From the NCBI GenBank assembly GCA_963666515.2, contig OY762897.2, forward strand, positions 3,968,001-4,032,000: DNA of 64,000 nucleotides, given 5' to 3'. Both the position numbers and the translations under genes were made by a program. Below, in pieces: positions 1 through 64,000 of this stretch. Each line of letters begins with the position of its first letter. Position 1 is the stretch's first letter. The DNA is from Candidatus Binatia bacterium. GTDB taxonomy: Bacteria > Desulfobacterota > Binatia > UBA9968 > JAJDTQ01. Under the pieces are notes generated by a model. The model did no database searches, was not told where the DNA came from, and saw only the letters and a list, made by a program, of their open reading frames with translations.

Positions 1-404
1 TTCTGCTCGATCATCACCTTGAGGGCGGCCTTGCAGCAGAGGAAGATGGCCTTGAGGTTGACGTTGAGGACCTGGTCCCACTCATCCTCGGTGATCTCCT
101 GCACCTGGACCATGGGGCCGCGGAAGCCGACGCTGTTGACCAGGATGTCGAGCCGGCCCCATCGGGCCACCACGTCCGCCACCATGCGCTCGACTTGCGT
201 GAAGTCGGTGGCGTCGGCCGTCACGGCCGCGGCCTCGCCTCCCTTCTGTCGGATGGCCTGAACCACGCCGTCGAGTTCGGACTTGGTCCTCTCCAGGTCC
301 ACCAGGGCGATCTTCGCGCCCTCGCCCGCGAAGGTGTGGGCAATGGCCTCGCCGATGCCGCGGGCCCCGCCGACGATGACGGCCACTTGATCTGTCAGTT
401 TCAT
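1..404 (-). CDS. SDR family oxidoreductase (5' part; runs off the window)
   Basis: Manual translation from ATG at 404: MKLTDQVAVIVGGARGIGEAIAHTFAGEGAKIALVD, with a Rossmann GxxxGIG motif and LVNSVG; GGAGG RBS upstream. Not in the ORF track because it is truncated. Confidence 0.88.
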   Translation of the reverse strand, partial: MKLTDQVAVIVGGARGIGEAIAHTFAGEGAKIALVDLERTKSELDGVVQAIRQKGGEAAAVTADATDFTQVERMVADVVARWGRLDILVNSVGFRGPMVQVQEITEDEWDQVLNVNLKAIFLCCKAALKVMIEQ

Positions 405-427
405 GGTTCCTCCCAAAGACCCCGCCC

Positions 428-458
428 CCTGGATCCCGGCTTTCGCCGGAATGACGGT
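428..458. repeat. REP-like palindromic repeat (WIPAFAGMT/RHSGESRNP type), copy 1
   Basis: 30/31 identical to the reverse complement of 56264-56294; internal hairpin CCGGC-TTTC-GCCGG. Confidence 0.8.
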
Positions 459-580
459 GCGAGGGGTTCAGCGCTGCTTTCATACGAACGACGGGTTTGC
501 CGGGCTGACAGTATCAATCCATCCCGCCGCCATCAAGCCGCCCCTAGCGCGGTCACCACGTCACCCTGGCCGGGATGGCT

Positions 581-1564
581 TCAAGCCGCGCCGAGCGCCG
601 TCACCACGGCGATGACGCCGGCGACGGTGATGCCGGAGAAGATCGTGGTCCAGAACACCACGTCGCCGGTCAGCTCGGTGTCGCCGTCGAGCTCGATCGT
701 CAGGATCAGGGTGTTGACCGCGGTGGGGGCGGCGGCGCCGATGATGAGGTGGGCGCCTGGCCAGGGCCAGAGGCCGAAGGCGTAGACCGCGAGGCCGATG
801 AGCGCGGGCAGGGCCAGGAGCTTGATGCAGGCGACCGGCACCACCTCTCGCCAGCGGCGCCAGCGGGCGCCACGGGCAAGCTGCGCGCCCAGGGCCACGA
901 GCATCATGGGCACCAGGGCCGAGCCCAGAGAGCGCAGGGGAAAGGAGGCCCAGACCGGCAGGAAGTCAACGCCGTTGAAAGACCGCAGGCGGATCTCTCT
1001 CAGCACGAAGGAGGCCACCAGTGCGTAGATCATGGGGAGCCTGAAGATCCCCATGGCGTCCCAGGCGCGGCCGCCCTTGGCCACCGCCAGCACCATGTAG
1101 CCCAGGATCCAGATCAGCAGGTTGCTGAGCATCACCACCAGCGCCTGGAGCTGCAGGCCCGCTTCCGCATCCGGCTGGCCCCGGAAAAGCGTGCCGCCCT
1201 CGATGTAGAGCAGATGGGCGACCGGGACGCCGAAGTTGCCGGCATTGAAGACGATGCTGCTGAGGATGGCGGCGGCCACGGTCTCGTTGGGCATGCCGAC
1301 GGCGCGGCCGCCGGCGAACAGCAGCGCGCCCACGGCCCCCAGGACGATCAGGAAGACCAGGGTGATGAGCCAGATCTGGCCCCAGGGAATGTCGCTGTCG
1401 TAGATCTTGATGAGCACGAACGACGGCACCAGCAGCCACATGCTGACGCGCGCGAGAGTCTCCAGGCTCAGCGCGTGGTACCGATGGATCAGCGTGCCCA
1501 CGCCCACCGTGACCAGGAGCGGCAGCAGGATGTTGTAGAGGATCTGGCCGGTGTGGTGCAGCAT
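581..1564 (-). CDS. AEC (auxin efflux carrier) family transporter
   Basis: 327 aa, about 10 hydrophobic segments, N-A-G-N-F-G-V-P motif and C-terminal AAPTAVN motif. Confidence 0.85.
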   Translation of the reverse strand: MLHHTGQILYNILLPLLVTVGVGTLIHRYHALSLETLARVSMWLLVPSFVLIKIYDSDIPWGQIWLITLVFLIVLGAVGALLFAGGRAVGMPNETVAAAILSSIVFNAGNFGVPVAHLLYIEGGTLFRGQPDAEAGLQLQALVVMLSNLLIWILGYMVLAVAKGGRAWDAMGIFRLPMIYALVASFVLREIRLRSFNGVDFLPVWASFPLRSLGSALVPMMLVALGAQLARGARWRRWREVVPVACIKLLALPALIGLAVYAFGLWPWPGAHLIIGAAAPTAVNTLILTIELDGDTELTGDVVFWTTIFSGITVAGVIAVVTALGAA

Positions 1565-1670
1565 CAGTCGGAAAGCGGGAGCGACCGGCCTGCGCGGGAG
1601 GAAGAAACGGCGGCGCCTCGGGATTCCGAGGACCCCCGAGGCGCCGGATAGGGACTACGCGACTAAAGGA

Positions 1671-2162
1671 TTACCCCGCGGACTCCGCGAAGAACTTGCC
1701 GGGCATCTCGATAGGCGGCAGCGTCTTGTTCTCCTCCGAGTCGGAAGGGATCTCCTTGCCGTCCGGGCCGAGGCGCGCGTCGTCGCCCCGCGGGGGCTTG
1801 GCGTCGATGCCGCAGCCGATGCGCAGCACCACGAGGTTGCCGTCGCCGGTGTTGAGATAGCGGTAGTACGCGCCCTTGGGGATCATGATCCCCTGGTACT
1901 TGTCGATCTTCAGCTCGTTGCCCTTCTCGTCGAACACCGACATCTGCCCTTCCAGCACCACGAACGAATGGTCCTCGTCCAGGTGGCAGTGAACCGCGTT
2001 CTCGCCGCCCTCGGAGTTGATCTTGGTGTGGATCCACATGTTGTCGGTCTTGGCCACGAGCTGCGTGACCCGGCCCTGCTGCATGTAGGGGGTCTTCAGC
2101 GAGTACCTGTAGGCCTTGGGGTGCTCCTCGACTACTTCTTGCTTCTCGGCGAGTGCTTCCAT
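1671..2162 (-). CDS. Cupin domain protein
   Basis: HCH..EDH..VLEG...IPKG cupin motifs; AAGGAG RBS before the MEALAEK start. Confidence 0.8.
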   Translation of the reverse strand: MEALAEKQEVVEEHPKAYRYSLKTPYMQQGRVTQLVAKTDNMWIHTKINSEGGENAVHCHLDEDHSFVVLEGQMSVFDEKGNELKIDKYQGIMIPKGAYYRYLNTGDGNLVVLRIGCGIDAKPPRGDDARLGPDGKEIPSDSEENKTLPPIEMPGKFFAESAG

Positions 2163-2240
2163 GGTGATCTCCTTTCCGAACTTTCCTGTTCTTTCCGTCA
2201 ATGATGATGGCCCGCCCGGGCGGACTCGGACGCCTTTCTC

Positions 2241-3302
2241 TCAGGCGTTGATACCCTCCAGCTTGAGGTCGTAGAGCCGCAGCACGTTCTCGCGCACGAC
2301 CTTGCGGAAGATGTCCTTCGGCAAATGCCCCAGCTCGTCGGCGATGACCTGGCGGGAGTGCGGCCAGGTGGACGCCGCGTGCGGATAATCACTGGACCAC
2401 ATGCAGGTCTCGCTGCCCCACCAGTCCAGCAGGCGGCCGCCCGTGGGGTCGCTGAAGAAGGTGGCGTAGAACTGCTCGTTGCAGTACTCGCTGGGGAGCT
2501 TCTTCATGTGCGGCAGCGGCGCCCGGGTGGCGTGGCGCTTGAAGTACTTGTCCCACTCGTGGAGGTAGAACGGGATCCACGAGATCTCGTTCTCCACGTA
2601 GACGAACTTGAGGTCCGGGTAGTTGGACATGGGGCCGCCGAAGACCAGGTCGAACAGCGTGTTGGCGGCGTCCGCCAGCTTCTGGTTCACGGTCATGCGG
2701 TAGATGTCCAGCCCGTGGCGCTCGTAGCGGCTGTAGTTGAAGCCCGTCAGGATGTGCAGGTTCACGGGCATCTGGAGATCCTGGGCCGCCTCCCAGAACG
2801 GGTTGTAGTGGTCGCTGGTGAAGGGGAGGTGCTCCGGCGGCACCTGCCAGATCAGGACGCCCACCAGCCCGGCCTTCTTGCAGCGCTCCATTTCCCTGAT
2901 GGCGTTGTCGATGTTGTAGAGCGAGACCGACGGCACGCCCACCAGCTTGTCGGGGTGCACCTTGCAGTAGTCGATGAGCCAGTCGTTGGCGATCTCGAAG
3001 CAGGCCTCCTGAAGCTCCGCGTCCTCCAGGGCGAACAGACGCAGCCCCAGGGTCGGGTAAAGCACCTCCGCGGACACCCGGTCCACCGCCATCTCGTCGA
3101 CCCGCGCCTGCGGGTCGTAGCCGCCCGGCTTCTCGCCGATGGCGTTGCGCGGCGGAAACTCGGGATATTTCCCCTTGAAACTCGCCGGCAGGTTGTTCAC
3201 CCAAAGGTCCGTGGGCTCCATGATGTGGGAGTCCGCGGAAACGATGATCTCCTCGGCCAGGTCCTGTTCGGTGTTCGTGGCGGTCGGCATGCTTACACTC
3301 AA
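2241..3302 (-). CDS. Amidohydrolase family protein (Amidohydro_2)
   Basis: SADSH, VNLH and WSSDYPH motifs; GAGGAGG RBS before the TTG start. Confidence 0.88.
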   Translation of the reverse strand: MSVSMPTATNTEQDLAEEIIVSADSHIMEPTDLWVNNLPASFKGKYPEFPPRNAIGEKPGGYDPQARVDEMAVDRVSAEVLYPTLGLRLFALEDAELQEACFEIANDWLIDYCKVHPDKLVGVPSVSLYNIDNAIREMERCKKAGLVGVLIWQVPPEHLPFTSDHYNPFWEAAQDLQMPVNLHILTGFNYSRYERHGLDIYRMTVNQKLADAANTLFDLVFGGPMSNYPDLKFVYVENEISWIPFYLHEWDKYFKRHATRAPLPHMKKLPSEYCNEQFYATFFSDPTGGRLLDWWGSETCMWSSDYPHAASTWPHSRQVIADELGHLPKDIFRKVVRENVLRLYDLKLEGINA

Positions 3303-3474
3303 GTTGCGTTCCTCCTCTTTCCCTTGTTGGTTCAGGTACTTCTTATGCCTTTTGGGGCCACTTTGTCCACCGCTTGAGCGGGCCGGTGCACTCGCGGGTC
3401 CAGTGTGTTATGCAGGACTCCTGCACCCGCGGCGGGCGCGCACCCGCCGCCAAATTCACCATCGGAGGCACTTC

Positions 3475-4431
3475 ATGACGACCATGATCACGGGCGCGGG
3501 GCTGGTGGGCTCCCAGATCGCGCGCATCCTCGTGCAGCAGGGCGAAAAGCCCGTCCTTTTCGACATCGCACCCAATCTCACCGCGCTGGCGGACGTGGCG
3601 GGGGACGTGAATGCGGTCACCCTGTTCCGCGGCGACCTGTTGAACCCCTTCGACCTGGGCAAGGTCATCAACGAGCACGGCGTCACCCGCATCATCCACA
3701 CCGCCGCCTACCCCAACCTCGGCACCGGCGCCCAGGAGAACCCCTACGGCGCCATCCAGGTGAACATCATGGGCACCGCCAACGTGCTGGAGGCGGCGCG
3801 GCTCCACGGCGCCGGGCGGGTGGTGATGATCAGCACCGCGGCCGTGGCCCGGGGTATCGCCGGCGGCGAAGACAACGGTGACCAGAGCAAGGAAGAGGCG
3901 CTGCCGCGTCCCAGCTCCTTCTACTCCGCCACCAAGTGGGCCGGCGAGAACCTGGGCTACAACTACGCGCGCTCCCACGGCGTCGACTTCCGCGCCGTGC
4001 GCTTCCCCAACGTGTGCGGCCCCTGGATCCCCGGCGGCGGCGGACGCCCCAGCGCCATGTTCCGCACCCTGGTGGAGAAGTCGGTGGACGGCGTCGAGCA
4101 CACCGTCCCGCCCGGCGTCATGGAGTGGCTCTACTCCAAGGACGCCGCCCGCGGCGTGGTCCTGGCCCTCCAGGCCGAGGGCGTCAAGAGCCGCGTCTTC
4201 AACTTGGGCGTCGGCCGCCCCTACGACAACCAGGAACTCATCGACATCTTCAAGCAGGTGGTGCCCGGAGCCAAGCTCGGCATCGACGCAAGCGCCACCA
4301 CTTCGCAGACCTCCTCGGTGTTCCTGGACATCACGCGGGCGCAAACCGAGCTGGGTTTCGACGCCGAGTACGACATCCCCGCGGCGGTCACGGACTTCGT
4401 AGGGTGGTACCGGCGGCTAAGGGCTCGATGA
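3475..4431 (+). CDS. NAD-dependent epimerase/dehydratase
   Basis: TGAGLVG nucleotide-binding motif, YSATK catalytic motif; GGAGG RBS before ATG 3475. Confidence 0.88.
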   Translation: MTTMITGAGLVGSQIARILVQQGEKPVLFDIAPNLTALADVAGDVNAVTLFRGDLLNPFDLGKVINEHGVTRIIHTAAYPNLGTGAQENPYGAIQVNIMGTANVLEAARLHGAGRVVMISTAAVARGIAGGEDNGDQSKEEALPRPSSFYSATKWAGENLGYNYARSHGVDFRAVRFPNVCGPWIPGGGGRPSAMFRTLVEKSVDGVEHTVPPGVMEWLYSKDAARGVVLALQAEGVKSRVFNLGVGRPYDNQELIDIFKQVVPGAKLGIDASATTSQTSSVFLDITRAQTELGFDAEYDIPAAVTDFVGWYRRLRAR

Positions 4432-4433
4432 TC

Positions 4434-4460
4434 TGCAGGGGATGGGTTTCAAACCCGCCC
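4434..4460. repeat. GTAG-family-like REP hairpin
   Basis: TGCAGGGGATGGGTTTCAAACCCGCCC short intergenic stem-loop; a related hairpin lies at 53692-53716. Confidence 0.45.
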
Positions 4461-4497
4461 GCCTGCCGGGCACCGCGTGAAGAAAGAGGACAACGCC

Positions 4498-5382
4498 ATG
4501 TCTGACACCACCGACTACGCACCTCCCAAAGTCTGGAAGTGGGAACGCGAGAACGGCGGCCGGTTCGCCAACATCAACCGGCCCGTCTCCGGCGCCACCC
4601 ATGAGAAGGAGCTGCCGCGCGGCAGGCATCCGCTCCAGCTCTACTCGCTCGGCACCCCCAATGGCGTCAAGGTGACGATCATGCTGGAGGAGCTGCTGGC
4701 CACCGGACACGGCGGCGCGGAGTACGACGCCTGGGTCATCAACATCCGCGAGGGCGACCAGTTCGGCTCCGGGTTCGTGGCCATCAATCCCAACTCCAAG
4801 ATCCCGGCGCTGGTGGACTACTCCACGCCCACGCCCACGCCCACGCGTGTGTTCGAGTCGGGCTCGATCCTCCTCTACCTGGCGGACAAGTTCGGCGCCT
4901 TCGTCCCGCAGGACCCGTCGGGCCGCGCCGAGTGCCTGTCCTGGCTGTTCTGGCAGATGGGCTCCGCCCCCTATCTCGGCGGCGGCTTCGGCCATTTCTA
5001 CGCCTACGCCCCCTACAAGATGGAATACCCCATCGACCGCTTCACCATGGAGGTGAAGCGCCAGCTCGACGTCCTCGACAAGCGGCTGGCCGGGAACCGC
5101 TACCTGGCCGGCGACGCCTATACCATCGCCGACATGGCCGTCTGGCCGTGGTACGGGGTGCTCACGATGGCGGACAGCCTTTACGGCGCCGCCGAGTTCC
5201 TCGACTCGCAATCGTACAAGAACGTGTTGCGCTGGCGTGACGAGATCGCGACGCGAGCCGCGGTGAAACGCGGACGCATCGTCAACAAGACCAGCGGCCC
5301 CCTCGACCAGCAACTCCGCGAGCGCCACGACGCCTCCGACTTCGAGCTGCGGACGCAGGACAAGATCGAGGCGGCGGAGTAG
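4498..5382 (+). CDS. yghU: Glutathione-dependent disulfide-bond oxidoreductase (Nu-class GST)
   Basis: YAPPKVWKW, LYSLGTPNGVKV, NPNSKIPAL, FESGSIL and LRERHDASDF are characteristic of YghU. Confidence 0.92.
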   Translation: MSDTTDYAPPKVWKWERENGGRFANINRPVSGATHEKELPRGRHPLQLYSLGTPNGVKVTIMLEELLATGHGGAEYDAWVINIREGDQFGSGFVAINPNSKIPALVDYSTPTPTPTRVFESGSILLYLADKFGAFVPQDPSGRAECLSWLFWQMGSAPYLGGGFGHFYAYAPYKMEYPIDRFTMEVKRQLDVLDKRLAGNRYLAGDAYTIADMAVWPWYGVLTMADSLYGAAEFLDSQSYKNVLRWRDEIATRAAVKRGRIVNKTSGPLDQQLRERHDASDFELRTQDKIEAAE

Positions 5383-5486
5383 CACACCGGGGTCCGGCGA
5401 GTATTTCCATAGCGCGACGGCCAGGACCTTGCTCGTCGCGTGCTCAGGTCGGGTGGAGCCCCCTGGAACTCTCAAGTAAAGAGGAA

Positions 5487-6806
5487 ATGGCGGGTGTCGC
5501 AGACTCCGCTGCCGACGTGCATCAGGAATCGCCCGTCCCCTGGCGCCGGCTCTTCGCCGTATTCTGGCGTATCGGCATCCTGTCCTTCGGCGGCCCGGCG
5601 GCGCAGATAGCGCTCATGCACCGGGTCCTGGTGGAGGAGGAACGGTGGCTCGACGAGCCAAGGTTTCTGGGCGCCCTCAGCTTCTGCATGTTGCTGCCCG
5701 GCCCAGAGGCCATGCAGCTCGCCACCTACTCGGGGTGGCAGCTTCGCGGCGTGCCCGGCGGGTTGCTGGCGGGCCTCCTGTTCGTGGTACCCGGCGCTCT
5801 GGTGGTGCTCGGGCTGGCGATGCTCTACGCGGCCGGAGGTCACCTGCCGCTGGTGGCCGCGCTGTTCCTGGGGATCAAGGGCGCGGTCCTGGTCATCGTC
5901 ATCGAGGCCCTGCTGCGGGTGGCGAACAGGGCGCTGCATTCAGCCGTGCACTGGATCGTCGCGGGCCTGGCCTTCGTGGGAATCTTCTTCCTGTCGGTCC
6001 CGTTCCCGATCATCATCCTGGTAGCCGGTCTGACCGGATTTTGCCTGCTCGGCGGCCGGAGCGCCGGAACGACCGGAACCGGGCGGGGCGGCGGCTCGAT
6101 GTCCGGCACGGCGAGGACAATCACCTTGTGGCTGGCCGTCTGGTGGACGCCGGTGCTGCTGCTCATGGCCCTGGGCGGCTACGACATCCTGGTGCAGCTC
6201 GGCAATTTCTTCTCCCGCCTCGCGGTGGTCACCTTCGGCGGCGCCTACGCGGTGCTGGCCTACTTGGCACAGGACGTGGTCACCCATCACGGCTGGTTGA
6301 CGGCCGGTGAGATGATGGACGGCCTGGGGCTTGCGGAAACAACCCCGGGGCCGCTGATCCTGGTCACGGAATTCGTTGGCTACATCGCCGCCTACCGGGC
6401 GGGCGGGTTGGGCATGGGCATCGCCGGCGCGCTGGTCACCCTCTGGGTCACGTTCGCCCCCTGCTTCCTGTGGATTTTTGCCGGCGCGCCCTACATCGAG
6501 CAGCTCACGGCCCAGCCGCGCCTCAAGGGCGCCCTGGAGGCCATCACGGCCGCGGTGGTGGGCGTCATACTCAACCTCTCCATCTGGTTCAGCCTGCACG
6601 TCCTGTTCGCCGAACTGTCGTCCCACCAAAGCGGCCCGCTCAAGCTCCTGGTGCCGGACTGGCACTCCCTGGACTGGCGGGTCCTGGCGGTCGGCGCCGT
6701 CAGCGCGATCATGCTCCTCTGGCGGCGCCAGTCCCTCATGAGAACCCTGGCCGTCGCGGCCCTGATGGGCCTGGGCTTCGGTGCAATGGGTTACTTCGCC
6801 GGATGA
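5487..6806 (+). CDS. chrA: Chromate efflux transporter
   Basis: Two CHR halves: SFGGPAAQIA...LLPGPEA and TFGGAYAV...TTPGPLI. Confidence 0.92.
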   Translation: MAGVADSAADVHQESPVPWRRLFAVFWRIGILSFGGPAAQIALMHRVLVEEERWLDEPRFLGALSFCMLLPGPEAMQLATYSGWQLRGVPGGLLAGLLFVVPGALVVLGLAMLYAAGGHLPLVAALFLGIKGAVLVIVIEALLRVANRALHSAVHWIVAGLAFVGIFFLSVPFPIIILVAGLTGFCLLGGRSAGTTGTGRGGGSMSGTARTITLWLAVWWTPVLLLMALGGYDILVQLGNFFSRLAVVTFGGAYAVLAYLAQDVVTHHGWLTAGEMMDGLGLAETTPGPLILVTEFVGYIAAYRAGGLGMGIAGALVTLWVTFAPCFLWIFAGAPYIEQLTAQPRLKGALEAITAAVVGVILNLSIWFSLHVLFAELSSHQSGPLKLLVPDWHSLDWRVLAVGAVSAIMLLWRRQSLMRTLAVAALMGLGFGAMGYFAG

Positions 6807-6945
6807 TGGAAATTTGCTGTGCAGCAAATATATGCCTTACGCTGAATAATAGACGGCTGGGTTAAGCTTCCAGCATTCCCCCAATCCAGCGGTTGTAGCT
6901 GTGGCACAGCAGTTCAGAGGCTCAGGACAAACTCGTGAGCCTTGG

Positions 6946-7338
6946 TCATTTGAAATCGCATTTGCACAGTACGTCTCGTCCAAGCAGTGCATCAAAAGCG
7001 GAGGTCTTTGCCAACTCGACAAGCCGGATCTCAGAGGCAACGTAACTCTGACCGTGGGGTTCCTCAAAGTACAACACGACATCTCCATCATACCAATTCG
7101 TGGGTTGAGTCCCATGTATGGATTGGACTGGCCATTTCCCCCGGATAGGCAACCCCACGCGCTCAGCAATTGTTGCCTTGATGCTGGTTCTGGACGCACC
7201 TGTGTCCAACAGGGCCTTGACCTTGACGATATAGGGCACAGGTCCCGTCTGCTGAGACGGGAAGGAATTGGGCTTGGCTATCCCGATCCTTACGATGATA
7301 CCGGTGAGCGGATCGAAGCTCCCCCTAAGGGACGACAT
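6946..7338 (-). CDS. Retropepsin-like aspartyl protease (C-terminus possibly frameshifted)
   Basis: ALLDTGASRT and LLGRDVL motifs; lower GC than the flanking genes. Confidence 0.78.
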   Translation of the reverse strand: MSSLRGSFDPLTGIIVRIGIAKPNSFPSQQTGPVPYIVKVKALLDTGASRTSIKATIAERVGLPIRGKWPVQSIHGTQPTNWYDGDVVLYFEEPHGQSYVASEIRLVELAKTSAFDALLGRDVLCKCDFK

Positions 7339-7594
7339 GCGAGAACCATCCAAGATCTACCGCCTCATCGGTTACCTCTTGGACGGAGAACAGGCCGTCG
7401 TCAAAGGTGCGTTCACCATGTTGTGCGGCTTCTCTCGCGCTGGAGAAGAACTCTATGATCTCCTCGTCTCGTAGAAGAGCAAATTGACCAGGATTGGTCT
7501 TGAGGAGTTCAGGGAGTCGTTTGCTGAAGGCTTCGTAGTTAGCGTCTACCGTTTCCTGAATTTTAGCGCGGGCAGGACCCTCGGACTTGGCCAT
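7325..7594 (-). CDS. Small hypothetical protein (DUF5678-like) overlapping the aspartyl protease
   Basis: NYEAF..LPELL...GQFALLRDEEIIEFF pattern; GGAGG RBS; overlaps the protease start. Confidence 0.65.
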   Translation of the reverse strand: MAKSEGPARAKIQETVDANYEAFSKRLPELLKTNPGQFALLRDEEIIEFFSSAREAAQHGERTFDDGLFSVQEVTDEAVDLGWFSHVVP

Positions 7595-7796
7595 GGCAAC
7601 CTCCATACGTTGGTACGTGCCTACCCCGATACGGCACGTAACTCTCCATACTCGGCGGTTGCCACCTGACCTTTAGTACTCGGTGGTATTTTTCAAAGTC
7701 AAGGGGTGGTTTACAAGATATTGTTTTTTATGGCGTCAAAAACCGCTCTGGACCAGACCATCCCCGAGGCAACGCCCTTCCACGCCGACGCCCATC

Positions 7797-8828
7797 TCAC
7801 AGGTTGTACAGCGCCCGCGCGTTCCCCCCGCAGATCTTGGCCGCGACCTCCGGGCTCAGCCGCGGGTCGTTGGCGACGCCGTCGATGGCCAGCAGTTCCG
7901 TGGCGCTGTCGGCGTGGCCGTAGTCGGTGCCGACCACCAGGTGGTCTTCCCCGGCGTTCTCGATGATGTACGGAAGGTCGTCGGTGGTCTCGCACCCGAC
8001 CCATATCCGGGTCTTTGCCAGCATCTCGTTCCGGTTGTGCCCCTGCTCCTTTACGTAGGGGCGTTTGTACAGGTCGGTCAGCGCGTAGGGCAGCCACTGC
8101 GCGCTGACCTCCAGGAACCCCATCTTGAGCTGCGGGAATCGCTCGGGGATGCCGCCGGCGACGATGGTGTGGAACGCCCCCACCACCACCAGCTTGAACT
8201 TCGAGAAGGCCACGGGTTCGTACTTGTAGTAGTCGTGCAGCACGGAGCTGCCGTTGGAGGCGTGGATGCACACCGGCATGTCCAGCCTGCCGGCGGCGTC
8301 GTACACCGGATAGAAGAAGGGATCGTTCAGCAGCCGCTCGCCCTCGGAGCCGCGCATGTAGATGCCCACCGCGCCGTTCTCCTTGGCCAGCCGGGCTTCC
8401 TCGTGCACCTGTTCCGGGCTGAGGAGCGGCACCACCGCCACCCAGCGCAGGCGGTTGTCGGACTGCTTCCAGCACTCGCCCATCCAGCGGTTGTAGCTGC
8501 GGCACAGCGCCAGCTCGATCTCGGGCCGGGGCGTCAGCGGGATGATGAAGATGGTGGGGAAGATCACCTGGATGTCCACCTTCAACTCGTCCATGTGCCT
8601 GAGCCGCGCGGACACGTCGCGCAGTTCCCGGGACTCCAGCGGCGTGTCCTTGCCCACGTTGCGGGACTTGAGCCGCAACGTGCCGTCCACCAGCCAGTAC
8701 TGGTCCCCGGACCCGGAGCCGTTGGTGGAGCCGACGACCTCGGGCCGGTACTTGCGGTCGGCGCCGTCCATGAATTCCCAGGTCTCCTCGGTTTCGAGCA
8801 CGTGTGCGTCTGCGTCGATTCTGAGCAT
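7797..8828 (-). CDS. Amidohydrolase family protein
   Basis: IDADAH, VCIH and VGTDYGH motifs. Confidence 0.88.
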   Translation of the reverse strand: MLRIDADAHVLETEETWEFMDGADRKYRPEVVGSTNGSGSGDQYWLVDGTLRLKSRNVGKDTPLESRELRDVSARLRHMDELKVDIQVIFPTIFIIPLTPRPEIELALCRSYNRWMGECWKQSDNRLRWVAVVPLLSPEQVHEEARLAKENGAVGIYMRGSEGERLLNDPFFYPVYDAAGRLDMPVCIHASNGSSVLHDYYKYEPVAFSKFKLVVVGAFHTIVAGGIPERFPQLKMGFLEVSAQWLPYALTDLYKRPYVKEQGHNRNEMLAKTRIWVGCETTDDLPYIIENAGEDHLVVGTDYGHADSATELLAIDGVANDPRLSPEVAAKICGGNARALYNL

Positions 8829-8982
8829 GTCGAGGCTCCCTTCGCGCTTGAGGCTGCGGGTCAATGAATGCCTGCGGTTTAACACCGGCGTCGATACGGC
8901 GTCAACGCCGACATACGCGCATTCGACAAGGCGCGCGGCAACTGGTATGGAAGTCGCGGAATCGCGAACGGAGACGAATATC

Positions 8983-10029
8983 ATGACCCGACCATTCCCG
9001 CTCTTGAAGGGTGTCCTGGGCGCGGCGCTCCTGCTGTTCACGGCTCGCGCCGCCACGGTCTTCGCCGCCACCGTTTTCGCCGCCACGGTCTTCACCGCCA
9101 CGCTCGGCGCCGCCGCCGCGGAGGCCGCCTCCCTCAAGGTCGCCCACTCCACCTGGGTCGGGTTCGGCCCGTTCTACGTTGCCAGGGAGAAGGGCTTCTT
9201 TGCCGCGGAGGGGCTCGACGTGGAGCTGATCGTCATGGAGGACGTGAAGACGCGGCTGCCGGCCCTGGCCGCGGGGAGGGTCGACGTCACTACGACCACG
9301 GTGGACACGGTGCTCAACTTCTACTCCGCGCGGCGGCCCTTCCGCTACCTGTTCGCCATCGACGACAGCAAGGGGGGAGACGGCATCGTCGCCGACAAGG
9401 ACATCCGCGCCGTCGCCGACCTCAAGGGAAAGAAGGTCGCCTTCAGCGAGGGGTCGGTGTCGCAGTTCTACCTGAGCGTCCTCCTGAAGGAGAACGGCCT
9501 GTCACTGGCCGACGTCGAGATGGTCAACATGGACGCGGGCTCGGCCGGCGCCGCGTTCGTGGCCAGGCGCGTGCAGGCGGCCGTGACCTGGGAGCCCTGG
9601 CTCACCCGCGGCCGGCAGGCCGCGCACGGCCACGTCCTGGTGGACAGCTCCTCGTCTCCCGGACTGATCACCGACGTCGTCCTCACGACCGAGGCAACGC
9701 TCAAGGCGCGGGCGGCGGATCTGCGGGCGTTCTACCGCGCCTGGGTCAGGGCCGTGGAGTGGCGGAAGGCCAACGAGGCCGAGGCGGACGCCATCATGGC
9801 CCGGGGCGTCGGCGGCTGGCTCAGGAAGCCGGAGGTCTTCAAGCAGACCCGCGCCGGCGTCGCCTACTATGACGACGCCATGAACCGGGCTTTCATCGGC
9901 ACGGCCGGGAAGCCGGGCGCGATCACCCGGACCATCGGCAACGCCCTCGTCCTGGGGCGGGAAGCCGGCCTGTTCGACCACGACCTGAAGCCCGCTTCCC
10001 TCATCGCGTTCGAGATCGTCAACCCGTGA
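8983..10029 (+). CDS. ABC transporter substrate-binding protein (SsuA/NMT1/THI5-like)
   Basis: Signal peptide, WVGFGPFYVAREKGFF, DLKGKKVA, TWEPWL; first gene of the ABC operon. Confidence 0.87.
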   Translation: MTRPFPLLKGVLGAALLLFTARAATVFAATVFAATVFTATLGAAAAEAASLKVAHSTWVGFGPFYVAREKGFFAAEGLDVELIVMEDVKTRLPALAAGRVDVTTTTVDTVLNFYSARRPFRYLFAIDDSKGGDGIVADKDIRAVADLKGKKVAFSEGSVSQFYLSVLLKENGLSLADVEMVNMDAGSAGAAFVARRVQAAVTWEPWLTRGRQAAHGHVLVDSSSSPGLITDVVLTTEATLKARAADLRAFYRAWVRAVEWRKANEAEADAIMARGVGGWLRKPEVFKQTRAGVAYYDDAMNRAFIGTAGKPGAITRTIGNALVLGREAGLFDHDLKPASLIAFEIVNP

Positions 10030-10039
10030 GCCTCGCCGG

Positions 10040-10837
10040 ATGACCAACACGCGGTCGGTGTTCGCGCCGAAGGTTGACATCCCCCGGCGGCTCTACGCCT
10101 TCCTGAGCGCGGCCACCGTCCTCTCCATCCTGGGCCTCTGGTGCGTGCTGACCTACGGCGGCATCGCCGCGCCGGACTTCCTCGCCGCGCCGCACGAGAT
10201 CGCCGCGGCCGGCTGGGAGCGGGTGCGCGACGCCTCCCTGTTCCGGCACATGGGCGCGAGCCTGCTGGTGATCCTGTCGGGCTTCGCGCTGGCGTCGGTC
10301 CTGGCCGTGCCCCTGGGCATCCTCACCGGCAGCTTCCGGTTCGTCGCCGCCATCGTCGAGCCCGTCGCCGGCTTCATGCGCTACATCCCCGTCAGCTCCC
10401 TGATCCCGCTGCTGATCCTGTGGATCGGCATCGGCATCGAGCAGAAGATCGCGGTCATCTTCCTGGGCACCTTCTTCCAGCAGCTCGTCCTCTTCGCCGA
10501 CGTGTCCGCGCGGGTCAGCAAGGACCTCATCGACTGCGCCTACACCCTCGGCGCCAACCGCCGGCAGGTGGTGGGTCGGGTGCTGCTGCCGGCCTGCATG
10601 CCCGGGGTGATGGACAACCTGCGGGTCACCATGGGCTGGGCCTGGACCTACCTGGTGGTGGCCGAGATCGTCGCCGCCAACACCGGCTTGGGCTACATGA
10701 TCCTCAACGCCATGCGCGGGCTGGCCACCGACGTGATCCTGCTCGGCGTCCTCACCATCGGCCTGCTCGGACTGCTCACCGACCTCCTGTTCAAGCTGCT
10801 GCGGCGCAGGCTGCTGCCCTGGTCGTCCACCTTCTGA
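10040..10837 (+). CDS. ABC transporter permease (SsuC/TauC-like)
   Basis: EAA-like loop DCAYTLGA and WTYLVVAEIV...GLG. Confidence 0.9.
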   Translation: MTNTRSVFAPKVDIPRRLYAFLSAATVLSILGLWCVLTYGGIAAPDFLAAPHEIAAAGWERVRDASLFRHMGASLLVILSGFALASVLAVPLGILTGSFRFVAAIVEPVAGFMRYIPVSSLIPLLILWIGIGIEQKIAVIFLGTFFQQLVLFADVSARVSKDLIDCAYTLGANRRQVVGRVLLPACMPGVMDNLRVTMGWAWTYLVVAEIVAANTGLGYMILNAMRGLATDVILLGVLTIGLLGLLTDLLFKLLRRRLLPWSSTF

Positions 10838-10851
10838 GCCTGGTGAGAGCG

Positions 10852-11622
10852 ATGCTGGCCTTCGACCAGGTTTCCGTCCGATTCGACCTCCGGGGAAAGC
10901 CGCCGGTGACGGCCCTCGACCGGGTCTCCCTGGCGGTGGAAGACAGCCGGTTCTCGGTGGTCGTGGGACCGTCGGGATGCGGCAAGTCCACGCTGCTGCG
11001 GCTGGCCGCGGGGCTGCAGGCGCCCACCGAAGGCGGCGTCACCCTGGACGGCGAGCCCATCCTCGGGCCGTCCGCGGACCGCGGCATGGTCTTCCAGAGC
11101 TACACGCTGTTCCCCTGGCTCACCGTGCAGCGCAACGTCGAGTTCGGCCTCACCCTCAAGGGCGCCGGCAGGCCGGAGCGGGAGAGGGTCGCCGCCGGCC
11201 TGATGGAGCAGGTGGGCCTGGCCGGCTTCGAGCACGCCTACCCCGAGCAGCTATCGGGCGGCATGAGGCAGCGGGCGGCGATCGCGCGCGCCCTCGCCAA
11301 CGACCCCCGGATACTCCTCATGGACGAGCCCTTCGGCGCCCTCGACAGCCAGACCCGCCAGCTCATGCAGCAACTGCTGCTCGACGTGTGGGAACGCGAC
11401 CACAAGACCGTGCTCTTCATCACCCACGACACCGACGAGGCCATCTTCCTCGCCGACACCGTGCACGTCATGACCGCCCGCCCCGGCCGCATCAAGCGGT
11501 CGCTGTCCATCGACATCCCCCGCCCGCGCAGCGCCGACACCCTCACCTCCACGGACTTCATCCGCCACAAGCGCGAGATCCTCGCGCTCATGCGCGACGA
11601 GGCGTTGCGCAGACCGCAATGA
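10852..11622 (+). CDS. ABC transporter ATP-binding protein (SsuB/TauB-like)
   Basis: GPSGCGKST, LSGGMRQR and LLMDEPFGALD motifs. Confidence 0.92.
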   Translation: MLAFDQVSVRFDLRGKPPVTALDRVSLAVEDSRFSVVVGPSGCGKSTLLRLAAGLQAPTEGGVTLDGEPILGPSADRGMVFQSYTLFPWLTVQRNVEFGLTLKGAGRPERERVAAGLMEQVGLAGFEHAYPEQLSGGMRQRAAIARALANDPRILLMDEPFGALDSQTRQLMQQLLLDVWERDHKTVLFITHDTDEAIFLADTVHVMTARPGRIKRSLSIDIPRPRSADTLTSTDFIRHKREILALMRDEALRRPQ

Positions 11623-12003
11623 TGAAGGCGCAGGGCATTCACACCTGCCTCGACCCTTTTGCTTGACATCCTCAGTCATATTGGTGTCGCAAAATGCGAC
11701 GCTCGTCTCATTTTGAGATAAATCCGTACGGATTCTTCAAAACTTCCTCTAAAACAATAGGTTAGCGGCCTAAAAAGGACCGTCGAGCCTTCTTCTTCTG
11801 TGCATTTACGGTAAATATATAATGTCTATTGCATGTCTAACGCTAGACCAACTCCTGTAAGGGTCGCTTATCCATGACGTCCAAACCTGGCCTGAAATTT
11901 CCTTCCATCCATGGTCACTGATTCCGACCTTCTAAAAACACTTTCCATTCTACAAAGAGGATGTTTGTGCCCGGCATCGAGCGTCTTTCCTACCGTTCTT
12001 CCC

Positions 12004-12115
12004 TGTCGCAATTCTGCGACAAATCCAGCGACGCCGTCGTTTTCCCCAAGGTTATCTAACCCATTGAATTAATTAGCTTTATTCCCATTCCCAGGGGCTT
12101 GGCACCATCTTTGCT
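12004..12115 (+). promoter_or_regulatory. Sigma-54-type promoter with upstream activator palindrome and IHF-like site
   Basis: TGGCAC-N5-TTGCT at 12100-12115; TGTCGCA-N4-TGCGACA at 12004-12021 (second copy at 11685-11701); IHF-like ATTCAATGGGTTA on the minus strand at 12057-12069. Confidence 0.7.
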
Positions 12116-12183
12116 ACTGTAGATCGGGTTGCGAGAAGGACAGCGCCTTTTCCGTCGGATGTCGCTGTCGAGGAGGTAGCCCG

Positions 12184-15100
12184 ATGCTCAGCCTTTTGAC
12201 CAAGCGTTTGACCACCGTTGCAAGCCGGAAGCGAGCATGCGCTCGCTGCTGCGACCCGCACAACGCGCCGATTCGGGTCGCCAAGCGCCGCGTCGCTGGA
12301 TTCGCCGCAACGGCGTTGCTTGCGCTTATTGGTCTGATCGCGACCGACGCGTCCGCACAACAACGCTTCGGCCTCTTAGTGCAGACCACCACCGTGAACG
12401 AAGGGAGTTCGGCTCAGACGATCAGGGTGCGGGTCACGGACAATCAATTCGATAGGCAATACACCCTGAACGGGACGCTGGCTGTCGGCAAGAGCGGCGA
12501 CGGCGCCACCGAGGGCACCGACTACGAGACGGTGGCCGACATCAGCTTCTCGATGACGAAGGACGATACGACGAAGTGGGTGGAGTTCACGCTGACGCCG
12601 AAGCAGGACACCGCGGTTGAGGGGAACGAGAGCATCACGGTGACCGTCAGTGCCTTCGGCTACTCCGATGCAAGCCGCACCATAACACTGACCGACGACG
12701 AGATCAGCCTGTCTACGGACGTGAAGGTGGCGTTTGAGAACGACGACGACACTGTCGTCACGGTGACAGCCACGGCGGCCAGCACGTCGGGGTCGGCGCG
12801 CACGGTGACGATACAGGTGGGTAAGAGCACCGACAGCGCCACCGAGGGCACCGACTACGCCACCGTGGCCGACTTCGACATCACGATCACGGCCAACGCC
12901 AGCAGCGGCACCGGCACCTTCACCCTGGCGCTCATCGACGATACGACGTCGGAATCATCGGCAGCGGACGAGTCGATCTCGATATCCGGCAGCATCTCGG
13001 GCGGTGTTACAGCGTTAGGAACCTCCATAAAGATCTACGACAACGACATCGCGCTGTCGGTGAACCCGTCGAGCGTAAGTGAAGAGGGTTCTCCGGTATC
13101 GGTCACGGTGACGGCGTCGGGTGGCGTGTTCTTCCGGTCGCGGACGATCCGCGTGTCCGTGGGCGGCGGCTCCACGGCAGGCATGGACTACGTTGCGGTA
13201 GATGACTTCAGCATCACGATAGCGGCCAACGAGCGCAGTGCCGCTAGCACCTTCACGTTGACGCCGATCGACGACGGCATTACCGAAGACTGGGACTACG
13301 TCGGGATCGGGGGGAGTTCCCCGCACGCATCGGTAAACGGCACCCGAATCTCTCTGAACGACAACGACCGAGACCCCGATTTTCTGGTACAGGCGGACGT
13401 GTCGACCTTGGGCGAGAACGGCGGCGCGAAGACGGTCACGGTCACCGTGGTCGACAATCGTGACAACAAGGTCGGCAACATCGACGTGGACATTGGTGTG
13501 GGCAGGAGCACCGACAGCGCCACCGAGGGGACCGACTATGCGACGGTCAGTGACTTCAACATCCGGGGCCAGTACGGCCAAACAACGGTGGATGGAACCT
13601 TCACGCTGACGCCGACCAACGATGCGACTCCCGAGGGGACCGAGAGGATCGCGGTATATTCGACCGATCAAAGCATCTACAACTACCGAGATGCGTTCAT
13701 CAACCTGACCGACGACGACGGCGGCACGATCACCCTGTCGGCCAACCCGTCGAGCGTGGGCGAGGGCGCTTCGGCCACTACGGTGACGGTAACCGCGACC
13801 GCGGACAAGGCGCAGTCGGCGGCGAGAACGGTGAAGGTGTCCCTGGGCGGCAGCGGTTCGGCCACCTACGGCGAGGACTACTCGACGGGGAACAGCTACA
13901 GCTTCGACATCACGATCGCCCAGAACGCCTCGAGCGGCACGGGCACGTTCACCCTGACGCCCACCCAGGACACGCTGGTGGAGGGCAACGAGACGGCCGG
14001 GATATCGGCCCGTAGCAACGGTTTCTCGATCACCGGGACGAGCGTGACACTGAGCGACGACGACACCGCCCCGGCGGTGAACCTGAGCGTCAGTCCAACC
14101 AGTTTGGGCGAGGGAGACTCCGGCACCAAGGTGACCGTGACCGCGGCGTTCTCGAACACGAACACGTACGAGTCGGACAAGACCGTGGCGGTATCGGTCG
14201 GCGGCACCGGCACGGCCACCTCGGGCACGGACTACGCGGCCGTGTCGAACTTCAACATCACCATCCCGAAGGGCAAGACCAGCGGCACCGGCACGTTCAC
14301 CCTGACGCCGACCAACGACACCTCGGTCGAGAACCACGAGACCATCGGCGTGGCGGGCACCTCCACGGGCCTGACGGTCAACGGCGCGACCCTGACCTTG
14401 AACGACAACGACAACGACGCGGTGACCTTGTCCGCGGACACGTCGAGCGTCGCCGAGGACGGCTCGGCTACGACGGTGACGGTGACGGCCACGGCCACCA
14501 ACTCGCTCAAGCGGTCGCGCACGGTGACGGTGGCGGTGGGCGGCAGTGGCGACGGCGCCACCGAGGGCACGGACTACACCACCGTCGACGACTTCACCAT
14601 CACCATCGCGGCCGACGCCACCAGCGGCACCGGCACCTTCACCTTGACGCCGACCCAGGACACGTCCATAGAGGGGGACGAGAGCATCGGCATTACGGGC
14701 AGCGGCACGCTGCTGACGGTCACCGGCACCAGCCTGAAGTTGACCGACGACGACGTGCGCACCATCGCGCTCTCGGCCAACAAGTCGACCGTCAGCGAAG
14801 GGGCGGGCGCGACGACCGTGACGGTCACCGCGACCGCCAACTCGGCGGTGACGGAAGCGACCACCGTGACCGTGTCGGTGGGCGATACCGGCGACGGCGC
14901 CACCTCGGGCACGGACTACACCGCGGTGGACGATTTCACCATCACCATCGCGGCCGACGCCACGAAGGGCACGGGGACCTTCACCCTGACGCCGACCCAG
15001 GACACCACCTACGAGGGCGAGGAGTCGGTCTCCGTGACCGGCACCAGCTCGCCCCACACGGTAACCGGCACCAGCCTCGCCATCGGCAACGACGACGGGA

Positions 15101-18100
15101 TGGGGATCACGCTGTCGGCGAATCCGACCAGCGTGGTCGAAGGCGGGGGATCGACATCGGTGACGGTGACCGCGACCGCGAATAAGACGGCGTTGGCCGA
15201 TATTTCCGTCACGGTGCAGGTGGGCAAGAGCACCGACAGCGCCACCGAGGGCACGGACTACCCCACGGTGAACGACTTCACCCTGAAGATCGACAAGGGC
15301 GAGAAGACCGGCACGGCCACGTTCAACCTGATCCCCAACTCCGACAAGAAGGACACGGAAGCGAACGAGACGATCTCGGTCGACGGCAGCAGCTCGCCCC
15401 ACACCGTGACCGGCGCCAGCCTGACGTTGACCAACGCGATTGCCACCAACCCGATCACGCTGTCGGTGAGTCCGTCCAGCGTGGGGGAGGCGGCGGGCGC
15501 AACGACGGTGACGGTGACCGCGCGCATGCAGACCTCCTTCAAAGGCAAAGGCGACGTGACCGTTACGGTGGGCACAAGCGGTAGCGCCAAGTCGGGAACC
15601 GACTATGGCGCGGTGTCGGACATCAAGTTGAGCTTCACGACCGACAAACCCACGACGGCGACCGGCACCTTCACGCTGACCCCGACCGACGACGCGGTGG
15701 TGGAGAACAACGAGACGGTGTGGGTGGACGGCTCCTCCAGCTACGGGCAGGTGGTGGGCGCCAGCGTGACGATCAACGACAACGACGGGGCGGCGATCAC
15801 GCTGTCGGCGAACAAGACCAGCGTGAGCGAGGGGGCTTCCGGAACGTCCGTGACGGTGACGGCGACCGCCGGCGCGGCGAGCTCGAACGCACGCACGGTG
15901 ACGGTGGCGGTGGGAGCAAACGGCGACGGGGCGATCGAGGGCACGGACTACGCGGACGTATCGGACTTCAGCATCACCATCGCGGCCAACGCCACCAGCG
16001 GCACGGGCGCCTTCACCCTCACCCCGACCCAGGACACGGTGGTCGAGGGCAGCGAGAGCCTGACGATCTCGGGCAGCGGCACGGGCCTCAACGTGACCGG
16101 CACGAGCGTGAGCCTGACCGACGACGACACCGCGCCGTCGGTGAACCTGAGCGTGAGTCCGACCAGCGTCACCGAAGGGGCGAAGGATTCGGGGCTTCTG
16201 GTGGGCAGCTACAAGACCGTCACCGCGACGGCGACGTTCTCCCCCGCCAAAACCTACGACCACGACCGGACCGTGGCGGTCTCGGTGGGCGGCAGCGGCA
16301 CGGCCACCTCGGGCACGGACTACACGGCGGTGTCGAACTTCAACGTCAAGATCAACGCCGGGGCGACGAGCGGCACGGGTACGTTCCAACTGACTTCGTC
16401 GGACGACGATGTCTACGAGGGCGACGAGACCATCGGCGTCGCCGGCACGTCCACCGGCCTCACGGTCAATTCGGTCAACCTGACCCTGGCCGACAACGAC
16501 AGCGCCGCGGTGACGGTTGACGACGCCAGCGCCACCGAGGGCAGCAGCATGACCTTCACCGTGACGCTGGACAAGGCGGTGCAGGGCGGGCTGAAGGTGA
16601 CGCCGAGCTATACCAACGTGACCGCCGCGGACGCCGACTACACGGCGAACACGGCCGCGCTGACCTTCAGCGGCACGGCCAACGAGACCCGGACCTTCAC
16701 GGTCTCGACCGTTGACGACGAAGTGGTTGAAGCCACCGAGACCTTCACCGTGGGCCTGAGCGTCTCCGACGCGCCCTCGGGCGTGACGTCCACCGATACG
16801 GGCACGGGCACCATCAACCGGGTCGCCGGGAGCGGCGGCGACACCGCGACCGTGACCATCAACGACGCCAGCGCCGAAGAAGGCAGCAGCATGACCTTCA
16901 CGGTGACGCTGGACAAGGCGGTGCAGGGCGGCCTGACGGTGACGCCGAGCTATACCAACGTGACGGCTGCGGACGCCGATTACACGGCGAACACGGCGGC
17001 GCTGACCTTCAGCGGCACGGCCAACGAGACCCGGACGTTCACGGTCTCGACTACCGAAGACGACGTGATGGAAGCCACCGAGACCTTCACCGTGAGCCTG
17101 AGCGTCTCCGACGCGCCCTCCGGCGTGACGGTCACCGACACCGGCACCGGCACCATCAACAACGATGACAGCGCGACGGTGACGGTGAACGACGCCAGCG
17201 CGGCCGAGGGCAGCAGCATGACCTTCACGGTGACGCTGGACAAGGCGGTGCAGGGCGGGTTGACGGTGACGCCGGATTTCACGGACGGAACCGCCGTTGA
17301 GGGCACGGACTACGACGCGAACACGGCGGCGCTGACCTTCAGCGGCACGGCCAACGAGACCCGGACGTTCACGGTTTCGACTACCGAAGACGCGGTGATG
17401 GAATCCAACGAGACTTTCACCGTGGGGTTGAGCGTCTCCGACGCGCCCTCCGGCGTGACGGTCACCGACACCGGCACCGGCACCATCAACAACGATGACA
17501 GCGCGACGGTGACGGTGAACGACGCCAGCGCCGACGAAGGCGACAGCATGACCTTCACGGTGACGCTGGACAAGGCGGTGCAGGGCGGGTTGACGGTGAC
17601 GCCGTCGTACACGGACGTGACCGCCGTTGAGGGCACGGACTACGACGCGAACACGGCGGCGCTGACCTTCAGCGGGACGGCCAACGAGACCCGGACGTTC
17701 ACGGTTTCGACCACCGAAGACGCGGTGATGGAATCCAACGAGACTTTCACCGTGGGGTTGAGCGTCTCCGACGCACCCTCTGGCGTGACGTCCACCGACA
17801 CGGGCACGGGCACGATCAACAACGACGACGGCGCGACCGTGACGGTGAACGACGCCAGCGCCGACGAAGGCGACAGCATGACCTTCACGGTGACGCTGGG
17901 CAAGGCGGTGCAGGGGGGTCTGACGGTGACGCCGGATTTCACGGATGGAACCGCCGTCGAGGGCACGGACTACGACGCGAACACGGCGGCGCTGACCTTC
18001 AGCGGGACGGCCAACGAGACCCGGACGTTCACGGTCTCGACCACGGAGGACGCGGTGGTGGAGGGCGATGAGACCTTCACGGTGGGGTTGACGGTTTCCG

Positions 18101-21100
18101 GCACGACCCTGGGAGTGACGGCGACGGACACGGGGACCGGGACGGTGGAGGAGGACGACGGCACGACGGTGACGGTGAGCGACGCAAGCGCTTTGGAAGG
18201 GGAGTCCACGACCTTCACGGTGACGCTCTCCAATGCGGTGCAGGGGGGTCTTACGGTGACGTCGTCGTACATGGACGTTACGGCGGACAAGAGCGCGGAC
18301 TACACCGAGAACACGACGGCGCTGACCTTCACGGGGACGGCGAACGAGAGCCGGACGTTCACGGTCTCGACCACGGAGGACGCGGTGGTGGAGGGGGACG
18401 AGACGTTCACGGTGGCGCCGGCCATATCCGGGCTGTCCACCGGGGTGAGTGGGGTGACGAGGGTTTCCGGCACGGGGACGATCACCGACGACGACAGCAC
18501 GGAGATCACGCTGACTGCGAATCCGGCGAGCGTGGATGAGAACGCGACGGCGACGGCGGTGACGGTGACGGCCGAGACCGACGGGGACACGTTCAAGACC
18601 GCCCGCACGGTGACGGTGAGCGTGGGCGACAGCGCCGACAGCGCGGATTCGGGCACGGACTACGCGGCAGTGAGCGATTTCACCATCACGATCACCGCCG
18701 GTCAGACCGGCGGGACGGGGACGTTCACGCTGACGCCGACGGACGACACGGAGATCGAGGGTGACGAGGCGATCACGGTAGCGGGCGCGTCCACCGGCCT
18801 GACGGTCAACGGGACCAGCGTGACTCTGGCGGACGACGATTTCGACATTTCGTCGGCGGCGACCTTTGCGGACGCCGAGGCGGTGGAGGGGGAGCCGCTG
18901 ACGTTCACGGTGACGCTGAACAACGGGGTGAAGAACGGGTTCGAGGTGACGCCGGTGATCACCGGGGGGACGGCGACGTCGGGGCAGGACTACAAGACGG
19001 AGTTGAGTCCGTCGCTGCTGGTGTTCGCGGGCACGGCTGGGGAGCAGCAGACGTTCACGGTCACGACCATCGACGACCGTGTGGTGGAGCACGAGGAGAC
19101 GGTGACGGTGAGCTTCGAGGTATCGGACACACGTGTGAGCGGGGTGCCGGATTCGGCTTTGGGATTGATCGTGGACAACGACGTGGCGAGGCTGAAGATA
19201 AGCAACGCTCGTGCGGAGGAGGGGGATTCACTGACGTTCACGATGACGTTGAGCAACACGGTATCGGGAGGATTCAAGGCGCGGCCGGTTTTCATGGACG
19301 GGACCGCGGTTGAAGGATCGGACTACCAGGGGAACCGACCGACGCTGGAGTTTTCGGGGACGTCCGGAGAGAGCCGGTCGGTGACGGTTCCGAGCCTGGA
19401 GGACGGTGTTGTGGAGCCCGAGGAGTGGTTCAACATAGGGCTTTCGATATCGGGGGCTCCTGCGGGGTTGCGTGTAGGAGCGGGGGTGGGAGTGATCGAG
19501 GACGATGACGAGGCGGTGTTGACGGTATCGGATGCGCGCGGGGAGGAGGGAGAAGGGCTGGTATTCACGGTGACGCTGGACAACGCGGTCCAGTCGGGCT
19601 TCACGGTGCGGCCGGTGTTCACGGACGGGAGTGCGGAGGAAGGGGTGGACTACCGGGAGAACCGTTCGGCGCTGGAGTTTTCGGGCGTGGCGGGAGAGAG
19701 CCATACGTTCGAGGTATCGAGTCTTGAGGACGGTGTGGTGGAGTACGACGAGGACTTCACGGTGGGTCTGGATACGACGGAGGTTCCTGCGGGGGTCAAG
19801 GTGGTGAGCGGGGTAGGAGTGATCGAGGACGACGACGAGGCGGTGTTGACGGTTTCGGACGCGAGCGCGAAGGAGGGGGAAGCGCTGGTATTCACGGTGA
19901 CGCTGGACAGTGCGGTACAGTCGGGCTTCACGGTGCGGCCGGTGTTTACGGACGGGAGTGCGGAGGAAGGGGTGGACTACACGGAGAACCGTCCGGCGCT
20001 GGAGTTTTCGGGCGTGGCGGGAGAGAGCCGTACGTTCGAGGTGATGAGCCTTGAGGACGCGGTGGTGGAGTACGATGAGGAGTTCACGGTGAGTCTGGAC
20101 CTGAGGGAGGGGCCGGGCGGGTTGCAGACGGGGGCTCCAGGGACGGGGACGATCGTGGACGGGACGGAGACGGTGGTGAGGGTGTCGGAGGCACGGGCGG
20201 AGGAGGGGGAGGACTTGGTTTTCACGGTGACGCTGGAGAACGCGGTGGTGGGGGGTCTGAGGGTGACGCCGAGCTACGCGGACGGGACGGCGTTGGAAGG
20301 GACGGATTACACGGAGAACGTGACGGTGCTGACGTTTGCGGGGACGGCGGGGGAGAGCCAGGAGATAGCGGTGTCGAGCGTGGAGGACGGGTTGGTGGAG
20401 GGGGACGAGACGTTCACGGTGAGGGTGGGCGTGACGGAGGCTCCGGTAGGGGTGAAGGGTTCGGAGGGGACGGGGACGGTTGAGGACGACGACCGCCGGG
20501 GCGAGGGGGTCGAGGTGAGGGTGACGGACGTGACGGTGGAGGAGGGTTCACCGCTGGTCTTCACGGTGAGCCTGGCGCAGGCGGTGACGGACAACATCGT
20601 GATCCTTCGATACGCGACGCGAGACGGCACGGCCCATGCAGGGGAGGACTACACAGCGGTTTCGGGCACGTTCACGTTTGCGGCGGGGGAGACGGAGAAG
20701 ACGGTCGAGGTTGCGACGTTGGACGACGAGTTCGATGAGGGTTCGGAGACGATGGAGTTGCGGCTGAGCGAAGCGGTGAACGGGAAGCTGGAAGACCCGA
20801 TAGGGGTGGGGACGATCGAGAACGACGATCCGTTGCCGTCGGCATGGTTGGCGCGGTTCGGACGGACGGTAGGGGAACACGTGATGGGGGCGATCGACGC
20901 GCGGCTGCACGGGGACTCGACGGGCTCACACCTGACGGTGGGGGGAGTGACGGCGCAGAAGCCTGAGGAGGGCGAGGGGAGGCGACGGGTGGGGTCGTCC
21001 GGGCTGTCGGAGGCCGGAGAGTGGGAGGGCTTGGCGAGGGGCGAAGGGAAGGGAGCAGGCTGGGCGGTTGCGCCGGGGGACAGAGCGTTCGGGTTCGGCG

Positions 21101-22335
21101 CAGCCGGGTTCGGGTCCGGTACGGACGGGTTCGGTGCAGCCGGGCCCGGAGCGAAGGAGATGACGACGCGGGAGTTGTTGGCGAGCAGTGCGTTCCGTTG
21201 GCGGCTGGGCGGGTCGGAGGAGGGTTCGGGCATGCAGTGGACGAGTTGGGGGAGCGGGGCGGCGACGCGCTTCGACGGACGGGAGCGTTCGGTGTCTCTG
21301 GACGGCGAGGTGGTGGGGATGACGCTGGGTGTGGACGCGGAGTGGGGTCCTTGGACTGCGGGGATGGCGCTGGCGTACAACGACGGCCGTGGCACGTATG
21401 ACGACGCCAAGAGCGGCAAGAGCGGCAAGACCTGGAGCACGCTGACGAGCGCGCACCCGTACGTTCGCTGGCAGAAGGAGGGTCTGTCGGTGTGGGGTTT
21501 GTTGGGTCACGGCCAGGGAGAGTACGCGGTGGCTCCGGGGGAGGGAGAGGAGACGGTTCGGACGGACATGGGGATGAACATGGCGGGAGTGGGTGCACGG
21601 CGGACGCTGGCGCCGGCGCCCGGGGGCGTGGAGCTGGCGTTGCGTGCGGACGGGATGTTCGTGTGGATGAACTCGGACGCGGTAGCCGGGCGGTTGCAGG
21701 AGACGCGGACGGAGACGCGCCACCTTCGGCTGTTGCTGGAGGGGAGCCGGAGTTTCGGAGTGGGGAGTGGAGGAGTGCTGACGCCGTCATTGGAGGCGGG
21801 AGTTCGCCACGACGCAGGGGACGCGGAGAGGGGTTTCGGGTTGGAGGTGAACGCACGGGTTCGCTACGAGGACGTGGCGCGGGGGCTGACGGTGGAAGCG
21901 CGGGGCCGCGGGATGTTTGCGCACGAGGTGCAGGGGTACGAGGTGTGGGGAGCGAGCGGGTCGGTGGTTCTGGATCCTGGGTCGGACCGGTTGGGGCTGT
22001 CGTTGCGTGTGCAGCCGTCGTGGGGTGAGCCGGAGAGCGGTGTGGAGAGCCTGTGGGACGAGGGAGCTGCGGAAGGCGGGGGCGTGGCCGGAATCGGGAC
22101 GGGGGTGCGGCTGGACACGGAGTTGGGCTACGGCCTGCCGGCGCTGGAGGGACGCGGGGTGTTCACGCTCCAGACCGGGTTCGGGATTGACGATGGCGGG
22201 TCGCACCGGCTGCGTGTGGGCGGGGTGCTGGACACCGCGGGAGGGTTCGAGCTGAGCCTGTCGGGCGAGCAGACGGTGCCGCACGAGGGCGAGCCGGAAT
22301 ACGCGGTCGTCCTGGGCATCCGCTTCGTCTTGTAG
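12184..22335 (+). CDS. Giant Calx-beta/Ig-like repeat surface protein with C-terminal autotransporter-like beta-barrel (3383 aa)
   Basis: Signal peptide ending ASA-QQ; about 25 repeats of ~110 aa with AxxGxDY and DDxxxEgxETF motifs; WLARFGRTV linker; C-terminal alternating beta-strands ending GIRFVL. The true start may be downstream. Confidence 0.88.
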   Translation: MLSLLTKRLTTVASRKRACARCCDPHNAPIRVAKRRVAGFAATALLALIGLIATDASAQQRFGLLVQTTTVNEGSSAQTIRVRVTDNQFDRQYTLNGTLAVGKSGDGATEGTDYETVADISFSMTKDDTTKWVEFTLTPKQDTAVEGNESITVTVSAFGYSDASRTITLTDDEISLSTDVKVAFENDDDTVVTVTATAASTSGSARTVTIQVGKSTDSATEGTDYATVADFDITITANASSGTGTFTLALIDDTTSESSAADESISISGSISGGVTALGTSIKIYDNDIALSVNPSSVSEEGSPVSVTVTASGGVFFRSRTIRVSVGGGSTAGMDYVAVDDFSITIAANERSAASTFTLTPIDDGITEDWDYVGIGGSSPHASVNGTRISLNDNDRDPDFLVQADVSTLGENGGAKTVTVTVVDNRDNKVGNIDVDIGVGRSTDSATEGTDYATVSDFNIRGQYGQTTVDGTFTLTPTNDATPEGTERIAVYSTDQSIYNYRDAFINLTDDDGGTITLSANPSSVGEGASATTVTVTATADKAQSAARTVKVSLGGSGSATYGEDYSTGNSYSFDITIAQNASSGTGTFTLTPTQDTLVEGNETAGISARSNGFSITGTSVTLSDDDTAPAVNLSVSPTSLGEGDSGTKVTVTAAFSNTNTYESDKTVAVSVGGTGTATSGTDYAAVSNFNITIPKGKTSGTGTFTLTPTNDTSVENHETIGVAGTSTGLTVNGATLTLNDNDNDAVTLSADTSSVAEDGSATTVTVTATATNSLKRSRTVTVAVGGSGDGATEGTDYTTVDDFTITIAADATSGTGTFTLTPTQDTSIEGDESIGITGSGTLLTVTGTSLKLTDDDVRTIALSANKSTVSEGAGATTVTVTATANSAVTEATTVTVSVGDTGDGATSGTDYTAVDDFTITIAADATKGTGTFTLTPTQDTTYEGEESVSVTGTSSPHTVTGTSLAIGNDDGMGITLSANPTSVVEGGGSTSVTVTATANKTALADISVTVQVGKSTDSATEGTDYPTVNDFTLKIDKGEKTGTATFNLIPNSDKKDTEANETISVDGSSSPHTVTGASLTLTNAIATNPITLSVSPSSVGEAAGATTVTVTARMQTSFKGKGDVTVTVGTSGSAKSGTDYGAVSDIKLSFTTDKPTTATGTFTLTPTDDAVVENNETVWVDGSSSYGQVVGASVTINDNDGAAITLSANKTSVSEGASGTSVTVTATAGAASSNARTVTVAVGANGDGAIEGTDYADVSDFSITIAANATSGTGAFTLTPTQDTVVEGSESLTISGSGTGLNVTGTSVSLTDDDTAPSVNLSVSPTSVTEGAKDSGLLVGSYKTVTATATFSPAKTYDHDRTVAVSVGGSGTATSGTDYTAVSNFNVKINAGATSGTGTFQLTSSDDDVYEGDETIGVAGTSTGLTVNSVNLTLADNDSAAVTVDDASATEGSSMTFTVTLDKAVQGGLKVTPSYTNVTAADADYTANTAALTFSGTANETRTFTVSTVDDEVVEATETFTVGLSVSDAPSGVTSTDTGTGTINRVAGSGGDTATVTINDASAEEGSSMTFTVTLDKAVQGGLTVTPSYTNVTAADADYTANTAALTFSGTANETRTFTVSTTEDDVMEATETFTVSLSVSDAPSGVTVTDTGTGTINNDDSATVTVNDASAAEGSSMTFTVTLDKAVQGGLTVTPDFTDGTAVEGTDYDANTAALTFSGTANETRTFTVSTTEDAVMESNETFTVGLSVSDAPSGVTVTDTGTGTINNDDSATVTVNDASADEGDSMTFTVTLDKAVQGGLTVTPSYTDVTAVEGTDYDANTAALTFSGTANETRTFTVSTTEDAVMESNETFTVGLSVSDAPSGVTSTDTGTGTINNDDGATVTVNDASADEGDSMTFTVTLGKAVQGGLTVTPDFTDGTAVEGTDYDANTAALTFSGTANETRTFTVSTTEDAVVEGDETFTVGLTVSGTTLGVTATDTGTGTVEEDDGTTVTVSDASALEGESTTFTVTLSNAVQGGLTVTSSYMDVTADKSADYTENTTALTFTGTANESRTFTVSTTEDAVVEGDETFTVAPAISGLSTGVSGVTRVSGTGTITDDDSTEITLTANPASVDENATATAVTVTAETDGDTFKTARTVTVSVGDSADSADSGTDYAAVSDFTITITAGQTGGTGTFTLTPTDDTEIEGDEAITVAGASTGLTVNGTSVTLADDDFDISSAATFADAEAVEGEPLTFTVTLNNGVKNGFEVTPVITGGTATSGQDYKTELSPSLLVFAGTAGEQQTFTVTTIDDRVVEHEETVTVSFEVSDTRVSGVPDSALGLIVDNDVARLKISNARAEEGDSLTFTMTLSNTVSGGFKARPVFMDGTAVEGSDYQGNRPTLEFSGTSGESRSVTVPSLEDGVVEPEEWFNIGLSISGAPAGLRVGAGVGVIEDDDEAVLTVSDARGEEGEGLVFTVTLDNAVQSGFTVRPVFTDGSAEEGVDYRENRSALEFSGVAGESHTFEVSSLEDGVVEYDEDFTVGLDTTEVPAGVKVVSGVGVIEDDDEAVLTVSDASAKEGEALVFTVTLDSAVQSGFTVRPVFTDGSAEEGVDYTENRPALEFSGVAGESRTFEVMSLEDAVVEYDEEFTVSLDLREGPGGLQTGAPGTGTIVDGTETVVRVSEARAEEGEDLVFTVTLENAVVGGLRVTPSYADGTALEGTDYTENVTVLTFAGTAGESQEIAVSSVEDGLVEGDETFTVRVGVTEAPVGVKGSEGTGTVEDDDRRGEGVEVRVTDVTVEEGSPLVFTVSLAQAVTDNIVILRYATRDGTAHAGEDYTAVSGTFTFAAGETEKTVEVATLDDEFDEGSETMELRLSEAVNGKLEDPIGVGTIENDDPLPSAWLARFGRTVGEHVMGAIDARLHGDSTGSHLTVGGVTAQKPEEGEGRRRVGSSGLSEAGEWEGLARGEGKGAGWAVAPGDRAFGFGAAGFGSGTDGFGAAGPGAKEMTTRELLASSAFRWRLGGSEEGSGMQWTSWGSGAATRFDGRERSVSLDGEVVGMTLGVDAEWGPWTAGMALAYNDGRGTYDDAKSGKSGKTWSTLTSAHPYVRWQKEGLSVWGLLGHGQGEYAVAPGEGEETVRTDMGMNMAGVGARRTLAPAPGGVELALRADGMFVWMNSDAVAGRLQETRTETRHLRLLLEGSRSFGVGSGGVLTPSLEAGVRHDAGDAERGFGLEVNARVRYEDVARGLTVEARGRGMFAHEVQGYEVWGASGSVVLDPGSDRLGLSLRVQPSWGEPESGVESLWDEGAAEGGGVAGIGTGVRLDTELGYGLPALEGRGVFTLQTGFGIDDGGSHRLRVGGVLDTAGGFELSLSGEQTVPHEGEPEYAVVLGIRFVL

Positions 22336-22351
22336 CGAACGGCCTGAATCC

Positions 22352-22460
22352 TGGCGCCCTTCGACTTCGCCTGTCCTGAGCACCTGCCAACGGAGTACCT
22401 ACCAAACCCGTTCGTCCTGAGCGTAGCTCCGCGCCAGCGGAGCGAAGTCGAAGGACGCCA
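22352..22460. repeat. Long palindromic REP/MITE-like element, copy 1
   Basis: Terminal inverted repeats CCTTCGACTTCG...CGAAGTCGAAGG and an internal GTTCGTCCTGAGCGTAG, shared with 52326-52454 and 62511-62613. Confidence 0.8.
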
Positions 22461-22490
22461 TTGTGAGTTCGGGATCCGTGAGGGGCGGCG

Positions 22491-23375
22491 TCACTCCCCG
22501 CCGGAGAACGGGCCGAAGGGCTCCGGCCGGAACGGCTTGTCGCGGGCCTCGAAGAAGGCGCGCAGGCCGCCCTGCTTGCGGGCGTCCTCCAGGCGCTTGT
22601 TGAACTCTTCCCGTTTCGAGAGCCGGGCCATGGCGCTCAGCTCGGCGTTGAGCAGCCAAGCCTTGTGGAGGCCCATCATCTCCAGCCCCTGGGTGGCGAT
22701 GGCCAGGTTGATCTTGACCGTCTCCGGCGGCACCAGGGCGACCCGCTCGACCATGCGGAAGCATTCCTCCAGGAGATCGTCTCTCGGCACGACCCTGTTC
22801 ACCAGGCCGATGCGCAGGGCCTCGGCGGCGTCCACGTGATCGCCGGTGAGGGCGTAGCGCAGGGCGTTCTTGGGACCGGCCAGCAGCACCCAGATGAAGT
22901 CCGTGCCGGAGGCGTGGCGCACCTGGGGCTGGCCGAACACCGCGTCGTCCGCGGCCACGGTCAGGTGGCAGGTGAGGGCCAGCCACGAGGCCGTGCCCAG
23001 GCACCAGCCGTTGACCGCGCCGATGATGGGCTTGGGGTATTCCCAGCGGTAGAGCCGGCGGCGCAGCATCTCCTCCCGGTCCCTGTCCCGGACCTCGTCG
23101 AATTCCTTGTAGAGCGGCGCCCCTTCCGGCAGGGCCTGCGGCCACACGGTCTCGGGGACGCCGTCGGCGGTCATGTCCTCTCCACTGGAGAAGCAGCCGC
23201 CCGCTCCGGTGAGGATCACGCCCCGCACTTCGGGGTCATCCTTGGCCTCTGCCAGGGCCGCGTCCAGCTCCGCCAGCAGGGCCTCGCTCAGGGCGTTGCG
23301 CCGCTCCGGCCGGTTGAGGGTGATGAGCACGCCGTTGCGCTGTTTTTCGTACAGAAGGTTGTGATAGTCGCTCAT
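22491..23375 (-). CDS. Enoyl-CoA hydratase/isomerase family protein (paralog B)
   Basis: ITLNRPERRNAL, FSSGED and KPIIGAVNG motifs. Confidence 0.9.
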   Translation of the reverse strand: MSDYHNLLYEKQRNGVLITLNRPERRNALSEALLAELDAALAEAKDDPEVRGVILTGAGGCFSSGEDMTADGVPETVWPQALPEGAPLYKEFDEVRDRDREEMLRRRLYRWEYPKPIIGAVNGWCLGTASWLALTCHLTVAADDAVFGQPQVRHASGTDFIWVLLAGPKNALRYALTGDHVDAAEALRIGLVNRVVPRDDLLEECFRMVERVALVPPETVKINLAIATQGLEMMGLHKAWLLNAELSAMARLSKREEFNKRLEDARKQGGLRAFFEARDKPFRPEPFGPFSGGE

Positions 23376-23385
23376 GCGGTCTCTC

Positions 23386-24264
23386 CTACTCCTTGGGCTT
23401 CGACCTCGGCCCGAAGGGCTCCGGCTGGAACGGTCCGTCGCGAAGCTGCAGGTACTCGCGGATGTTCTTCTCGCGGGCCTCGTTCAGCGGGCGGCGATGC
23501 TCCTCGCGCAGCATCACGTGGGCCGGCGCCGAGAGCTGTGAGTCCAGCATGAGGGCGTCGCGCAGGCCCATCATCTCCATGCCCAGGGTGGCGATGGCCA
23601 AGTTGATCTTCACCGTCTCCGGCGGCACCAGCGCGATGCGCTCCGCCAGCTCCAGGCACTCGTCCAGCAGCCGCTCGTGGGGCACCACCTTGATGACCAG
23701 ACCGATGCGCAGGGCTTCTTGGGCGTCGATGTGGTCGCCCACCAGGCCGTAGCGGAGCGAGTTCTTGACCCCGGCGAGCATGGTCCAGAGGAAGCTCGTG
23801 TTGGAGCCGTGGCGCACCTCGGGCTGGGCGAAGACGGCCTGTTCCGAGGCGATGGTGATGTGGGTGCACAGCGCCAGCCACGAGCCCGCGCCCATGGCCC
23901 AGCCGTTGATGGCGCCGATGACCGGCTTGTCCAGCTCCCACAGGCGCAGGAACTCGTTGCCCTCCCGGCCGCGCCAGGAATCGATCCAGTCCGACGCGGA
24001 CTGGCCCGCGGGGACGCCGTAGGGCCATTCCAGGTCGCGCCGCCGTCCCGGCTTGGGCCCCTGGTCCATGCCCGCGGAAAAGGCGCGTCCGGCGCCGGTG
24101 ATGATGACGGCCCGCACCTCGGGGTCGGCCACGGCCTCGTCCAGCGCCGCGGACATCTCGTGCTGGACCGTAGGGCTGATGGCGTTCATCACCTGCGGCC
24201 GGTTCAGCGTGATCAACCCGGCGGCGCCGCGTCTCTCGTATAGAATTTCAGTGTAGTCTGCCAT
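23386..24264 (-). CDS. Enoyl-CoA hydratase/isomerase family protein (paralog A)
   Basis: ITLNRPQVMNAI, FSAGMD, KPVIGAING and FAQPEV motifs. Confidence 0.9.
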   Translation of the reverse strand: MADYTEILYERRGAAGLITLNRPQVMNAISPTVQHEMSAALDEAVADPEVRAVIITGAGRAFSAGMDQGPKPGRRRDLEWPYGVPAGQSASDWIDSWRGREGNEFLRLWELDKPVIGAINGWAMGAGSWLALCTHITIASEQAVFAQPEVRHGSNTSFLWTMLAGVKNSLRYGLVGDHIDAQEALRIGLVIKVVPHERLLDECLELAERIALVPPETVKINLAIATLGMEMMGLRDALMLDSQLSAPAHVMLREEHRRPLNEAREKNIREYLQLRDGPFQPEPFGPRSKPKE

Positions 24265-24280
24265 GGGGGTTCCTCTCTCC

Positions 24281-24916
24281 TTATCGCTCCTTCTTCCAGA
24301 CGATGCGGTAGATGCCGGCGATGTCGGAGATCGGCATGATGACGGGGTCGTAGCCGTGGGCGATGCTGATGAGCACCAGGTTGCCGTTCTCCTTCTTGAC
24401 CCGCTTGATCAGGTACTCGCCGCTCATGGTCTTGACCACGCAGTAGTCGCCGGAGTGCCATTCCTTGTTCGGCGAGCACACGACGATCTCCTTGTTCTCG
24501 TAACGGGGGCTCATGGAGTCGCCGCGGACCTCGACGCCGAAGGCGTTGGCGTCCTTGAGGTCGTAAGGGCGTGAGACCCGGCGCCAGCCCTCGCCCACCG
24601 GGAACCCGTCTTCGGAAAACTCGCCCCGGCCGGCGCCCGCGCGCCCCACCACCGGAAGGTCGTCGTGCACGTGGCCGGACACGTCCCGTACCTGGTCGCT
24701 GGTGGCCAGCAGCCATTCCAGGGAAACCCCGCACACCGACGCCAGGCGATGCAGGATGGCCGACTGCGGCGCCCGGTCGCCGGCCATGTAATTGTAGACA
24801 GCGGTCTTCGAGATGCCCGCCCGGGCGGCCACCTCCAGCGGATCCCGGTCCGCCAGGGCGAGGGTGAGCCGGCGGGCGAGGTCCGTCTTGGGGCGTCTTG
24901 TTTTTTTCCTCGGCAT
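24281..24916 (-). CDS. XRE-HTH + S24 peptidase (LexA/CI-like) repressor
   Basis: HTH VAARAGISKTAVYNY, SLEWLL, Ala-Gly cleavage site RAGAG, catalytic VRGDSM and LIKR. Confidence 0.88.
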   Translation of the reverse strand: MPRKKTRRPKTDLARRLTLALADRDPLEVAARAGISKTAVYNYMAGDRAPQSAILHRLASVCGVSLEWLLATSDQVRDVSGHVHDDLPVVGRAGAGRGEFSEDGFPVGEGWRRVSRPYDLKDANAFGVEVRGDSMSPRYENKEIVVCSPNKEWHSGDYCVVKTMSGEYLIKRVKKENGNLVLISIAHGYDPVIMPISDIAGIYRIVWKKER

Positions 24917-24926
24917 CGTGTATTAG

Positions 24927-24982
24927 TTCTCGAACGAGAAAAAACTTGACATTATAGTAGTCAAGTGATAACTCTACGTCAA
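24927..24982. promoter_or_regulatory. Divergent promoter/operator region of the CI-like repressor
   Basis: Palindromes TTCTCG-AA-CGAGAA (24927-24940) and ACTTGAC-N9-GTCAAGT (24944-24966); minus-strand TTGACG-17-TACTAT; plus-strand TTGACA at 24946. Confidence 0.65.
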
Positions 24983-25024
24983 GCGCCGTCACGACGCGAC
25001 TCTCAACGGGAAGGAAGGACCAGG

Positions 25025-25303
25025 ATGGCAAGTGAGACGAAACGACATCTGAGATCGGTGGGCGGAGGCCGGGGGGCCAAGCAATGGGCGGAGGTTGACG
25101 CCTCGCTGGTGGGGCTCTCGGTGCTATCGGCCCTGCACAAGCTGGACCACGGCGAGGAAGGCGAGGCCGACGTGGAAATCGGCGGCCGGACCCTGCGGAT
25201 CAGGTTCGACCCGCTCCAGAAGCGCGTGCTGATGTTCGAGCTGAAGAAAACACGGGCGCGCACTTCCCGCCTCGTGAGTCCCCGCAACAAGACCTCCCAC
25301 TGA
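25025..25303 (+). CDS. Hypothetical protein divergent from the repressor
   Basis: AGGA RBS, high-GC codon usage, 92 aa basic protein; no family recognised. Confidence 0.6.
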   Translation: MASETKRHLRSVGGGRGAKQWAEVDASLVGLSVLSALHKLDHGEEGEADVEIGGRTLRIRFDPLQKRVLMFELKKTRARTSRLVSPRNKTSH

Positions 25304-25386
25304 AACCCGCGGCGCAGGGGGATTCCCCCCTGCGTGAATTTCCTCCGTATTTTTTCACCAGCAGCGGTTGACGCCGGTATCATATC

Positions 25387-25410
25387 GGTGTATCAATGCA
25401 ACGATACACC
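25387..25410. promoter_or_regulatory. YtrA-type GntR operator palindrome
   Basis: GGTGTATC-N8-GATACACC just downstream of TTGACG (25368) and upstream of the membrane protein-GntR-ABC operon. Confidence 0.7.
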
Positions 25411-25426
25411 CGTGGGGGATCGTTGC

Positions 25427-26683
25427 ATGAAATCATGGTTTGACACGGTTGGATCGCTCTTTCTCGGGCGGTGGTGGTGGTTTCCATCGGTCTTCTTCGG
25501 GCCGTGGTGGCTCTCTCTCCTCCTCGTGTGCATGACCGCGTTGACCCTTTGGGTATCGAGTTGGACGGCCGGCTCCAACGGGCCGTTGCTGGTCGCGCTC
25601 GCTTTAACCGGCGTTTCGGTGGGGTCCTGGACCCGGCGATTGCACCGCTGGGATTGCGCCGTCCTGGTTCCCGACCTCCCCAGGCGCCTGTTCGTTCTGC
25701 CCCTTGTCATCGTCACGGCCGTCGCCTTCGCGTTTGCCGCGTTTTCGCTGTATGAGGGCAACCCGGCTCCCGCCTTGGGACCGGCGTTGCTCGCCGGCGT
25801 GGGGGTGGTGTATTGCCTTGTGCGCCTGGGCGAATGGTTCGGCCCTCTGTTGATCACGCTGGGCCCCTGGCTGTTGCTCGTCTGGGCGGTTGGCGGGCCG
25901 CCGCCGTACCTGGAGGTGCTGTCGCATCCCGCGGCGCAGGTGTCGGCGCTGGCATTCGCCCTGGCCCTCCTTGCGGCCTTGAAGCGTCGTCTGACCCGTC
26001 CCGTTGCCGCGCCCGCCTCGTCAGTCTCGTCAGCCCTCCTGTATCCGATGCCGGCGGGCGGGTTCCGCGGCACGTCCGGGATTGCCAAGCGGACGTTCCG
26101 CGTGGCATTGGCGGGGGTCGCGGTGGAAGCGCTGGTCCATCTGTCTTCGGGTCATCCGTACCTGGGCTTCCTGGAAGGAGGGCCCGGCTTTGCATTCGCC
26201 CACGATGGATTGTTCTTCACGTCCGCCCTGATCATCATCTGTCCGGCGGCGTTCCTGAACCCCGACGACTTCCCGGCCGCGTGGTTGTTGGGTATCGGCG
26301 GCAGTCGATCCCGAGTCGGCCGGAGTCTTGTCAGCCGTACGATCCTGGCGGGGTCGCTGCCCCTGCTCGGGTTCTTCATGGCGACGGAGACGGTGTGGTC
26401 CCGGCTGAGGGAGGAGGCCCCACGTTTCGATTTGCTGCTTGAGGCCCAGGTCCTGGCGTTCCTGGCGCTGGGATTCGCGTACGCGTTTCGCCGCACGTAC
26501 CCGAACCGATTCCTGACCCATGCGCCGATTCCGGTGGCAATCCTTTTATGGGGCTTCGGCCCGCTTCTCATGTCGCCGTTCGACTTCGGCTTGCCGGTGC
26601 TGGCGTTGCTGGCCGCCGGCAGCGCGGTCGCGGCCGTGTACGCGGTCGGCCACGGCCTGGCACGCGCCCGCTATCTTCTGTAG
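25427..26683 (+). CDS. Multi-pass membrane protein (probable ABC permease of a Ytr-like operon)
   Basis: About 12 hydrophobic segments; in an operon with a GntR regulator and an ABC ATPase. Confidence 0.7.
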   Translation: MKSWFDTVGSLFLGRWWWFPSVFFGPWWLSLLLVCMTALTLWVSSWTAGSNGPLLVALALTGVSVGSWTRRLHRWDCAVLVPDLPRRLFVLPLVIVTAVAFAFAAFSLYEGNPAPALGPALLAGVGVVYCLVRLGEWFGPLLITLGPWLLLVWAVGGPPPYLEVLSHPAAQVSALAFALALLAALKRRLTRPVAAPASSVSSALLYPMPAGGFRGTSGIAKRTFRVALAGVAVEALVHLSSGHPYLGFLEGGPGFAFAHDGLFFTSALIIICPAAFLNPDDFPAAWLLGIGGSRSRVGRSLVSRTILAGSLPLLGFFMATETVWSRLREEAPRFDLLLEAQVLAFLALGFAYAFRRTYPNRFLTHAPIPVAILLWGFGPLLMSPFDFGLPVLALLAAGSAVAAVYAVGHGLARARYLL

Positions 26684-26692
26684 GGGAAGCGC

Positions 26693-27049
26693 TTGTACTC
26701 GCTCAATCCAGCCTCGGGCGTCCCCCTCTACCGGCAGATCGTCGACCAGACGCGGCTGCTGGTGGCCGCCGGCCTGCTGGCCCCCGGCGCGTGCCTGCCG
26801 TCCGTCCGCGCCATGGCCGCCGACCTGGACATCAACCCCATGACCGTTTCCAAGGCCTACTCGCTGCTGGAGCAGGCCGGGGTGGTCCAGCGGCGGCGCG
26901 GCATCGGCATGGTCGTCGCCGCCGACGGCATCGACGCGTCGGAGGCCATCGGGCCGGAAGCCGCGGCGTTGATCCGTACCGCCCGGCAACTCGGCATGTC
27001 GCGCGCCGATCTCATAGCCAGGATCGAAGCACTCTGGGAGGAAACATGA
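26693..27049 (+). CDS. GntR family regulator, YtrA subfamily
   Basis: PLYRQIVDQ...LPSVRAMAADLDINPMTVSKAY...RRGIG; short C-terminus. Confidence 0.9.
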   Translation: MYSLNPASGVPLYRQIVDQTRLLVAAGLLAPGACLPSVRAMAADLDINPMTVSKAYSLLEQAGVVQRRRGIGMVVAADGIDASEAIGPEAAALIRTARQLGMSRADLIARIEALWEET

Positions 27050-27894
27050 TCCCGTCGCCCTTTTCCCTCAACGACGTCGCCGCCGGATACGACGGCAGGA
27101 CGGTCCTTCAAGGGGTCAGCCTGGAGCTTGAGCCCGGTTCCATCACGGGCCTGCTGGGCCTCAACGGCAGCGGCAAGACCACGATGATGCGCGTCGCCCT
27201 CGGCCTAATGAAGGCGGACCGGGGCCGGGCCGCCCTGTTCGGCTCGCCCGCCTGGGATTCGCCGCCCGAAGTCCGCAAGCGCGTCGGGTTCGTGCCGCAG
27301 GGCCTTCCGGGTCTCCATTCCGCCTTCGGAACCATGAACCTGGACGGATGCCTTCGCTTCGTCGCCCATCACTACGACAACTGGGACGAGTCGTTGATCG
27401 ACCGCCTCCGGCGCCAGTGGGGCCTCGGCAACCGCCGTATCGCCGAGCTGTCGCCCGGCGACCAGCAGAAGGTCGCCATCCTGCTCGCCGTCGGCCACCG
27501 CCCCGACCTGCTGATCCTCGACGAGCCCGCGGCCAGCCTCGACCCGGCGGCGCGGCGGGAGTTCCTGAGAACCCTGATCGAGCTGAACGCCGACAGCCGC
27601 CAGACCGTCCTTCTGTCAAGCCACATCACCAGCGACATCGAGCGCATCAGCTCCCACGTCGCGATCCTGCACGGCGGCGTGGTGGTCTGCCACGCCGCCC
27701 TCGACGACATCAAGGACAGGGTCCGGGCCGTCACCGTGACCGGAATGCTCCATCCCCCCGCCGACAAGGTCCTGGCCCACGCCGGCAGCCGCTACTGGCT
27801 GTGGGACTGGCAGGAATGCGGCCTGCCGACGGACCTCCGCGCGGACGAGGTGGTGCTGGAGGAGTTGTTCCTGGGGATTACGGCGAGCAGGTAG
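27046..27894 (+). CDS. ABC transporter ATP-binding protein (YtrB-like)
   Basis: GLNGSGKTT, LSPGDQQK, LILDEP and SSH motifs; ATGA overlap with the GntR gene. Confidence 0.88.
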   Translation: MIPSPFSLNDVAAGYDGRTVLQGVSLELEPGSITGLLGLNGSGKTTMMRVALGLMKADRGRAALFGSPAWDSPPEVRKRVGFVPQGLPGLHSAFGTMNLDGCLRFVAHHYDNWDESLIDRLRRQWGLGNRRIAELSPGDQQKVAILLAVGHRPDLLILDEPAASLDPAARREFLRTLIELNADSRQTVLLSSHITSDIERISSHVAILHGGVVVCHAALDDIKDRVRAVTVTGMLHPPADKVLAHAGSRYWLWDWQECGLPTDLRADEVVLEELFLGITASR

Positions 27895-27970
27895 CGGCCT
27901 GACACGCCAGCGCGTCGGAGCGCAGGGATGGCAGTCCGGCATTTTGACATCAATATATCCGAGCACGAGG

Positions 27971-28201
27971 ATGCCCAACATGAGGACGACGCTGACCCTG
28001 GACGACGATGTTGCGGACTTCCTGAAGGAACAGAGCCAACTTCACGACAAGCCGTTCAAGCAAGTGGTAAACGACGTGCTGCGTCGTGGTATGGCCCTCG
28101 ACTCGAAAGGGGCCAAACCGCCCAGATTCCGTATTGTTCCGAATCGCAGCGAGCTGCTTCCCGGCGTAGATCCAGAGAAGCTCAACCAACTCATCGACTA
28201 A
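27971..28201 (+). CDS. VapB/RHH-type antitoxin, probably C-terminally truncated, no toxin partner
   Basis: MRTTLTLDDDV...FKQVVNDVLRRG...PGVDPEKLNQLID; its stop directly abuts a CRISPR repeat remnant. Confidence 0.7.
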   Translation: MPNMRTTLTLDDDVADFLKEQSQLHDKPFKQVVNDVLRRGMALDSKGAKPPRFRIVPNRSELLPGVDPEKLNQLID

Positions 28202-28355
28202 CTCGGCCTCGGATCCACGACGTGGCGGACCGCGAGCGCATCCGGTCGCGGCTTTCAATGATTCCGAGGCCACGTGGCCTCGGAATCCCGGACCCCCGAG
28301 AAGAAGGCCCCGGAGCCCTTGAAGTGGTCCGGCAGATGGAGGAATGGAGGATGTC

Positions 28356-28511
28356 ATGTGGGTAGTGGAGATCAAGGTATGGGCAGGCTGTCTGCCGGAG
28401 TGGGTAGCGCGGGCGAGGTTCGTCGATGCGCGGCCAGCACTGGACTACGCCGACAGGGCACAGGACTATGGTCATCAAGCCAGGGTGGTCCGGGACCCTG
28501 CCTGCAGGTAG
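28356..28511 (+). CDS. 51-aa small ORF inside an oversized spacer
   Basis: MWVVEIKVWAGCLPEWVARARFVDARPALDYADRAQDYGHQARVVRDPACR*, with GGAGG 5 nt upstream; below the ORF-track length cutoff. Confidence 0.5.
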   Translation: MWVVEIKVWAGCLPEWVARARFVDARPALDYADRAQDYGHQARVVRDPACR

Positions 28512-28548
28512 ACTCGTGGGGGCGGATCGCCGCTTCAATGAGGCCGAG

Positions 28549-28686
28549 TGTCAATGGCAACCGAAAACTGCACATTTTGGCAATCGAAAACTGCACACTT
28601 CCGAGAAGGGTGCCGGTGTGGGTCTGACGCCCTTCGGTTGGATTGGGTCGGGCGAGAGGGGTTGGACGGAGGGAGCGTAGCGAACG
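28549..28686. mobile_element. IS21-family-like terminal remnant inserted in a CRISPR repeat
   Basis: Starts TGTCAATGGC, followed by tandem GGCAA(C/T)CGAAAACTGCACA repeats (28556-28574, 28579-28597), the multi-repeat end structure typical of IS21. Confidence 0.7.
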
Positions 28687-29304
28687 GAGGCCGGGGCCAC
28701 GTGGCCTCGGAATCGGCAGATGCTGTTGAATACGCTTCTTCAGCCTGCCGCGCTTCAATGAGGCCGAGGCCACGTGGCCTCGGAATCCCTCGGAGTGGAG
28801 GGAGGGGAGATAGAGCCCGGAGTCGATCGCTTCAATGAGGCCGAGGCCACGTGGCCTCGGAATCCCGTGGTGGGAACGGCGTTGTCCACGGTCTTTGCCG
28901 GCATGCTTCAATGAGGCCGAGGCCACGTGGCCTCGGAATCGAAAAGAGGGAGGCTTTGCTAGAAAGTGGGCTTCTAACGCTTCAATGAGGCCGAGGCCAC
29001 GTGGCCTCGGAATCCGCTCGTCCTATCCCGTCTGCGCGGTCCGCGTTGCCGCTTCAATGAGGCCGAGGCCACGTGGCCTCGGAATCCGTGGTGAGCGCCG
29101 CCATCAATGTGCGGTCCCCGCGGGCTTCAATGAGGCCGAGGCCACGTGGCCTCGGAATCCCCGGAGGGAAACGACCCTCCGCATCGACAACACGCTGCTT
29201 CAATGAGGCCGAGGCCACGTGGCCTCGGAATCGAAACAACGAGGAGCCAGGATGAGCTACAGCCACGAGCTTCAATGAGGCCGAGGCCACGTGGCCTCGG
29301 AATC

Positions 29305-29520
29305 GTCCCCTCTCCATCTCCTTTCGGGGGTTGGCCTTTTTCGGCCGAGTGCGAGCGCTGGAGTCTGATGCCTCTTACGGTACCAGAAATCCGCCTGGGG
29401 AATCCATGCACGTGCGGCGTATCTCGTTGTCGTACAAGGGAAAAATGCAATGCGAGGACTGCCGGTCATTTTTCGGTTACCTTAGCACTTGCAAGAGCTT
29501 CGGCACCCCGGATCCACGAC
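29305..29520 (-). promoter_or_regulatory. CRISPR leader
   Basis: Non-coding, lower-GC segment between the cas2 stop and the first intact repeat. Confidence 0.7.
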
Positions 29521-29814
29521 CTATACGATGGTAGCACGGCGGTCCGGCGACTCGTAGCTCTTGCCCAGGCTCTCGACGCGCGGGTCGACGGCGTCGGCGG
29601 GACCCAGGTCCACGATGAGGATATGGTCCTCCGAGGGCCGTATCAGGCTTTCCAGACGCGCGGCCATCTCGGCGCGCCGCCGGGCCGTGAGGCGACACTG
29701 AAAGACCGAAAGCTGGAGCCAGTGGCCATAGCCCTTCATGGTTTTGAATATCTGCTGCCAGCGCTTCGGCTCGGCGATGTCGTAAGTCACGATGTAGAGA
29801 CGCTCGTTGGCCAT
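29521..29814 (-). CDS. cas2: CRISPR-associated endoribonuclease Cas2
   Basis: YIVTYDI..PKRW...YGHWLQLSVFQC motif. Confidence 0.95.
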   Translation of the reverse strand: MANERLYIVTYDIAEPKRWQQIFKTMKGYGHWLQLSVFQCRLTARRRAEMAARLESLIRPSEDHILIVDLGPADAVDPRVESLGKSYESPDRRATIV

Positions 29815-29820
29815 GGTGGT

Positions 29821-31533
29821 TCACCGGGGAAGATAGTGCGGATACGCCTGGATTTCTCCCTGGAAGTGCCGGGCGAGCAGCCGCGCCTGCACGTCGATCA
29901 ACCGGCGCATGGAGACTCGGTAGCCGAACACCGGATGCGTGGTCTCCTGTTCCATGCGGCGCTCGAACGCGGCCATGAACGCCTTTCGGCCGCCGGGCTT
30001 GAGCGCACAGCTTGGCCCGTTGAAAACGAAATCACCCGGCTTGACTTCGCCATTGTTGACGACCTGGATCACGCATGAGTCGGCGACAATGGGACGGAAC
30101 GGCTCCATGAGGTCGAGGGCCAGGGCCGGACGGCCGTGGCGCGGTCGGTGGTACAATCCCATGTAGGGGTCGAGCCCGGTCGCCGAGATTGCGGTGGCGA
30201 GTGCCTGTGTCAGAAGTGCATAGGCGAGCGACAACATGGCGTTGACGGGGTCCGTGGGCGGACGCCGGTTGCGCGTCGAGAAGGAGAAGGTTGCTACGCC
30301 TTCGTCGGCATTCGGCGCGAGCATGTTGTCGAAGCGGGCGAAGTAGATGGCCGCGGATTCGCCCTCGATACCCAATAGCTGTTGCGCATTTTCCGCATAG
30401 GCCGCGCGTTTGGCCATCCGCCTGAGCCGTTCCAGCGCCTCAGCCTTGTCGCCGGTTTCCCGGTCGGCGCGCCAGTTGCGGCGCAGCAGAGTCCGCGAGT
30501 TGCGTATCTTGGCCGCAACCAGATCACGCGAGAAGGCCAGACTGCGACTTTCATCGAAGGCGAACCGGTACTGGGCCTCACGCACGGCCACGTTGCCGTT
30601 GCCGGTCCCCACCGTGTGGCCGAGGAACCATCCCCCGGTAGAGAACCATGAGACCGGAACCTCCGCGCGCATCAGGGCATGAAGCGCCGGCGTGGTGACG
30701 GAAACGGGGCCGAACAATGCGACCTGGGACACGTCGATCATCGGCACCTCCACCTTCTCTTCCTCCACCTCGACGATCAACTGCTCGCCGCTCTTGCGCA
30801 GCCTTGCGCCCGGCGTCTGTACGTAGAGCGGCAGCGCCGGATTGTCCGAAGGGTTGAGCTGGCGCGGCGGATAACCCTTCCGGAACAGGTTGGTCTCGTC
30901 CGGCAGACAGATGCCGGCGAGGGAACAGCGCGGACACTTGGGGCTGTTCTGCAAGGGCGGCGGACGGCGGCCCGAAGCCGCGGCGGCGCGCAGGCCCGAT
31001 ATGGCTTCCAAGGTCTGCGCCCGCAGTTCGGCGTCCAGCACCACCGGCACGCGTTCCCGTGAGCCGGCGTACCACAGCGCGCCCCGCTCCACGCGGTAGC
31101 CGTTGTCCTCCAGGATCATGGCTTGGGCGCAGACTTGTACCCGCTCGGGCTCATATGCTCCAGCGGCCACGTGCGGCCGCTTGCCCTTCTTGAAGTCGAT
31201 GGGTGTCGCGGATTCGTCGTCCGCCTCCACCACGTCCATCTTGGCGATGATGCCCAGGCGTTCCGAGGACATGGTGACCGCCCTGGCCCGGGCCAAGTCT
31301 TCGTCGAGGTCTTCCGGCGCGGGCAAACGCCCACCGCCCTCGTCTACCCGTGCGTGAGCGCGCCTTCCCTCTGCGGTATCTTCGCTGTCGGCCCATTCCC
31401 CCTCGACCCATTCCAGGTACGCGAGGCGCGGGCAATAGACCCATTCGTTGATCATGCGCACCGGGACGAGGGGAGTGTCGCCGGTTGCGGGAGGGGGCGG
31501 CAGGGCCAGGGTGAGTTGTTGGTCAGGAGTCAT
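29821..31533 (-). CDS. cas1: Cas4/Cas1 fusion (type I-G)
   Basis: N-terminal Cas4 (YCPR, DFKKG, CPRCSLAGICLP Fe-S cysteines) plus Cas1 (LLGIEG, RNRRPPTDPVNAMLSLAY, ALDLMEPFRP). Confidence 0.95.
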   Translation of the reverse strand: MTPDQQLTLALPPPPATGDTPLVPVRMINEWVYCPRLAYLEWVEGEWADSEDTAEGRRAHARVDEGGGRLPAPEDLDEDLARARAVTMSSERLGIIAKMDVVEADDESATPIDFKKGKRPHVAAGAYEPERVQVCAQAMILEDNGYRVERGALWYAGSRERVPVVLDAELRAQTLEAISGLRAAAASGRRPPPLQNSPKCPRCSLAGICLPDETNLFRKGYPPRQLNPSDNPALPLYVQTPGARLRKSGEQLIVEVEEEKVEVPMIDVSQVALFGPVSVTTPALHALMRAEVPVSWFSTGGWFLGHTVGTGNGNVAVREAQYRFAFDESRSLAFSRDLVAAKIRNSRTLLRRNWRADRETGDKAEALERLRRMAKRAAYAENAQQLLGIEGESAAIYFARFDNMLAPNADEGVATFSFSTRNRRPPTDPVNAMLSLAYALLTQALATAISATGLDPYMGLYHRPRHGRPALALDLMEPFRPIVADSCVIQVVNNGEVKPGDFVFNGPSCALKPGGRKAFMAAFERRMEQETTHPVFGYRVSMRRLIDVQARLLARHFQGEIQAYPHYLPR

Positions 31534-31597
31534 GCGATGACAAATTTGCCGCAGGAAAGAACATGCGCGGTCACACAGGCTAGCGTCATTCTCGTCT

Positions 31598-32041
31598 TCA
31601 CCGCCCCGCGCCTGAGTATACCGACCAGGGATTCAAGACCGGAACCTCGGTTCTCCGGAAGTCCTTCTCGTTACGGGTACAGAGTGTCAGGGAGTGCACT
31701 CGCGCCGTAGCAGCGATGAAAAGGTCCGGCTGGCTGAAAGTGATGCGCCTTTCTCTGCCCCACGCGACCATACGTCGCCATTCCAGGATCACTTCCTCGT
31801 CCACCGGAAGGATGCGCCCCGCGAACCAGGGTCTCAGCCTCTGGGCGAGCCAAGTTTCGAGCTCCTGACGAAGGATGGGGTCGGTTTGGCGCTCGATTCC
31901 GAAGCGGATCTCGGCCAGGGTCACGCTGCTCAGAAAGAAGCTGTCCGATGGCTGTCCATCAGACCATGCCTTCACTCGGTCGTTGGGTCGGGTCTTGCGC
32001 AACTCGGAGACGACGTTGGTGTCGAGCAGCCAAGCGTTCAC
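31598..32041 (-). CDS. vapC: VapC PIN-domain toxin
   Basis: LLDTNVVSE, SVTLAEI..G, DLFIAATA and TRNEKDF motifs. Confidence 0.92.
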   Translation of the reverse strand: MNAWLLDTNVVSELRKTRPNDRVKAWSDGQPSDSFFLSSVTLAEIRFGIERQTDPILRQELETWLAQRLRPWFAGRILPVDEEVILEWRRMVAWGRERRITFSQPDLFIAATARVHSLTLCTRNEKDFRRTEVPVLNPWSVYSGAGR

Positions 32042-32349
32042 AGATCGACCTCTCGAACGGGGCTCCTTACGCCTTCACCGTCAAGGTCCAAGCGGTTCAA
32101 GGGGGACTTGGACAACAAATCGTGCAGACTCACCGATTCAGCACACGTGCGAAGGCGTTCAAACTCGGACGTTGCGACGATGACGACCGTATCCTTGCCG
32201 CGTACCGTCACATGCTGCGGTTGACCGGAGGCCGCGAGGCGGACGACATCGCTGAACCTTGCCTTGGCCTCCCCCAGCTTCCAACCGTGAAGCGCCGTCG
32301 ACCGACTCTGCGCACTTTGACGAGACTTACCCATATGCCCTCTTCTCAT
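32038..32349 (-). CDS. Phd/YefM family antitoxin
   Basis: WKLGEAKARFSDVVR...PQHVTVRGK...VIV; overlaps the vapC start by 4 nt. Start may be 32334. Confidence 0.88.
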   Translation of the reverse strand: MRRGHMGKSRQSAQSRSTALHGWKLGEAKARFSDVVRLAASGQPQHVTVRGKDTVVIVATSEFERLRTCAESVSLHDLLSKSPLNRLDLDGEGVRSPVREVDL

Positions 32350-32364
32350 GACGCCCTCTTCTCA

Positions 32365-32408
32365 TGACCAAATTGGTCAAGAATATACGGAACGGAAAAC
32401 CCTTTCAA
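32365..32408 (-). promoter_or_regulatory. TA operon promoter and operator
   Basis: Minus-strand TTGAAA-17-TATTCT, followed by the palindrome TGACCAA-A-TTGGTCA (32365-32379). Confidence 0.6.
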
Positions 32409-32494
32409 GGCCGTGCGCGATCCAATGCTTGTCAGGTCAAGAACAGATTTTATTGAACTGAGCGGTAATCCCATGTGTGCATGGCCTGGCTGGG

Positions 32495-33466
32495 TCACCG
32501 ATTGAGTTCTGCCTCGGCCCTTGTGAAGTTCATGTATCTTCCCGTCGAGATTCGCCGTGCTCTGCGAACCTCGACAACGCCGAGGGAGTCGTGTGAGTCG
32601 CGGTCGTTCAAGCGCGGGTGACTCAGTAGTGCGCGGATTCCAGCCAAGCTCACAGGCTCGCGCCATATCGGCCAAGCGAAGGCAAAACCGCCCCTTGTCT
32701 CACGGTAGCCACCGAGAACGGCTAGCCTCACATCGCCGTACCGTCGCATTGGAGCGACAGTCAAAGCGGCAATGCCAACAGCGGCGAGTCTGTTGGCGCC
32801 ATGCTGCGTCGTCTCCTTGGCATCACTCGGATTCCTTGCGCGCAACGCATGGCGAACATCCTCGTTGGGATCCCAGCGAAAGGACTCTGTGTCGTCAGGC
32901 CGTTCCCAAGGGGCGAACAGAGCCTCGCTCAAGCAGTCCGTCTCGGAAATCGCGGTTTTGCGCCGGCCGGTGCCCCGGTCCGGTGGTGTTTTCATACGCG
33001 GAACCGATGTGAGCCGCGAGAGAAAATGCTGGCCTCCCTGACCAGAGACGAGACACAATGGTGTCCTCTCAACCCTCTTTCCGTCGCGGGTCATTGCCTT
33101 GTCACTGACAAGGGCTGACCATAGATCGGCGGCGTGCTGATTCCGATTCTCGCCATCAACGGCTTTACGCAGGCTTCGGGCGGAGTCCTTAGGGGAGAGT
33201 GTCAGGTCCTGGAGCCCACCGAATTCGTGGACTCGTGCCAAGACGTTGAGCCCCTTGGCCGCGGCCGCCACCACAGCGGCTTGATCGATCCCCTTTGGTA
33301 CCCGTAGGGCGGGGCGAAGGATCGGATCGTTAACCGTCCAGAAGGTGCGTGGATACCAACTTGGTTGTGCATCTTCGAGAACTCGCAACAGCCCCAGCAA
33401 CGCGATGAACGCGAGTAGGTTGTCGGGTTCCAATCCGTCGAGGCGGTGGATAGTATACTCGTTCAT
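32495..33466 (-). CDS. csb3: Type I-G large subunit, short Cas8u/Csb3-type (323 aa)
   Basis: LDGLEPDNLLAFIALLGLLR N-terminus, GQGGQHFL, FRWDP, ANRLAAVG, FAWPIW; ATGA overlap with cas3. Confidence 0.75.
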   Translation of the reverse strand: MNEYTIHRLDGLEPDNLLAFIALLGLLRVLEDAQPSWYPRTFWTVNDPILRPALRVPKGIDQAAVVAAAAKGLNVLARVHEFGGLQDLTLSPKDSARSLRKAVDGENRNQHAADLWSALVSDKAMTRDGKRVERTPLCLVSGQGGQHFLSRLTSVPRMKTPPDRGTGRRKTAISETDCLSEALFAPWERPDDTESFRWDPNEDVRHALRARNPSDAKETTQHGANRLAAVGIAALTVAPMRRYGDVRLAVLGGYRETRGGFAFAWPIWREPVSLAGIRALLSHPRLNDRDSHDSLGVVEVRRARRISTGRYMNFTRAEAELNR

Positions 33467-36390
33467 GACTTGTGGGTCTCGTCCGATGTGTTTTCCATTT
33501 CCGACGCCCGGTGATCGGCAAGGCGCAAGATCGCTTCCATGTAGGCCAAGCCCCATATGCCGTACCGGCGCTTCAGATTCTCGAAGATGGACGGCCAATC
33601 CGCCCCGTTGAAGTCGAACGCTAACGATTGCGGCCCGGCTTGGTTCGGCAAGATTTGCCAGTCCTCAACTTCAAGGCAGGGCACTGGCCGCTCAGGCATT
33701 GGATCAACGAAGTTGAAGAACGGCCGGCCCTGTCCGTGGTGGCTTCCGATAAGCCAGAGGACGAGCGCGGGGTCATGTGCTTCGGCGAGGCGAGGGTGCA
33801 CCCTCGCCATCCGAACCGACAATGCCTCGTGGCGCCAGCCCTCTGGCAGGCCTGCGTTCGCCCAAGCGCTTGGCGACCACGACCGTCCGCCCTTTGCCAG
33901 TGGCGGACCGTCGGGTCGGTTCCAGTGATCGCCGCCTGACAGCATGGTCTGAAATCGTGGATCGGCCTTGCCTGCGTCGTGCAGGTAAGCTGCGAGGCGG
34001 AGATCGTCCGCCAAGTCTTCAAGGCCAAGGGTCCGTGCGAAGTGTTCGGCCAAGTCAGCGACATGACAGCCATGGTCGTTTAGACGTACCGGACTGCTGG
34101 AGGTATGGGATGCTACGTCATCCTCGGTCGCGGGAACGGCGATGTTTGAGTCCGGGGCGTCCTTGATCCCTCGCTCCGCGACAAGGACCGCGCCCCCTTG
34201 ACGGCCGTAGGGACAATGAACATCAATTTGCCCCTTGGCTCTTTGAAGCGCCTCCAACGGTTCCCGCACATCGCGAAGTATGGAGCTGCCGTTCGTGTTC
34301 TCTTCCGACGCTTCGGCAGGCAGGCCCTCAATCAGTTGCTCTACGAGTTCGGTGCCGTCGACGCCCTCGGCAGCGAGTATGGCCAACACCCGTTCCCATT
34401 GAGCGTCGGAGCGCGCGGTGTCACGCGCGATTCGAACCGTGCACCGCCGCCCCCGGTAGGGTTTTGCCGCCTCGTCGGCGACATCCCTGACCGGATTTTC
34501 TGAGTGCGGTTTCCAACCGAACGTGTCGCAACCACCGTATTTTGAGGGAACGATCAGCACGTCGCCTGTTCGCAAATCGGCTAAGTCTATGACACCGGTG
34601 CGCGGATCATCGGTTCCGGCCCAAAGGAAGGCCTGTCTACCACGTCCCTGCGTAGGGGACGCTTCGTGTGCTTCAGCGTCTGGTTCCGGCGCGTCCGAAA
34701 TTTCGGCGACCCTGTCTTTTGCTCCTCTCAGCCATGCCCGTGCGCTCCAAAGCGGAACCTCGATCGCCTCGGCAGTGCGAGGTGGGACTAATCGGATCAA
34801 TTCTTTGAGCTTGTTCCCGCCTCCATCTTCGAAATCTGTTTCAGAGATATCGCTGCGCCAGACGATGGAGACGCCTGCAGCCATTCGCTCGGATCCGTGC
34901 AGAAACAGCGCAACTTCCGGGTCCACGGCTGGCCGCGGCGACGTTTGGGACCACAAGTCGAGATAGGCAGGCATGACCACCGGCGCGTCCGACCGTTCAG
35001 CGGCCAAGCTATCCACGTCGATGCCTGCCTCCTTGAGGCGATTAGGCAAAGCCTCGACGCCGAAGTCCACTACGCCGTCTTGGGCGATTTCGTGGAGTGC
35101 CTCCCATGTCAAGCGGATTCGGTCGCCATAGACCGGATCATGGGCCTTCTTGGCGACGTCTCCGGCGCGGGTCAGGATCGCACCTTCGGCGGCGTCCAAT
35201 CGCCCGGCGCGGTTCAACCGACCGAAGCGCTGGCGGAGCGCGTCAAGCGACGCGGCTTGGGTCACGAGGCCGTCGAGGTCGAGATCGACACCCACTTCCA
35301 GGCACTGCGTCGCGATGACGAATAGTGGCTCGGCCTCCGCTCGGGCCTCTGCGCCGGTTCGGAATCGGGTGAGCTTTTCTACAATCGTGCCCCTTTCCAC
35401 GCTACGTGAGCGCCCGATCATCAGGATCGCTTCGGCGGTGCCATCGCCCTTTAGTGCCTCGAAAACGCTGCGCGCGAGCGCCACACGGTTGACAACGACG
35501 CCGACTGCAGCGGGCGTGATCCCTTGTTTACACAGCCTGTCGGCCATCACGCGCGCCTCGTCTGCGAACGCCTTGGCCACGGCTTGGTCCCCGCCTCGAA
35601 TTGGCTGTCTCAGCGCAGTGCGTTTTCGCGCTTCAAGCCGCTTCTTCAGCTCGATGTGGGCTCGGTCCCCTGGTGTAAGCGAAAGTGGCCGTTCTGCCCT
35701 CGCTCCCGGCGTGGCGGTCAGCACCGTTACGCGGAATTTGCCGCCGCCGATCTTTTGTACGGCGTCAAGCGTCTGCCGGAACGGTTCGGAGAGATGCGCT
35801 TCGTCCAGGAGGACCAGACTGTGGACACCGAGTAGCCCGGCATGGACTGGCTTCATGCGGTCGGAGACGCCGTATCCGCGGAACAGTAGGCGGGAGCCGA
35901 CTTGATCGACTGTCGAGCAAAGGATCGTCGGCTGTGTCGGAGTGCGTGCCCAATCATGCTCTAGCGGTGCCCCGCCTCGAAGACGCCGCGCTACCAGTGG
36001 CCGCGTGTTCTTGCCCGCTAGCCCTTGCAGGCGTCGGGCGACTTCTCTGATAGTGCCGTCTCCTTTGAGGTCAGTCTCAAAGGCGCATTCAAGTTTTAAG
36101 GCGATCTTCTTGGCGCGGTTGTAAGCATCGTCAACAACGAGGCGTCGGTCCACCACGAACGCGATCCGCACCGCGGCCTTGGCCGGCGCATCAGAACGGA
36201 GCGCCAAATGGAATACGGCCGCGTCGAGTGCCGCGGTCTTTCCTGTGCCGGTCGGCAGGTCCAGCACATCCGGCCAAACATCGTCGTTGGCGAGTCTGTC
36301 GACTAGGGCCTGTTGCCAAGGGAACGGGTCGCAACCGTGGACCGCCCTGAAAAAACTGGCGAAATCGGTGGGACGAAGCTCCATGATCAA
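33463..36390 (-). CDS. cas3: Type I-G Cas3 (SF2 helicase with C-terminal HD nuclease)
   Basis: PFPWQ, PTGTGKT, DEAH, TQCLEVGVD and QRFGRLNR motifs; C-terminal LNDH, HDAGK, RHEALS, SHHG and LADH. Confidence 0.95.
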   Translation of the reverse strand: MIMELRPTDFASFFRAVHGCDPFPWQQALVDRLANDDVWPDVLDLPTGTGKTAALDAAVFHLALRSDAPAKAAVRIAFVVDRRLVVDDAYNRAKKIALKLECAFETDLKGDGTIREVARRLQGLAGKNTRPLVARRLRGGAPLEHDWARTPTQPTILCSTVDQVGSRLLFRGYGVSDRMKPVHAGLLGVHSLVLLDEAHLSEPFRQTLDAVQKIGGGKFRVTVLTATPGARAERPLSLTPGDRAHIELKKRLEARKRTALRQPIRGGDQAVAKAFADEARVMADRLCKQGITPAAVGVVVNRVALARSVFEALKGDGTAEAILMIGRSRSVERGTIVEKLTRFRTGAEARAEAEPLFVIATQCLEVGVDLDLDGLVTQAASLDALRQRFGRLNRAGRLDAAEGAILTRAGDVAKKAHDPVYGDRIRLTWEALHEIAQDGVVDFGVEALPNRLKEAGIDVDSLAAERSDAPVVMPAYLDLWSQTSPRPAVDPEVALFLHGSERMAAGVSIVWRSDISETDFEDGGGNKLKELIRLVPPRTAEAIEVPLWSARAWLRGAKDRVAEISDAPEPDAEAHEASPTQGRGRQAFLWAGTDDPRTGVIDLADLRTGDVLIVPSKYGGCDTFGWKPHSENPVRDVADEAAKPYRGRRCTVRIARDTARSDAQWERVLAILAAEGVDGTELVEQLIEGLPAEASEENTNGSSILRDVREPLEALQRAKGQIDVHCPYGRQGGAVLVAERGIKDAPDSNIAVPATEDDVASHTSSSPVRLNDHGCHVADLAEHFARTLGLEDLADDLRLAAYLHDAGKADPRFQTMLSGGDHWNRPDGPPLAKGGRSWSPSAWANAGLPEGWRHEALSVRMARVHPRLAEAHDPALVLWLIGSHHGQGRPFFNFVDPMPERPVPCLEVEDWQILPNQAGPQSLAFDFNGADWPSIFENLKRRYGIWGLAYMEAILRLADHRASEMENTSDETHKS

Positions 36391-37910
36391 CGCTCCAACG
36401 TCCGGCAGAGACCGAGCCCTGTGAACCGGCCCGCTCCGAGAAGGACAGGACCAACCAACTCCCGCTCAAAGTCGATGACAGCATGGATCAATTGCCGGCT
36501 CCCCAGCGATTTGGGCGCCTTCCAGCGGGTCCACGGCGGCTCGCCTGCCAACGGCCGCGCGGGCGGTGCCCCTTCAATAGCCGAATGCTTGCTGACTCGG
36601 ATCCGGTCGGGCTTTGGGCGTGGCAGCCCGGCGTTCTCACACGCACGGGCGACAAGCTCGCGAATCTCCGAGTCGTCCCCGCGCTTCAAGTGGCGTTCCA
36701 GCACGATGGGCGTCACGCTGGCCCAAAGGCGCGACTTTTTCAGGTAGGGATAGGGGGAAAGCGACCATTTTCGCGTTTCGGCCCCAGATGCGGGTGCGAG
36801 GTCCACAGGCCCATGCAGAGGCGATCCTTGCAAGGTCAGAATACGCCGTTGCCTGTCAGGATGATAAGGCGCCACTTTCTCGAACGCCGCTCGGAAACCA
36901 TCGAGGCCGCGGAGTGTCTCACCCTGCGGCGGTATCAGGGCGAAACCGAAGACGCGGCCGTCGGCATAGGGTGAGCCGACGAAGGCCATAGGGACAATGG
37001 CCAGATGGGGTTGTCGTGTCGGCGCATCGTCAGGCCTGTGCCCAGACACGATCTCGGGAATGTTTTCTCCCCGCCCCACCTTCCGATAACCGCCCATGAG
37101 GGCCTGTCGCAACAGGCGGCAAACCAGAGCTGCCGCCCGGATATCTGGAACATCGCCTTCGACCGCCTCCAGGACCAGCCATTCAGCCAGCGGCTCCGGC
37201 ACGGAAGGTTCCTCGACGAAAACCGGCGTCCCAGGTCGTATCGCGGGGCGCTCCGGGTTTTCGCGATGCGCCTCCTCCAGTTCGTGCAAACGGCCCGGAT
37301 AGACGCGCCGGCGTGCTCTTGTGGGAGGATGTTTCTGATTGCAGGTATCTCCCGGAACAAACCGGCACCTCGTCAGACTCGCCGAGTGGCCGATGTATCC
37401 CACGCACTCGGCGACGTTGTTCAAGTCGTTGAGTACACCGGCATCCGGTTCGGCTGGCCAGACCAACTTTAGGACCGGGTCGTCAGGCCGGGCAACTGGG
37501 AATTGGCGTTCCTTTCGTTGCCGAAATTCCGGGAATGTAGAAAGCGCCTGTCTCCAAATGCGCTGGTGACCCCCCTTTTCGGGAGGGCGCTTCCCAAGGG
37601 CAAGGAAGTCACGAAACCACCTCTGCTTATCGAGGTCGTTTTTCGGCGTTTGGAAGTCGTTCGGTGGCACGAACACGTCAGGCGTTGTCCTGGGCAAATG
37701 ACCGCTCGCGAAAATAGTCGGCGACGGCTGTGCTTCCAGCCATTCAAGGGCCGCCCGTTCCTGCGCCTGTTCGCCGCGGGTCCCCCAAGCGGAAACCAGC
37801 GCCGAAAACACCCGGTCCGGTTGCAGCGGCCAGTCGGGCGCGTCGTCGCCGGGCTCACGCGCGGCGCGGCAGACACCGGTGAGGAACTCGATCTCAAGAA
37901 TGAGGCTCAT
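36387..37910 (-). CDS. csb2: Type I-G Cas5/Cas6 fusion Csb2
   Basis: DWPLQPDRVFSALV, YIGHSAS, WASVTP and the C-terminal G-rich GPVLLGAGRFTGLGLC loop. Confidence 0.92.
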   Translation of the reverse strand: MSLILEIEFLTGVCRAAREPGDDAPDWPLQPDRVFSALVSAWGTRGEQAQERAALEWLEAQPSPTIFASGHLPRTTPDVFVPPNDFQTPKNDLDKQRWFRDFLALGKRPPEKGGHQRIWRQALSTFPEFRQRKERQFPVARPDDPVLKLVWPAEPDAGVLNDLNNVAECVGYIGHSASLTRCRFVPGDTCNQKHPPTRARRRVYPGRLHELEEAHRENPERPAIRPGTPVFVEEPSVPEPLAEWLVLEAVEGDVPDIRAAALVCRLLRQALMGGYRKVGRGENIPEIVSGHRPDDAPTRQPHLAIVPMAFVGSPYADGRVFGFALIPPQGETLRGLDGFRAAFEKVAPYHPDRQRRILTLQGSPLHGPVDLAPASGAETRKWSLSPYPYLKKSRLWASVTPIVLERHLKRGDDSEIRELVARACENAGLPRPKPDRIRVSKHSAIEGAPPARPLAGEPPWTRWKAPKSLGSRQLIHAVIDFERELVGPVLLGAGRFTGLGLCRTLER

Positions 37911-39175
37911 TCTTGGCCCTCGTCCTCGCCCCCCTCGCCTTTCAGTGCCAGTTCACGGCTGCGGCGGACGATCTCGACCAGCTTATCCTGCGGCTTCAAC
38001 GTGAGCGAGCGGAACCGAAAGCCCGCGCTTTCGGCATTTCCATACGCTTCCCGATATAGAGCCAGCGCCGACTGGCGGTCAGATTCGACAGCCTCCGTGG
38101 AGCCGTCTGAATGAACGAGCTCGAGTGGTGCGGTGTCGCTACCGACAAGGTCGCAGCGTGAGCGTAACGCGTAGCCGCGCACGTCCTGCTCGGCCAGCGC
38201 CAAGAGCCCCAGAGATGCCACTAGTGCACGTCCTGCGGTGTCCCTTTCGCCGCCGCCGAAGCGCAACCGCCGGAGTCCAGCCAAGGTAATCGTCGCTCGA
38301 TGTTCGGCGTAATCGCACGTAACGCCAAGAGGCTCAACCGTGGGCGCTATGTTGCCGTGGTTGATCTCGGAGGGGCGGACTTTCTTCGCCCCCTTACCGG
38401 CTGCGGTCTGGTCCGTGTTCCAGTCGCCGACCGAAGCGCCCTTGAAGATTTCCACCTTTCGCAGGACTCCCAATGAGTCCATGCGGCTTCCGGTGCGGCG
38501 CCCAGAGGTTCGTACATGTGTTTCGCCGGGGCGTAGGTCCCCTGTCGTCACCTCTACAGGGGTGTCGATGGCCATGATCTCGGAGACAAGCACGCGCGGA
38601 AACTTTGCGCCGAGACCGCCGCCTTCGCCTTGGCTATGCCAAGCGCCAAACAGAAGTGCCGTGGGGCAAAGCTCTAGCAGCGCTGTAGCGTCGGACGGTT
38701 TCGCCGCGGCAAGGCGGTGACCTTCGTCGCTTTGCATGAAGGAAACACCGTCCAACAGACTGTCCCGCAGGACGGCGTCGTAGACCCGGTGTGGCGCGTC
38801 CAACGACGTGACACGCTCCAACGGCTCCAGCCCTGCTTGGCGAAAATCGACAGTGACGTACGGCAACGGTACTTTCCTACCGTTGTCGTGTTCGTCGGCG
38901 GCTGCCAGGAGCGCCTCTTCCAGTCGGTTGGCTTGGCTTTGGACGCTGTCAACTAAAACGCACCAGATTTCCCTGCCATCAATGCGCCGAAGCTCGAACA
39001 CATGGCGCGGCGGCGTACCCCGCGGGGCATTCCGTTCAGGCGGATAGGTTGGCGGGAATATCTTGTCGCCCTTGCCGCCCACCGGCTGAAGCCGTCGGAT
39101 GCGGCGAAACGCGGCGTCCTCGCCAACGGAGGTGTTCAGTGCTTGAAGATCAATCATTGTTTTTCGTGCCTCCAT
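37907..39175 (-). CDS. csb1: Type I-G Cas7 backbone Csb1
   Basis: KIFPPTY, VDSVQSQANRLEEAL, PHRVYDA, PTALLFGAW, HGNIAP and LRSRCDL motifs. Start is 39175 or 39157. Confidence 0.93.
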   Translation of the reverse strand: MEARKTMIDLQALNTSVGEDAAFRRIRRLQPVGGKGDKIFPPTYPPERNAPRGTPPRHVFELRRIDGREIWCVLVDSVQSQANRLEEALLAAADEHDNGRKVPLPYVTVDFRQAGLEPLERVTSLDAPHRVYDAVLRDSLLDGVSFMQSDEGHRLAAAKPSDATALLELCPTALLFGAWHSQGEGGGLGAKFPRVLVSEIMAIDTPVEVTTGDLRPGETHVRTSGRRTGSRMDSLGVLRKVEIFKGASVGDWNTDQTAAGKGAKKVRPSEINHGNIAPTVEPLGVTCDYAEHRATITLAGLRRLRFGGGERDTAGRALVASLGLLALAEQDVRGYALRSRCDLVGSDTAPLELVHSDGSTEAVESDRQSALALYREAYGNAESAGFRFRSLTLKPQDKLVEIVRRSRELALKGEGGEDEGQE

Positions 39176-39198
39176 GTTCTTGACTTAGGATGAGAGAG

Positions 39199-39255
39199 AA
39201 GATAATCCTACAGAGGACTAATGTCAATCCCTAAAAACCCTACAAAAACAATAAA
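39199..39255 (-). promoter_or_regulatory. Sigma-70 promoter of the cas operon with adjacent crRNA target site
   Basis: Minus strand TTGACA (39227-39222)-17 nt-TATCTT (39204-39199); the upstream T-rich tract 39236-39252 matches the mini-array spacer. Confidence 0.75.
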
Positions 39256-39271
39256 CTTTTCTTGCTCTATA

Positions 39272-39379
39272 TTCGGGCTAACCGGGAGGAGTGGGCTGCA
39301 TTGCAGGATTGTATTTGTGGGGTTAAAGGTGTGCCCTGTGCGCATGCTTCCGGGTCGTAAGGCCCGGCTTCATTGGTGT
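39272..39379 (+). ncRNA. Degenerate single-spacer mini-CRISPR (crRNA-like regulatory RNA, CreA/CreR-like)
   Basis: Pseudo-repeat 1 ends ATTGCAGG (39300-39307; canonical ATTGAAGC); 38-nt spacer at 39308-39345; pseudo-repeat 2 GCTTCCGGGTCGTAAGGCCCGGCTTCATTGGTGT (39346-39379) keeps the repeat hairpin and the TCATTG tail. Confidence 0.72.
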
Positions 39380-39409
39380 TGTCACGCCTTGGCCGACGGC
39401 GATTGGGTT

Positions 39410-39697
39410 TTACTTGCTCGGTGTCGTGCGTTTCTTTGCAAATATTTCGCCTGCAACTCGATCCACTTCTACCTTGGTCTGTCGCAGTAACTCGATTTCG
39501 TCTGGCGTCAACATTCGGGGAGCAGGTGATTTGCCGAGCCTCCGGTTGAGCAGGTCGATCGACGGCGTGGCCGAAACCCCTGTCTCCTCGTTGCTTGAAG
39601 ATTGGTCCTTATCGTTACCCGAACTCACGCGTCCCCTCCCGTAGTGCCCCCACTCACCCCTCCGCCACCTCCACCGACGCCAAGTTTCGCGCCTCAC
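39410..39697 (-). CDS. Small hypothetical protein (start uncertain)
   Basis: The C-terminal RMLTPDEIELLRQTKVEV looks protein-like; the 5' part overlaps the ATPase gene. Confidence 0.35.
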   Translation of the reverse strand: MRRETWRRWRWRRGEWGHYGRGRVSSGNDKDQSSSNEETGVSATPSIDLLNRRLGKSPAPRMLTPDEIELLRQTKVEVDRVAGEIFAKKRTTPSK

Positions 39698-41197
39698 TGC
39701 TGAACTCGACGGTGACCAAGTGGATGGGCTGGTTCAAGTGCTGGTACTTGTCGGCGTATCCTCTCTCTTTCAGTTGGGCCATTGCAGCGCCCTTGGGCGC
39801 CAGCTCCATCACCTTGAACTCGAAGAGGTAGACGTTGCCGTTGAAGCGCACGGCCATGTCGAGGCGGCCGTGGCTGCTGCTGTCCTCCACCGTCACGTCG
39901 AGTCCGAGAGCGGCGAACCAGGAATAGAACACGCTGGCGTAGTAGCCTTCGTAGTTGGCGATGTCGTTGTTGGTATGCCACTCGTACGGGATGCTGGCGA
40001 AGAACGAGCGGAACAGCGCTTCCAGTCCGGCGAAGTCGTTGGCCGAGAGCAGTTCGTACAGACGGATGTCGTGCCGCCCCTGCCGGGAGGCGTCCGGCCC
40101 CATGGCGCGCAACAGGTGCTCGTTCAGGCTCTGCTTGACCTCCCTGTTCGGATAGCCCAGGCGGTAGAGGGTCTTGCCGCCCAGGTTCTTCTCTTCCAGG
40201 ATCGTCAGGTAGCCGGTCTGGAACAGCAGCGCCTCGGTCGCCATGTCGTCCACGTCGAACTTCGACAGCAGATCGTCGGTGCCGACCATGTCTTCGAGGG
40301 CCGGCGCGCCCAGCCGCCGCTCGAACAGCGTCTTGATGAGAAACGACGGAGACCCGGTTTCAAACCAGTGGGCCTTGTACTCGCGGCTGTCCAGCAACAG
40401 CAGGATGTCGAACGGGTTGTAGACCTTCTCGTAGCCGCGCCAACTGTAGCCGTTGTACCAGTCGCGGATCTCGTCGCGCTGGAGTCCGGGAAGCTCCGGT
40501 GCGAACACGGTGTCGAGGTCGGCGTCCGTGTAGCCGCATATGGCGGAATAGCGCGGGTCCATGGTGAGGTCGGCGAGGTTGTTGAGACCGGAGAACAGGC
40601 TCACCTTCGAGAACTTGCTGACGCCGGTGACGAACGTGAACCGCACGTGCGCGTCGTGGTCCTTGATGGCCGCGTAGAGGCCGCGCAGGAAGTCGCGGTT
40701 CGCCTCGGCCACTTTCGGCGCGTCCAGGGCGTCAGGATGGGCTTGTCGTATTCGTCCACCAGCACCACCACCGGCTGCCCGGCCTGGACGTGCAACGCTT
40801 CCAGCAGAGCGCCGAGCCGCCCCGCCGCGGTGCCGTATTCGAGGACCACGCCGGCGCGCCGCTCGATTCCGGCAAGCTGTTCCATGAGGCTCGCTTCGAC
40901 CTGCCCCGGTTCCTTGTAGCTGCCGCCGCCGAAGCTGAGGCGCAGGATCGGGAAACGCGTGGACCAGTCCCAGCGGTCATGGATGTAAAGCCCCTTGAAC
41001 AGCGGCTCGTTGGCCTCGAAAAGCTCCTTCAGCGTATCGAGGAACAGGCTCTTGCCGAATCGTCTGGGCCGGGAGAGAAAGTAATGTTTCCCGGCCGTGG
41101 CCAGCCTTTCGACGTACGCGGTCTTGTCCACGTAGTAGCAGTCCCGCTCCCGAAGCTCGCGGAACGTCTGCATGCCGATGGGAAGCCGGCGTTTCAT
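39654..41197 (-). pseudogene. AAA-ATPase-like + PD-(D/E)XK nuclease (family 9) protein, split by a 1-nt frameshift near 40733
   Basis: LPIGMQTF, YYVDKT, RPRRFGKS and DEYDKP in ORF 40601-41197 continue into FVTGVSKF, WYNGY, YNPF, EGYY and GRLDM..FEFK in ORF 39654-40712. Confidence 0.85.
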
Positions 41198-41306
41198 GGG
41201 CGGTCATTCACGAAGGCACGAAGTCGGCACGGATGCTTCATCCGTCGTTTCATCCCTCGTGTCATTACTACCCGGTTCGGTAAGGAATTCAATCTTGGAC
41301 GGCCCG

Positions 41307-42335
41307 TCACGGAGCGCCGTCCACCCGCGCAACCCTGACCGTCCGCCCCGTCGCCAGCGACTCCGCCGCGGCGTCGGCGATGGCCAGCGCCGCCAGACCG
41401 TCCTGCCCGTCCGGGTAGGCTGCGTCGCCGCCCCTAACGACGGTGCAGAACGCGGCGATCTCCAGGCGGTAGGCGTCGGCGTACCGGTCCGTGAAGAAGT
41501 CGTTCAGCGGGTCGGTGGCGAAGCCGGAGCGGTCGGCGCGGGTGACGGTGCTGTGCACGGGATTGCCCGCGGACAGCATTCCCTCGGCGCCGTGGACTTC
41601 GATGCGCTGGTCGTAGCCGTAGCTGGTGCGGCGCGAGTTGGAGATGACGCACAGGCGGCCGCCGGCCGACTGCAGGACCGCCACCGCGGTGTCTACGTCG
41701 CCGGCGTTGCCGATGGCCGGGTCGACGAGGGCGGACCCGGTGGCGGTGACCTCGACGATGGGTTCGCCCACCAGGAACCGCGCCATGTCGAAGTCGTGGA
41801 TCATCATGTCCCGGAAGAGGCCGCCGGAGCGTTGGATGTACGCCATCGGCGGCGGCGCCGGGTCGCGCGAGGTGATCTGCACCAGCTCGACCGCGCCGAC
41901 GCGGCCGGCGTCGATCTCGTCGTGCAGGCGCCGGAACGACGGGTCGAACCGGCGATTGAATCCGGTCATCAGCGGGACTCCGCAACGGATCGCGGCGGCC
42001 ACGGCCCGCCGCGCACGTGACAGGTCCAGGTCGAGGGGCTTCTCGCAGAAGATCGCCTTGCCCGCTTCCGCGGCCTTCTCGATCAGATCGGCGTGCAGGT
42101 CGGTGGGCGCGGCGATGAGGACGCCTTCGATGGCGGGATCGCCCAGCACCTCCTCCGCGGATGCCGTGCGGGCGCCGGTCATGCCGGCGACCGATTCGGC
42201 CGCGGCCCCGTCCGGGTCGGCCACGGCCGCCAGCCGTGCGCTCCCCATGTCCGCGACGGATCGCGCGTGGATGCGTCCGATGCGGCCGGCGCCCAGGAGC
42301 CCCAGCGTGACGGGCGCGCCGGTCCCGGCCGTCAC
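41307..42335 (-). CDS. iolG: Inositol 2-dehydrogenase
   Basis: GAGRIG, CEKP, GFNRRFDP, DMMIHDFD and YGYDQRIE motifs. Confidence 0.92.
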   Translation of the reverse strand: MTAGTGAPVTLGLLGAGRIGRIHARSVADMGSARLAAVADPDGAAAESVAGMTGARTASAEEVLGDPAIEGVLIAAPTDLHADLIEKAAEAGKAIFCEKPLDLDLSRARRAVAAAIRCGVPLMTGFNRRFDPSFRRLHDEIDAGRVGAVELVQITSRDPAPPPMAYIQRSGGLFRDMMIHDFDMARFLVGEPIVEVTATGSALVDPAIGNAGDVDTAVAVLQSAGGRLCVISNSRRTSYGYDQRIEVHGAEGMLSAGNPVHSTVTRADRSGFATDPLNDFFTDRYADAYRLEIAAFCTVVRGGDAAYPDGQDGLAALAIADAAAESLATGRTVRVARVDGAP

Positions 42336-42402
42336 GTCGAGTCCCGCCGACCCATCCCGGCACGCCGGGACGGATCCCTTCCAGAGGCTCCGGTCACGTC
42401 CG

Positions 42403-43212
42403 TCACTTCGAGTCCCGCTGGAAGATCCAGTCGTGGTCGGGATGGTTCCTGAACCGCCACTGGCGCTTCGGGCCCGCCATGACGTTCAGGTAGTACATGT
42501 CGTAGCCGTAGGGCGCGCCGCACGGATGGTGCCCGCGCGGCACCAGCACGGTGTCGCCGTCGGACACCGCCATGGTCTCGTCCAGCTCGCCGTCCTCGGT
42601 GAAGACCCGCTGGAAGCCGAACCCCTGGGGCGGGTTGATGCGGTGGTAGTAGGTCTCCTCCAGGTAGGTCATTTCCTCGCCCTGGTCGCTGTCGTGACGG
42701 TGCGGCGGATAGCTCGACCAGTTGCCCTGGGGCGTGAACACCTCGGTGATCAGCAGGCTGTCGGCGATGTCGGCGTCATCCATGGCGATGGGGTGCACGT
42801 AGCGCGTGTTGGCGCCCTTGCCGCGTTCCAGGACGGGAATGCTCTCCGGGTCGATGGCCGCTGCCCGGTGCCCGCCGAAGCCGGGCGCCGAGCACACCGC
42901 GATGGTGCAGGCGGTGACCGCACGTGCCGACCAGGACGTCCCGTTGGGAACATAGACCGCGTACGGCTTCGTCTGCTCGAACACGCTCATGCGCTCGCCC
43001 TGGACGCCGAAGTCGGCCTCGGGGGTGGACAGGTTCGCCTTGCCTTCGACCATCACCAGGATGACCTCGCGCTCCCCGGTGGCCTCCCCGGCCGTCTCCC
43101 CCGTCTTCAACGCGTAGACCGCGAACCCGACGTACCGCCACCCGGCGTCCTCGGGCGTGATGTCAATGATCTTGCCGGTGGTCCCCGACGGTTTTCGCAA
43201 CAGACTGGTCAT
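42403..43212 (-). CDS. iolB: 5-deoxy-glucuronate isomerase
   Basis: ITPEDAGWRYVGF, GNWSSYPPHRHD, LEETYYH and YYLNVMAGP motifs. Confidence 0.93.
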   Translation of the reverse strand: MTSLLRKPSGTTGKIIDITPEDAGWRYVGFAVYALKTGETAGEATGEREVILVMVEGKANLSTPEADFGVQGERMSVFEQTKPYAVYVPNGTSWSARAVTACTIAVCSAPGFGGHRAAAIDPESIPVLERGKGANTRYVHPIAMDDADIADSLLITEVFTPQGNWSSYPPHRHDSDQGEEMTYLEETYYHRINPPQGFGFQRVFTEDGELDETMAVSDGDTVLVPRGHHPCGAPYGYDMYYLNVMAGPKRQWRFRNHPDHDWIFQRDSK

Positions 43213-44110
43213 GGGTGTCCTCCAACCCCGCTTCCCGCGCCATCGCGCGAAGGGTATCGAGTGCCAAAGTCTGATAATACACCGGATCGCGTTGCGCAGG
43301 ATCCTGCTCGGCCTCCGCTATCAGCCAACCGGAGTAGCCGTGCCCGGCCGCAATGCGCAGCACCGCGGGGAAATCCACGCACCCTTCGTCATCGCCCGGA
43401 ACCGTGAACACGCCGAGCCGGACGGCCTGGAGGAACGACAGCCCTTCCGCAAGAGCCTTTTCGCGAACCGCGGGCCGGACATTCTTCGCATGGATATGGA
43501 CGACGCGGTGCATGTACCGTTCCGCCAGGGCCACCGGATCGGCGTTCGCGAAGGCCGCGTGCCCGGTGTCCAGCAGCAGCTTGGTGTTCGGCCCGGCATG
43601 CGCCATGAACGTCTCGATGTCCTCCACGGTCTGGACCACCGTGCCCATGTGGTGATGATAGGCCAGGTGGACGCCCCGGTCGCGGCAGTGCTCGGCGATG
43701 GCCTCGACATCGGCGCAGAAGCCGCTCCAATCGTTGGCCGCGAGCTTCGGCCGCTCCCACAGAGGCGTGTCGGCTTCGCCGTGAACCGCGCTGGTGGTTT
43801 CGCACGCGATGCACACCGAGCACCCCAACGCCGCCAGCACGTCGAGGTGCGGCTGAATCGCCTCCTTTTCCTCCTCCACCGACCGTTCGAGCAGCTTCAA
43901 CGAGTGCCACCCCGACACGTACGCCAAGCCGTAGGGCTTGAGGGCCGCCTCCAGCGCAGTCGCCTCGGAAGGGAACTTGTGGCCCTTCTCGATCCCCTCG
44001 AAGCCGATGCGGCTCGCGTCGCCCAGACACCGCTCCAACGGGATGTCTCCCCCCAGGCTCCGGTCGTCGTCGTTGGACCAGGCGATGGGGTTGGTGCCGT
44101 ACCGGATCAC
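43163..44110 (-). CDS. iolE: myo-inosose-2 dehydratase
   Basis: GTG start, IRYGTNPIAWSNDD, YHHHMGT, DTGH, FTVPGD and EAEQDP motifs. Confidence 0.92.
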   Translation of the reverse strand: MIRYGTNPIAWSNDDDRSLGGDIPLERCLGDASRIGFEGIEKGHKFPSEATALEAALKPYGLAYVSGWHSLKLLERSVEEEKEAIQPHLDVLAALGCSVCIACETTSAVHGEADTPLWERPKLAANDWSGFCADVEAIAEHCRDRGVHLAYHHHMGTVVQTVEDIETFMAHAGPNTKLLLDTGHAAFANADPVALAERYMHRVVHIHAKNVRPAVREKALAEGLSFLQAVRLGVFTVPGDDEGCVDFPAVLRIAAGHGYSGWLIAEAEQDPAQRDPVYYQTLALDTLRAMAREAGLEDTHDQSVAKTVGDHRQDH

Positions 44111-46098
44111 GTGCGTTTCCTGAGCGCCGCCTCGTAGGACTCGCGCGCCGCCGCTACCTCCGCCCGGTCCGACACCTCCGGCACTGCCACGTCCCACCAG
44201 TGGCCGCCCGCCTGGGTGCTGATCGCCGGATCGGTGTCGATGACGACGACTGAAGTCCGGTCGGCGGTGCGGGCCTCGACCAGCGCGGCTTCCAGCCCCG
44301 CGATGCCGTCCACGCGCGTCGCGATGGCTCCCATGGAGGCGGCATGGCCGGCGAAATTGATAGCCGAGGGCGTCTGGTGCCGGGCGGTATCCAGCAGGTT
44401 GTTGAAGCCGGCCCCGCCGGTGGTCCGTTGCAGCCGGTCGATGCAGCCGAAGCCCCGGTTGTCCAGCACCACGACGGTCAGCTTCAATCCCAGCATGACG
44501 CTCGTCGCCAACTCCGAGTTCATCATCATGTAGGAGCCGTCGCCCACCACCACGACTACGTCGGCTTCGGGCCGCGCCATCTTCACCCCCAGCCCCCCGG
44601 CGATCTCGTAGCCCATGCACGAGTACCCGTATTCCAGGTGGTAGTCGCCGCGGCGGGGCGAGCGCCACAGCTTGTGCAGTTCGCCGGGCAGACCTCCGGC
44701 CGCGCATACCACGATGCCGTTGTCGCTCATGTTCCGCTGCACCGCCCCGATCACCTGGGCGTCCGACGGCGCGGCTTCACTGCCGGTTGCATGGGTGGCC
44801 GCGTCCACGGCGCGGTCCCAGTCCGTCTTCAACGCCTCGTGCGACTCGCCGGAATGACCGCCCGGACGATTGACGACACGATCACGCGAGAGGTGGCCGC
44901 CGGCATCGCGCGGCTCGTCAACGGTGCCACTGCCGGGACGGCTGCCGACGTGCTCGCCCTGCCCGTAGGCCGGATCGGCCGAAGGCGTAGCCCGACTTGG
45001 CGTCCCGGCTGTCCTCGGCGAAGCGATTCGGTCGTCCAGCACGGCGTCCAGCTCTTCCAGGGTCGTCCGGGCGTCGCCCACCACGGCGATTGCGCCGTGC
45101 TTGGTTGCGTCGAAGGCCGCCGCATTGATGGCCAGCAGCCGCACCTCCGGGTTCTGGAACAGGCTCCAGGATCCGGTGGTGAAGTCCTGCAAGCGGGTGC
45201 CGACGGCGACGATCAGGTCCGCGGTTCGGGCCAGGGTGTTGGCGCTTTCGGCGCCGGTGACGCCGATGGCGCCCACGTTGCACGGGTGCGCCCACGGCAG
45301 CGCCGATTTGCCCGCCTGGGTCTCGGCCACGGGAATGCTGTGCCGCTCGGCGAACGCGGTCAGCGTCTCGCAGGCATCCGAATAGTGCACGCCGCCGCCG
45401 GCGATGATGAGCGGGGCCTTGGCCGCGCGCAGGGCCTCGGCGGCGCGGGCCAGCTCTCCCGCGTCGGGCCGTTGCCGGCGCATGGCCCATACCCGCGCCT
45501 CAAAGAATGACTCGGGGTAGTCGCAGGCTTCGGCCTGGACGTCCTGGCACAGGGCCAGGGTGACCGGGCCGCACCCGGCCGGGTCAGTGAGCGTGGCCAT
45601 GGCCCGCGGCAACGCCGTCAGGAGCTGCTCGGGACGGGTGATGCGGTCGAAGTAGCGGCTCACCGGGCGGAAGCAGTCGTTGGCGCTGACGGTGCCGTCC
45701 GAGAAGTCCTCCACCTGTTGCAGCACGGGGTCGGGAAGGCGGTTGGCGAACACGTCACCGGGCAGGAACAGCACCGGCAGGCGGTTCACGTGGGCCACCG
45801 CCGCGGCCGTCACCGTGTTGGTGGCGCCGGGTCCGATGGAGGAGGTCACCGCCATGGCCCGCTTGCGGTTGCTGGCCTTGGCGAAGGCGATGGCCGCGTG
45901 GGCCATGCCCTGCTCGTTGTGCCCCCGCCACGTGGGCAGCGCGTCGCCGGCCTGGTACAGGGCCTCGCCCAGCCCGGCGACGTTGCCGTGTCCGAAGATC
46001 GCCCACACCCCGGCGACGAAACGCTCGCCGTCCTCGTTCACCTGCGCGCCGAGATAGCGCACCAGCGCCTGCGCCGCGGTCAGTCGGATCGTGTTCAT
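44107..46098 (-). CDS. iolD: THcHDO acylhydrolase (ThDP-dependent)
   Basis: IRLTAAQAL, IFGHGNVAG, EYGYSCMGYEIAG, GDGSYMM and WWDVAVPEVS motifs. Confidence 0.93.
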   Translation of the reverse strand: MNTIRLTAAQALVRYLGAQVNEDGERFVAGVWAIFGHGNVAGLGEALYQAGDALPTWRGHNEQGMAHAAIAFAKASNRKRAMAVTSSIGPGATNTVTAAAVAHVNRLPVLFLPGDVFANRLPDPVLQQVEDFSDGTVSANDCFRPVSRYFDRITRPEQLLTALPRAMATLTDPAGCGPVTLALCQDVQAEACDYPESFFEARVWAMRRQRPDAGELARAAEALRAAKAPLIIAGGGVHYSDACETLTAFAERHSIPVAETQAGKSALPWAHPCNVGAIGVTGAESANTLARTADLIVAVGTRLQDFTTGSWSLFQNPEVRLLAINAAAFDATKHGAIAVVGDARTTLEELDAVLDDRIASPRTAGTPSRATPSADPAYGQGEHVGSRPGSGTVDEPRDAGGHLSRDRVVNRPGGHSGESHEALKTDWDRAVDAATHATGSEAAPSDAQVIGAVQRNMSDNGIVVCAAGGLPGELHKLWRSPRRGDYHLEYGYSCMGYEIAGGLGVKMARPEADVVVVVGDGSYMMMNSELATSVMLGLKLTVVVLDNRGFGCIDRLQRTTGGAGFNNLLDTARHQTPSAINFAGHAASMGAIATRVDGIAGLEAALVEARTADRTSVVVIDTDPAISTQAGGHWWDVAVPEVSDRAEVAAARESYEAALRKRT

Positions 46099-46104
46099 GG
46101 ATCG

Positions 46105-48021
46105 TCAGTCCCTGTTCATCTCGGCGGCCCGTGCCTCGTCCCAGGCTTGGCAAAGCCTTGCGTAGTTCTCGGCCATGCGCGCCACTGCTTCATCGTCTCC
46201 CATGCGACCGGCCATCCAGGCCCGCGCGACATCACCGAAGATCGTACGTCCGACGGCGAACCCTTTCACCATCCCATGTCCGGCCGCCACCTGGAAGCTC
46301 GTCCGCAACTCCTCGAAGGGCGCGTCCAGCCCCAGGACCACGATGCCCCGGCAATGGGGATCGTTGTTCTCGATGGCGGCGCAGGTCCTTCGCCAGGCGT
46401 CGTCCGAGATCATCGCCTCCAGCTTCCACCAGTCGGGATAGACCCCGATCTCGTAGAACCGCTCGATGATCGTGGCCGTGGTGGTGTCGTCCACCGGCCC
46501 GAACTTCGACGGGATGATCTCCACCAGGAAGTCCAGGGCGTTGGCGCGGGCGGCCTCGGCCAGCCGCTTGACCGTCGCTTCCTGGTCGGCGCGAAGCTCC
46601 TCCGGATCGTCCGGCCGGTAGAAGCAGAGCACCTTCACCACGTGCTCGGCGGGCCACTCCGCCAGCGCCGAGCCGATGTCGTCACCGATCTCCAGCCGCA
46701 ACGGCCGCGACCCGGGCTGCTCCACCGGCCGCCCGATCCACAGTCCCGTGCCCGCGGCCGCGTAGAGCGCGTCGCGGCCCAGGCGGCCGTCGCACAGGAT
46801 GCCGTACCCGTCGCGGCCGTCCGCCACCCGGAGCGCGGCCTCCAGGCACAGGCGCTTGAACGCGCCGATGTGCTCCATCGTCACACCACAGTTCCGAGCG
46901 ATCTCCTCGAACTGTGCGCGGTGGTCGAAGGCGAACACGCGCAGGCTCGGCCACGCTCTGGAGCGGTTGGTGGCCCAGTGGATCTGCTCCAGACGCGCAT
47001 CGTGGCGCACCGCAGGGGTCGCCGGTCCGTTGGCCAGGAAGTCACGCAGTTCGACCTCGCTGGGGTAGGCCGGGGTGCAGCCGTGGCGCGACACGGCCAG
47101 CGCGCCGCAGGCGTTGGCGATGCGCAGGGTCTCGGCCCAGCCCGCTCCCGTGAGCCAGCCCTTGAGCAGTCCGGCCATGAAGCCGTCGCCGGCTCCCAGG
47201 ACGTTGAACACTTCCACCCGGAACGACTCTCCGTTGACTCCTTCATCGAGGCTCGCGGGGACCGGTCCCTCGAACGCGGCGGCGCCCGCGGCGCCTCGCT
47301 TGCATACCAGCACCGCCTCCGACACCTCCCGCACGTTGGCCAGCGCCTCGACGGTGCCCGATGCGCCGCCGGCGATGTGGAACTCCTCTTCCGTGCCCAC
47401 GATCACGTCGAAGCGCGCCAGGGTGCTTTGCAGCTTGGCGGTCACGGCCGCGGACTCGATGAAGCGGTTCTCGCCGTCGCCGTGGCCGGAGAGGCCCCAC
47501 AGGTTGGGCCGGTAGTCGAGGTCGAGGATCGTTTTGGCGCCCGACTCGCGGGCCAAGTCCAGCGCCCGCAGGGTGGCGGCCTCGGTGCGCGGATGCGAGA
47601 GATGGGTGCCGGAGGCGAGCACGCAGCGCGCCTCGGCGATGAAGTCCGGGTCGATGTCGTCGGGCGACAGCGCCATGTCGGCGCAGTTCTCGCGGTAGAA
47701 GATCAGCGGGAACCGCTCCTGGTCGCGGATGCCCAGCAGCACCAGCGCGGTGAGGCGGTGGGGGTCGGTGATGACGCCGCGGACGTCCACCCCTTCGGCC
47801 CGCAACTGCTCGCGGATGAAGCGGCCCATGTGCTCGTCGCCGACGCGGGTGATGACCGCGGACCTGAGCCCCAGCCGGGCGGCGCCCGCGGCGGCGTTGG
47901 TAGGCGAGCCGCCGATGTACTTGCGGAACGACCGCATGTCCTCCAGCCGGCCGCCCACTTGGCCGCCGTACAGGTCCACCGACGACCGGCCGATGGAGAT
48001 GACGTCCAGAGCGCGTTTCAT
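46105..48021 (-). CDS. iolC: 5-dehydro-2-deoxygluconokinase with DUF2090 domain
   Basis: IGRSSVDLYG, GGSPTN, NVLGAGDGF, AFDHR, PDWWKLE and GFAVGRTIF motifs. Confidence 0.93.
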   Translation of the reverse strand: MKRALDVISIGRSSVDLYGGQVGGRLEDMRSFRKYIGGSPTNAAAGAARLGLRSAVITRVGDEHMGRFIREQLRAEGVDVRGVITDPHRLTALVLLGIRDQERFPLIFYRENCADMALSPDDIDPDFIAEARCVLASGTHLSHPRTEAATLRALDLARESGAKTILDLDYRPNLWGLSGHGDGENRFIESAAVTAKLQSTLARFDVIVGTEEEFHIAGGASGTVEALANVREVSEAVLVCKRGAAGAAAFEGPVPASLDEGVNGESFRVEVFNVLGAGDGFMAGLLKGWLTGAGWAETLRIANACGALAVSRHGCTPAYPSEVELRDFLANGPATPAVRHDARLEQIHWATNRSRAWPSLRVFAFDHRAQFEEIARNCGVTMEHIGAFKRLCLEAALRVADGRDGYGILCDGRLGRDALYAAAGTGLWIGRPVEQPGSRPLRLEIGDDIGSALAEWPAEHVVKVLCFYRPDDPEELRADQEATVKRLAEAARANALDFLVEIIPSKFGPVDDTTTATIIERFYEIGVYPDWWKLEAMISDDAWRRTCAAIENNDPHCRGIVVLGLDAPFEELRTSFQVAAGHGMVKGFAVGRTIFGDVARAWMAGRMGDDEAVARMAENYARLCQAWDEARAAEMNRD

Positions 48022-48088
48022 GCGATTCCGCCCGACTATAAATTCAATCGTTGAAATTGAAAACACAAAATTCTAGTGTCCTGACACC

Positions 48089-48829
48089 ATGATCAGATCT
48101 GCATTGCGTGCTTGTGGGATCATCGCGTGCGCGCTGCTGCCGGCGGGCGCCGCCGTCGCCCAGTCGATGGAGCAGGTGCGGGCGTTGTACGCCGAGGGCC
48201 GTTTCGTCGAGGCGGCCGAGTTGGGCGCGGCCGTCAAGATTTCCGAGAGCTACGCGTTGGCGGCGCAGTCGCTGGCGATGCAGGGCCACTTCTTCGCGGA
48301 GGGCGAGGAGAAGAAGGCGCTGTTCCAGCGCGCCGTGGAGTTGGCGGAGGAGGCCGTGCGGCTCGATCCGGCCAACCCGGAAGCCCACCTCCAACTGGCC
48401 CATACCAGGGGCCGGTACGCCCAGGCCATCGGCTTCCTGCAGGCGGTGGCAGGGGGGTATGCCACGAAGGTACGCGAGTCCATCGAAGAGGCGTTACGGC
48501 TGGACCCCGACAAGCCGGGGGCTCACCTGAGCATGGCGACGTGGCATGCGGAGATCGTCAACGCCGCCGGCGCCATGGCGGGATTCCTTTACGGAGGCTC
48601 GGCGAAGAAGGCCCGCGGGCACTACGAACGAACCGTCGAGTTGAAGCCCGACGCCAAGGTGGCCTTCGTCGAATACGCCTTCGGCCTGTTGCTGCTGGAC
48701 GAGGAGCGCAACCGGGAGGAGGCGCGCCGCCTGTTCCGGCGAGCCCTCGAGAAACCCTCCACGGATGCCGTCGACCGTCTCTACCACGAGCAGGCCGCGG
48801 CGCGGCTGGCCGCGTTGGAAGGCGGCTAG
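48089..48829 (+). CDS. Exported TPR-repeat protein
   Basis: Signal peptide AVA-QS; repeated helical AVRLDP/ALRLDP/VELKP motifs. Confidence 0.75.
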   Translation: MIRSALRACGIIACALLPAGAAVAQSMEQVRALYAEGRFVEAAELGAAVKISESYALAAQSLAMQGHFFAEGEEKKALFQRAVELAEEAVRLDPANPEAHLQLAHTRGRYAQAIGFLQAVAGGYATKVRESIEEALRLDPDKPGAHLSMATWHAEIVNAAGAMAGFLYGGSAKKARGHYERTVELKPDAKVAFVEYAFGLLLLDEERNREEARRLFRRALEKPSTDAVDRLYHEQAAARLAALEGG

Positions 48830-48911
48830 CCGGCTGTATCGGCGCGCCCCGCTGTGGTCATGACCGGGCATTGTTTCCGCGACATCTTTCCTCTCCTTTC
48901 TCCTGAATCCG

Positions 48912-49292
48912 TTACCAGATCGTCCGGGAATAGAAAGCGCGGATTGTGGCATCGGACGTGACCAGCGGGCAGGCGTGCAGACTGGCGGTGGCAACGATGG
49001 TGCGGTCGGCGGGGTCGCGGTGGTCCCAGTCGAGATCGAGGCTCTTGATCCAGGTGCGGACATCCACGGGAAGAATGTCGACGCGGTCGATTCGCTCGAG
49101 CCCATCCGCGAACTCCTGGATGGGCACCGGGATGGAGAGCCTTTGTCTCTTGACCTTCAGGCCGACCTCCCAGATCGAGATGGAACTGAGGATAATGCGG
49201 TCGGCGTCGTCGATGGCCCGGGAGGCGGCCCGGGAGAGACGCTCTCTGTCCAGGGTCCAGAAGATCAGGGCGGAAGTGTCGAGTACGATCAT
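48912..49292 (-). CDS. vapC: VapC PIN-domain toxin
   Basis: VLDTSALIFW, SSISIWE, HRDPADRTIVATA and LVTSD motifs. Confidence 0.9.
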   Translation of the reverse strand: MIVLDTSALIFWTLDRERLSRAASRAIDDADRIILSSISIWEVGLKVKRQRLSIPVPIQEFADGLERIDRVDILPVDVRTWIKSLDLDWDHRDPADRTIVATASLHACPLVTSDATIRAFYSRTIW

Positions 49293-49523
49293 TTACGACT
49301 CAGGCCATTCGTCCGTGGTGGGCGTGTTGATGTCCTCGTGGTAAATGACGTTGCCCTGAACGGCGCCGAACACTTCCTCCACGGACCCCTTCCGAGCGAT
49401 GGGCTGAATGCGCAGGACGGGGCGGTTGTGGTCGGTGACGATCAGTTCCTCGCCGCTTTCTTCGATCTCGCGAAAGACGCGAAGCATGTTGGCCTTGAGC
49501 TTGCTCTTCGAGATGGAAGTCAT
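49293..49523 (-). CDS. Phd/YefM family antitoxin
   Basis: ISKSKLKA...GEELIVTDHNRPV; directly upstream of vapC; TGACC/GGTCA palindromes at 49554-49579. Confidence 0.87.
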   Translation of the reverse strand: MTSISKSKLKANMLRVFREIEESGEELIVTDHNRPVLRIQPIARKGSVEEVFGAVQGNVIYHEDINTPTTDEWPES

Positions 49524-49707
49524 GGTTAAGTCCCGATGGTTACGTTTCCAATTATGACCGGGGTCACGATCCTGGTCATTTATCACAGTTTGGGCTGCCT
49601 TTGTCAATCCTGAATGAGTGGGCTTACGGTTTGCCTGGCGCATGTCCGCTTCGCGAAGGTGTGCTATCATGCCGGGATCATCCTCGTCCGTGACGCGGGG
49701 TAGTTGA

Positions 49708-52272
49708 ATGCAGTCCCCAGCCGATACATCCTCGAATGCCATTACCAGGGACCCCGTGTGCGGGATGGAGGTTTCCCTCTCGGCCGGGAAGCCTTCGCTG
49801 GAACACCTCGGGCACCAGTATCATTTCTGCTGTGAGGGGTGCCTGAAGAAGTTCTCGGCGGCGCCGGACGATTACATCGAGGCCAAGGATCCGGTCTGCG
49901 GCATGACGGTCCAGCGCGCCACCGCGCGGTATATGGTCCGGCACGACGGGGAGCGGTTCTATTTCTGCTCCGGGCACTGCCAAGCGCGCTTCGAGTCCTC
50001 TCCGGAGGAGTTCCTCGGTCCCCGTTCCGAACCTGCGCCGGCGCCGGAGGGCGTCAAGTACACCTGCCCGATGGACCCGGAGATCGTGCGCGACGCTCCG
50101 GGCGACTGCCCGATCTGCGGCATGGCCCTCGAGCCCATGATGCCGTCGGCGGATGCCGGCCCCAATCCGGAGCTGGCTGACTTCAGGCGGCGCCTTTGGG
50201 TCGGCGCGCCGCTCGGTGTCGCCACCCTCGTGCTGGAGATGGGCGGGCATCTCGGGCTGCCCATGGCCGAATGGCTCGGGCCGTGGCTGCACGTCTGGCT
50301 GCAGTTCCTGCTGGCGACCCCGGTGGTGGTGTGGGTGGCGCTGCCGTTCTTCAAGCGCGGCTGGGCTTCGGTGGTGAACCGCAGTCCCAACATGTGGACG
50401 CTGATCGCGCTCGGCGCCGGAGCGTCCTACGCCTTCAGTGTGGCTGCGGTGTTGGCGCCGGCGCTCTTCCCGGAATCGGTGCGCGGGCCGCACGGGCTGC
50501 CGCCGGTCTACTTCGAGGCCGCGGCGATCATTCTCATCCTGGTGCTGGTGGGCCAGATCTTCGAGTTGTCCGCACGCGAGCGCACCGGCGGCGCGATCCG
50601 GGCGCTGCTGGACTTGGCGCCCAAGACCGCGCGGCGGGTGACGGACGCCGGCGACGAGGACGTGCCGCTGGAAGCGGTCAAGGTCGGCGACCGGCTGCTG
50701 GTGCGGCCGGGGGAGAGCGTGCCGGTGGACGGCGTGGTCCTCGACGGCCACTCGGCGGTGGACGAGAGGCTGCTGACCGGCGAGCCGATCCCGGTGGAGA
50801 AGGCGGTGGGCGACCCGGTGACGGGGGGCACCATCAACCAGTCGGGCTCGTTCACCATGCGCGCCGAGGGGGTCGGCGCCGACACGGTGCTGGCGCGCAT
50901 CGTCGACATGGTGGCCGCGGCGCAGCGCAGCCGCGCTCCGGTCCAGGCCCTGGTGGACCGCGTCGCGAGCTGGTTCGTGCCCGCGGTGGTGGTGGTGTCG
51001 CTGATCTCGCTGGTGGTGTGGCTGGCCGTCGGCCCCGCGCCCGCCCTCGCCAACGCCGTGGTGGCGGCCGTGAGCGTCCTCGTCATCGCCTGCCCGTGCG
51101 CCCTCGGGCTCGCCACCCCCATGTCGATCATGGTGGCGACCGGCCGCGGCGCCCAGGCGGGCGTGCTGGTGCGGGATGCCGCGGCGCTGGAGAGCCTCGC
51201 CAGAGTAGACGTGCTGATCGTCGACAAGACCGGCACCCTGACCGAAGGGAAGCCCGAGCTGACCGACGTGATCGCCGCGCCGGCCGCCTTGAGCAGCACT
51301 GCCGCCACCCCGGCCGCCGCGGACATGGACGAGGCGGAGATCCTGTCGTTGGCGGCTTCCCTCGAACGCGGGTCGGAGCACCCGCTGGCGGAGGCGATCC
51401 TCGCCGGCGCCCGGGCGCGGGGCGCCGTGCTCCACGAGACCACCGACTTCGAGGCCGTTCCCGGGAAAGGCGTCCGCGGCCGGGTCGCGGGCCGCGCGGT
51501 GGCCCTCGGCAACTTGGCGCTCATGGGCGAGTCGGGCGCTGTCCTCGGCGAAGTCGCCGGTGCCGCCGAGGGGCCGCAGGCCGGCCAGGAGTCGAGAGCG
51601 AGCGCCATGTCCGCCGGCGAGATTGCGCGCACCGCCGAACGGTTGCAGGAAGCGGGCAAGACCGTGATGTTCGTTGCCGTGGATGGGAAGCTGCGGGGCC
51701 TCGTGGCGGCGGCGGACCGTATCAAACCCACCGCCCGCGAGGCCCTCGGCAGGCTCCGCCGCTCAGGGCTCCGCATCATGATGTTGACCGGAGACAGTCC
51801 CCGGGCAGCCCGCGCGGTGGCCGCCGAACTCGACATCGACGACTGGCGGGCGGAAGCCACGCCGGCGGGCAAGCAGGACATCGTCGCCGAGTTGAAGGCC
51901 GGCGGCGGTCACGTGGCCATGGCGGGCGACGGCATCAACGACGCCCCCGCCCTCGCCGCGGCCGATACCGGCATCGCCATGGGCACCGGCGCGGACGTGG
52001 CCATCAAGAGCGCCGGCGTCACCCTGATGCGCGGCGACTTGAACGGCATCGTGCGCGCGCGGCTGCTGGCGCGCGGCACCTTGAGCAACATCCGGCAGAA
52101 CCTGTTCTTCGCCTTCGTCTACAACGCGGTGGGCGTGACCATCGCGGCCGGCGTCTTCTACCCGATGTTCGGCCTGCTGCTCTCGCCCATGGTCGCCGCC
52201 GCCGCCATGAGCCTGTCGTCGGTGTCCGTGGTGGGAAACGCGCTCCGGCTGAGACGCATCCGGCTCGGGTGA
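49708..52272 (+). CDS. copA: Cu+/Ag+ P1B-type ATPase with two YHS domains and a heavy-metal-binding domain
   Basis: DPVCGM x2, YTCPM..CPICGM, TGE, CPC, DKTGT, HP, GDGIND, YN and MSLSS motifs. Confidence 0.93.
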
Positions 52273-52325
52273 ACTACGGAATCGGCCAGTGGCTTGGCCG
52301 TCCTGCTAGGAGGCCGTCCGAGAAA

Positions 52326-52454
52326 TGGCGTCCTTCGACTTCGCTCCGCAAAGCCTGTCCTGAGCCGGTCGAAGGGCTCAGGACGAACGGTTATGTTTGT
52401 TTCTCCGTTCGTCCTGAGCGTAGCGACGCGAAGCGTCACGAAGTCGAAGGACGG
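52326..52454. repeat. Long palindromic REP/MITE-like element, copy 2
   Basis: Same terminal inverted repeats and GCTCAGGACGAACGG/CCGTTCGTCCTGAGC arms as the copies at 22352 and 62511; lies between convergent genes. Confidence 0.8.
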
Positions 52455-52474
52455 TCGATTACTCGGACAGGCTG

Positions 52475-53626
52475 CTAGGTCAGGAGGCCTCGATCCGGCA
52501 CGATACCGTCCAGGAACTCCTGCGCCGGTAGACACCAGATGCCGTCGATCCGCAAGCGTTCCCGGCCGCGATAGAGCAACGCGGCCTCTGCCTCGGGGTA
52601 GTCCTTGCAAAATGCTCTCAGCGCGCGCAGGTCGCTGGAACGTACCTTGCCGGTGTTCTTGACCTCGAACGCCTGGAGCCCCGTTTCGCCGTAGACCACG
52701 AAGTCGACTTCGGTCCCGCCGCGAGTGCGCCAGAAGAATACCTCCACGCCGTGCCTGGAATACGCGGCCCACGCGCGAAGATGCTGGGCCACCAACCCTT
52801 CCAGCGCTTGGCCGTCTATCTCTTCAGGCCGGTCCAAGGGTCCCTTGGGACGCAACGAGCGAAACACCCCGGCGTCGAACAGGTAGATCTTCTCGTGGGT
52901 CACGGTGGCGCGCTTGGCGCGTTTGCGAAAGACGGGCAGCCGGAAGGCCAGGAGAAGGTCCTCCAGGATGGCGACATAGCCGGCGACGACCTTGCGCTCC
53001 ACTTCACATTCCCTGGCCACCGCCGTGACGTTGAGTTGGGCGCCGTGGGAGAAGCTGACCGCTTCCAGGAATCGGGTAAAATTACCGACGTTCCGCGTCA
53101 GCCCTTCGGCCCGCACTTCCTGTTCGAGATACAGGCTCGCGTAAGCGCCCAGGACGTCCGTGGGGTCGGCGGACGCCATGACCAGCGGCAGCAACCCCGT
53201 TTCCAGTGTTCGTGCGAGATCGAAATCGGGCAACTCCGCGGCCATGAACGGATGCATGGTGCGGTGCACGGCCCGTCCCCCCAGGAGGTCCACGCCCCCG
53301 CGCCGAAGCTTCCGGGCGCTGGATCCGGTCAGAATGAAGCGTGGAGGCGAAGGCTCCTCCAACAACGCGTGGACCACGGTCAACAACTCCGGGATCCGCT
53401 GGATCTCGTCGATGACCACCGTGCCCGTTTGTGGCGAGCCGGCGATCAGTTCCCGGAGGCGCTCGGGGCGGGCATCCAGGCTGCGATGCAGGGCGGGTTC
53501 GAGCAGGTCCAGGAACAGGGCGTCCGGGAGTCGGTCGCGCAACCACGTGGACTTCCCTGTCCCGCGGGGACCGAACAGGAAACAACTCTGGTCCGGAATA
53601 TCGAAAAAACGACTTACTAATTCCAT
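52475..53626 (-). CDS. AAA_14 ATPase with DUF4143 domain
   Basis: GPRGTGKST, IDEIQ, LTGSSA, KIYLFDAG and EVDFV...FEVK motifs. Confidence 0.88.
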   Translation of the reverse strand: MELVSRFFDIPDQSCFLFGPRGTGKSTWLRDRLPDALFLDLLEPALHRSLDARPERLRELIAGSPQTGTVVIDEIQRIPELLTVVHALLEEPSPPRFILTGSSARKLRRGGVDLLGGRAVHRTMHPFMAAELPDFDLARTLETGLLPLVMASADPTDVLGAYASLYLEQEVRAEGLTRNVGNFTRFLEAVSFSHGAQLNVTAVARECEVERKVVAGYVAILEDLLLAFRLPVFRKRAKRATVTHEKIYLFDAGVFRSLRPKGPLDRPEEIDGQALEGLVAQHLRAWAAYSRHGVEVFFWRTRGGTEVDFVVYGETGLQAFEVKNTGKVRSSDLRALRAFCKDYPEAEAALLYRGRERLRIDGIWCLPAQEFLDGIVPDRGLLT

Positions 53627-53777
53627 TTTGCGTCCAAAATTGGAAATATAATATCCAATTTGGCGCAATTGGAACTGGAAGGCAAACGGCCAGGGCGACC
53701 GCGGGTCACCCCTACATGGGGTTCATCGCTGGCGCATACTCGGACGGGCTCCTGGCGGGAGCGAGTTGGGTGCGCCG

Positions 53778-55088
53778 TCACACCTCGTAGTACCCGTTCA
53801 TGATGGCGTCGTGCCAGACCTTGGTGATCACCGGGCAGACGCCCAAGGGCAGGCCGTCCTCGGTCCTCCAGTAGGAATGGATGCCGGTGCCGATCTCGAC
53901 CACGCGGACCTTGGGGGCCGGGTTCATGGCCGCGTACTCGGCCTTGACGATGTTGTTGTACTTGGGGGGCGTGTGGTCCCGGCTGAACTTGTTGATGCCG
54001 TAGAGGAGCGGCGGGATGGGTTTGCCGGGCAGCGGCCGGCCGTAGCTCAGGTAGCGGTCCACCAGCGCCTGGGTCTCCTCGGCGTTCATCTTCATGCGCT
54101 CGGCCGTGACCTTGGCGGCCTCGGTGAGGCAGGGGTGGCTGTCGCTGTGGAGCCAGTTCTCGGCCTTGAACTGCGGGAAGCGCTTGACCCGCTGCCACAT
54201 CTCGAAGACCTCCTCCATCAGCCACGCCAGCCGGAACAGCGGCTTCTCGCCTTCCTGCATGGCCACCTCCGCGCCGGTGTAGCGCGCCAGCTCGCGCCAG
54301 GTGCGGATGAGCACGTGGTCGAAGGGGGTCGGCCAGTCGTGGCCGCTCATCTTGCGGAAGATGTAGGCGAAGGGCGAGTTCTCGATGCCGATGAGCCCCT
54401 TGCCGTTCTCGATGCGTTGCAGCAGGGTGTGGCTGAAGGGGCCGCCGGTGGAGTGGCCGTGGGTGAACACCGAATACTCGCCCACCGGAAGGTGCCGGCG
54501 GCAGATGTCCAGCATCCCTTCCTCGAAGGCCACCGGCCAGGCCGCCATCCGGTAGTAGAAGTTGCTGTCCTTCTTGGCCCGGGCGTACGATCGGGAGCCG
54601 TAGATCTCGCGCAGGGAGGCGTCGTTGACCACCTCGTACTCGTCCCGGCCGATGAACTCGCCGTCCAGCCAGATAGGGGTACGGACGCTGCCGTCTTCGT
54701 GGATGGTGTCGTCGGGCCAGTCGCGGCTGGGGTCCGGGAGATAGAGGCGGCCGGGGTAGGTCATGCTGCACACCTTGTAGCCGCGCTTCCCGGCGAAACA
54801 CTGCGCCAGCCGCTCGATGGAGCGCCAGTCGCTGGCGCCGCCGTGGGTCATGAAGATGCCGAGCTTGTTGCCGTCCGGGCCGGTGGGGATCTTGGCCGGG
54901 TCCTCGGGCTCGTACACCATGCAGCCGATGTCCCAGTCCATGCCGTTGGCGTGGATGCGGAAGACGTCCTCGGTCTCGGTGTAGGGAATGTCCGGCTCCG
55001 CGAGGATGCCGTCGGATATCTTGACCAACTCCTCCTTGGAGAGGCTGGCGGGCGGTTCCCAGCTATCGGCGGTCTGCGTCTTGGCCAT
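53778..55088 (-). CDS. Hypothetical protein, probable alpha/beta-hydrolase fold
   Basis: HGG oxyanion motif, GHSTGG nucleophile elbow, C-terminal GIHSY; strong host-like codon bias. Confidence 0.65.
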   Translation of the reverse strand: MAKTQTADSWEPPASLSKEELVKISDGILAEPDIPYTETEDVFRIHANGMDWDIGCMVYEPEDPAKIPTGPDGNKLGIFMTHGGASDWRSIERLAQCFAGKRGYKVCSMTYPGRLYLPDPSRDWPDDTIHEDGSVRTPIWLDGEFIGRDEYEVVNDASLREIYGSRSYARAKKDSNFYYRMAAWPVAFEEGMLDICRRHLPVGEYSVFTHGHSTGGPFSHTLLQRIENGKGLIGIENSPFAYIFRKMSGHDWPTPFDHVLIRTWRELARYTGAEVAMQEGEKPLFRLAWLMEEVFEMWQRVKRFPQFKAENWLHSDSHPCLTEAAKVTAERMKMNAEETQALVDRYLSYGRPLPGKPIPPLLYGINKFSRDHTPPKYNNIVKAEYAAMNPAPKVRVVEIGTGIHSYWRTEDGLPLGVCPVITKVWHDAIMNGYYEV

Positions 55089-55223
55089 GGCGAGTCTCCC
55101 TTGCGCGTGATGGATGGTGTTCGGATGCGTGGACTCTAACACGCCTTGGGACGGCGGACCACATGCCGTGAGGCCCGCGCCCCCGCTTGCGGCAGTGCGC
55201 GCCGTTCGCGTATCAACGACACC

Positions 55224-56237
55224 ATGCAACCGCGACTGACCCTTTCCTGTGGCGAATACAAGCGTACGCGTCCGTTGCTGGACGGGCGCGTGACCGTGGC
55301 AGGCTACGACATCGAGACCGTCCCCGACCCGTTGCCGCCCACGGGGATTCTGGGCGACTACCAGTACCCGCGCACCCTGCGGATGCTGGACGAGAAGGCC
55401 TTCGACATCTGCGAGATGGGCATGGCGCCGCTGGTGACCGCGCTGTCCCAGGGCTTTCCGCTCGTGGCCATTCCGGTCTTTCACTACCGCCGCTTCCGGC
55501 ACCGTTACATCTTCTGCCGCGGCGCGGCGGGCATCGAAACGCCCGCCGACCTCGCCGGGCGGCGTGTCGGCGTGCGCCGCATCAACCAGAGCGCCGCCGT
55601 GTGGGCGCGGGCGCTGCTGCAGCACGACTACGGCGTTGACCTGAAGGACATCACCTGGGTGGTGACCCTGGACGTGCCGCTGCGTGACGCGGTGCGCAAC
55701 GAATTGGACATGGAGGTTGCGCGTCCGGGAGAGAGCCTGGAGGAATTGCTGGTGCGGGGCGACATCGACGCCATGATCGAGGCCTCCAATCTGAGCCCGG
55801 CAGGGCGCGAGGCCGCCGGTGTTCGCCTGCTGCTGGGCGAGGACATGCGCCAGCTCGAAGCGGACTACTACGCCCGCACCGGCTTCTTCCCCATCATGCA
55901 CACCATCGCGCTGTGGCGGGACGTGGCCGAGCAGCACGAGGACCTGTGCCAGGCGCTCTACGGCGCGTTCGTCGAGGCCAGGGCCGCGGGCAACCGCGGC
56001 GGCGAGCCACGGTCACGGTACGTCCTGGCGACGGAGGAGGAAGAGTGGTGGGAGTCGCTGACTCCGGAGCAGACGGAGATTCTGTGCGGCGGCCCCGGGC
56101 TCCCGCGGGACCCCTGGATATACTCCCTCGACGACGACGGCAAAACCGTGGAGGCGTTCCTGGACTACGCCTACGAGCAGGGCCTCACGCCGGAGCGGTA
56201 TCGGACGGAAGATATGTTCGTTGCGCTGAGGAGATAG
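55224..56237 (+). CDS. 4,5-dihydroxyphthalate decarboxylase-like (PBP fold) protein
   Basis: YKRTRPLLDG, FDICEM, RRFRH, LAGRRVGV and YYARTGFFPIMH motifs. Confidence 0.78.
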   Translation: MQPRLTLSCGEYKRTRPLLDGRVTVAGYDIETVPDPLPPTGILGDYQYPRTLRMLDEKAFDICEMGMAPLVTALSQGFPLVAIPVFHYRRFRHRYIFCRGAAGIETPADLAGRRVGVRRINQSAAVWARALLQHDYGVDLKDITWVVTLDVPLRDAVRNELDMEVARPGESLEELLVRGDIDAMIEASNLSPAGREAAGVRLLLGEDMRQLEADYYARTGFFPIMHTIALWRDVAEQHEDLCQALYGAFVEARAAGNRGGEPRSRYVLATEEEEWWESLTPEQTEILCGGPGLPRDPWIYSLDDDGKTVEAFLDYAYEQGLTPERYRTEDMFVALRR

Positions 56238-56263
56238 GGGTGGTGCGGTCCTGACAGGTCGAA

Positions 56264-56294
56264 ACCGTCATTCCGGCGAAAGCCGGAATCCAGG
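56264..56294. repeat. REP-like palindromic repeat, copy 2
   Basis: ACCGTCATTCCGGCGAAAGCCGGAATCCAGG, an inverted copy of 428-458; lies between convergent genes. Confidence 0.8.
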
Positions 56295-56315
56295 AGGGCG
56301 CGGGGTGGAAGGAGG

Positions 56316-56792
56316 CTAGGCCCCCGGCTCCCACTCGATGGTGTCCCCTACCCGGATCGTGCCTTCGTTCAGCACTTGGGCGCGCAGACCGCCCCGGTGA
56401 ACCAGCCCCTGCAGCACGTTCTTGCCCGTGAGCTTCACGAGGTTGGCGCACGGCTCGCACACCCGCAGCCCGCGCATCCGCACTTCGCCCACGGAGAACT
56501 CCCGTCCCTGCACCAAGTGGTTCAAGGGGACCCCGCGCGTGGTGATGTTGCGGCGGCTGTCCTTGGGGTCCAGTGTGGTGCCGTAGTCCCGCTCCATGCC
56601 CTCGATGGCTTCCGCCTCGATGAGCGTTACCTCGCGGTCCGGACCCGGATTGTGCGAGTAGCTGCCCACCTGGTTGCAGTAGCGGTCGCCCTCAAGCCCC
56701 TGGTCGACCACCGCCCGGACTTCCTGAAGGCTCTCCATGTCGCCCTTGGCGTCCTTCGCGATCTGTATCGAGACAACCGATCCTTTGGCCAT
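56316..56792 (-). CDS. MOSC domain protein
   Basis: GLEGDRY, RRNITTRG, CEPC and GGLRA motifs; GGAGG RBS. Confidence 0.88.
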   Translation of the reverse strand: MAKGSVVSIQIAKDAKGDMESLQEVRAVVDQGLEGDRYCNQVGSYSHNPGPDREVTLIEAEAIEGMERDYGTTLDPKDSRRNITTRGVPLNHLVQGREFSVGEVRMRGLRVCEPCANLVKLTGKNVLQGLVHRGGLRAQVLNEGTIRVGDTIEWEPGA

Positions 56793-57087
56793 ATTACCTC
56801 CCTTTAAGGGGGAACTATATCGAATTATATCGAATAGTGCACCATCAGGAAACAACTGAACAGCTCAGACGGGATGAGAGTTTTCGGCATTCCTTGGCGG
56901 GATCGTCGGCGGTCGGAATGGCTAGGCTCCGGCGAATTCTAGCGGTGCCAAGAGGTAATTTGCTCTCCCATTGGATTTACTGAGGGTTCTCTATACATTT
57001 GGATTGGTGGCGAGAACTTTGTCTCTCTTCACACCGATAAACTCCAACTATTGGCCGTCGTTGATGGCAGCCCTCTGAGGATCGAGG

Positions 57088-60000
57088 ATGGAAGTCCCCA
57101 AAGATCTACGCTTCATCTCGCTGAAGTACGCCGGACGTTGCCGATCGTGCGCAACGAGGCTGGAAGCGGGCGAGCGTGCCCATTGGTCACTATCGTCGAA
57201 AAAGGTCTGGTGTATTGACTGCGTAGATGGTGGAGGTGCCTCGGTCCAAGTCGCATCGGACAGAGTAGCAGACGGTTCGCGGGATACGGCTACGAAGGCA
57301 AGTCCCGGCAGTTCGAGCGCGTTAAAGCAGGTTGCCAGCAGCACGCAAACTCCTTGGCAGCAACTGTGTAACTATGCTCAACGGTGCATTGAATCAGAAG
57401 CAGCGAAATCGCTGGTCCCGTACGCCAAAGAGAACTCTCTGTGGTTCTTGCACCTGGGGGAGGAGAAACTGGTGGTTGGGCAATGCGATTCGACACCGGC
57501 GCCCGGAGGACTCCGTGACCAACTGAGATCCCGCATGCGGTCGATCATCTACGGGTGGCCGACTGTCGTAGTAACCGACCGCGATCATACACCCAAGGTT
57601 GCCCCTCTCTTTGCTGTCCAGATCGAAGTGGAATCAGGTCCCAACGACCAGTGGGAACTTCACGCTACCATGGAGCCGGAGTTCAACCTGGCCATCACGG
57701 CGAGCGGTATCTTCGACCCTTCGATCACCGAAGACGTCAGCGACCTGTTGAGTCACGGCTTGCCGTTCGGAGATGCCGACGCTTTTGGCGTCCTCGCCAA
57801 ACAAACTGCTGACCTGCTCGGTCTCGCGATCTTGTCGCCTCTCAAGGCCAGACTCCTCGAAACGAGGATAGGTCGCAAACAAGGCGTCTACAACGCCGCG
57901 ATTTCGGTCGTCGCCGAGTGGTCTGGGTACACCAGCACCCTTCGTGAGGAACTGCGACAACTGCAGGCCCGCGAAGACTGGTCGTCCACGGCTGCCGCCT
58001 GTCTTCTCCTCGACGGGTCCGCGCAGAACCGAAACGAGCGACCTTTGCCCGGACCTCTTGCAGCTCCACTTATATGCAACCAATCACAGGAGGAAACACT
58101 CGAGCGTCTCCGCAGAGCACCACTGACGGTCGTGACCGGCCCGCCTGGGACAGGCAAGACGCAGTTGGTAGTGAACGCGGTTACGAACGCGTGGCTGGAC
58201 GGCGACAAGGTCCTGGTGACCTCGACCAACAATGGTGCGGTTGATGTAGCCGTCGACCGCGCGGAAAGGGATGTGAGTAGCGGTTTGTTGGTCCGCACCG
58301 GCAATCACGGCGTGCGCGAGCAGGTTCCGGACCGCATTGTCGCTGCGTTGGTTCAAGCGGCAACGCACCTCAGCAACCAAGCTGGAGCGCGCGGCCGGTT
58401 GAAACAGGTCGCCACTGGGCGCGCCCAGTTGAGGGAGCAATTGGCGCGGTTGGACGAACTGGATGTGAAACTGCTTCAGGCGGCCGAGGAACAGGAGGAA
58501 CTCAGGCAAGCGTTGAAGGAGGCTGCGCGAGCACTCTGGCCTGACGCGCGTCCTCTTGAACTGCCCATCAGTTCCCACGCAATAGAGCGACGAGCCAGAC
58601 GGTTGTTGCGGACGTGGCTGTTCCGTGGATTTCGCGCGCGACGCTTTCGCAGGCGACTCGGTTGCCTCAAGAACGCTCCATTGGAGCAACTGGTCACTTG
58701 GGCTCGAATTGAGCAACGCATAAGAGAGCTGTCCTCCCAATTGGAAATGGGACGGGCTGAATATAAACAACTGAAGTCCGCGGTGGGCGACCCGGCGACC
58801 AGCTTGCGCGAAGCAGACCAGAAATGGGCAGATGCAAGCCTCTACGCAGTTCGCGCGGACACGGCGACGCGAATCTCCTCTGGAGGTGACCGTCTCGCGG
58901 TTTTCGGCGCAATCCCTGCCAACAGCGATCGTTTTAGACGGGCAATAGGCAATTCGTTTCACCACTTGCGAGGCTGGGCGTGCACTGCATTGACGGCGCA
59001 TTCCAACTTTCCCATGGAGGCGGGGCTGTTTGACCTGGTGATCGTCGACGAGGCCAGTCAGTGTAGCCTCGCGGCCGTGCTGCCGTTGGCCTACCGCGCA
59101 AAACGTTTGGCGGTCGTGGGAGATCCACACCAATTAAATCCGATCGTTCCCCTGAGCGATGGGCTCTTAAAGGAGATCGCCACACAAACGGGATTCGACA
59201 ACGACGATCTGCGTGAGCGCGGCATCCACCACAAAGACGGTTCGGCCTATTCCGCCTTCGAGTTTGCCGCAAGACCGCAAACACCAGTTCTTCTCAACGA
59301 GCACTACCGCTGCCACCCACACATCGCTCGTTGGTTCAACAAGACGTTCTACAAGGGTGAACTCACCGTACTGACGGACGTCTCCGATACATTCCAGCGT
59401 GATCGTGCCATTTACTGGTACGATGTTGACGGCGCAGTAATACGGCCTGCTACTGGAAGTTGGCTGAATCGTGCAGAGGCGGAGCAAACAGTAGAACAGA
59501 TTCGTGGGTTGATCGAATCCGGTTACAAGACCGTCGGGGTGGTAACTCCGTTCACAGCGCAGGCGCGACTCATCGACCAACTCGCCAAGAGACAATTCGG
59601 TGAGGATGTCCTGGAGGACCTGGATTTTGTAAGCGGGACGGCGCACCGCCTACAGGGGGACGAGCGCGATGCAATTGTTCTTTCTTCCGTGCTCTCTCCT
59701 GGGATGTCCAAGAGCGGCGCCCGTTGGATAGAGAAAGAGAGAAACCTCCTGAACGTGGCTGTCAGCCGCGCCCGGCGAGCGCTAATCGTTGTCGGTCACC
59801 CGTTTATGGGAGATTTGGGGAGCCCAACTCTGGCCTCCCTACGTAGTTATCTGCGCGTTGAGGTCGCCCGAAACGACAGCGCTGGTTCGCCGGCTGCCGA
59901 GTTCCGCACGGACAGCATGTCTGAGAAACTCCTGCTCGACGCCATGCAACTCGGGAACTTCCTGCCCTACGCCAAGACCGAGGTAGAGGGGTACGAGTTG

Positions 60001-60231
60001 GACTTCGCGCTGCTGGAACGAGGGATCAAGCTCAACATCGAGGTTGACGGTGATCAGCACATTGACGCCAGAGGTCGACAACGGCGCAAGGACATTACAC
60101 GAGATCGGGTCCTGGCAAAACTCGGTTGGACAGTTGTACGGATACCGGCATGGCGATGCCATGAGGAGATTGACTCAGTGATCGATGAGATCAGGAGAAC
60201 GCGGGACCGATTGCTTAACGCAACCTCTTGA
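57088..60231 (+). CDS. SF1 (DNA2/Upf1-like) helicase with N-terminal Cys4 finger and C-terminal DUF559/Vsr-like endonuclease
   Basis: CRSC..WCIDC, GPPGTGKT, VDEASQ, VGDPHQL, EHYRCHP, QGDERD, NVAVSRAR, and ELDF..IEVDG..H..DITRD..LGW; lower GC than the flanks. Confidence 0.85.
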   Translation: MEVPKDLRFISLKYAGRCRSCATRLEAGERAHWSLSSKKVWCIDCVDGGGASVQVASDRVADGSRDTATKASPGSSSALKQVASSTQTPWQQLCNYAQRCIESEAAKSLVPYAKENSLWFLHLGEEKLVVGQCDSTPAPGGLRDQLRSRMRSIIYGWPTVVVTDRDHTPKVAPLFAVQIEVESGPNDQWELHATMEPEFNLAITASGIFDPSITEDVSDLLSHGLPFGDADAFGVLAKQTADLLGLAILSPLKARLLETRIGRKQGVYNAAISVVAEWSGYTSTLREELRQLQAREDWSSTAAACLLLDGSAQNRNERPLPGPLAAPLICNQSQEETLERLRRAPLTVVTGPPGTGKTQLVVNAVTNAWLDGDKVLVTSTNNGAVDVAVDRAERDVSSGLLVRTGNHGVREQVPDRIVAALVQAATHLSNQAGARGRLKQVATGRAQLREQLARLDELDVKLLQAAEEQEELRQALKEAARALWPDARPLELPISSHAIERRARRLLRTWLFRGFRARRFRRRLGCLKNAPLEQLVTWARIEQRIRELSSQLEMGRAEYKQLKSAVGDPATSLREADQKWADASLYAVRADTATRISSGGDRLAVFGAIPANSDRFRRAIGNSFHHLRGWACTALTAHSNFPMEAGLFDLVIVDEASQCSLAAVLPLAYRAKRLAVVGDPHQLNPIVPLSDGLLKEIATQTGFDNDDLRERGIHHKDGSAYSAFEFAARPQTPVLLNEHYRCHPHIARWFNKTFYKGELTVLTDVSDTFQRDRAIYWYDVDGAVIRPATGSWLNRAEAEQTVEQIRGLIESGYKTVGVVTPFTAQARLIDQLAKRQFGEDVLEDLDFVSGTAHRLQGDERDAIVLSSVLSPGMSKSGARWIEKERNLLNVAVSRARRALIVVGHPFMGDLGSPTLASLRSYLRVEVARNDSAGSPAAEFRTDSMSEKLLLDAMQLGNFLPYAKTEVEGYELDFALLERGIKLNIEVDGDQHIDARGRQRRKDITRDRVLAKLGWTVVRIPAWRCHEEIDSVIDEIRRTRDRLLNATS

Positions 60232-60243
60232 TGGACGCTTTGA

Positions 60244-61353
60244 TTAGAGCCGATCCTGCATCCAGTCCAGCATGTACGGCACGTTGTGCGCCCAGTAGTC
60301 GTGGCTGCAATGGATGGCGCCGCCCGCGGCCGCGTCCTCGTAGATCCTGAGGGTCTTGTCTTCGCTGCCGATCTCGTCGTGGAGCCGCCTGGCGCCGTTC
60401 ACGTCCATCAACCGGTCGTCGGCGCCGTGGGTGATGAGGGTCGGGCAGGTGATGTTTTCGGCGGCGCCCTCCATGGTGAAGTCCTTGAGGCGCTCCCGGG
60501 CCTCCTCGTCGCTCACGCCGCCCAGCAGCCGCTGCACCACCGGCCGGAGGTGCTCGCAGAAGATGTACAGGTCGTCCAGCACGCTGTAGCAGCCGCTCCA
60601 GCCCACCAGCGCCTTGATGCGCGGGTCGAAGGCGGCGAGCCGGGGTGCGTAGTAGCCGGCCATGCTGATGCCGATAAGGCCGATGCGCTGGGGGTCCACC
60701 TCCGGCCGGGATGCCAGGTAGTCGATGCAGGCCTTGCCGGGAACCTCGTAGTCGGCCCGCGTGGGGATGCCCTTGACGTACATGGAGGAGCCGCGTCCGG
60801 GGGTGTCCACCAGCAGCAGCGCCCAGCCGTACTCCGTCACCTGCCGGCCGCTGAAGAAGATCTCCTCGGCGAAAGCGTCGGCGCCGCCGATCAGGAAGAC
60901 CGCGGGCCACTTGCCTGGCGCCGGGTACTTGGGGTGGCAGAAGTAGCCGTCGTACTCCTCGTCGCCGCAGCGCACGGTGATGACCTCCATGGGCGGGTTG
61001 TGCAGCGCGGCGGCCTCGCGGAAGCTGGCTTGGGACAGCTTGAACCGCTCGGCCTTGACGTCGTTCTCGGCGATGGTCAGGAACACGTCGGACATGCGGT
61101 AATATTGGTTGGCGTGGAAGAAGAACTGCATGGCCGTGCGCTCGTGGCCCTTGGAGAGGGCCTCCCGCGCCTTGTCCTCGGTCCGCCGGGCGAGGTCGAG
61201 CCAAGCCCGCTCCCATCCCTTCCTGTCGTCCGGGTCCAGGTCGCGGCACAGGCGCGCGATGTCGAAGGCGTCGCCCCCTCCCTGCTGGGCTTCGGCCACG
61301 AGCCGGAGCGTCTGCGAGCCCATGACGTTGGTGGGAAAGAAGAAGTCGATCAT
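60244..61353 (-). CDS. Alpha/beta hydrolase (FrsA/2,6-dihydropseudooxynicotine hydrolase-like)
   Basis: GGADAFAEE, DTPGRG, GISMAGYYA, HGADD and HC motifs. Confidence 0.85.
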   Translation of the reverse strand: MIDFFFPTNVMGSQTLRLVAEAQQGGGDAFDIARLCRDLDPDDRKGWERAWLDLARRTEDKAREALSKGHERTAMQFFFHANQYYRMSDVFLTIAENDVKAERFKLSQASFREAAALHNPPMEVITVRCGDEEYDGYFCHPKYPAPGKWPAVFLIGGADAFAEEIFFSGRQVTEYGWALLLVDTPGRGSSMYVKGIPTRADYEVPGKACIDYLASRPEVDPQRIGLIGISMAGYYAPRLAAFDPRIKALVGWSGCYSVLDDLYIFCEHLRPVVQRLLGGVSDEEARERLKDFTMEGAAENITCPTLITHGADDRLMDVNGARRLHDEIGSEDKTLRIYEDAAAGGAIHCSHDYWAHNVPYMLDWMQDRL

Positions 61354-61398
61354 GAAGGTCTCCGTCGGGCGGCCGCCGGGAACGGTGGACGCATTTGC

Positions 61399-62385
61399 TC
61401 ACGGCAGGTTGTAGAGCCGCTTGGCGTTGCCCTCGGTGATGTTGTAGCGGTCCTCGTCGCTCAGGCCCGGGACGGACTCGAAGATCGGCACCACCTCCTC
61501 GAAGTTGCGCCCGGTCTGGGGGTCGGTGGCGTTCACCGCGCCGAACATCTCGGTGGCGAACAGCACACGGTCGGAGCCGACCCGCTTGATCAGCAGCTCC
61601 ATGCCCTCGGCGTCGTAGATGGCCATGTCCCAGTAGACCCGGCGGGCCGCCTCCTCGAAGGGCTCCAGACCCTCCTTCACGTGCATGCCCCGGTGGCGGT
61701 TCCACTGGTAGGGCACGGCGCCGCCTCCGTGGGGGATGACGATCTTGAGCTTGGGGAAGTCCTGGAACACGCGCGAGCTGAGCAACTCCACCGCGCCGTT
61801 GTGGTGCTGCCCGATGTAGTACGAGCTGGTGGTGTGGAAGGCCGGGTTCAGCGACGCGCTGGCATGGATGGTTCCCGGTATGTCCAGTTCCACCATCTTC
61901 TCCCAAAGCGGATACCACCACTCGTCTCCCAGCGAAGGCGTCCAGGGCTCCCGGCCGCTGCACAGGTCGGGATTGATGTTGCAGGCGATGAAGCCGTCCT
62001 CCTTGACCCGGCGCTCAAGTTCTTCCACCCAACTGCCGGGGCTGACCCCCGGCGACTGGGGAAGCTGACACACCGGCGACACCTTGTCCGGCCAAAGCTT
62101 CGCGACGCGGGCGATGAGGTCGTTGCATGCCTCGCTCCAGTAGCGGCTGATAAGCTCCGATCCGAAGTGGTGGCCCATGGCCGAGGCCTGGGGCGAGAAC
62201 AGCAGCCGGTCGATGCCGGTGTCCGCCATCCGTTTGAACTGGGAACGCATGGACTGCTCGAGTTCCTCGTCGCTGACGTTGAGCTTTGCGGGCGAGGGCC
62301 GCCCCTGGTTGATGATCTGGCGGGCGCGAAACGACTGAAGCTTGGCCGGCGCCGTGGTGTAGTGTGCGTGAGCGTCGATGATCAC
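61399..62385 (-). CDS. Amidohydrolase, 4-oxalomesaconate hydratase (LigJ)-like
   Basis: MIIDAHAHYTTAP, SAMGHH, CQLPQSPG, PHGGGAVPY and FATEMFGAV motifs. Confidence 0.8.
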   Translation of the reverse strand: MIIDAHAHYTTAPAKLQSFRARQIINQGRPSPAKLNVSDEELEQSMRSQFKRMADTGIDRLLFSPQASAMGHHFGSELISRYWSEACNDLIARVAKLWPDKVSPVCQLPQSPGVSPGSWVEELERRVKEDGFIACNINPDLCSGREPWTPSLGDEWWYPLWEKMVELDIPGTIHASASLNPAFHTTSSYYIGQHHNGAVELLSSRVFQDFPKLKIVIPHGGGAVPYQWNRHRGMHVKEGLEPFEEAARRVYWDMAIYDAEGMELLIKRVGSDRVLFATEMFGAVNATDPQTGRNFEEVVPIFESVPGLSDEDRYNITEGNAKRLYNLP

Positions 62386-62510
62386 GAGCGTAAACCTCCA
62401 GGGAGTCTGCGTGCGGCTCGGGCCGTGTCCCGGCCGTACAGGACAACTACACTAGCAAAGCCCGGTTGGACAGGCTATAGGCTTGGCAAGCTCAGAACCA
62501 TTGGGACAGC

Positions 62511-62613
62511 GCCCTTCGACTTCGTTCGGCAGACCTCGCTACGCTCAGGGCGAACGGAGAGGGACTGTTCGCCCTGAGCGTAGTTCCGCGTCAGCGGAGC
62601 GAAGTCGAAGGGC
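62511..62613. repeat. Long palindromic REP/MITE-like element, copy 3
   Basis: GCCCTTCGACTTCG...CTACGCTCAGGGCGAAC/GTTCGCCCTGAGCGTAG...CGAAGTCGAAGGGC. Confidence 0.8.
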
Positions 62614-62626
62614 CAAGGAGCGTTTC

Positions 62627-63487
62627 ATGGCGGAAATTCCACGTCTCAACGGCGTCATCAAGGCGCTGGAGGGAGGCAAGACGGCCTTCGTGAGCTTCAC
62701 CTCCAACGATATCGAGACTTCCATCGCCATGGCGGGTTCGAAGCTCGACGGCGTCGCGTTCGAGATGGAGCACGCGCCCTTGGACATTCCGGGGCTGAGG
62801 CACTCCTTGCAATACATGCTGGACCGGCGGCAGGTGGTGGACCGCGGCACCCTGGCACCCGCGGTGACGCCCATGGTGCGCATCCCGCCCAACGGAAACG
62901 AGATGAACCAGTGGCTGGCCAAGCAGGTTCTGGACATCGGCATGTACGGGATCATCTTTCCGCACGTCAGCTCCGTGGAGGAGGCGCGCAACGCCGTGTC
63001 GGCGTGCCGCTACCCGCGTCTTGCGTCCGAGCCGCTCTACGATCCGCCGGGCATACGCGGCGACGCGCCCACCCGCGCCGCCCGCTACTGGGGGCTCACA
63101 CAGCAGGAATACTACAAGCGCGCCGACGTGTGGCCGCTGGCGCCGGACGGCGAGGTCCTGGTGGTGATCCAGTGCGAGGAGGTGCGCGCCATCGAGAACC
63201 TGCCGGCCATGCTGAAGGAGGTGCCGGGCATCGGCGTGGTGCTCATCGGCGAAGGGGACCTGAGCCAGGAACTGGGCCACCCGCGCGACTACGACCACCC
63301 GGTGGTGGCCGACCACATCAACCGGATCCTCGAAATCTGCAAGGAGCACGACGTCCCCTGCGGCCACCCCCATCCCAGCGCCGACAACATCGAACGGCTG
63401 GTGGAAGCGGGCTTCCGCTTCCTCATGCCCAGCGCGCCGCGCTCCTTTGCGGTGCTCAACCGCGCCCGGGAGTTGACGGGACGGTAG
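62627..63487 (+). CDS. HpcH/HpaI aldolase family protein
   Basis: FEMEH, PMVRIP, LDIG..GIIFPHV, QCE and IGEGDLS motifs. Confidence 0.88.
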   Translation: MAEIPRLNGVIKALEGGKTAFVSFTSNDIETSIAMAGSKLDGVAFEMEHAPLDIPGLRHSLQYMLDRRQVVDRGTLAPAVTPMVRIPPNGNEMNQWLAKQVLDIGMYGIIFPHVSSVEEARNAVSACRYPRLASEPLYDPPGIRGDAPTRAARYWGLTQQEYYKRADVWPLAPDGEVLVVIQCEEVRAIENLPAMLKEVPGIGVVLIGEGDLSQELGHPRDYDHPVVADHINRILEICKEHDVPCGHPHPSADNIERLVEAGFRFLMPSAPRSFAVLNRARELTGR

Positions 63488-63511
63488 GCGAACGGGAAAG
63501 GGGACGAAGCG

Positions 63512-64000
63512 ATGGCCATGGTAAAGCTGGATCCGCCCGACAGCCTCGGCATGAGCCTCGGCGAGGCCATGTTCACCCAGCGGGCCATCCGCCGGCTCAA
63601 GCCGGACCCCATCAGCGACGAGGACATCCGCACGCTGATGGACGCCGCCTCCAAGGCTCCCAACGCCCGCAACGAGCACCGGGGGCGTTTCCTGGTAGTG
63701 CGAGACCGGGAGAAGATACGGAGATTCGCGGAACTCTACGTCGAGGCTTGGTGGGCGAAGCAGCCGGAGGGCTGGAATCCCGAGAACGCTCCGCCCGGTG
63801 ACAAACATCTCGCGCCCATGCGGCTGGCGGAGGCCATGAAGAACGTGCCGGTGGTGGTGATGGCGGTCTCCACCTCACCCGGGAATGCCAGCTCCGTCCT
63901 CCCGGCGGCACAGAACCTGATGCTGGCCGCCCGTGCTATGGGAATCGGATCGGTGCTGACCACCCTGCACCCCTGCGTCACCACCCGTATCCACGAGCTT
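63512..64000 (+). CDS. Nitroreductase family protein (runs off the window)
   Basis: Manual translation: AMFTQRAIRRLKPDPISDEDI...KAPNARN...AAQNLMLAARAMGIGSVLTT. Confidence 0.85.
   Translation, partial: MAMVKLDPPDSLGMSLGEAMFTQRAIRRLKPDPISDEDIRTLMDAASKAPNARNEHRGRFLVVRDREKIRRFAELYVEAWWAKQPEGWNPENAPPGDKHLAPMRLAEAMKNVPVVVMAVSTSPGNASSVLPAAQNLMLAARAMGIGSVLTTLHPCVTTRIHEL

What the first reader, a model, noticed from the sequence alone, without database searches (positions are those of the whole stretch)
39199..39379. Hidden mini-CRISPR whose spacer targets the type I-G cas promoter: candidate crRNA-guided autorepression
Seen: on the + strand, divergent from csb1 and 10 kb from the main array, sit an 8-nt handle ATTGCAGG (39300-39307; the array repeat ends ATTGAAGC), a 38-nt spacer (39308-39345, within the array's 36-41 nt range), and a degenerate repeat GCTTCCGGGTC-GTAA-GGCCCGGCTTCATTGGTGT. 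That repeat aligns to GATTCCGAGGCCACGTGGCCTCGGCCTCATTGAAGC and keeps a hairpin. Spacer nt 1-17 (ATTGTATTTGTGGGGTT) match minus-strand 39252-39236 (ATTGTTTTTGTAGGGTT) with mismatches only at positions 6 and 12, and pairing stops at 18. The target is preceded by TTT and lies 8 bp upstream of the -35 box (TTGACA-17-TATCTT) of the cas operon. Established: every 6th crRNA base is flipped out in Cascade and tolerates mismatch; type I-G uses TTN PAMs; PAM-proximal partial pairing allows binding without Cas3 cleavage; CreA/CreR-type RNAs use this to repress promoters in other type I systems. Inference: Csb2-processed RNA guides I-G Cascade to repress its own operon, possibly acting as a sensor of Cascade, crRNA or anti-CRISPR levels. 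I do not know whether an I-G example has been characterised.
Basis: partly seen in the sequence, partly recalled or inferred. Interest (0 to 1): 0.92.

Follow-up and report, generated by a model that had tools for sequence, protein, structure and literature searches.

The report
CreR-type guide RNA repressing I-G cas
A decayed one-spacer CRISPR next to a type I-G cas operon appears to make a guide RNA that steers the system's own surveillance complex onto its own promoter, a self-repression circuit already known in other CRISPR subtypes.

Summary
A handle (39300-39307), a 38-nt pseudo-spacer (39308-39345) and a hairpin-bearing pseudo-repeat (39346-39379) lie divergent from csb1 of an intact type I-G locus. 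Spacer nt 1-17 match a TTT-flanked site (39252-39236, minus strand) 8 bp upstream of the only sigma-70-like promoter in the intergenic region. The only mismatches are at positions 6 and 12.

It is not chance. The seed has one such site in the 4.67-Mb genome, and 0 of 600 shuffled seeds have any. The pseudo-repeat is the best non-array hit of a repeat covariance model in the 64-kb window.

The same layout, with other spacer/target pairs and TTN PAMs, occurs upstream of csb1 in 9 of 40 loci scanned, forming 6 lineages. A homologous scaffold at a second I-G locus (L061) differs from the window at 5 seed positions, all matched by changes in its own target. The uncompensated differences fall only at positions 6, 12 and 18.

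The reading (crRNA-like RNA guiding Cascade to repress Pcas) is well supported comparatively but has no expression data. It is a CreR-type element. A 2023 preprint lists I-U (the older name for I-G, per the structure preprint) among subtypes with such elements but did not test it. Verdict: new member of a known kind.

The parts
39300..39307 (+). Pseudo-repeat 1, reduced to the 8-nt 5' handle ATTGCAGG (array handle ATTGAAGC). The 4 bases before it (CTGC) are also conserved with L002.
   Evidence: Identical in L002. ATTGCAGT in the homologous scaffold of L061.
39308..39345 (+). Pseudo-spacer, 38 nt. Seed nt 1-17 (39308-39324) pairs with the target. The 3' half does not.
   Evidence: The seed is conserved with L002 except at position 12; the 3' half has diverged.
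39346..39379 (+). Pseudo-repeat 2. A 7-bp hairpin (39350-39367, GNRA loop GTAA) is followed by CTTC and then ATTGGTGT. The predicted Csb2 cut is after 39371, giving a predicted RNA of about 72 nt (39300-39371).
   Evidence: Covariance-model hit, 15.0 bits, best non-array hit in the window. The hairpin appears in the fold. The geometry equals that reported for Csb2. It is conserved in L002 and L061 with loops GCAA and GAAA.
39236..39252 (-). Target (protospacer-like) site. It is identical to seed nt 1-17 except at positions 6 and 12.
   Evidence: Identical in L002.
39253..39255 (-). PAM TTT (TTN is the I-G PAM).
   Evidence: PAM rule from passages of 10.1101/2022.08.08.503147. TTG, TTA, TTC, TTT and TTA in the other lineages.
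39199..39227 (-). Pcas: -35 TTGACA (39227-39222), a 17-nt spacer, -10 TATCTT (39204-39199). It drives csb1-csb2-cas3g and the genes downstream.
   Evidence: 10 of 12 consensus matches, the only hit in 39100-39500. Both hexamers are conserved in L002 while the spacer between them has diverged.
39268..39273 (+). Possible -10 box (TATATT) of the creR promoter. This is inferred and weak. Its -35 region would overlap the target.
   Evidence: By eye. L002 has TATAAC at the same distance (25-26 nt) from the handle (sequence). It was NOT found by the consensus scan.
37907..39175 (-). csb1/cas7g, the first gene of the repressed operon. The true start may be the second ATG at 39157.
   Evidence: NCBIfam TIGR02570, E = 4.3e-23. 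L002 has GTG at the first ATG and shares the second.
28752..29304 (-). Main CRISPR array: 8 perfect 36-nt repeats. Decayed repeats continue at 28686-28714, 28532-28568 and 28251-28287. It is the source of crRNAs that would compete with CreR.

Best explanation
39300-39379 is a creR-type gene: a degenerate one-spacer CRISPR whose RNA turns the locus's own type I-G Cascade into a repressor of the cas operon.

Proposed steps:
(1) The + strand is transcribed from the 45-nt linker between target and handle (inferred; the promoter is not established).
(2) Csb2 binds the pseudo-repeat-2 hairpin and cuts 4 nt after its base, at about 39371. It stays on the 3' hairpin while Csb1 subunits coat the 38-nt pseudo-spacer. 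This is inferred from I-G biochemistry and the identical geometry. How the 5' end at 39300 arises is open, because pseudo-repeat 1 has no hairpin.
(3) The complex reads the TTT PAM and pairs seed nt 1-17 with the site at 39252-39236, with bases 6 and 12 flipped out. The sequence complementarity is shown; binding is inferred.
(4) Pairing ends at position 18, so the R-loop stays partial and Cas3g is not licensed to cut (inferred from other type I systems).
(5) The bound complex would span 38 bp from the PAM and so cover the -35 box at 39227-39222, blocking RNA polymerase at Pcas. It probably also blocks the divergent creR promoter (inferred).

The result is negative feedback. Cas output rises when Cascade is scarce, titrated by array crRNAs, or inactivated by anti-CRISPRs. 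That behaviour has been shown for I-B, I-E and V-A CreR, not here.
For: Anatomy and uniqueness:
- a single TTN-flanked 15/15 site in 4.67 Mb, and 0 of 600 shuffled seeds with one.

Repeat-likeness independent of the match:
- best non-array covariance-model hit in 64 kb, at exactly 39346-39379.
- Stem length, the 4-nt offset and the 8-nt handle equal those measured for Csb2.

Phylogenetic footprint against L002 (Csb1 86% identical):
- The handle, seed, pseudo-repeat 2, target, -35 and -10 are conserved.
- The linker, the spacer 3' half and the -35/-10 spacer have diverged.

Recurrence:
- 9 of 40 csb1 loci in 6 lineages show handle + seed -> TTN-flanked site upstream of csb1.
- In a handle-free scan of 39 loci, every non-trivial hit at >= 14/15 was preceded by ATTG.
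- The non-cognate control gave 2 of 454, both homologues.

Co-variation:
- WIN against L061 shows 5 compensated positions; the uncompensated ones are only 6, 12 and 18.
- Taking one locus per lineage (WIN, L007, L006, L010, L050, L061), positions 6 and 12 are mismatched in 11 of 12 cases. The other 15 seed positions are mismatched in 6 of 90. The latter rate is capped by the scan's own threshold.

Orientation and context:
- All 6 targets are on the csb1 sense strand, next to or overlapping promoter-like sites in WIN, L002, L006, L050 and L061.
- The mechanism has been demonstrated for CreR in I-B, I-E and V-A (abstract and section 8 of 10.1101/2023.03.10.532045).
Against: - No consensus promoter was found on the + strand, and the -35 of the candidate promoter is poor.
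- Pseudo-repeat 1 has no hairpin in the canonical place, so 5' maturation is unexplained.
- The RNA fold of the region is no more stable than shuffles (z = -0.23 and +0.46).
- Sequence similarity of pseudo-repeat 2 to the repeat is weak. It is not in the top 90 BLAST hits genome-wide and is missed by Rfam. The covariance-model E-value is only 0.15 per window. L002's copy is not listed at E <= 5.
- 31 of 40 loci scanned show no such element. L018 keeps the creR but lacks the target region. On the Csb1 tree the element is patchy, needing at least 5 gains or losses. It is therefore dispensable.
- Within the closest pair (WIN and L002) there is no compensatory change.
- Some related loci were MAG or metagenome contigs; L003 and L007 are near-identical and come from bins of two phyla.
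Confidence: 0.82

Rival explanations
1. It is the antitoxin half (CreA) of a CreTA-type addiction module. The guide represses a small, unrecognised toxin RNA or peptide near the target, and cas repression is secondary.
For: CreA and CreR have the same anatomy, and CreA can repress cas promoters too (section headings and section 8 of 10.1101/2023.03.10.532045). A small conserved ORF of unknown family (39410-39697, minus strand) travels with the element in WIN and L002.
Against: The targeted promoter's -10 box ends 24 nt before the csb1 ATG at 39175, leaving no room for a creT. The seed has no second TTN-flanked site in the genome.
Confidence: 0.05
2. It is a decaying remnant of an old array or an old self-targeting spacer, with no present function.
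For: The repeats are heavily degenerate. There is no expression evidence. The element is absent from most related loci.
Against: Selective conservation of exactly the handle, seed, hairpin, target and PAM against a diverged background. Recurrence in 6 lineages with cognate targets, and compensated changes. Every lineage shows a 5'-anchored partial match with a TTN PAM and the same strand orientation, which decay would not produce.
Confidence: 0.04
3. The two 17-nt arms are an inverted repeat bound by a protein regulator, or form an RNA or DNA hairpin. The resemblance to CRISPR is incidental.
For: In the window the seed and target form an inverted repeat 55 nt apart. Other I-G loci seem to use protein operators or divergent HTH genes at the same place (L012, L015, L017; L005, L009, by eye).
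Against: In lineage b (L003, L007) the seed and target are direct repeats, not inverted. All seeds are preceded by an ATTG handle. In lineages a, b, e and f the seed is followed at 38 nt by a repeat-type hairpin; in c and d only the 5' arm of one follows. Mismatches follow a period of 6, not dyad symmetry. The region lies outside the cas mRNA if transcription starts after 39199.
Confidence: 0.03

Closest known systems
CreR (Cas-regulating RNA) mini-CRISPRs of type I-B, I-E and V-A. Source: Liu et al. preprint 10.1101/2023.03.10.532045; I read the abstract, section 8 and passages.
   Same: - A degenerate two-repeat mini-CRISPR in the cas locus.
- Pseudo-repeat 1 keeps mainly the 8-nt handle, and pseudo-repeat 2 keeps the 3'-handle part.
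- The PAM-proximal part of the pseudo-spacer matches a PAM-flanked site next to the effector-gene promoter (15 consecutive nt in the Salmonella I-E case; 17 with two flipped positions here).
- No linked toxin.
   Different: - The subtype is I-G, whose Csb2 is a Cas5-Cas6 fusion that holds the 3' hairpin and not the handle.
- The gene is divergent from the operon, and its target sits between the two promoters.
- Nothing has been tested experimentally. The preprint only says creA-like elements were found by hand for I-U in its Figure S7, which I could not see (figures are not held; only the legend was read).
CreTA (CRISPR-repressed toxin-antitoxin) of haloarchaeal I-B. Source: Cheng et al. 2022, PMC9458426, passages only.
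   Same: A crRNA-like RNA with degenerate repeats guides Cascade to repress a promoter through partial pairing. Repeat degeneration is typical.
   Different: No creT toxin lies downstream of the targeted promoter here. The promoter drives csb1 directly.
Regulatory mini-arrays (cr-like RNAs) of I-E, I-F1, I-D and I-B. Source: Shmakov et al. preprint 10.1101/2023.03.03.530964, passages only.
   Same: Mini-array spacers are partially complementary to promoters of effector genes, with a canonical PAM. Every sixth position is noted as non-pairing.
   Different: Those target cas8, cas10d or cas6 promoters. 'I-G', 'I-U' and 'Csb1' occur 0 times in that main text; its supplementary tables were not available to me.
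tracr-L autorepression of cas9 in type II-A, as described in the introduction of 10.1101/2023.03.03.530964.
   Same: The logic is the same: a natural guide with short (11-bp) complementarity to its own effector promoter represses without cleavage.
   Different: It is class 2, a different RNA scaffold and a single-protein effector.

Membership tests
CreR-type cas-regulating mini-CRISPR | Degenerate repeat-like elements flanking one spacer-like sequence, located in or beside the cas locus | tested here: met
   The handle matches the array handle at 6 of 8 positions. Pseudo-repeat 2 is the best non-array covariance-model hit in the window. The pseudo-spacer is 38 nt, within the array's 36-41 range. 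Pseudo-repeat 1 beyond the handle is almost gone.
CreR-type cas-regulating mini-CRISPR | The PAM-proximal part of the pseudo-spacer is complementary to a site at the promoter of effector cas genes, with no pairing distally | tested here: met
   Positions 1-17 match except at 6 and 12, and pairing ends at 18. The site is 8 bp upstream of the -35 box of the csb1 promoter.
CreR-type cas-regulating mini-CRISPR | The target is flanked by the subtype's PAM | tested here: met
   TTT here, and TTN in all 6 lineages. TTN is the PAM stated for I-G in 10.1101/2022.08.08.503147.
CreR-type cas-regulating mini-CRISPR | Evolutionary conservation with spacer/target co-variation | tested here: met
   Footprint against L002. 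6 lineages. 5 compensated changes against L061.
CreR-type cas-regulating mini-CRISPR | The RNA is expressed, processed by the Cas6-type nuclease and loaded into the effector | not testable with these tools
   No RNA data could be laid on the region. Only the geometry fits Csb2.
CreR-type cas-regulating mini-CRISPR | Cascade- and guide-dependent repression of the cas promoter | not testable with these tools
   Needs reporter or binding assays.
CreTA addiction module | A toxin gene (creT) under the promoter targeted by the guide | tested here: not met
   The -10 box ends 24 nt before the csb1 ATG at 39175. The genome has no other TTN-flanked seed match. A tiny RNA toxin cannot be excluded formally.
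Canonical CRISPR array | Two or more near-identical repeats able to accept new spacers next to a leader | tested here: not met
   The pseudo-repeats score 15 bits or less against 53.7 bits for the real repeats. They are not detected by Rfam CRISPR-DR16.
Type I-G CRISPR-Cas (host system) | Csb1/Cas7g, Csb2 (Cas5-Cas6 fusion), Cas3g and the Cas4g/Cas1g fusion | tested here: met
   NCBIfam TIGR02570, TIGR02165, TIGR02621, NF049934 and NF049935, all above their cut-offs. Cas2 by Pfam.

The most novel reading that the evidence does not exclude
Type I-G CreR genes may mature and act differently from the I-B and I-E paradigm.

In I-G the 5' handle is not held by a Cas5 subunit, and Csb2 grips only the 3' hairpin. 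I-G CreRs appear to have shed the pseudo-repeat-1 hairpin altogether. They exist in two builds:
- a full 3' hairpin (lineages a, b, e, f);
- a 'split repeat', in which the surviving 3' arm of pseudo-repeat 1 pairs with the surviving 5' arm of pseudo-repeat 2 across the whole guide (lineages c, d, z = -4.0 and -3.3).

In the window's build, one Cascade site lies between two divergent promoters. It could shut both cas and creR, giving a doubly negative loop.

G401 carries two I-G loci with homologous creR scaffolds but orthogonal seed/target pairs. This suggests the seeds have diverged to insulate two co-resident systems from each other.
Probability: 0.25. Interest if true: 0.6.

Novelty: new member of a known kind. 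Interest (0 to 1): 0.45.

Why it matters
Type I-G is the least studied type I subtype, and how its cas genes are controlled is, as far as my searches show, untested.

This locus and its relatives give a ready-made natural mutagenesis series: six seed/target pairs, with five compensated changes inside one scaffold. It says which guide positions I-G Cascade needs for binding (1-5, 7-11, 13-17) and which it ignores (6, 12, 18). It also says that 17-24 bp of PAM-proximal pairing is the range evolution uses for binding without cleavage.

That is directly useful for building I-G based repression (CRISPRi) tools and for predicting how anti-CRISPRs or crRNA load feed back on cas expression. It extends the CreR principle rather than adding a new one.

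Tried and rejected
- RNA evidence: the look-up of sequencing runs listed no RNA holder. The 5 rows were unlabelled or DNA-type contigs from 2 studies, so expression could not be examined.
- Read laying used contigs only. X1-X3 hold the stretch with 0 differences in 38800-39682, which may be the source sample and gives no information on transcripts. One short contig of X5 (organism B) overlaps pseudo-repeat 2.
- BLAST of the repeat against the genome and Rfam did not single out pseudo-repeat 2.
- The strict contiguous-pairing scan found only WIN and L002. Allowing mismatches outside 6n positions was needed.
- The metagenome scan gave only 12 short contigs. The phylum searches gave few csb1 genes: 5 of 401 genomes at E <= 1e-20 and 3 of 401 at E <= 1e-40, partly the same genomes.
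- Loci left out before counting: L011, L021, L022 and L023 (no csb1 5' end or upstream DNA); L028 and L029 (broken or partial matches); L058-L060 (duplicates of L002, L026, L027).
- Of the 40 scanned, L012, L013 and L014 had only 203, 210 and 67 nt upstream. L041-L048 belong to (or, for L043, too short for the tree, score like) the other Csb1 clade. I did not check whether csb1 is the first gene of their operon, so a miss there says little.
- The Csb1 tree has long, doubtful branches (L010, L014, L018, L050), probably from my crude translation of tblastn ranges. I use it only to say that the element is patchy.
- The reciprocal reading of the window's inverted repeat (seed on the other arm) was rejected because it has no ATTG handle and no following hairpin.
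- The small ORF 39410-39697 was considered as a partner gene. It has no Pfam or NCBIfam family and occurs only in L002 among the loci held.
- Literature searches for an I-G CreR: (listings); 'find' for I-G/I-U. The only mention is the I-U sentence and the Figure S7 legend of 10.1101/2023.03.10.532045. Supplementary files and figures were not available and may hold I-G examples. The journal version of that preprint is not held.
Full report
WHAT IS THERE

The window carries an intact type I-G CRISPR-Cas locus on the minus strand:
- csb1/cas7g at 37907-39175;
- csb2 at 36387-37910;
- cas3g at 33463-36390;
- a Cas3-extension family protein at 32495-33598;
- a Phd/VapC-like pair at 31598-32349;
- cas4g/cas1g at 29821-31533 (all);
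- cas2 at 29521-29814;
- an array of 8 perfect 36-nt repeats at 28752-29304, with decayed copies further on.

The 36-nt repeat ends with the 8-nt handle ATTGAAGC.

Upstream of csb1, the only sigma-70-like promoter in 39100-39500 is TTGACA-17-TATCTT on the minus strand (39227..39199).

THE OBSERVATION

- handle ATTGCAGG at 39300-39307;
- a 38-nt pseudo-spacer at 39308-39345;
- a pseudo-repeat at 39346-39379, with a 7-bp stem, loop GTAA, four bases (CTTC), then ATTGGTGT.

This is the geometry reported for I-G. Csb2 cuts 4 nt 3' of a 7-bp stem and leaves an 8-nt handle (passages of 10.1101/2022.08.08.503147).

Spacer nt 1-17 equal minus-strand 39252-39236 except at positions 6 and 12. Position 18 mismatches. 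The site is preceded by TTT and ends 8 bp before the -35 box.

IS IT MORE THAN CHANCE?

- The seed, read with positions 6 and 12 free and a TTN PAM required, has exactly one site in the 4.67-Mb genome. 0 of 600 shuffled seeds have any, and 3 of 600 do without the PAM requirement.
- Independently of that match, a covariance model built from four real I-G repeats (alignment A3) ranks 39346-39379 on the + strand as the best hit outside the array in the whole 64-kb window (15.0 bits, E = 0.15).
- Against this, plain BLAST does not lift the pseudo-repeat above the GC-rich background and Rfam CRISPR-DR16 misses it.
- The stretch before the handle keeps almost nothing of the repeat.

RELATED LOCI

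I collected csb1 homologues from several sources:
- reference genomes (11 loci);
- metagenomes (12 loci);
- taxon-wide genome searches.

I scanned up to 700-1000 nt upstream of csb1 in 40 loci. The search was for an ATTGNNNN handle whose next 18 nt match, at 12 or more of the 15 non-6n positions, a TT-preceded site in the same region. There were 22 loci, 17 and 1.

Nine loci were positive, in six lineages with unrelated seeds:

| Lineage | Loci | Orientation to csb1 | PAM | Mismatched positions | Pairing extent |
|---|---|---|---|---|---|
| a | WIN, L002 | divergent | TTT, TTG | 6, 12 (L002: 6 only) | 1-17 |
| b | L003, L007 | same strand | TTA | 6, 9, 12 | 1-18 (L003: to 17, 18 mismatched) |
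| c | L006 | divergent | TTC | 6, 9, 12, 15 | 1-23 |
| d | L010, L016 | divergent | TTT | 3, 12, 14 | 1-24 (L016: to 23, 24 mismatched) |
| e | L050 | divergent | TTA | 3, 6, 12 | 1-18 |
| f | L061 | divergent | TTA | 6, 12 | 1-18 |

Controls:
- Spacers of one locus against the upstream region of another gave 2 hits in 454 pairs. Both came from L018, which carries a lineage-d creR but has lost the target region.
- A scan without any handle requirement over 39 loci, at 14 or more of 15, returned only WIN, L002, L003, L007 and L050. In each, the seed is immediately preceded by ATTG. The remaining hits were two mirror readings and the true array of L017.

All six targets lie on the csb1 sense strand.
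- In WIN, L002, L006 and L050 a consensus promoter starts 2-17 bp after the 18-nt target window printed; in the window this is 8 bp after paired position 17.
- In L007 the -35 hexamer abuts the target by eye but fails the scan's -10 rule.
- In L061 three promoter-like sites flank or overlap the target.
- In L010 no consensus promoter was found on the csb1 strand.

CO-VARIATION

L061 is a second I-G locus in the genome that also holds L002. Its Csb1 is 46% identical to the window's.

Its creR is clearly homologous to the window's:
- handle ATTGCAGT;
- the same stem, with loop GAAA, against GTAA in the window and GCAA in L002; all three are GNRA loops;
- the same CTTC-ATTG junction.

Its seed differs from the window's at positions 1, 5, 7, 10 and 15. 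Its own target differs at the same five positions in the same way. The only differences that are not matched are at 6, 12 and 18.

Taking one locus per lineage (WIN, L007, L006, L010, L050, L061), positions 6 and 12 are mismatched in 11 of 12 cases, about what unconstrained positions would give. The other 15 seed positions are mismatched in 6 of 90. That second rate is bounded by my own scan threshold. The informative point is that the sixth positions are not conserved along with their neighbours, as simple duplication would predict.

This fits the 5+1 periodicity with a flipped sixth base seen in the I-G Cascade structure.

FOOTPRINT IN THE CLOSEST RELATIVE

In the alignment of the window with L002 (Csb1 86% identical):
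- Conserved: the small upstream ORF, pseudo-repeat 2, the handle plus seed, the target, the -35 box, the -10 box and the 5' UTR.
- Diverged, with indels: the 45-nt linker between target and handle, the 3' half of the pseudo-spacer, and the spacer between -35 and -10.

L002's genome has large arrays with a nearly identical repeat, so the system is in use there.

MECHANISM

I read the element as a CreR-type gene. Shown here:
- the anatomy;
- its uniqueness in the genome;
- its conservation and co-variation;
- the PAM;
- its position at the promoter.

Inferred from I-G biochemistry and from CreR work in I-B, I-E and V-A (abstract and section 8 of 10.1101/2023.03.10.532045):
- Csb2 binds and cuts the 3' hairpin.
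- Cascade loads the 38-nt guide and reads TTT.
- It forms a 17-bp partial R-loop that does not license Cas3.
- It covers the -35 box, which would lie at protospacer positions 26-31.
- Repression is relieved when Cascade is titrated by crRNAs or hit by anti-CRISPRs.

Open points:
- The creR promoter. Only a weak TATATT at 39268-39273 is a candidate, matched in position by TATAAC in L002, and it was not found by the scan.
- The origin of the 5' end, since pseudo-repeat 1 lacks a hairpin. The I-G paper's finding that Csb2 does not bind the handle, and that only Cas7.1 touches it, may explain why the hairpin of pseudo-repeat 1 could be lost while that of pseudo-repeat 2 is kept.
- If the creR -35 region overlaps the target, as its position suggests, the same bound complex would also repress creR.

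RIVALS

- CreTA-type module. Unlikely, because the targeted promoter leads straight into csb1 and the seed has no other site.
- Dead remnant. This does not fit the selective conservation and compensated changes.
- Protein operator or hairpin. This does not fit the direct-repeat arrangement in lineage b, the ATTG handles, the period-6 mismatch pattern, or the repeat-type hairpins that follow the seed in lineages a, b, e and f.

WHAT IS KNOWN

- CreR was described in 2023, with experiments in I-B, I-E and V-A. The same text says that creA-like elements were found by hand for I-D, I-C, I-E, I-F and I-U, mostly with targets adjoining the effector promoter (Figure S7, not viewable). Type I-G was previously known as I-U.
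- The parallel survey of mini-arrays treats I-E, I-F1, I-D and I-B. It does not mention I-G, I-U or Csb1 in its main text.
- Two later crlRNA preprints have no occurrence of I-G or I-U in their main text.
- I found no experimental study of an I-G CreR in four library searches.

VERDICT

It is a new, well-documented member of a known kind, not a new kind.

The element is also not universal. 31 of the 40 loci scanned lack it, and some relatives seem to use protein regulators instead (by eye).

Noticed in passing
L010:2575-2712 (-) and L006:812-958 (-): In lineages c and d, pseudo-repeat 1 keeps only the 3' arm of the repeat stem plus the handle. Pseudo-repeat 2 keeps only the 5' arm. The two arms pair across the whole guide in the minimum-energy fold (z = -4.0 and -3.3, 0 of 200 shuffles as stable). 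A separate long hairpin follows. This could be a 'split repeat' substrate for Csb2, or just a relic of the palindromic repeat.
   Followed up: partly
window 39410-39697 (-): A small ORF convergent with creR is conserved in L002 (75% identity over 71 residues, mostly conservative changes). Function unknown. Read-through transcription from it would be antisense to creR.
   Followed up: partly
window 31598-32349 (-): A Phd-family antitoxin gene and a VapC-like PIN toxin gene sit inside the cas operon, between the Cas3-extension gene and cas4g/cas1g. They would be co-regulated with Pcas. An unassigned 109-aa ORF lies at 32346-32675.
   Followed up: no
L061 (G401:C1:3659888-3664063) and L002: One genome carries two I-G loci, with Csb1 proteins 46% and 86% identical to the window's. 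Each has its own array of the same repeat family. Each has its own creR of the same scaffold but with an orthogonal seed and target.
   Followed up: yes
L018 (metagenome contig), about 100-300 nt upstream of csb1: It carries a lineage-d creR, but the stretch that holds the target in L010 and L016 is missing. This is a natural variant that may be derepressed.
   Followed up: partly
L012, L015, L017 (promoter region of csb1); L005, L009 (divergent upstream gene): Related I-G loci without a creR show a repeated GAACA-type motif over the promoter, or a divergent gene that looks like an HTH regulator (by eye, not tested). Different I-G lineages may use protein regulators at the same place.
   Followed up: no
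coded run X5, loose end at window 39337: A short contig from another organism and study overlaps pseudo-repeat 2. It continues into a spacer like the window's but differs at seed position 9 and in the 3' half. Its target could not be seen.
   Followed up: no
handles of all six lineages: In 5 of 6 lineages the last base of the creR handle is not the C of the array handle: G, G, G, A and T; only L050 keeps C. In addition, 5 of the 6 non-6n seed mismatches fall at positions 3, 9 or 15, the middle of a 5-nt segment. The numbers are small and the pattern is unexplained.
   Followed up: no
window 39157-39175 (-): The annotated-style first ATG of csb1 (39175) is GTG in L002. Both share the second ATG (39157), preceded by GGAGG. 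The true start may be 39157.
   Followed up: no
window 39654-40712 (-): An ORF with a PD-(D/E)XK_9 nuclease domain and a fragment of the 'predicted AAA-ATPase' family lies next to the locus. It is not conserved in L002.
   Followed up: no
window 14195-20423: Long tandem repeats with a period of 327-342 nt lie in a GC-rich coding region. It is probably a large repetitive surface protein. Not examined.
   Followed up: no
L003 and L007: Near-identical csb1 loci, including the creR, are assigned to MAGs of two different phyla from one assembly series. This suggests a binning error or very recent transfer. I counted them as one lineage.
   Followed up: no
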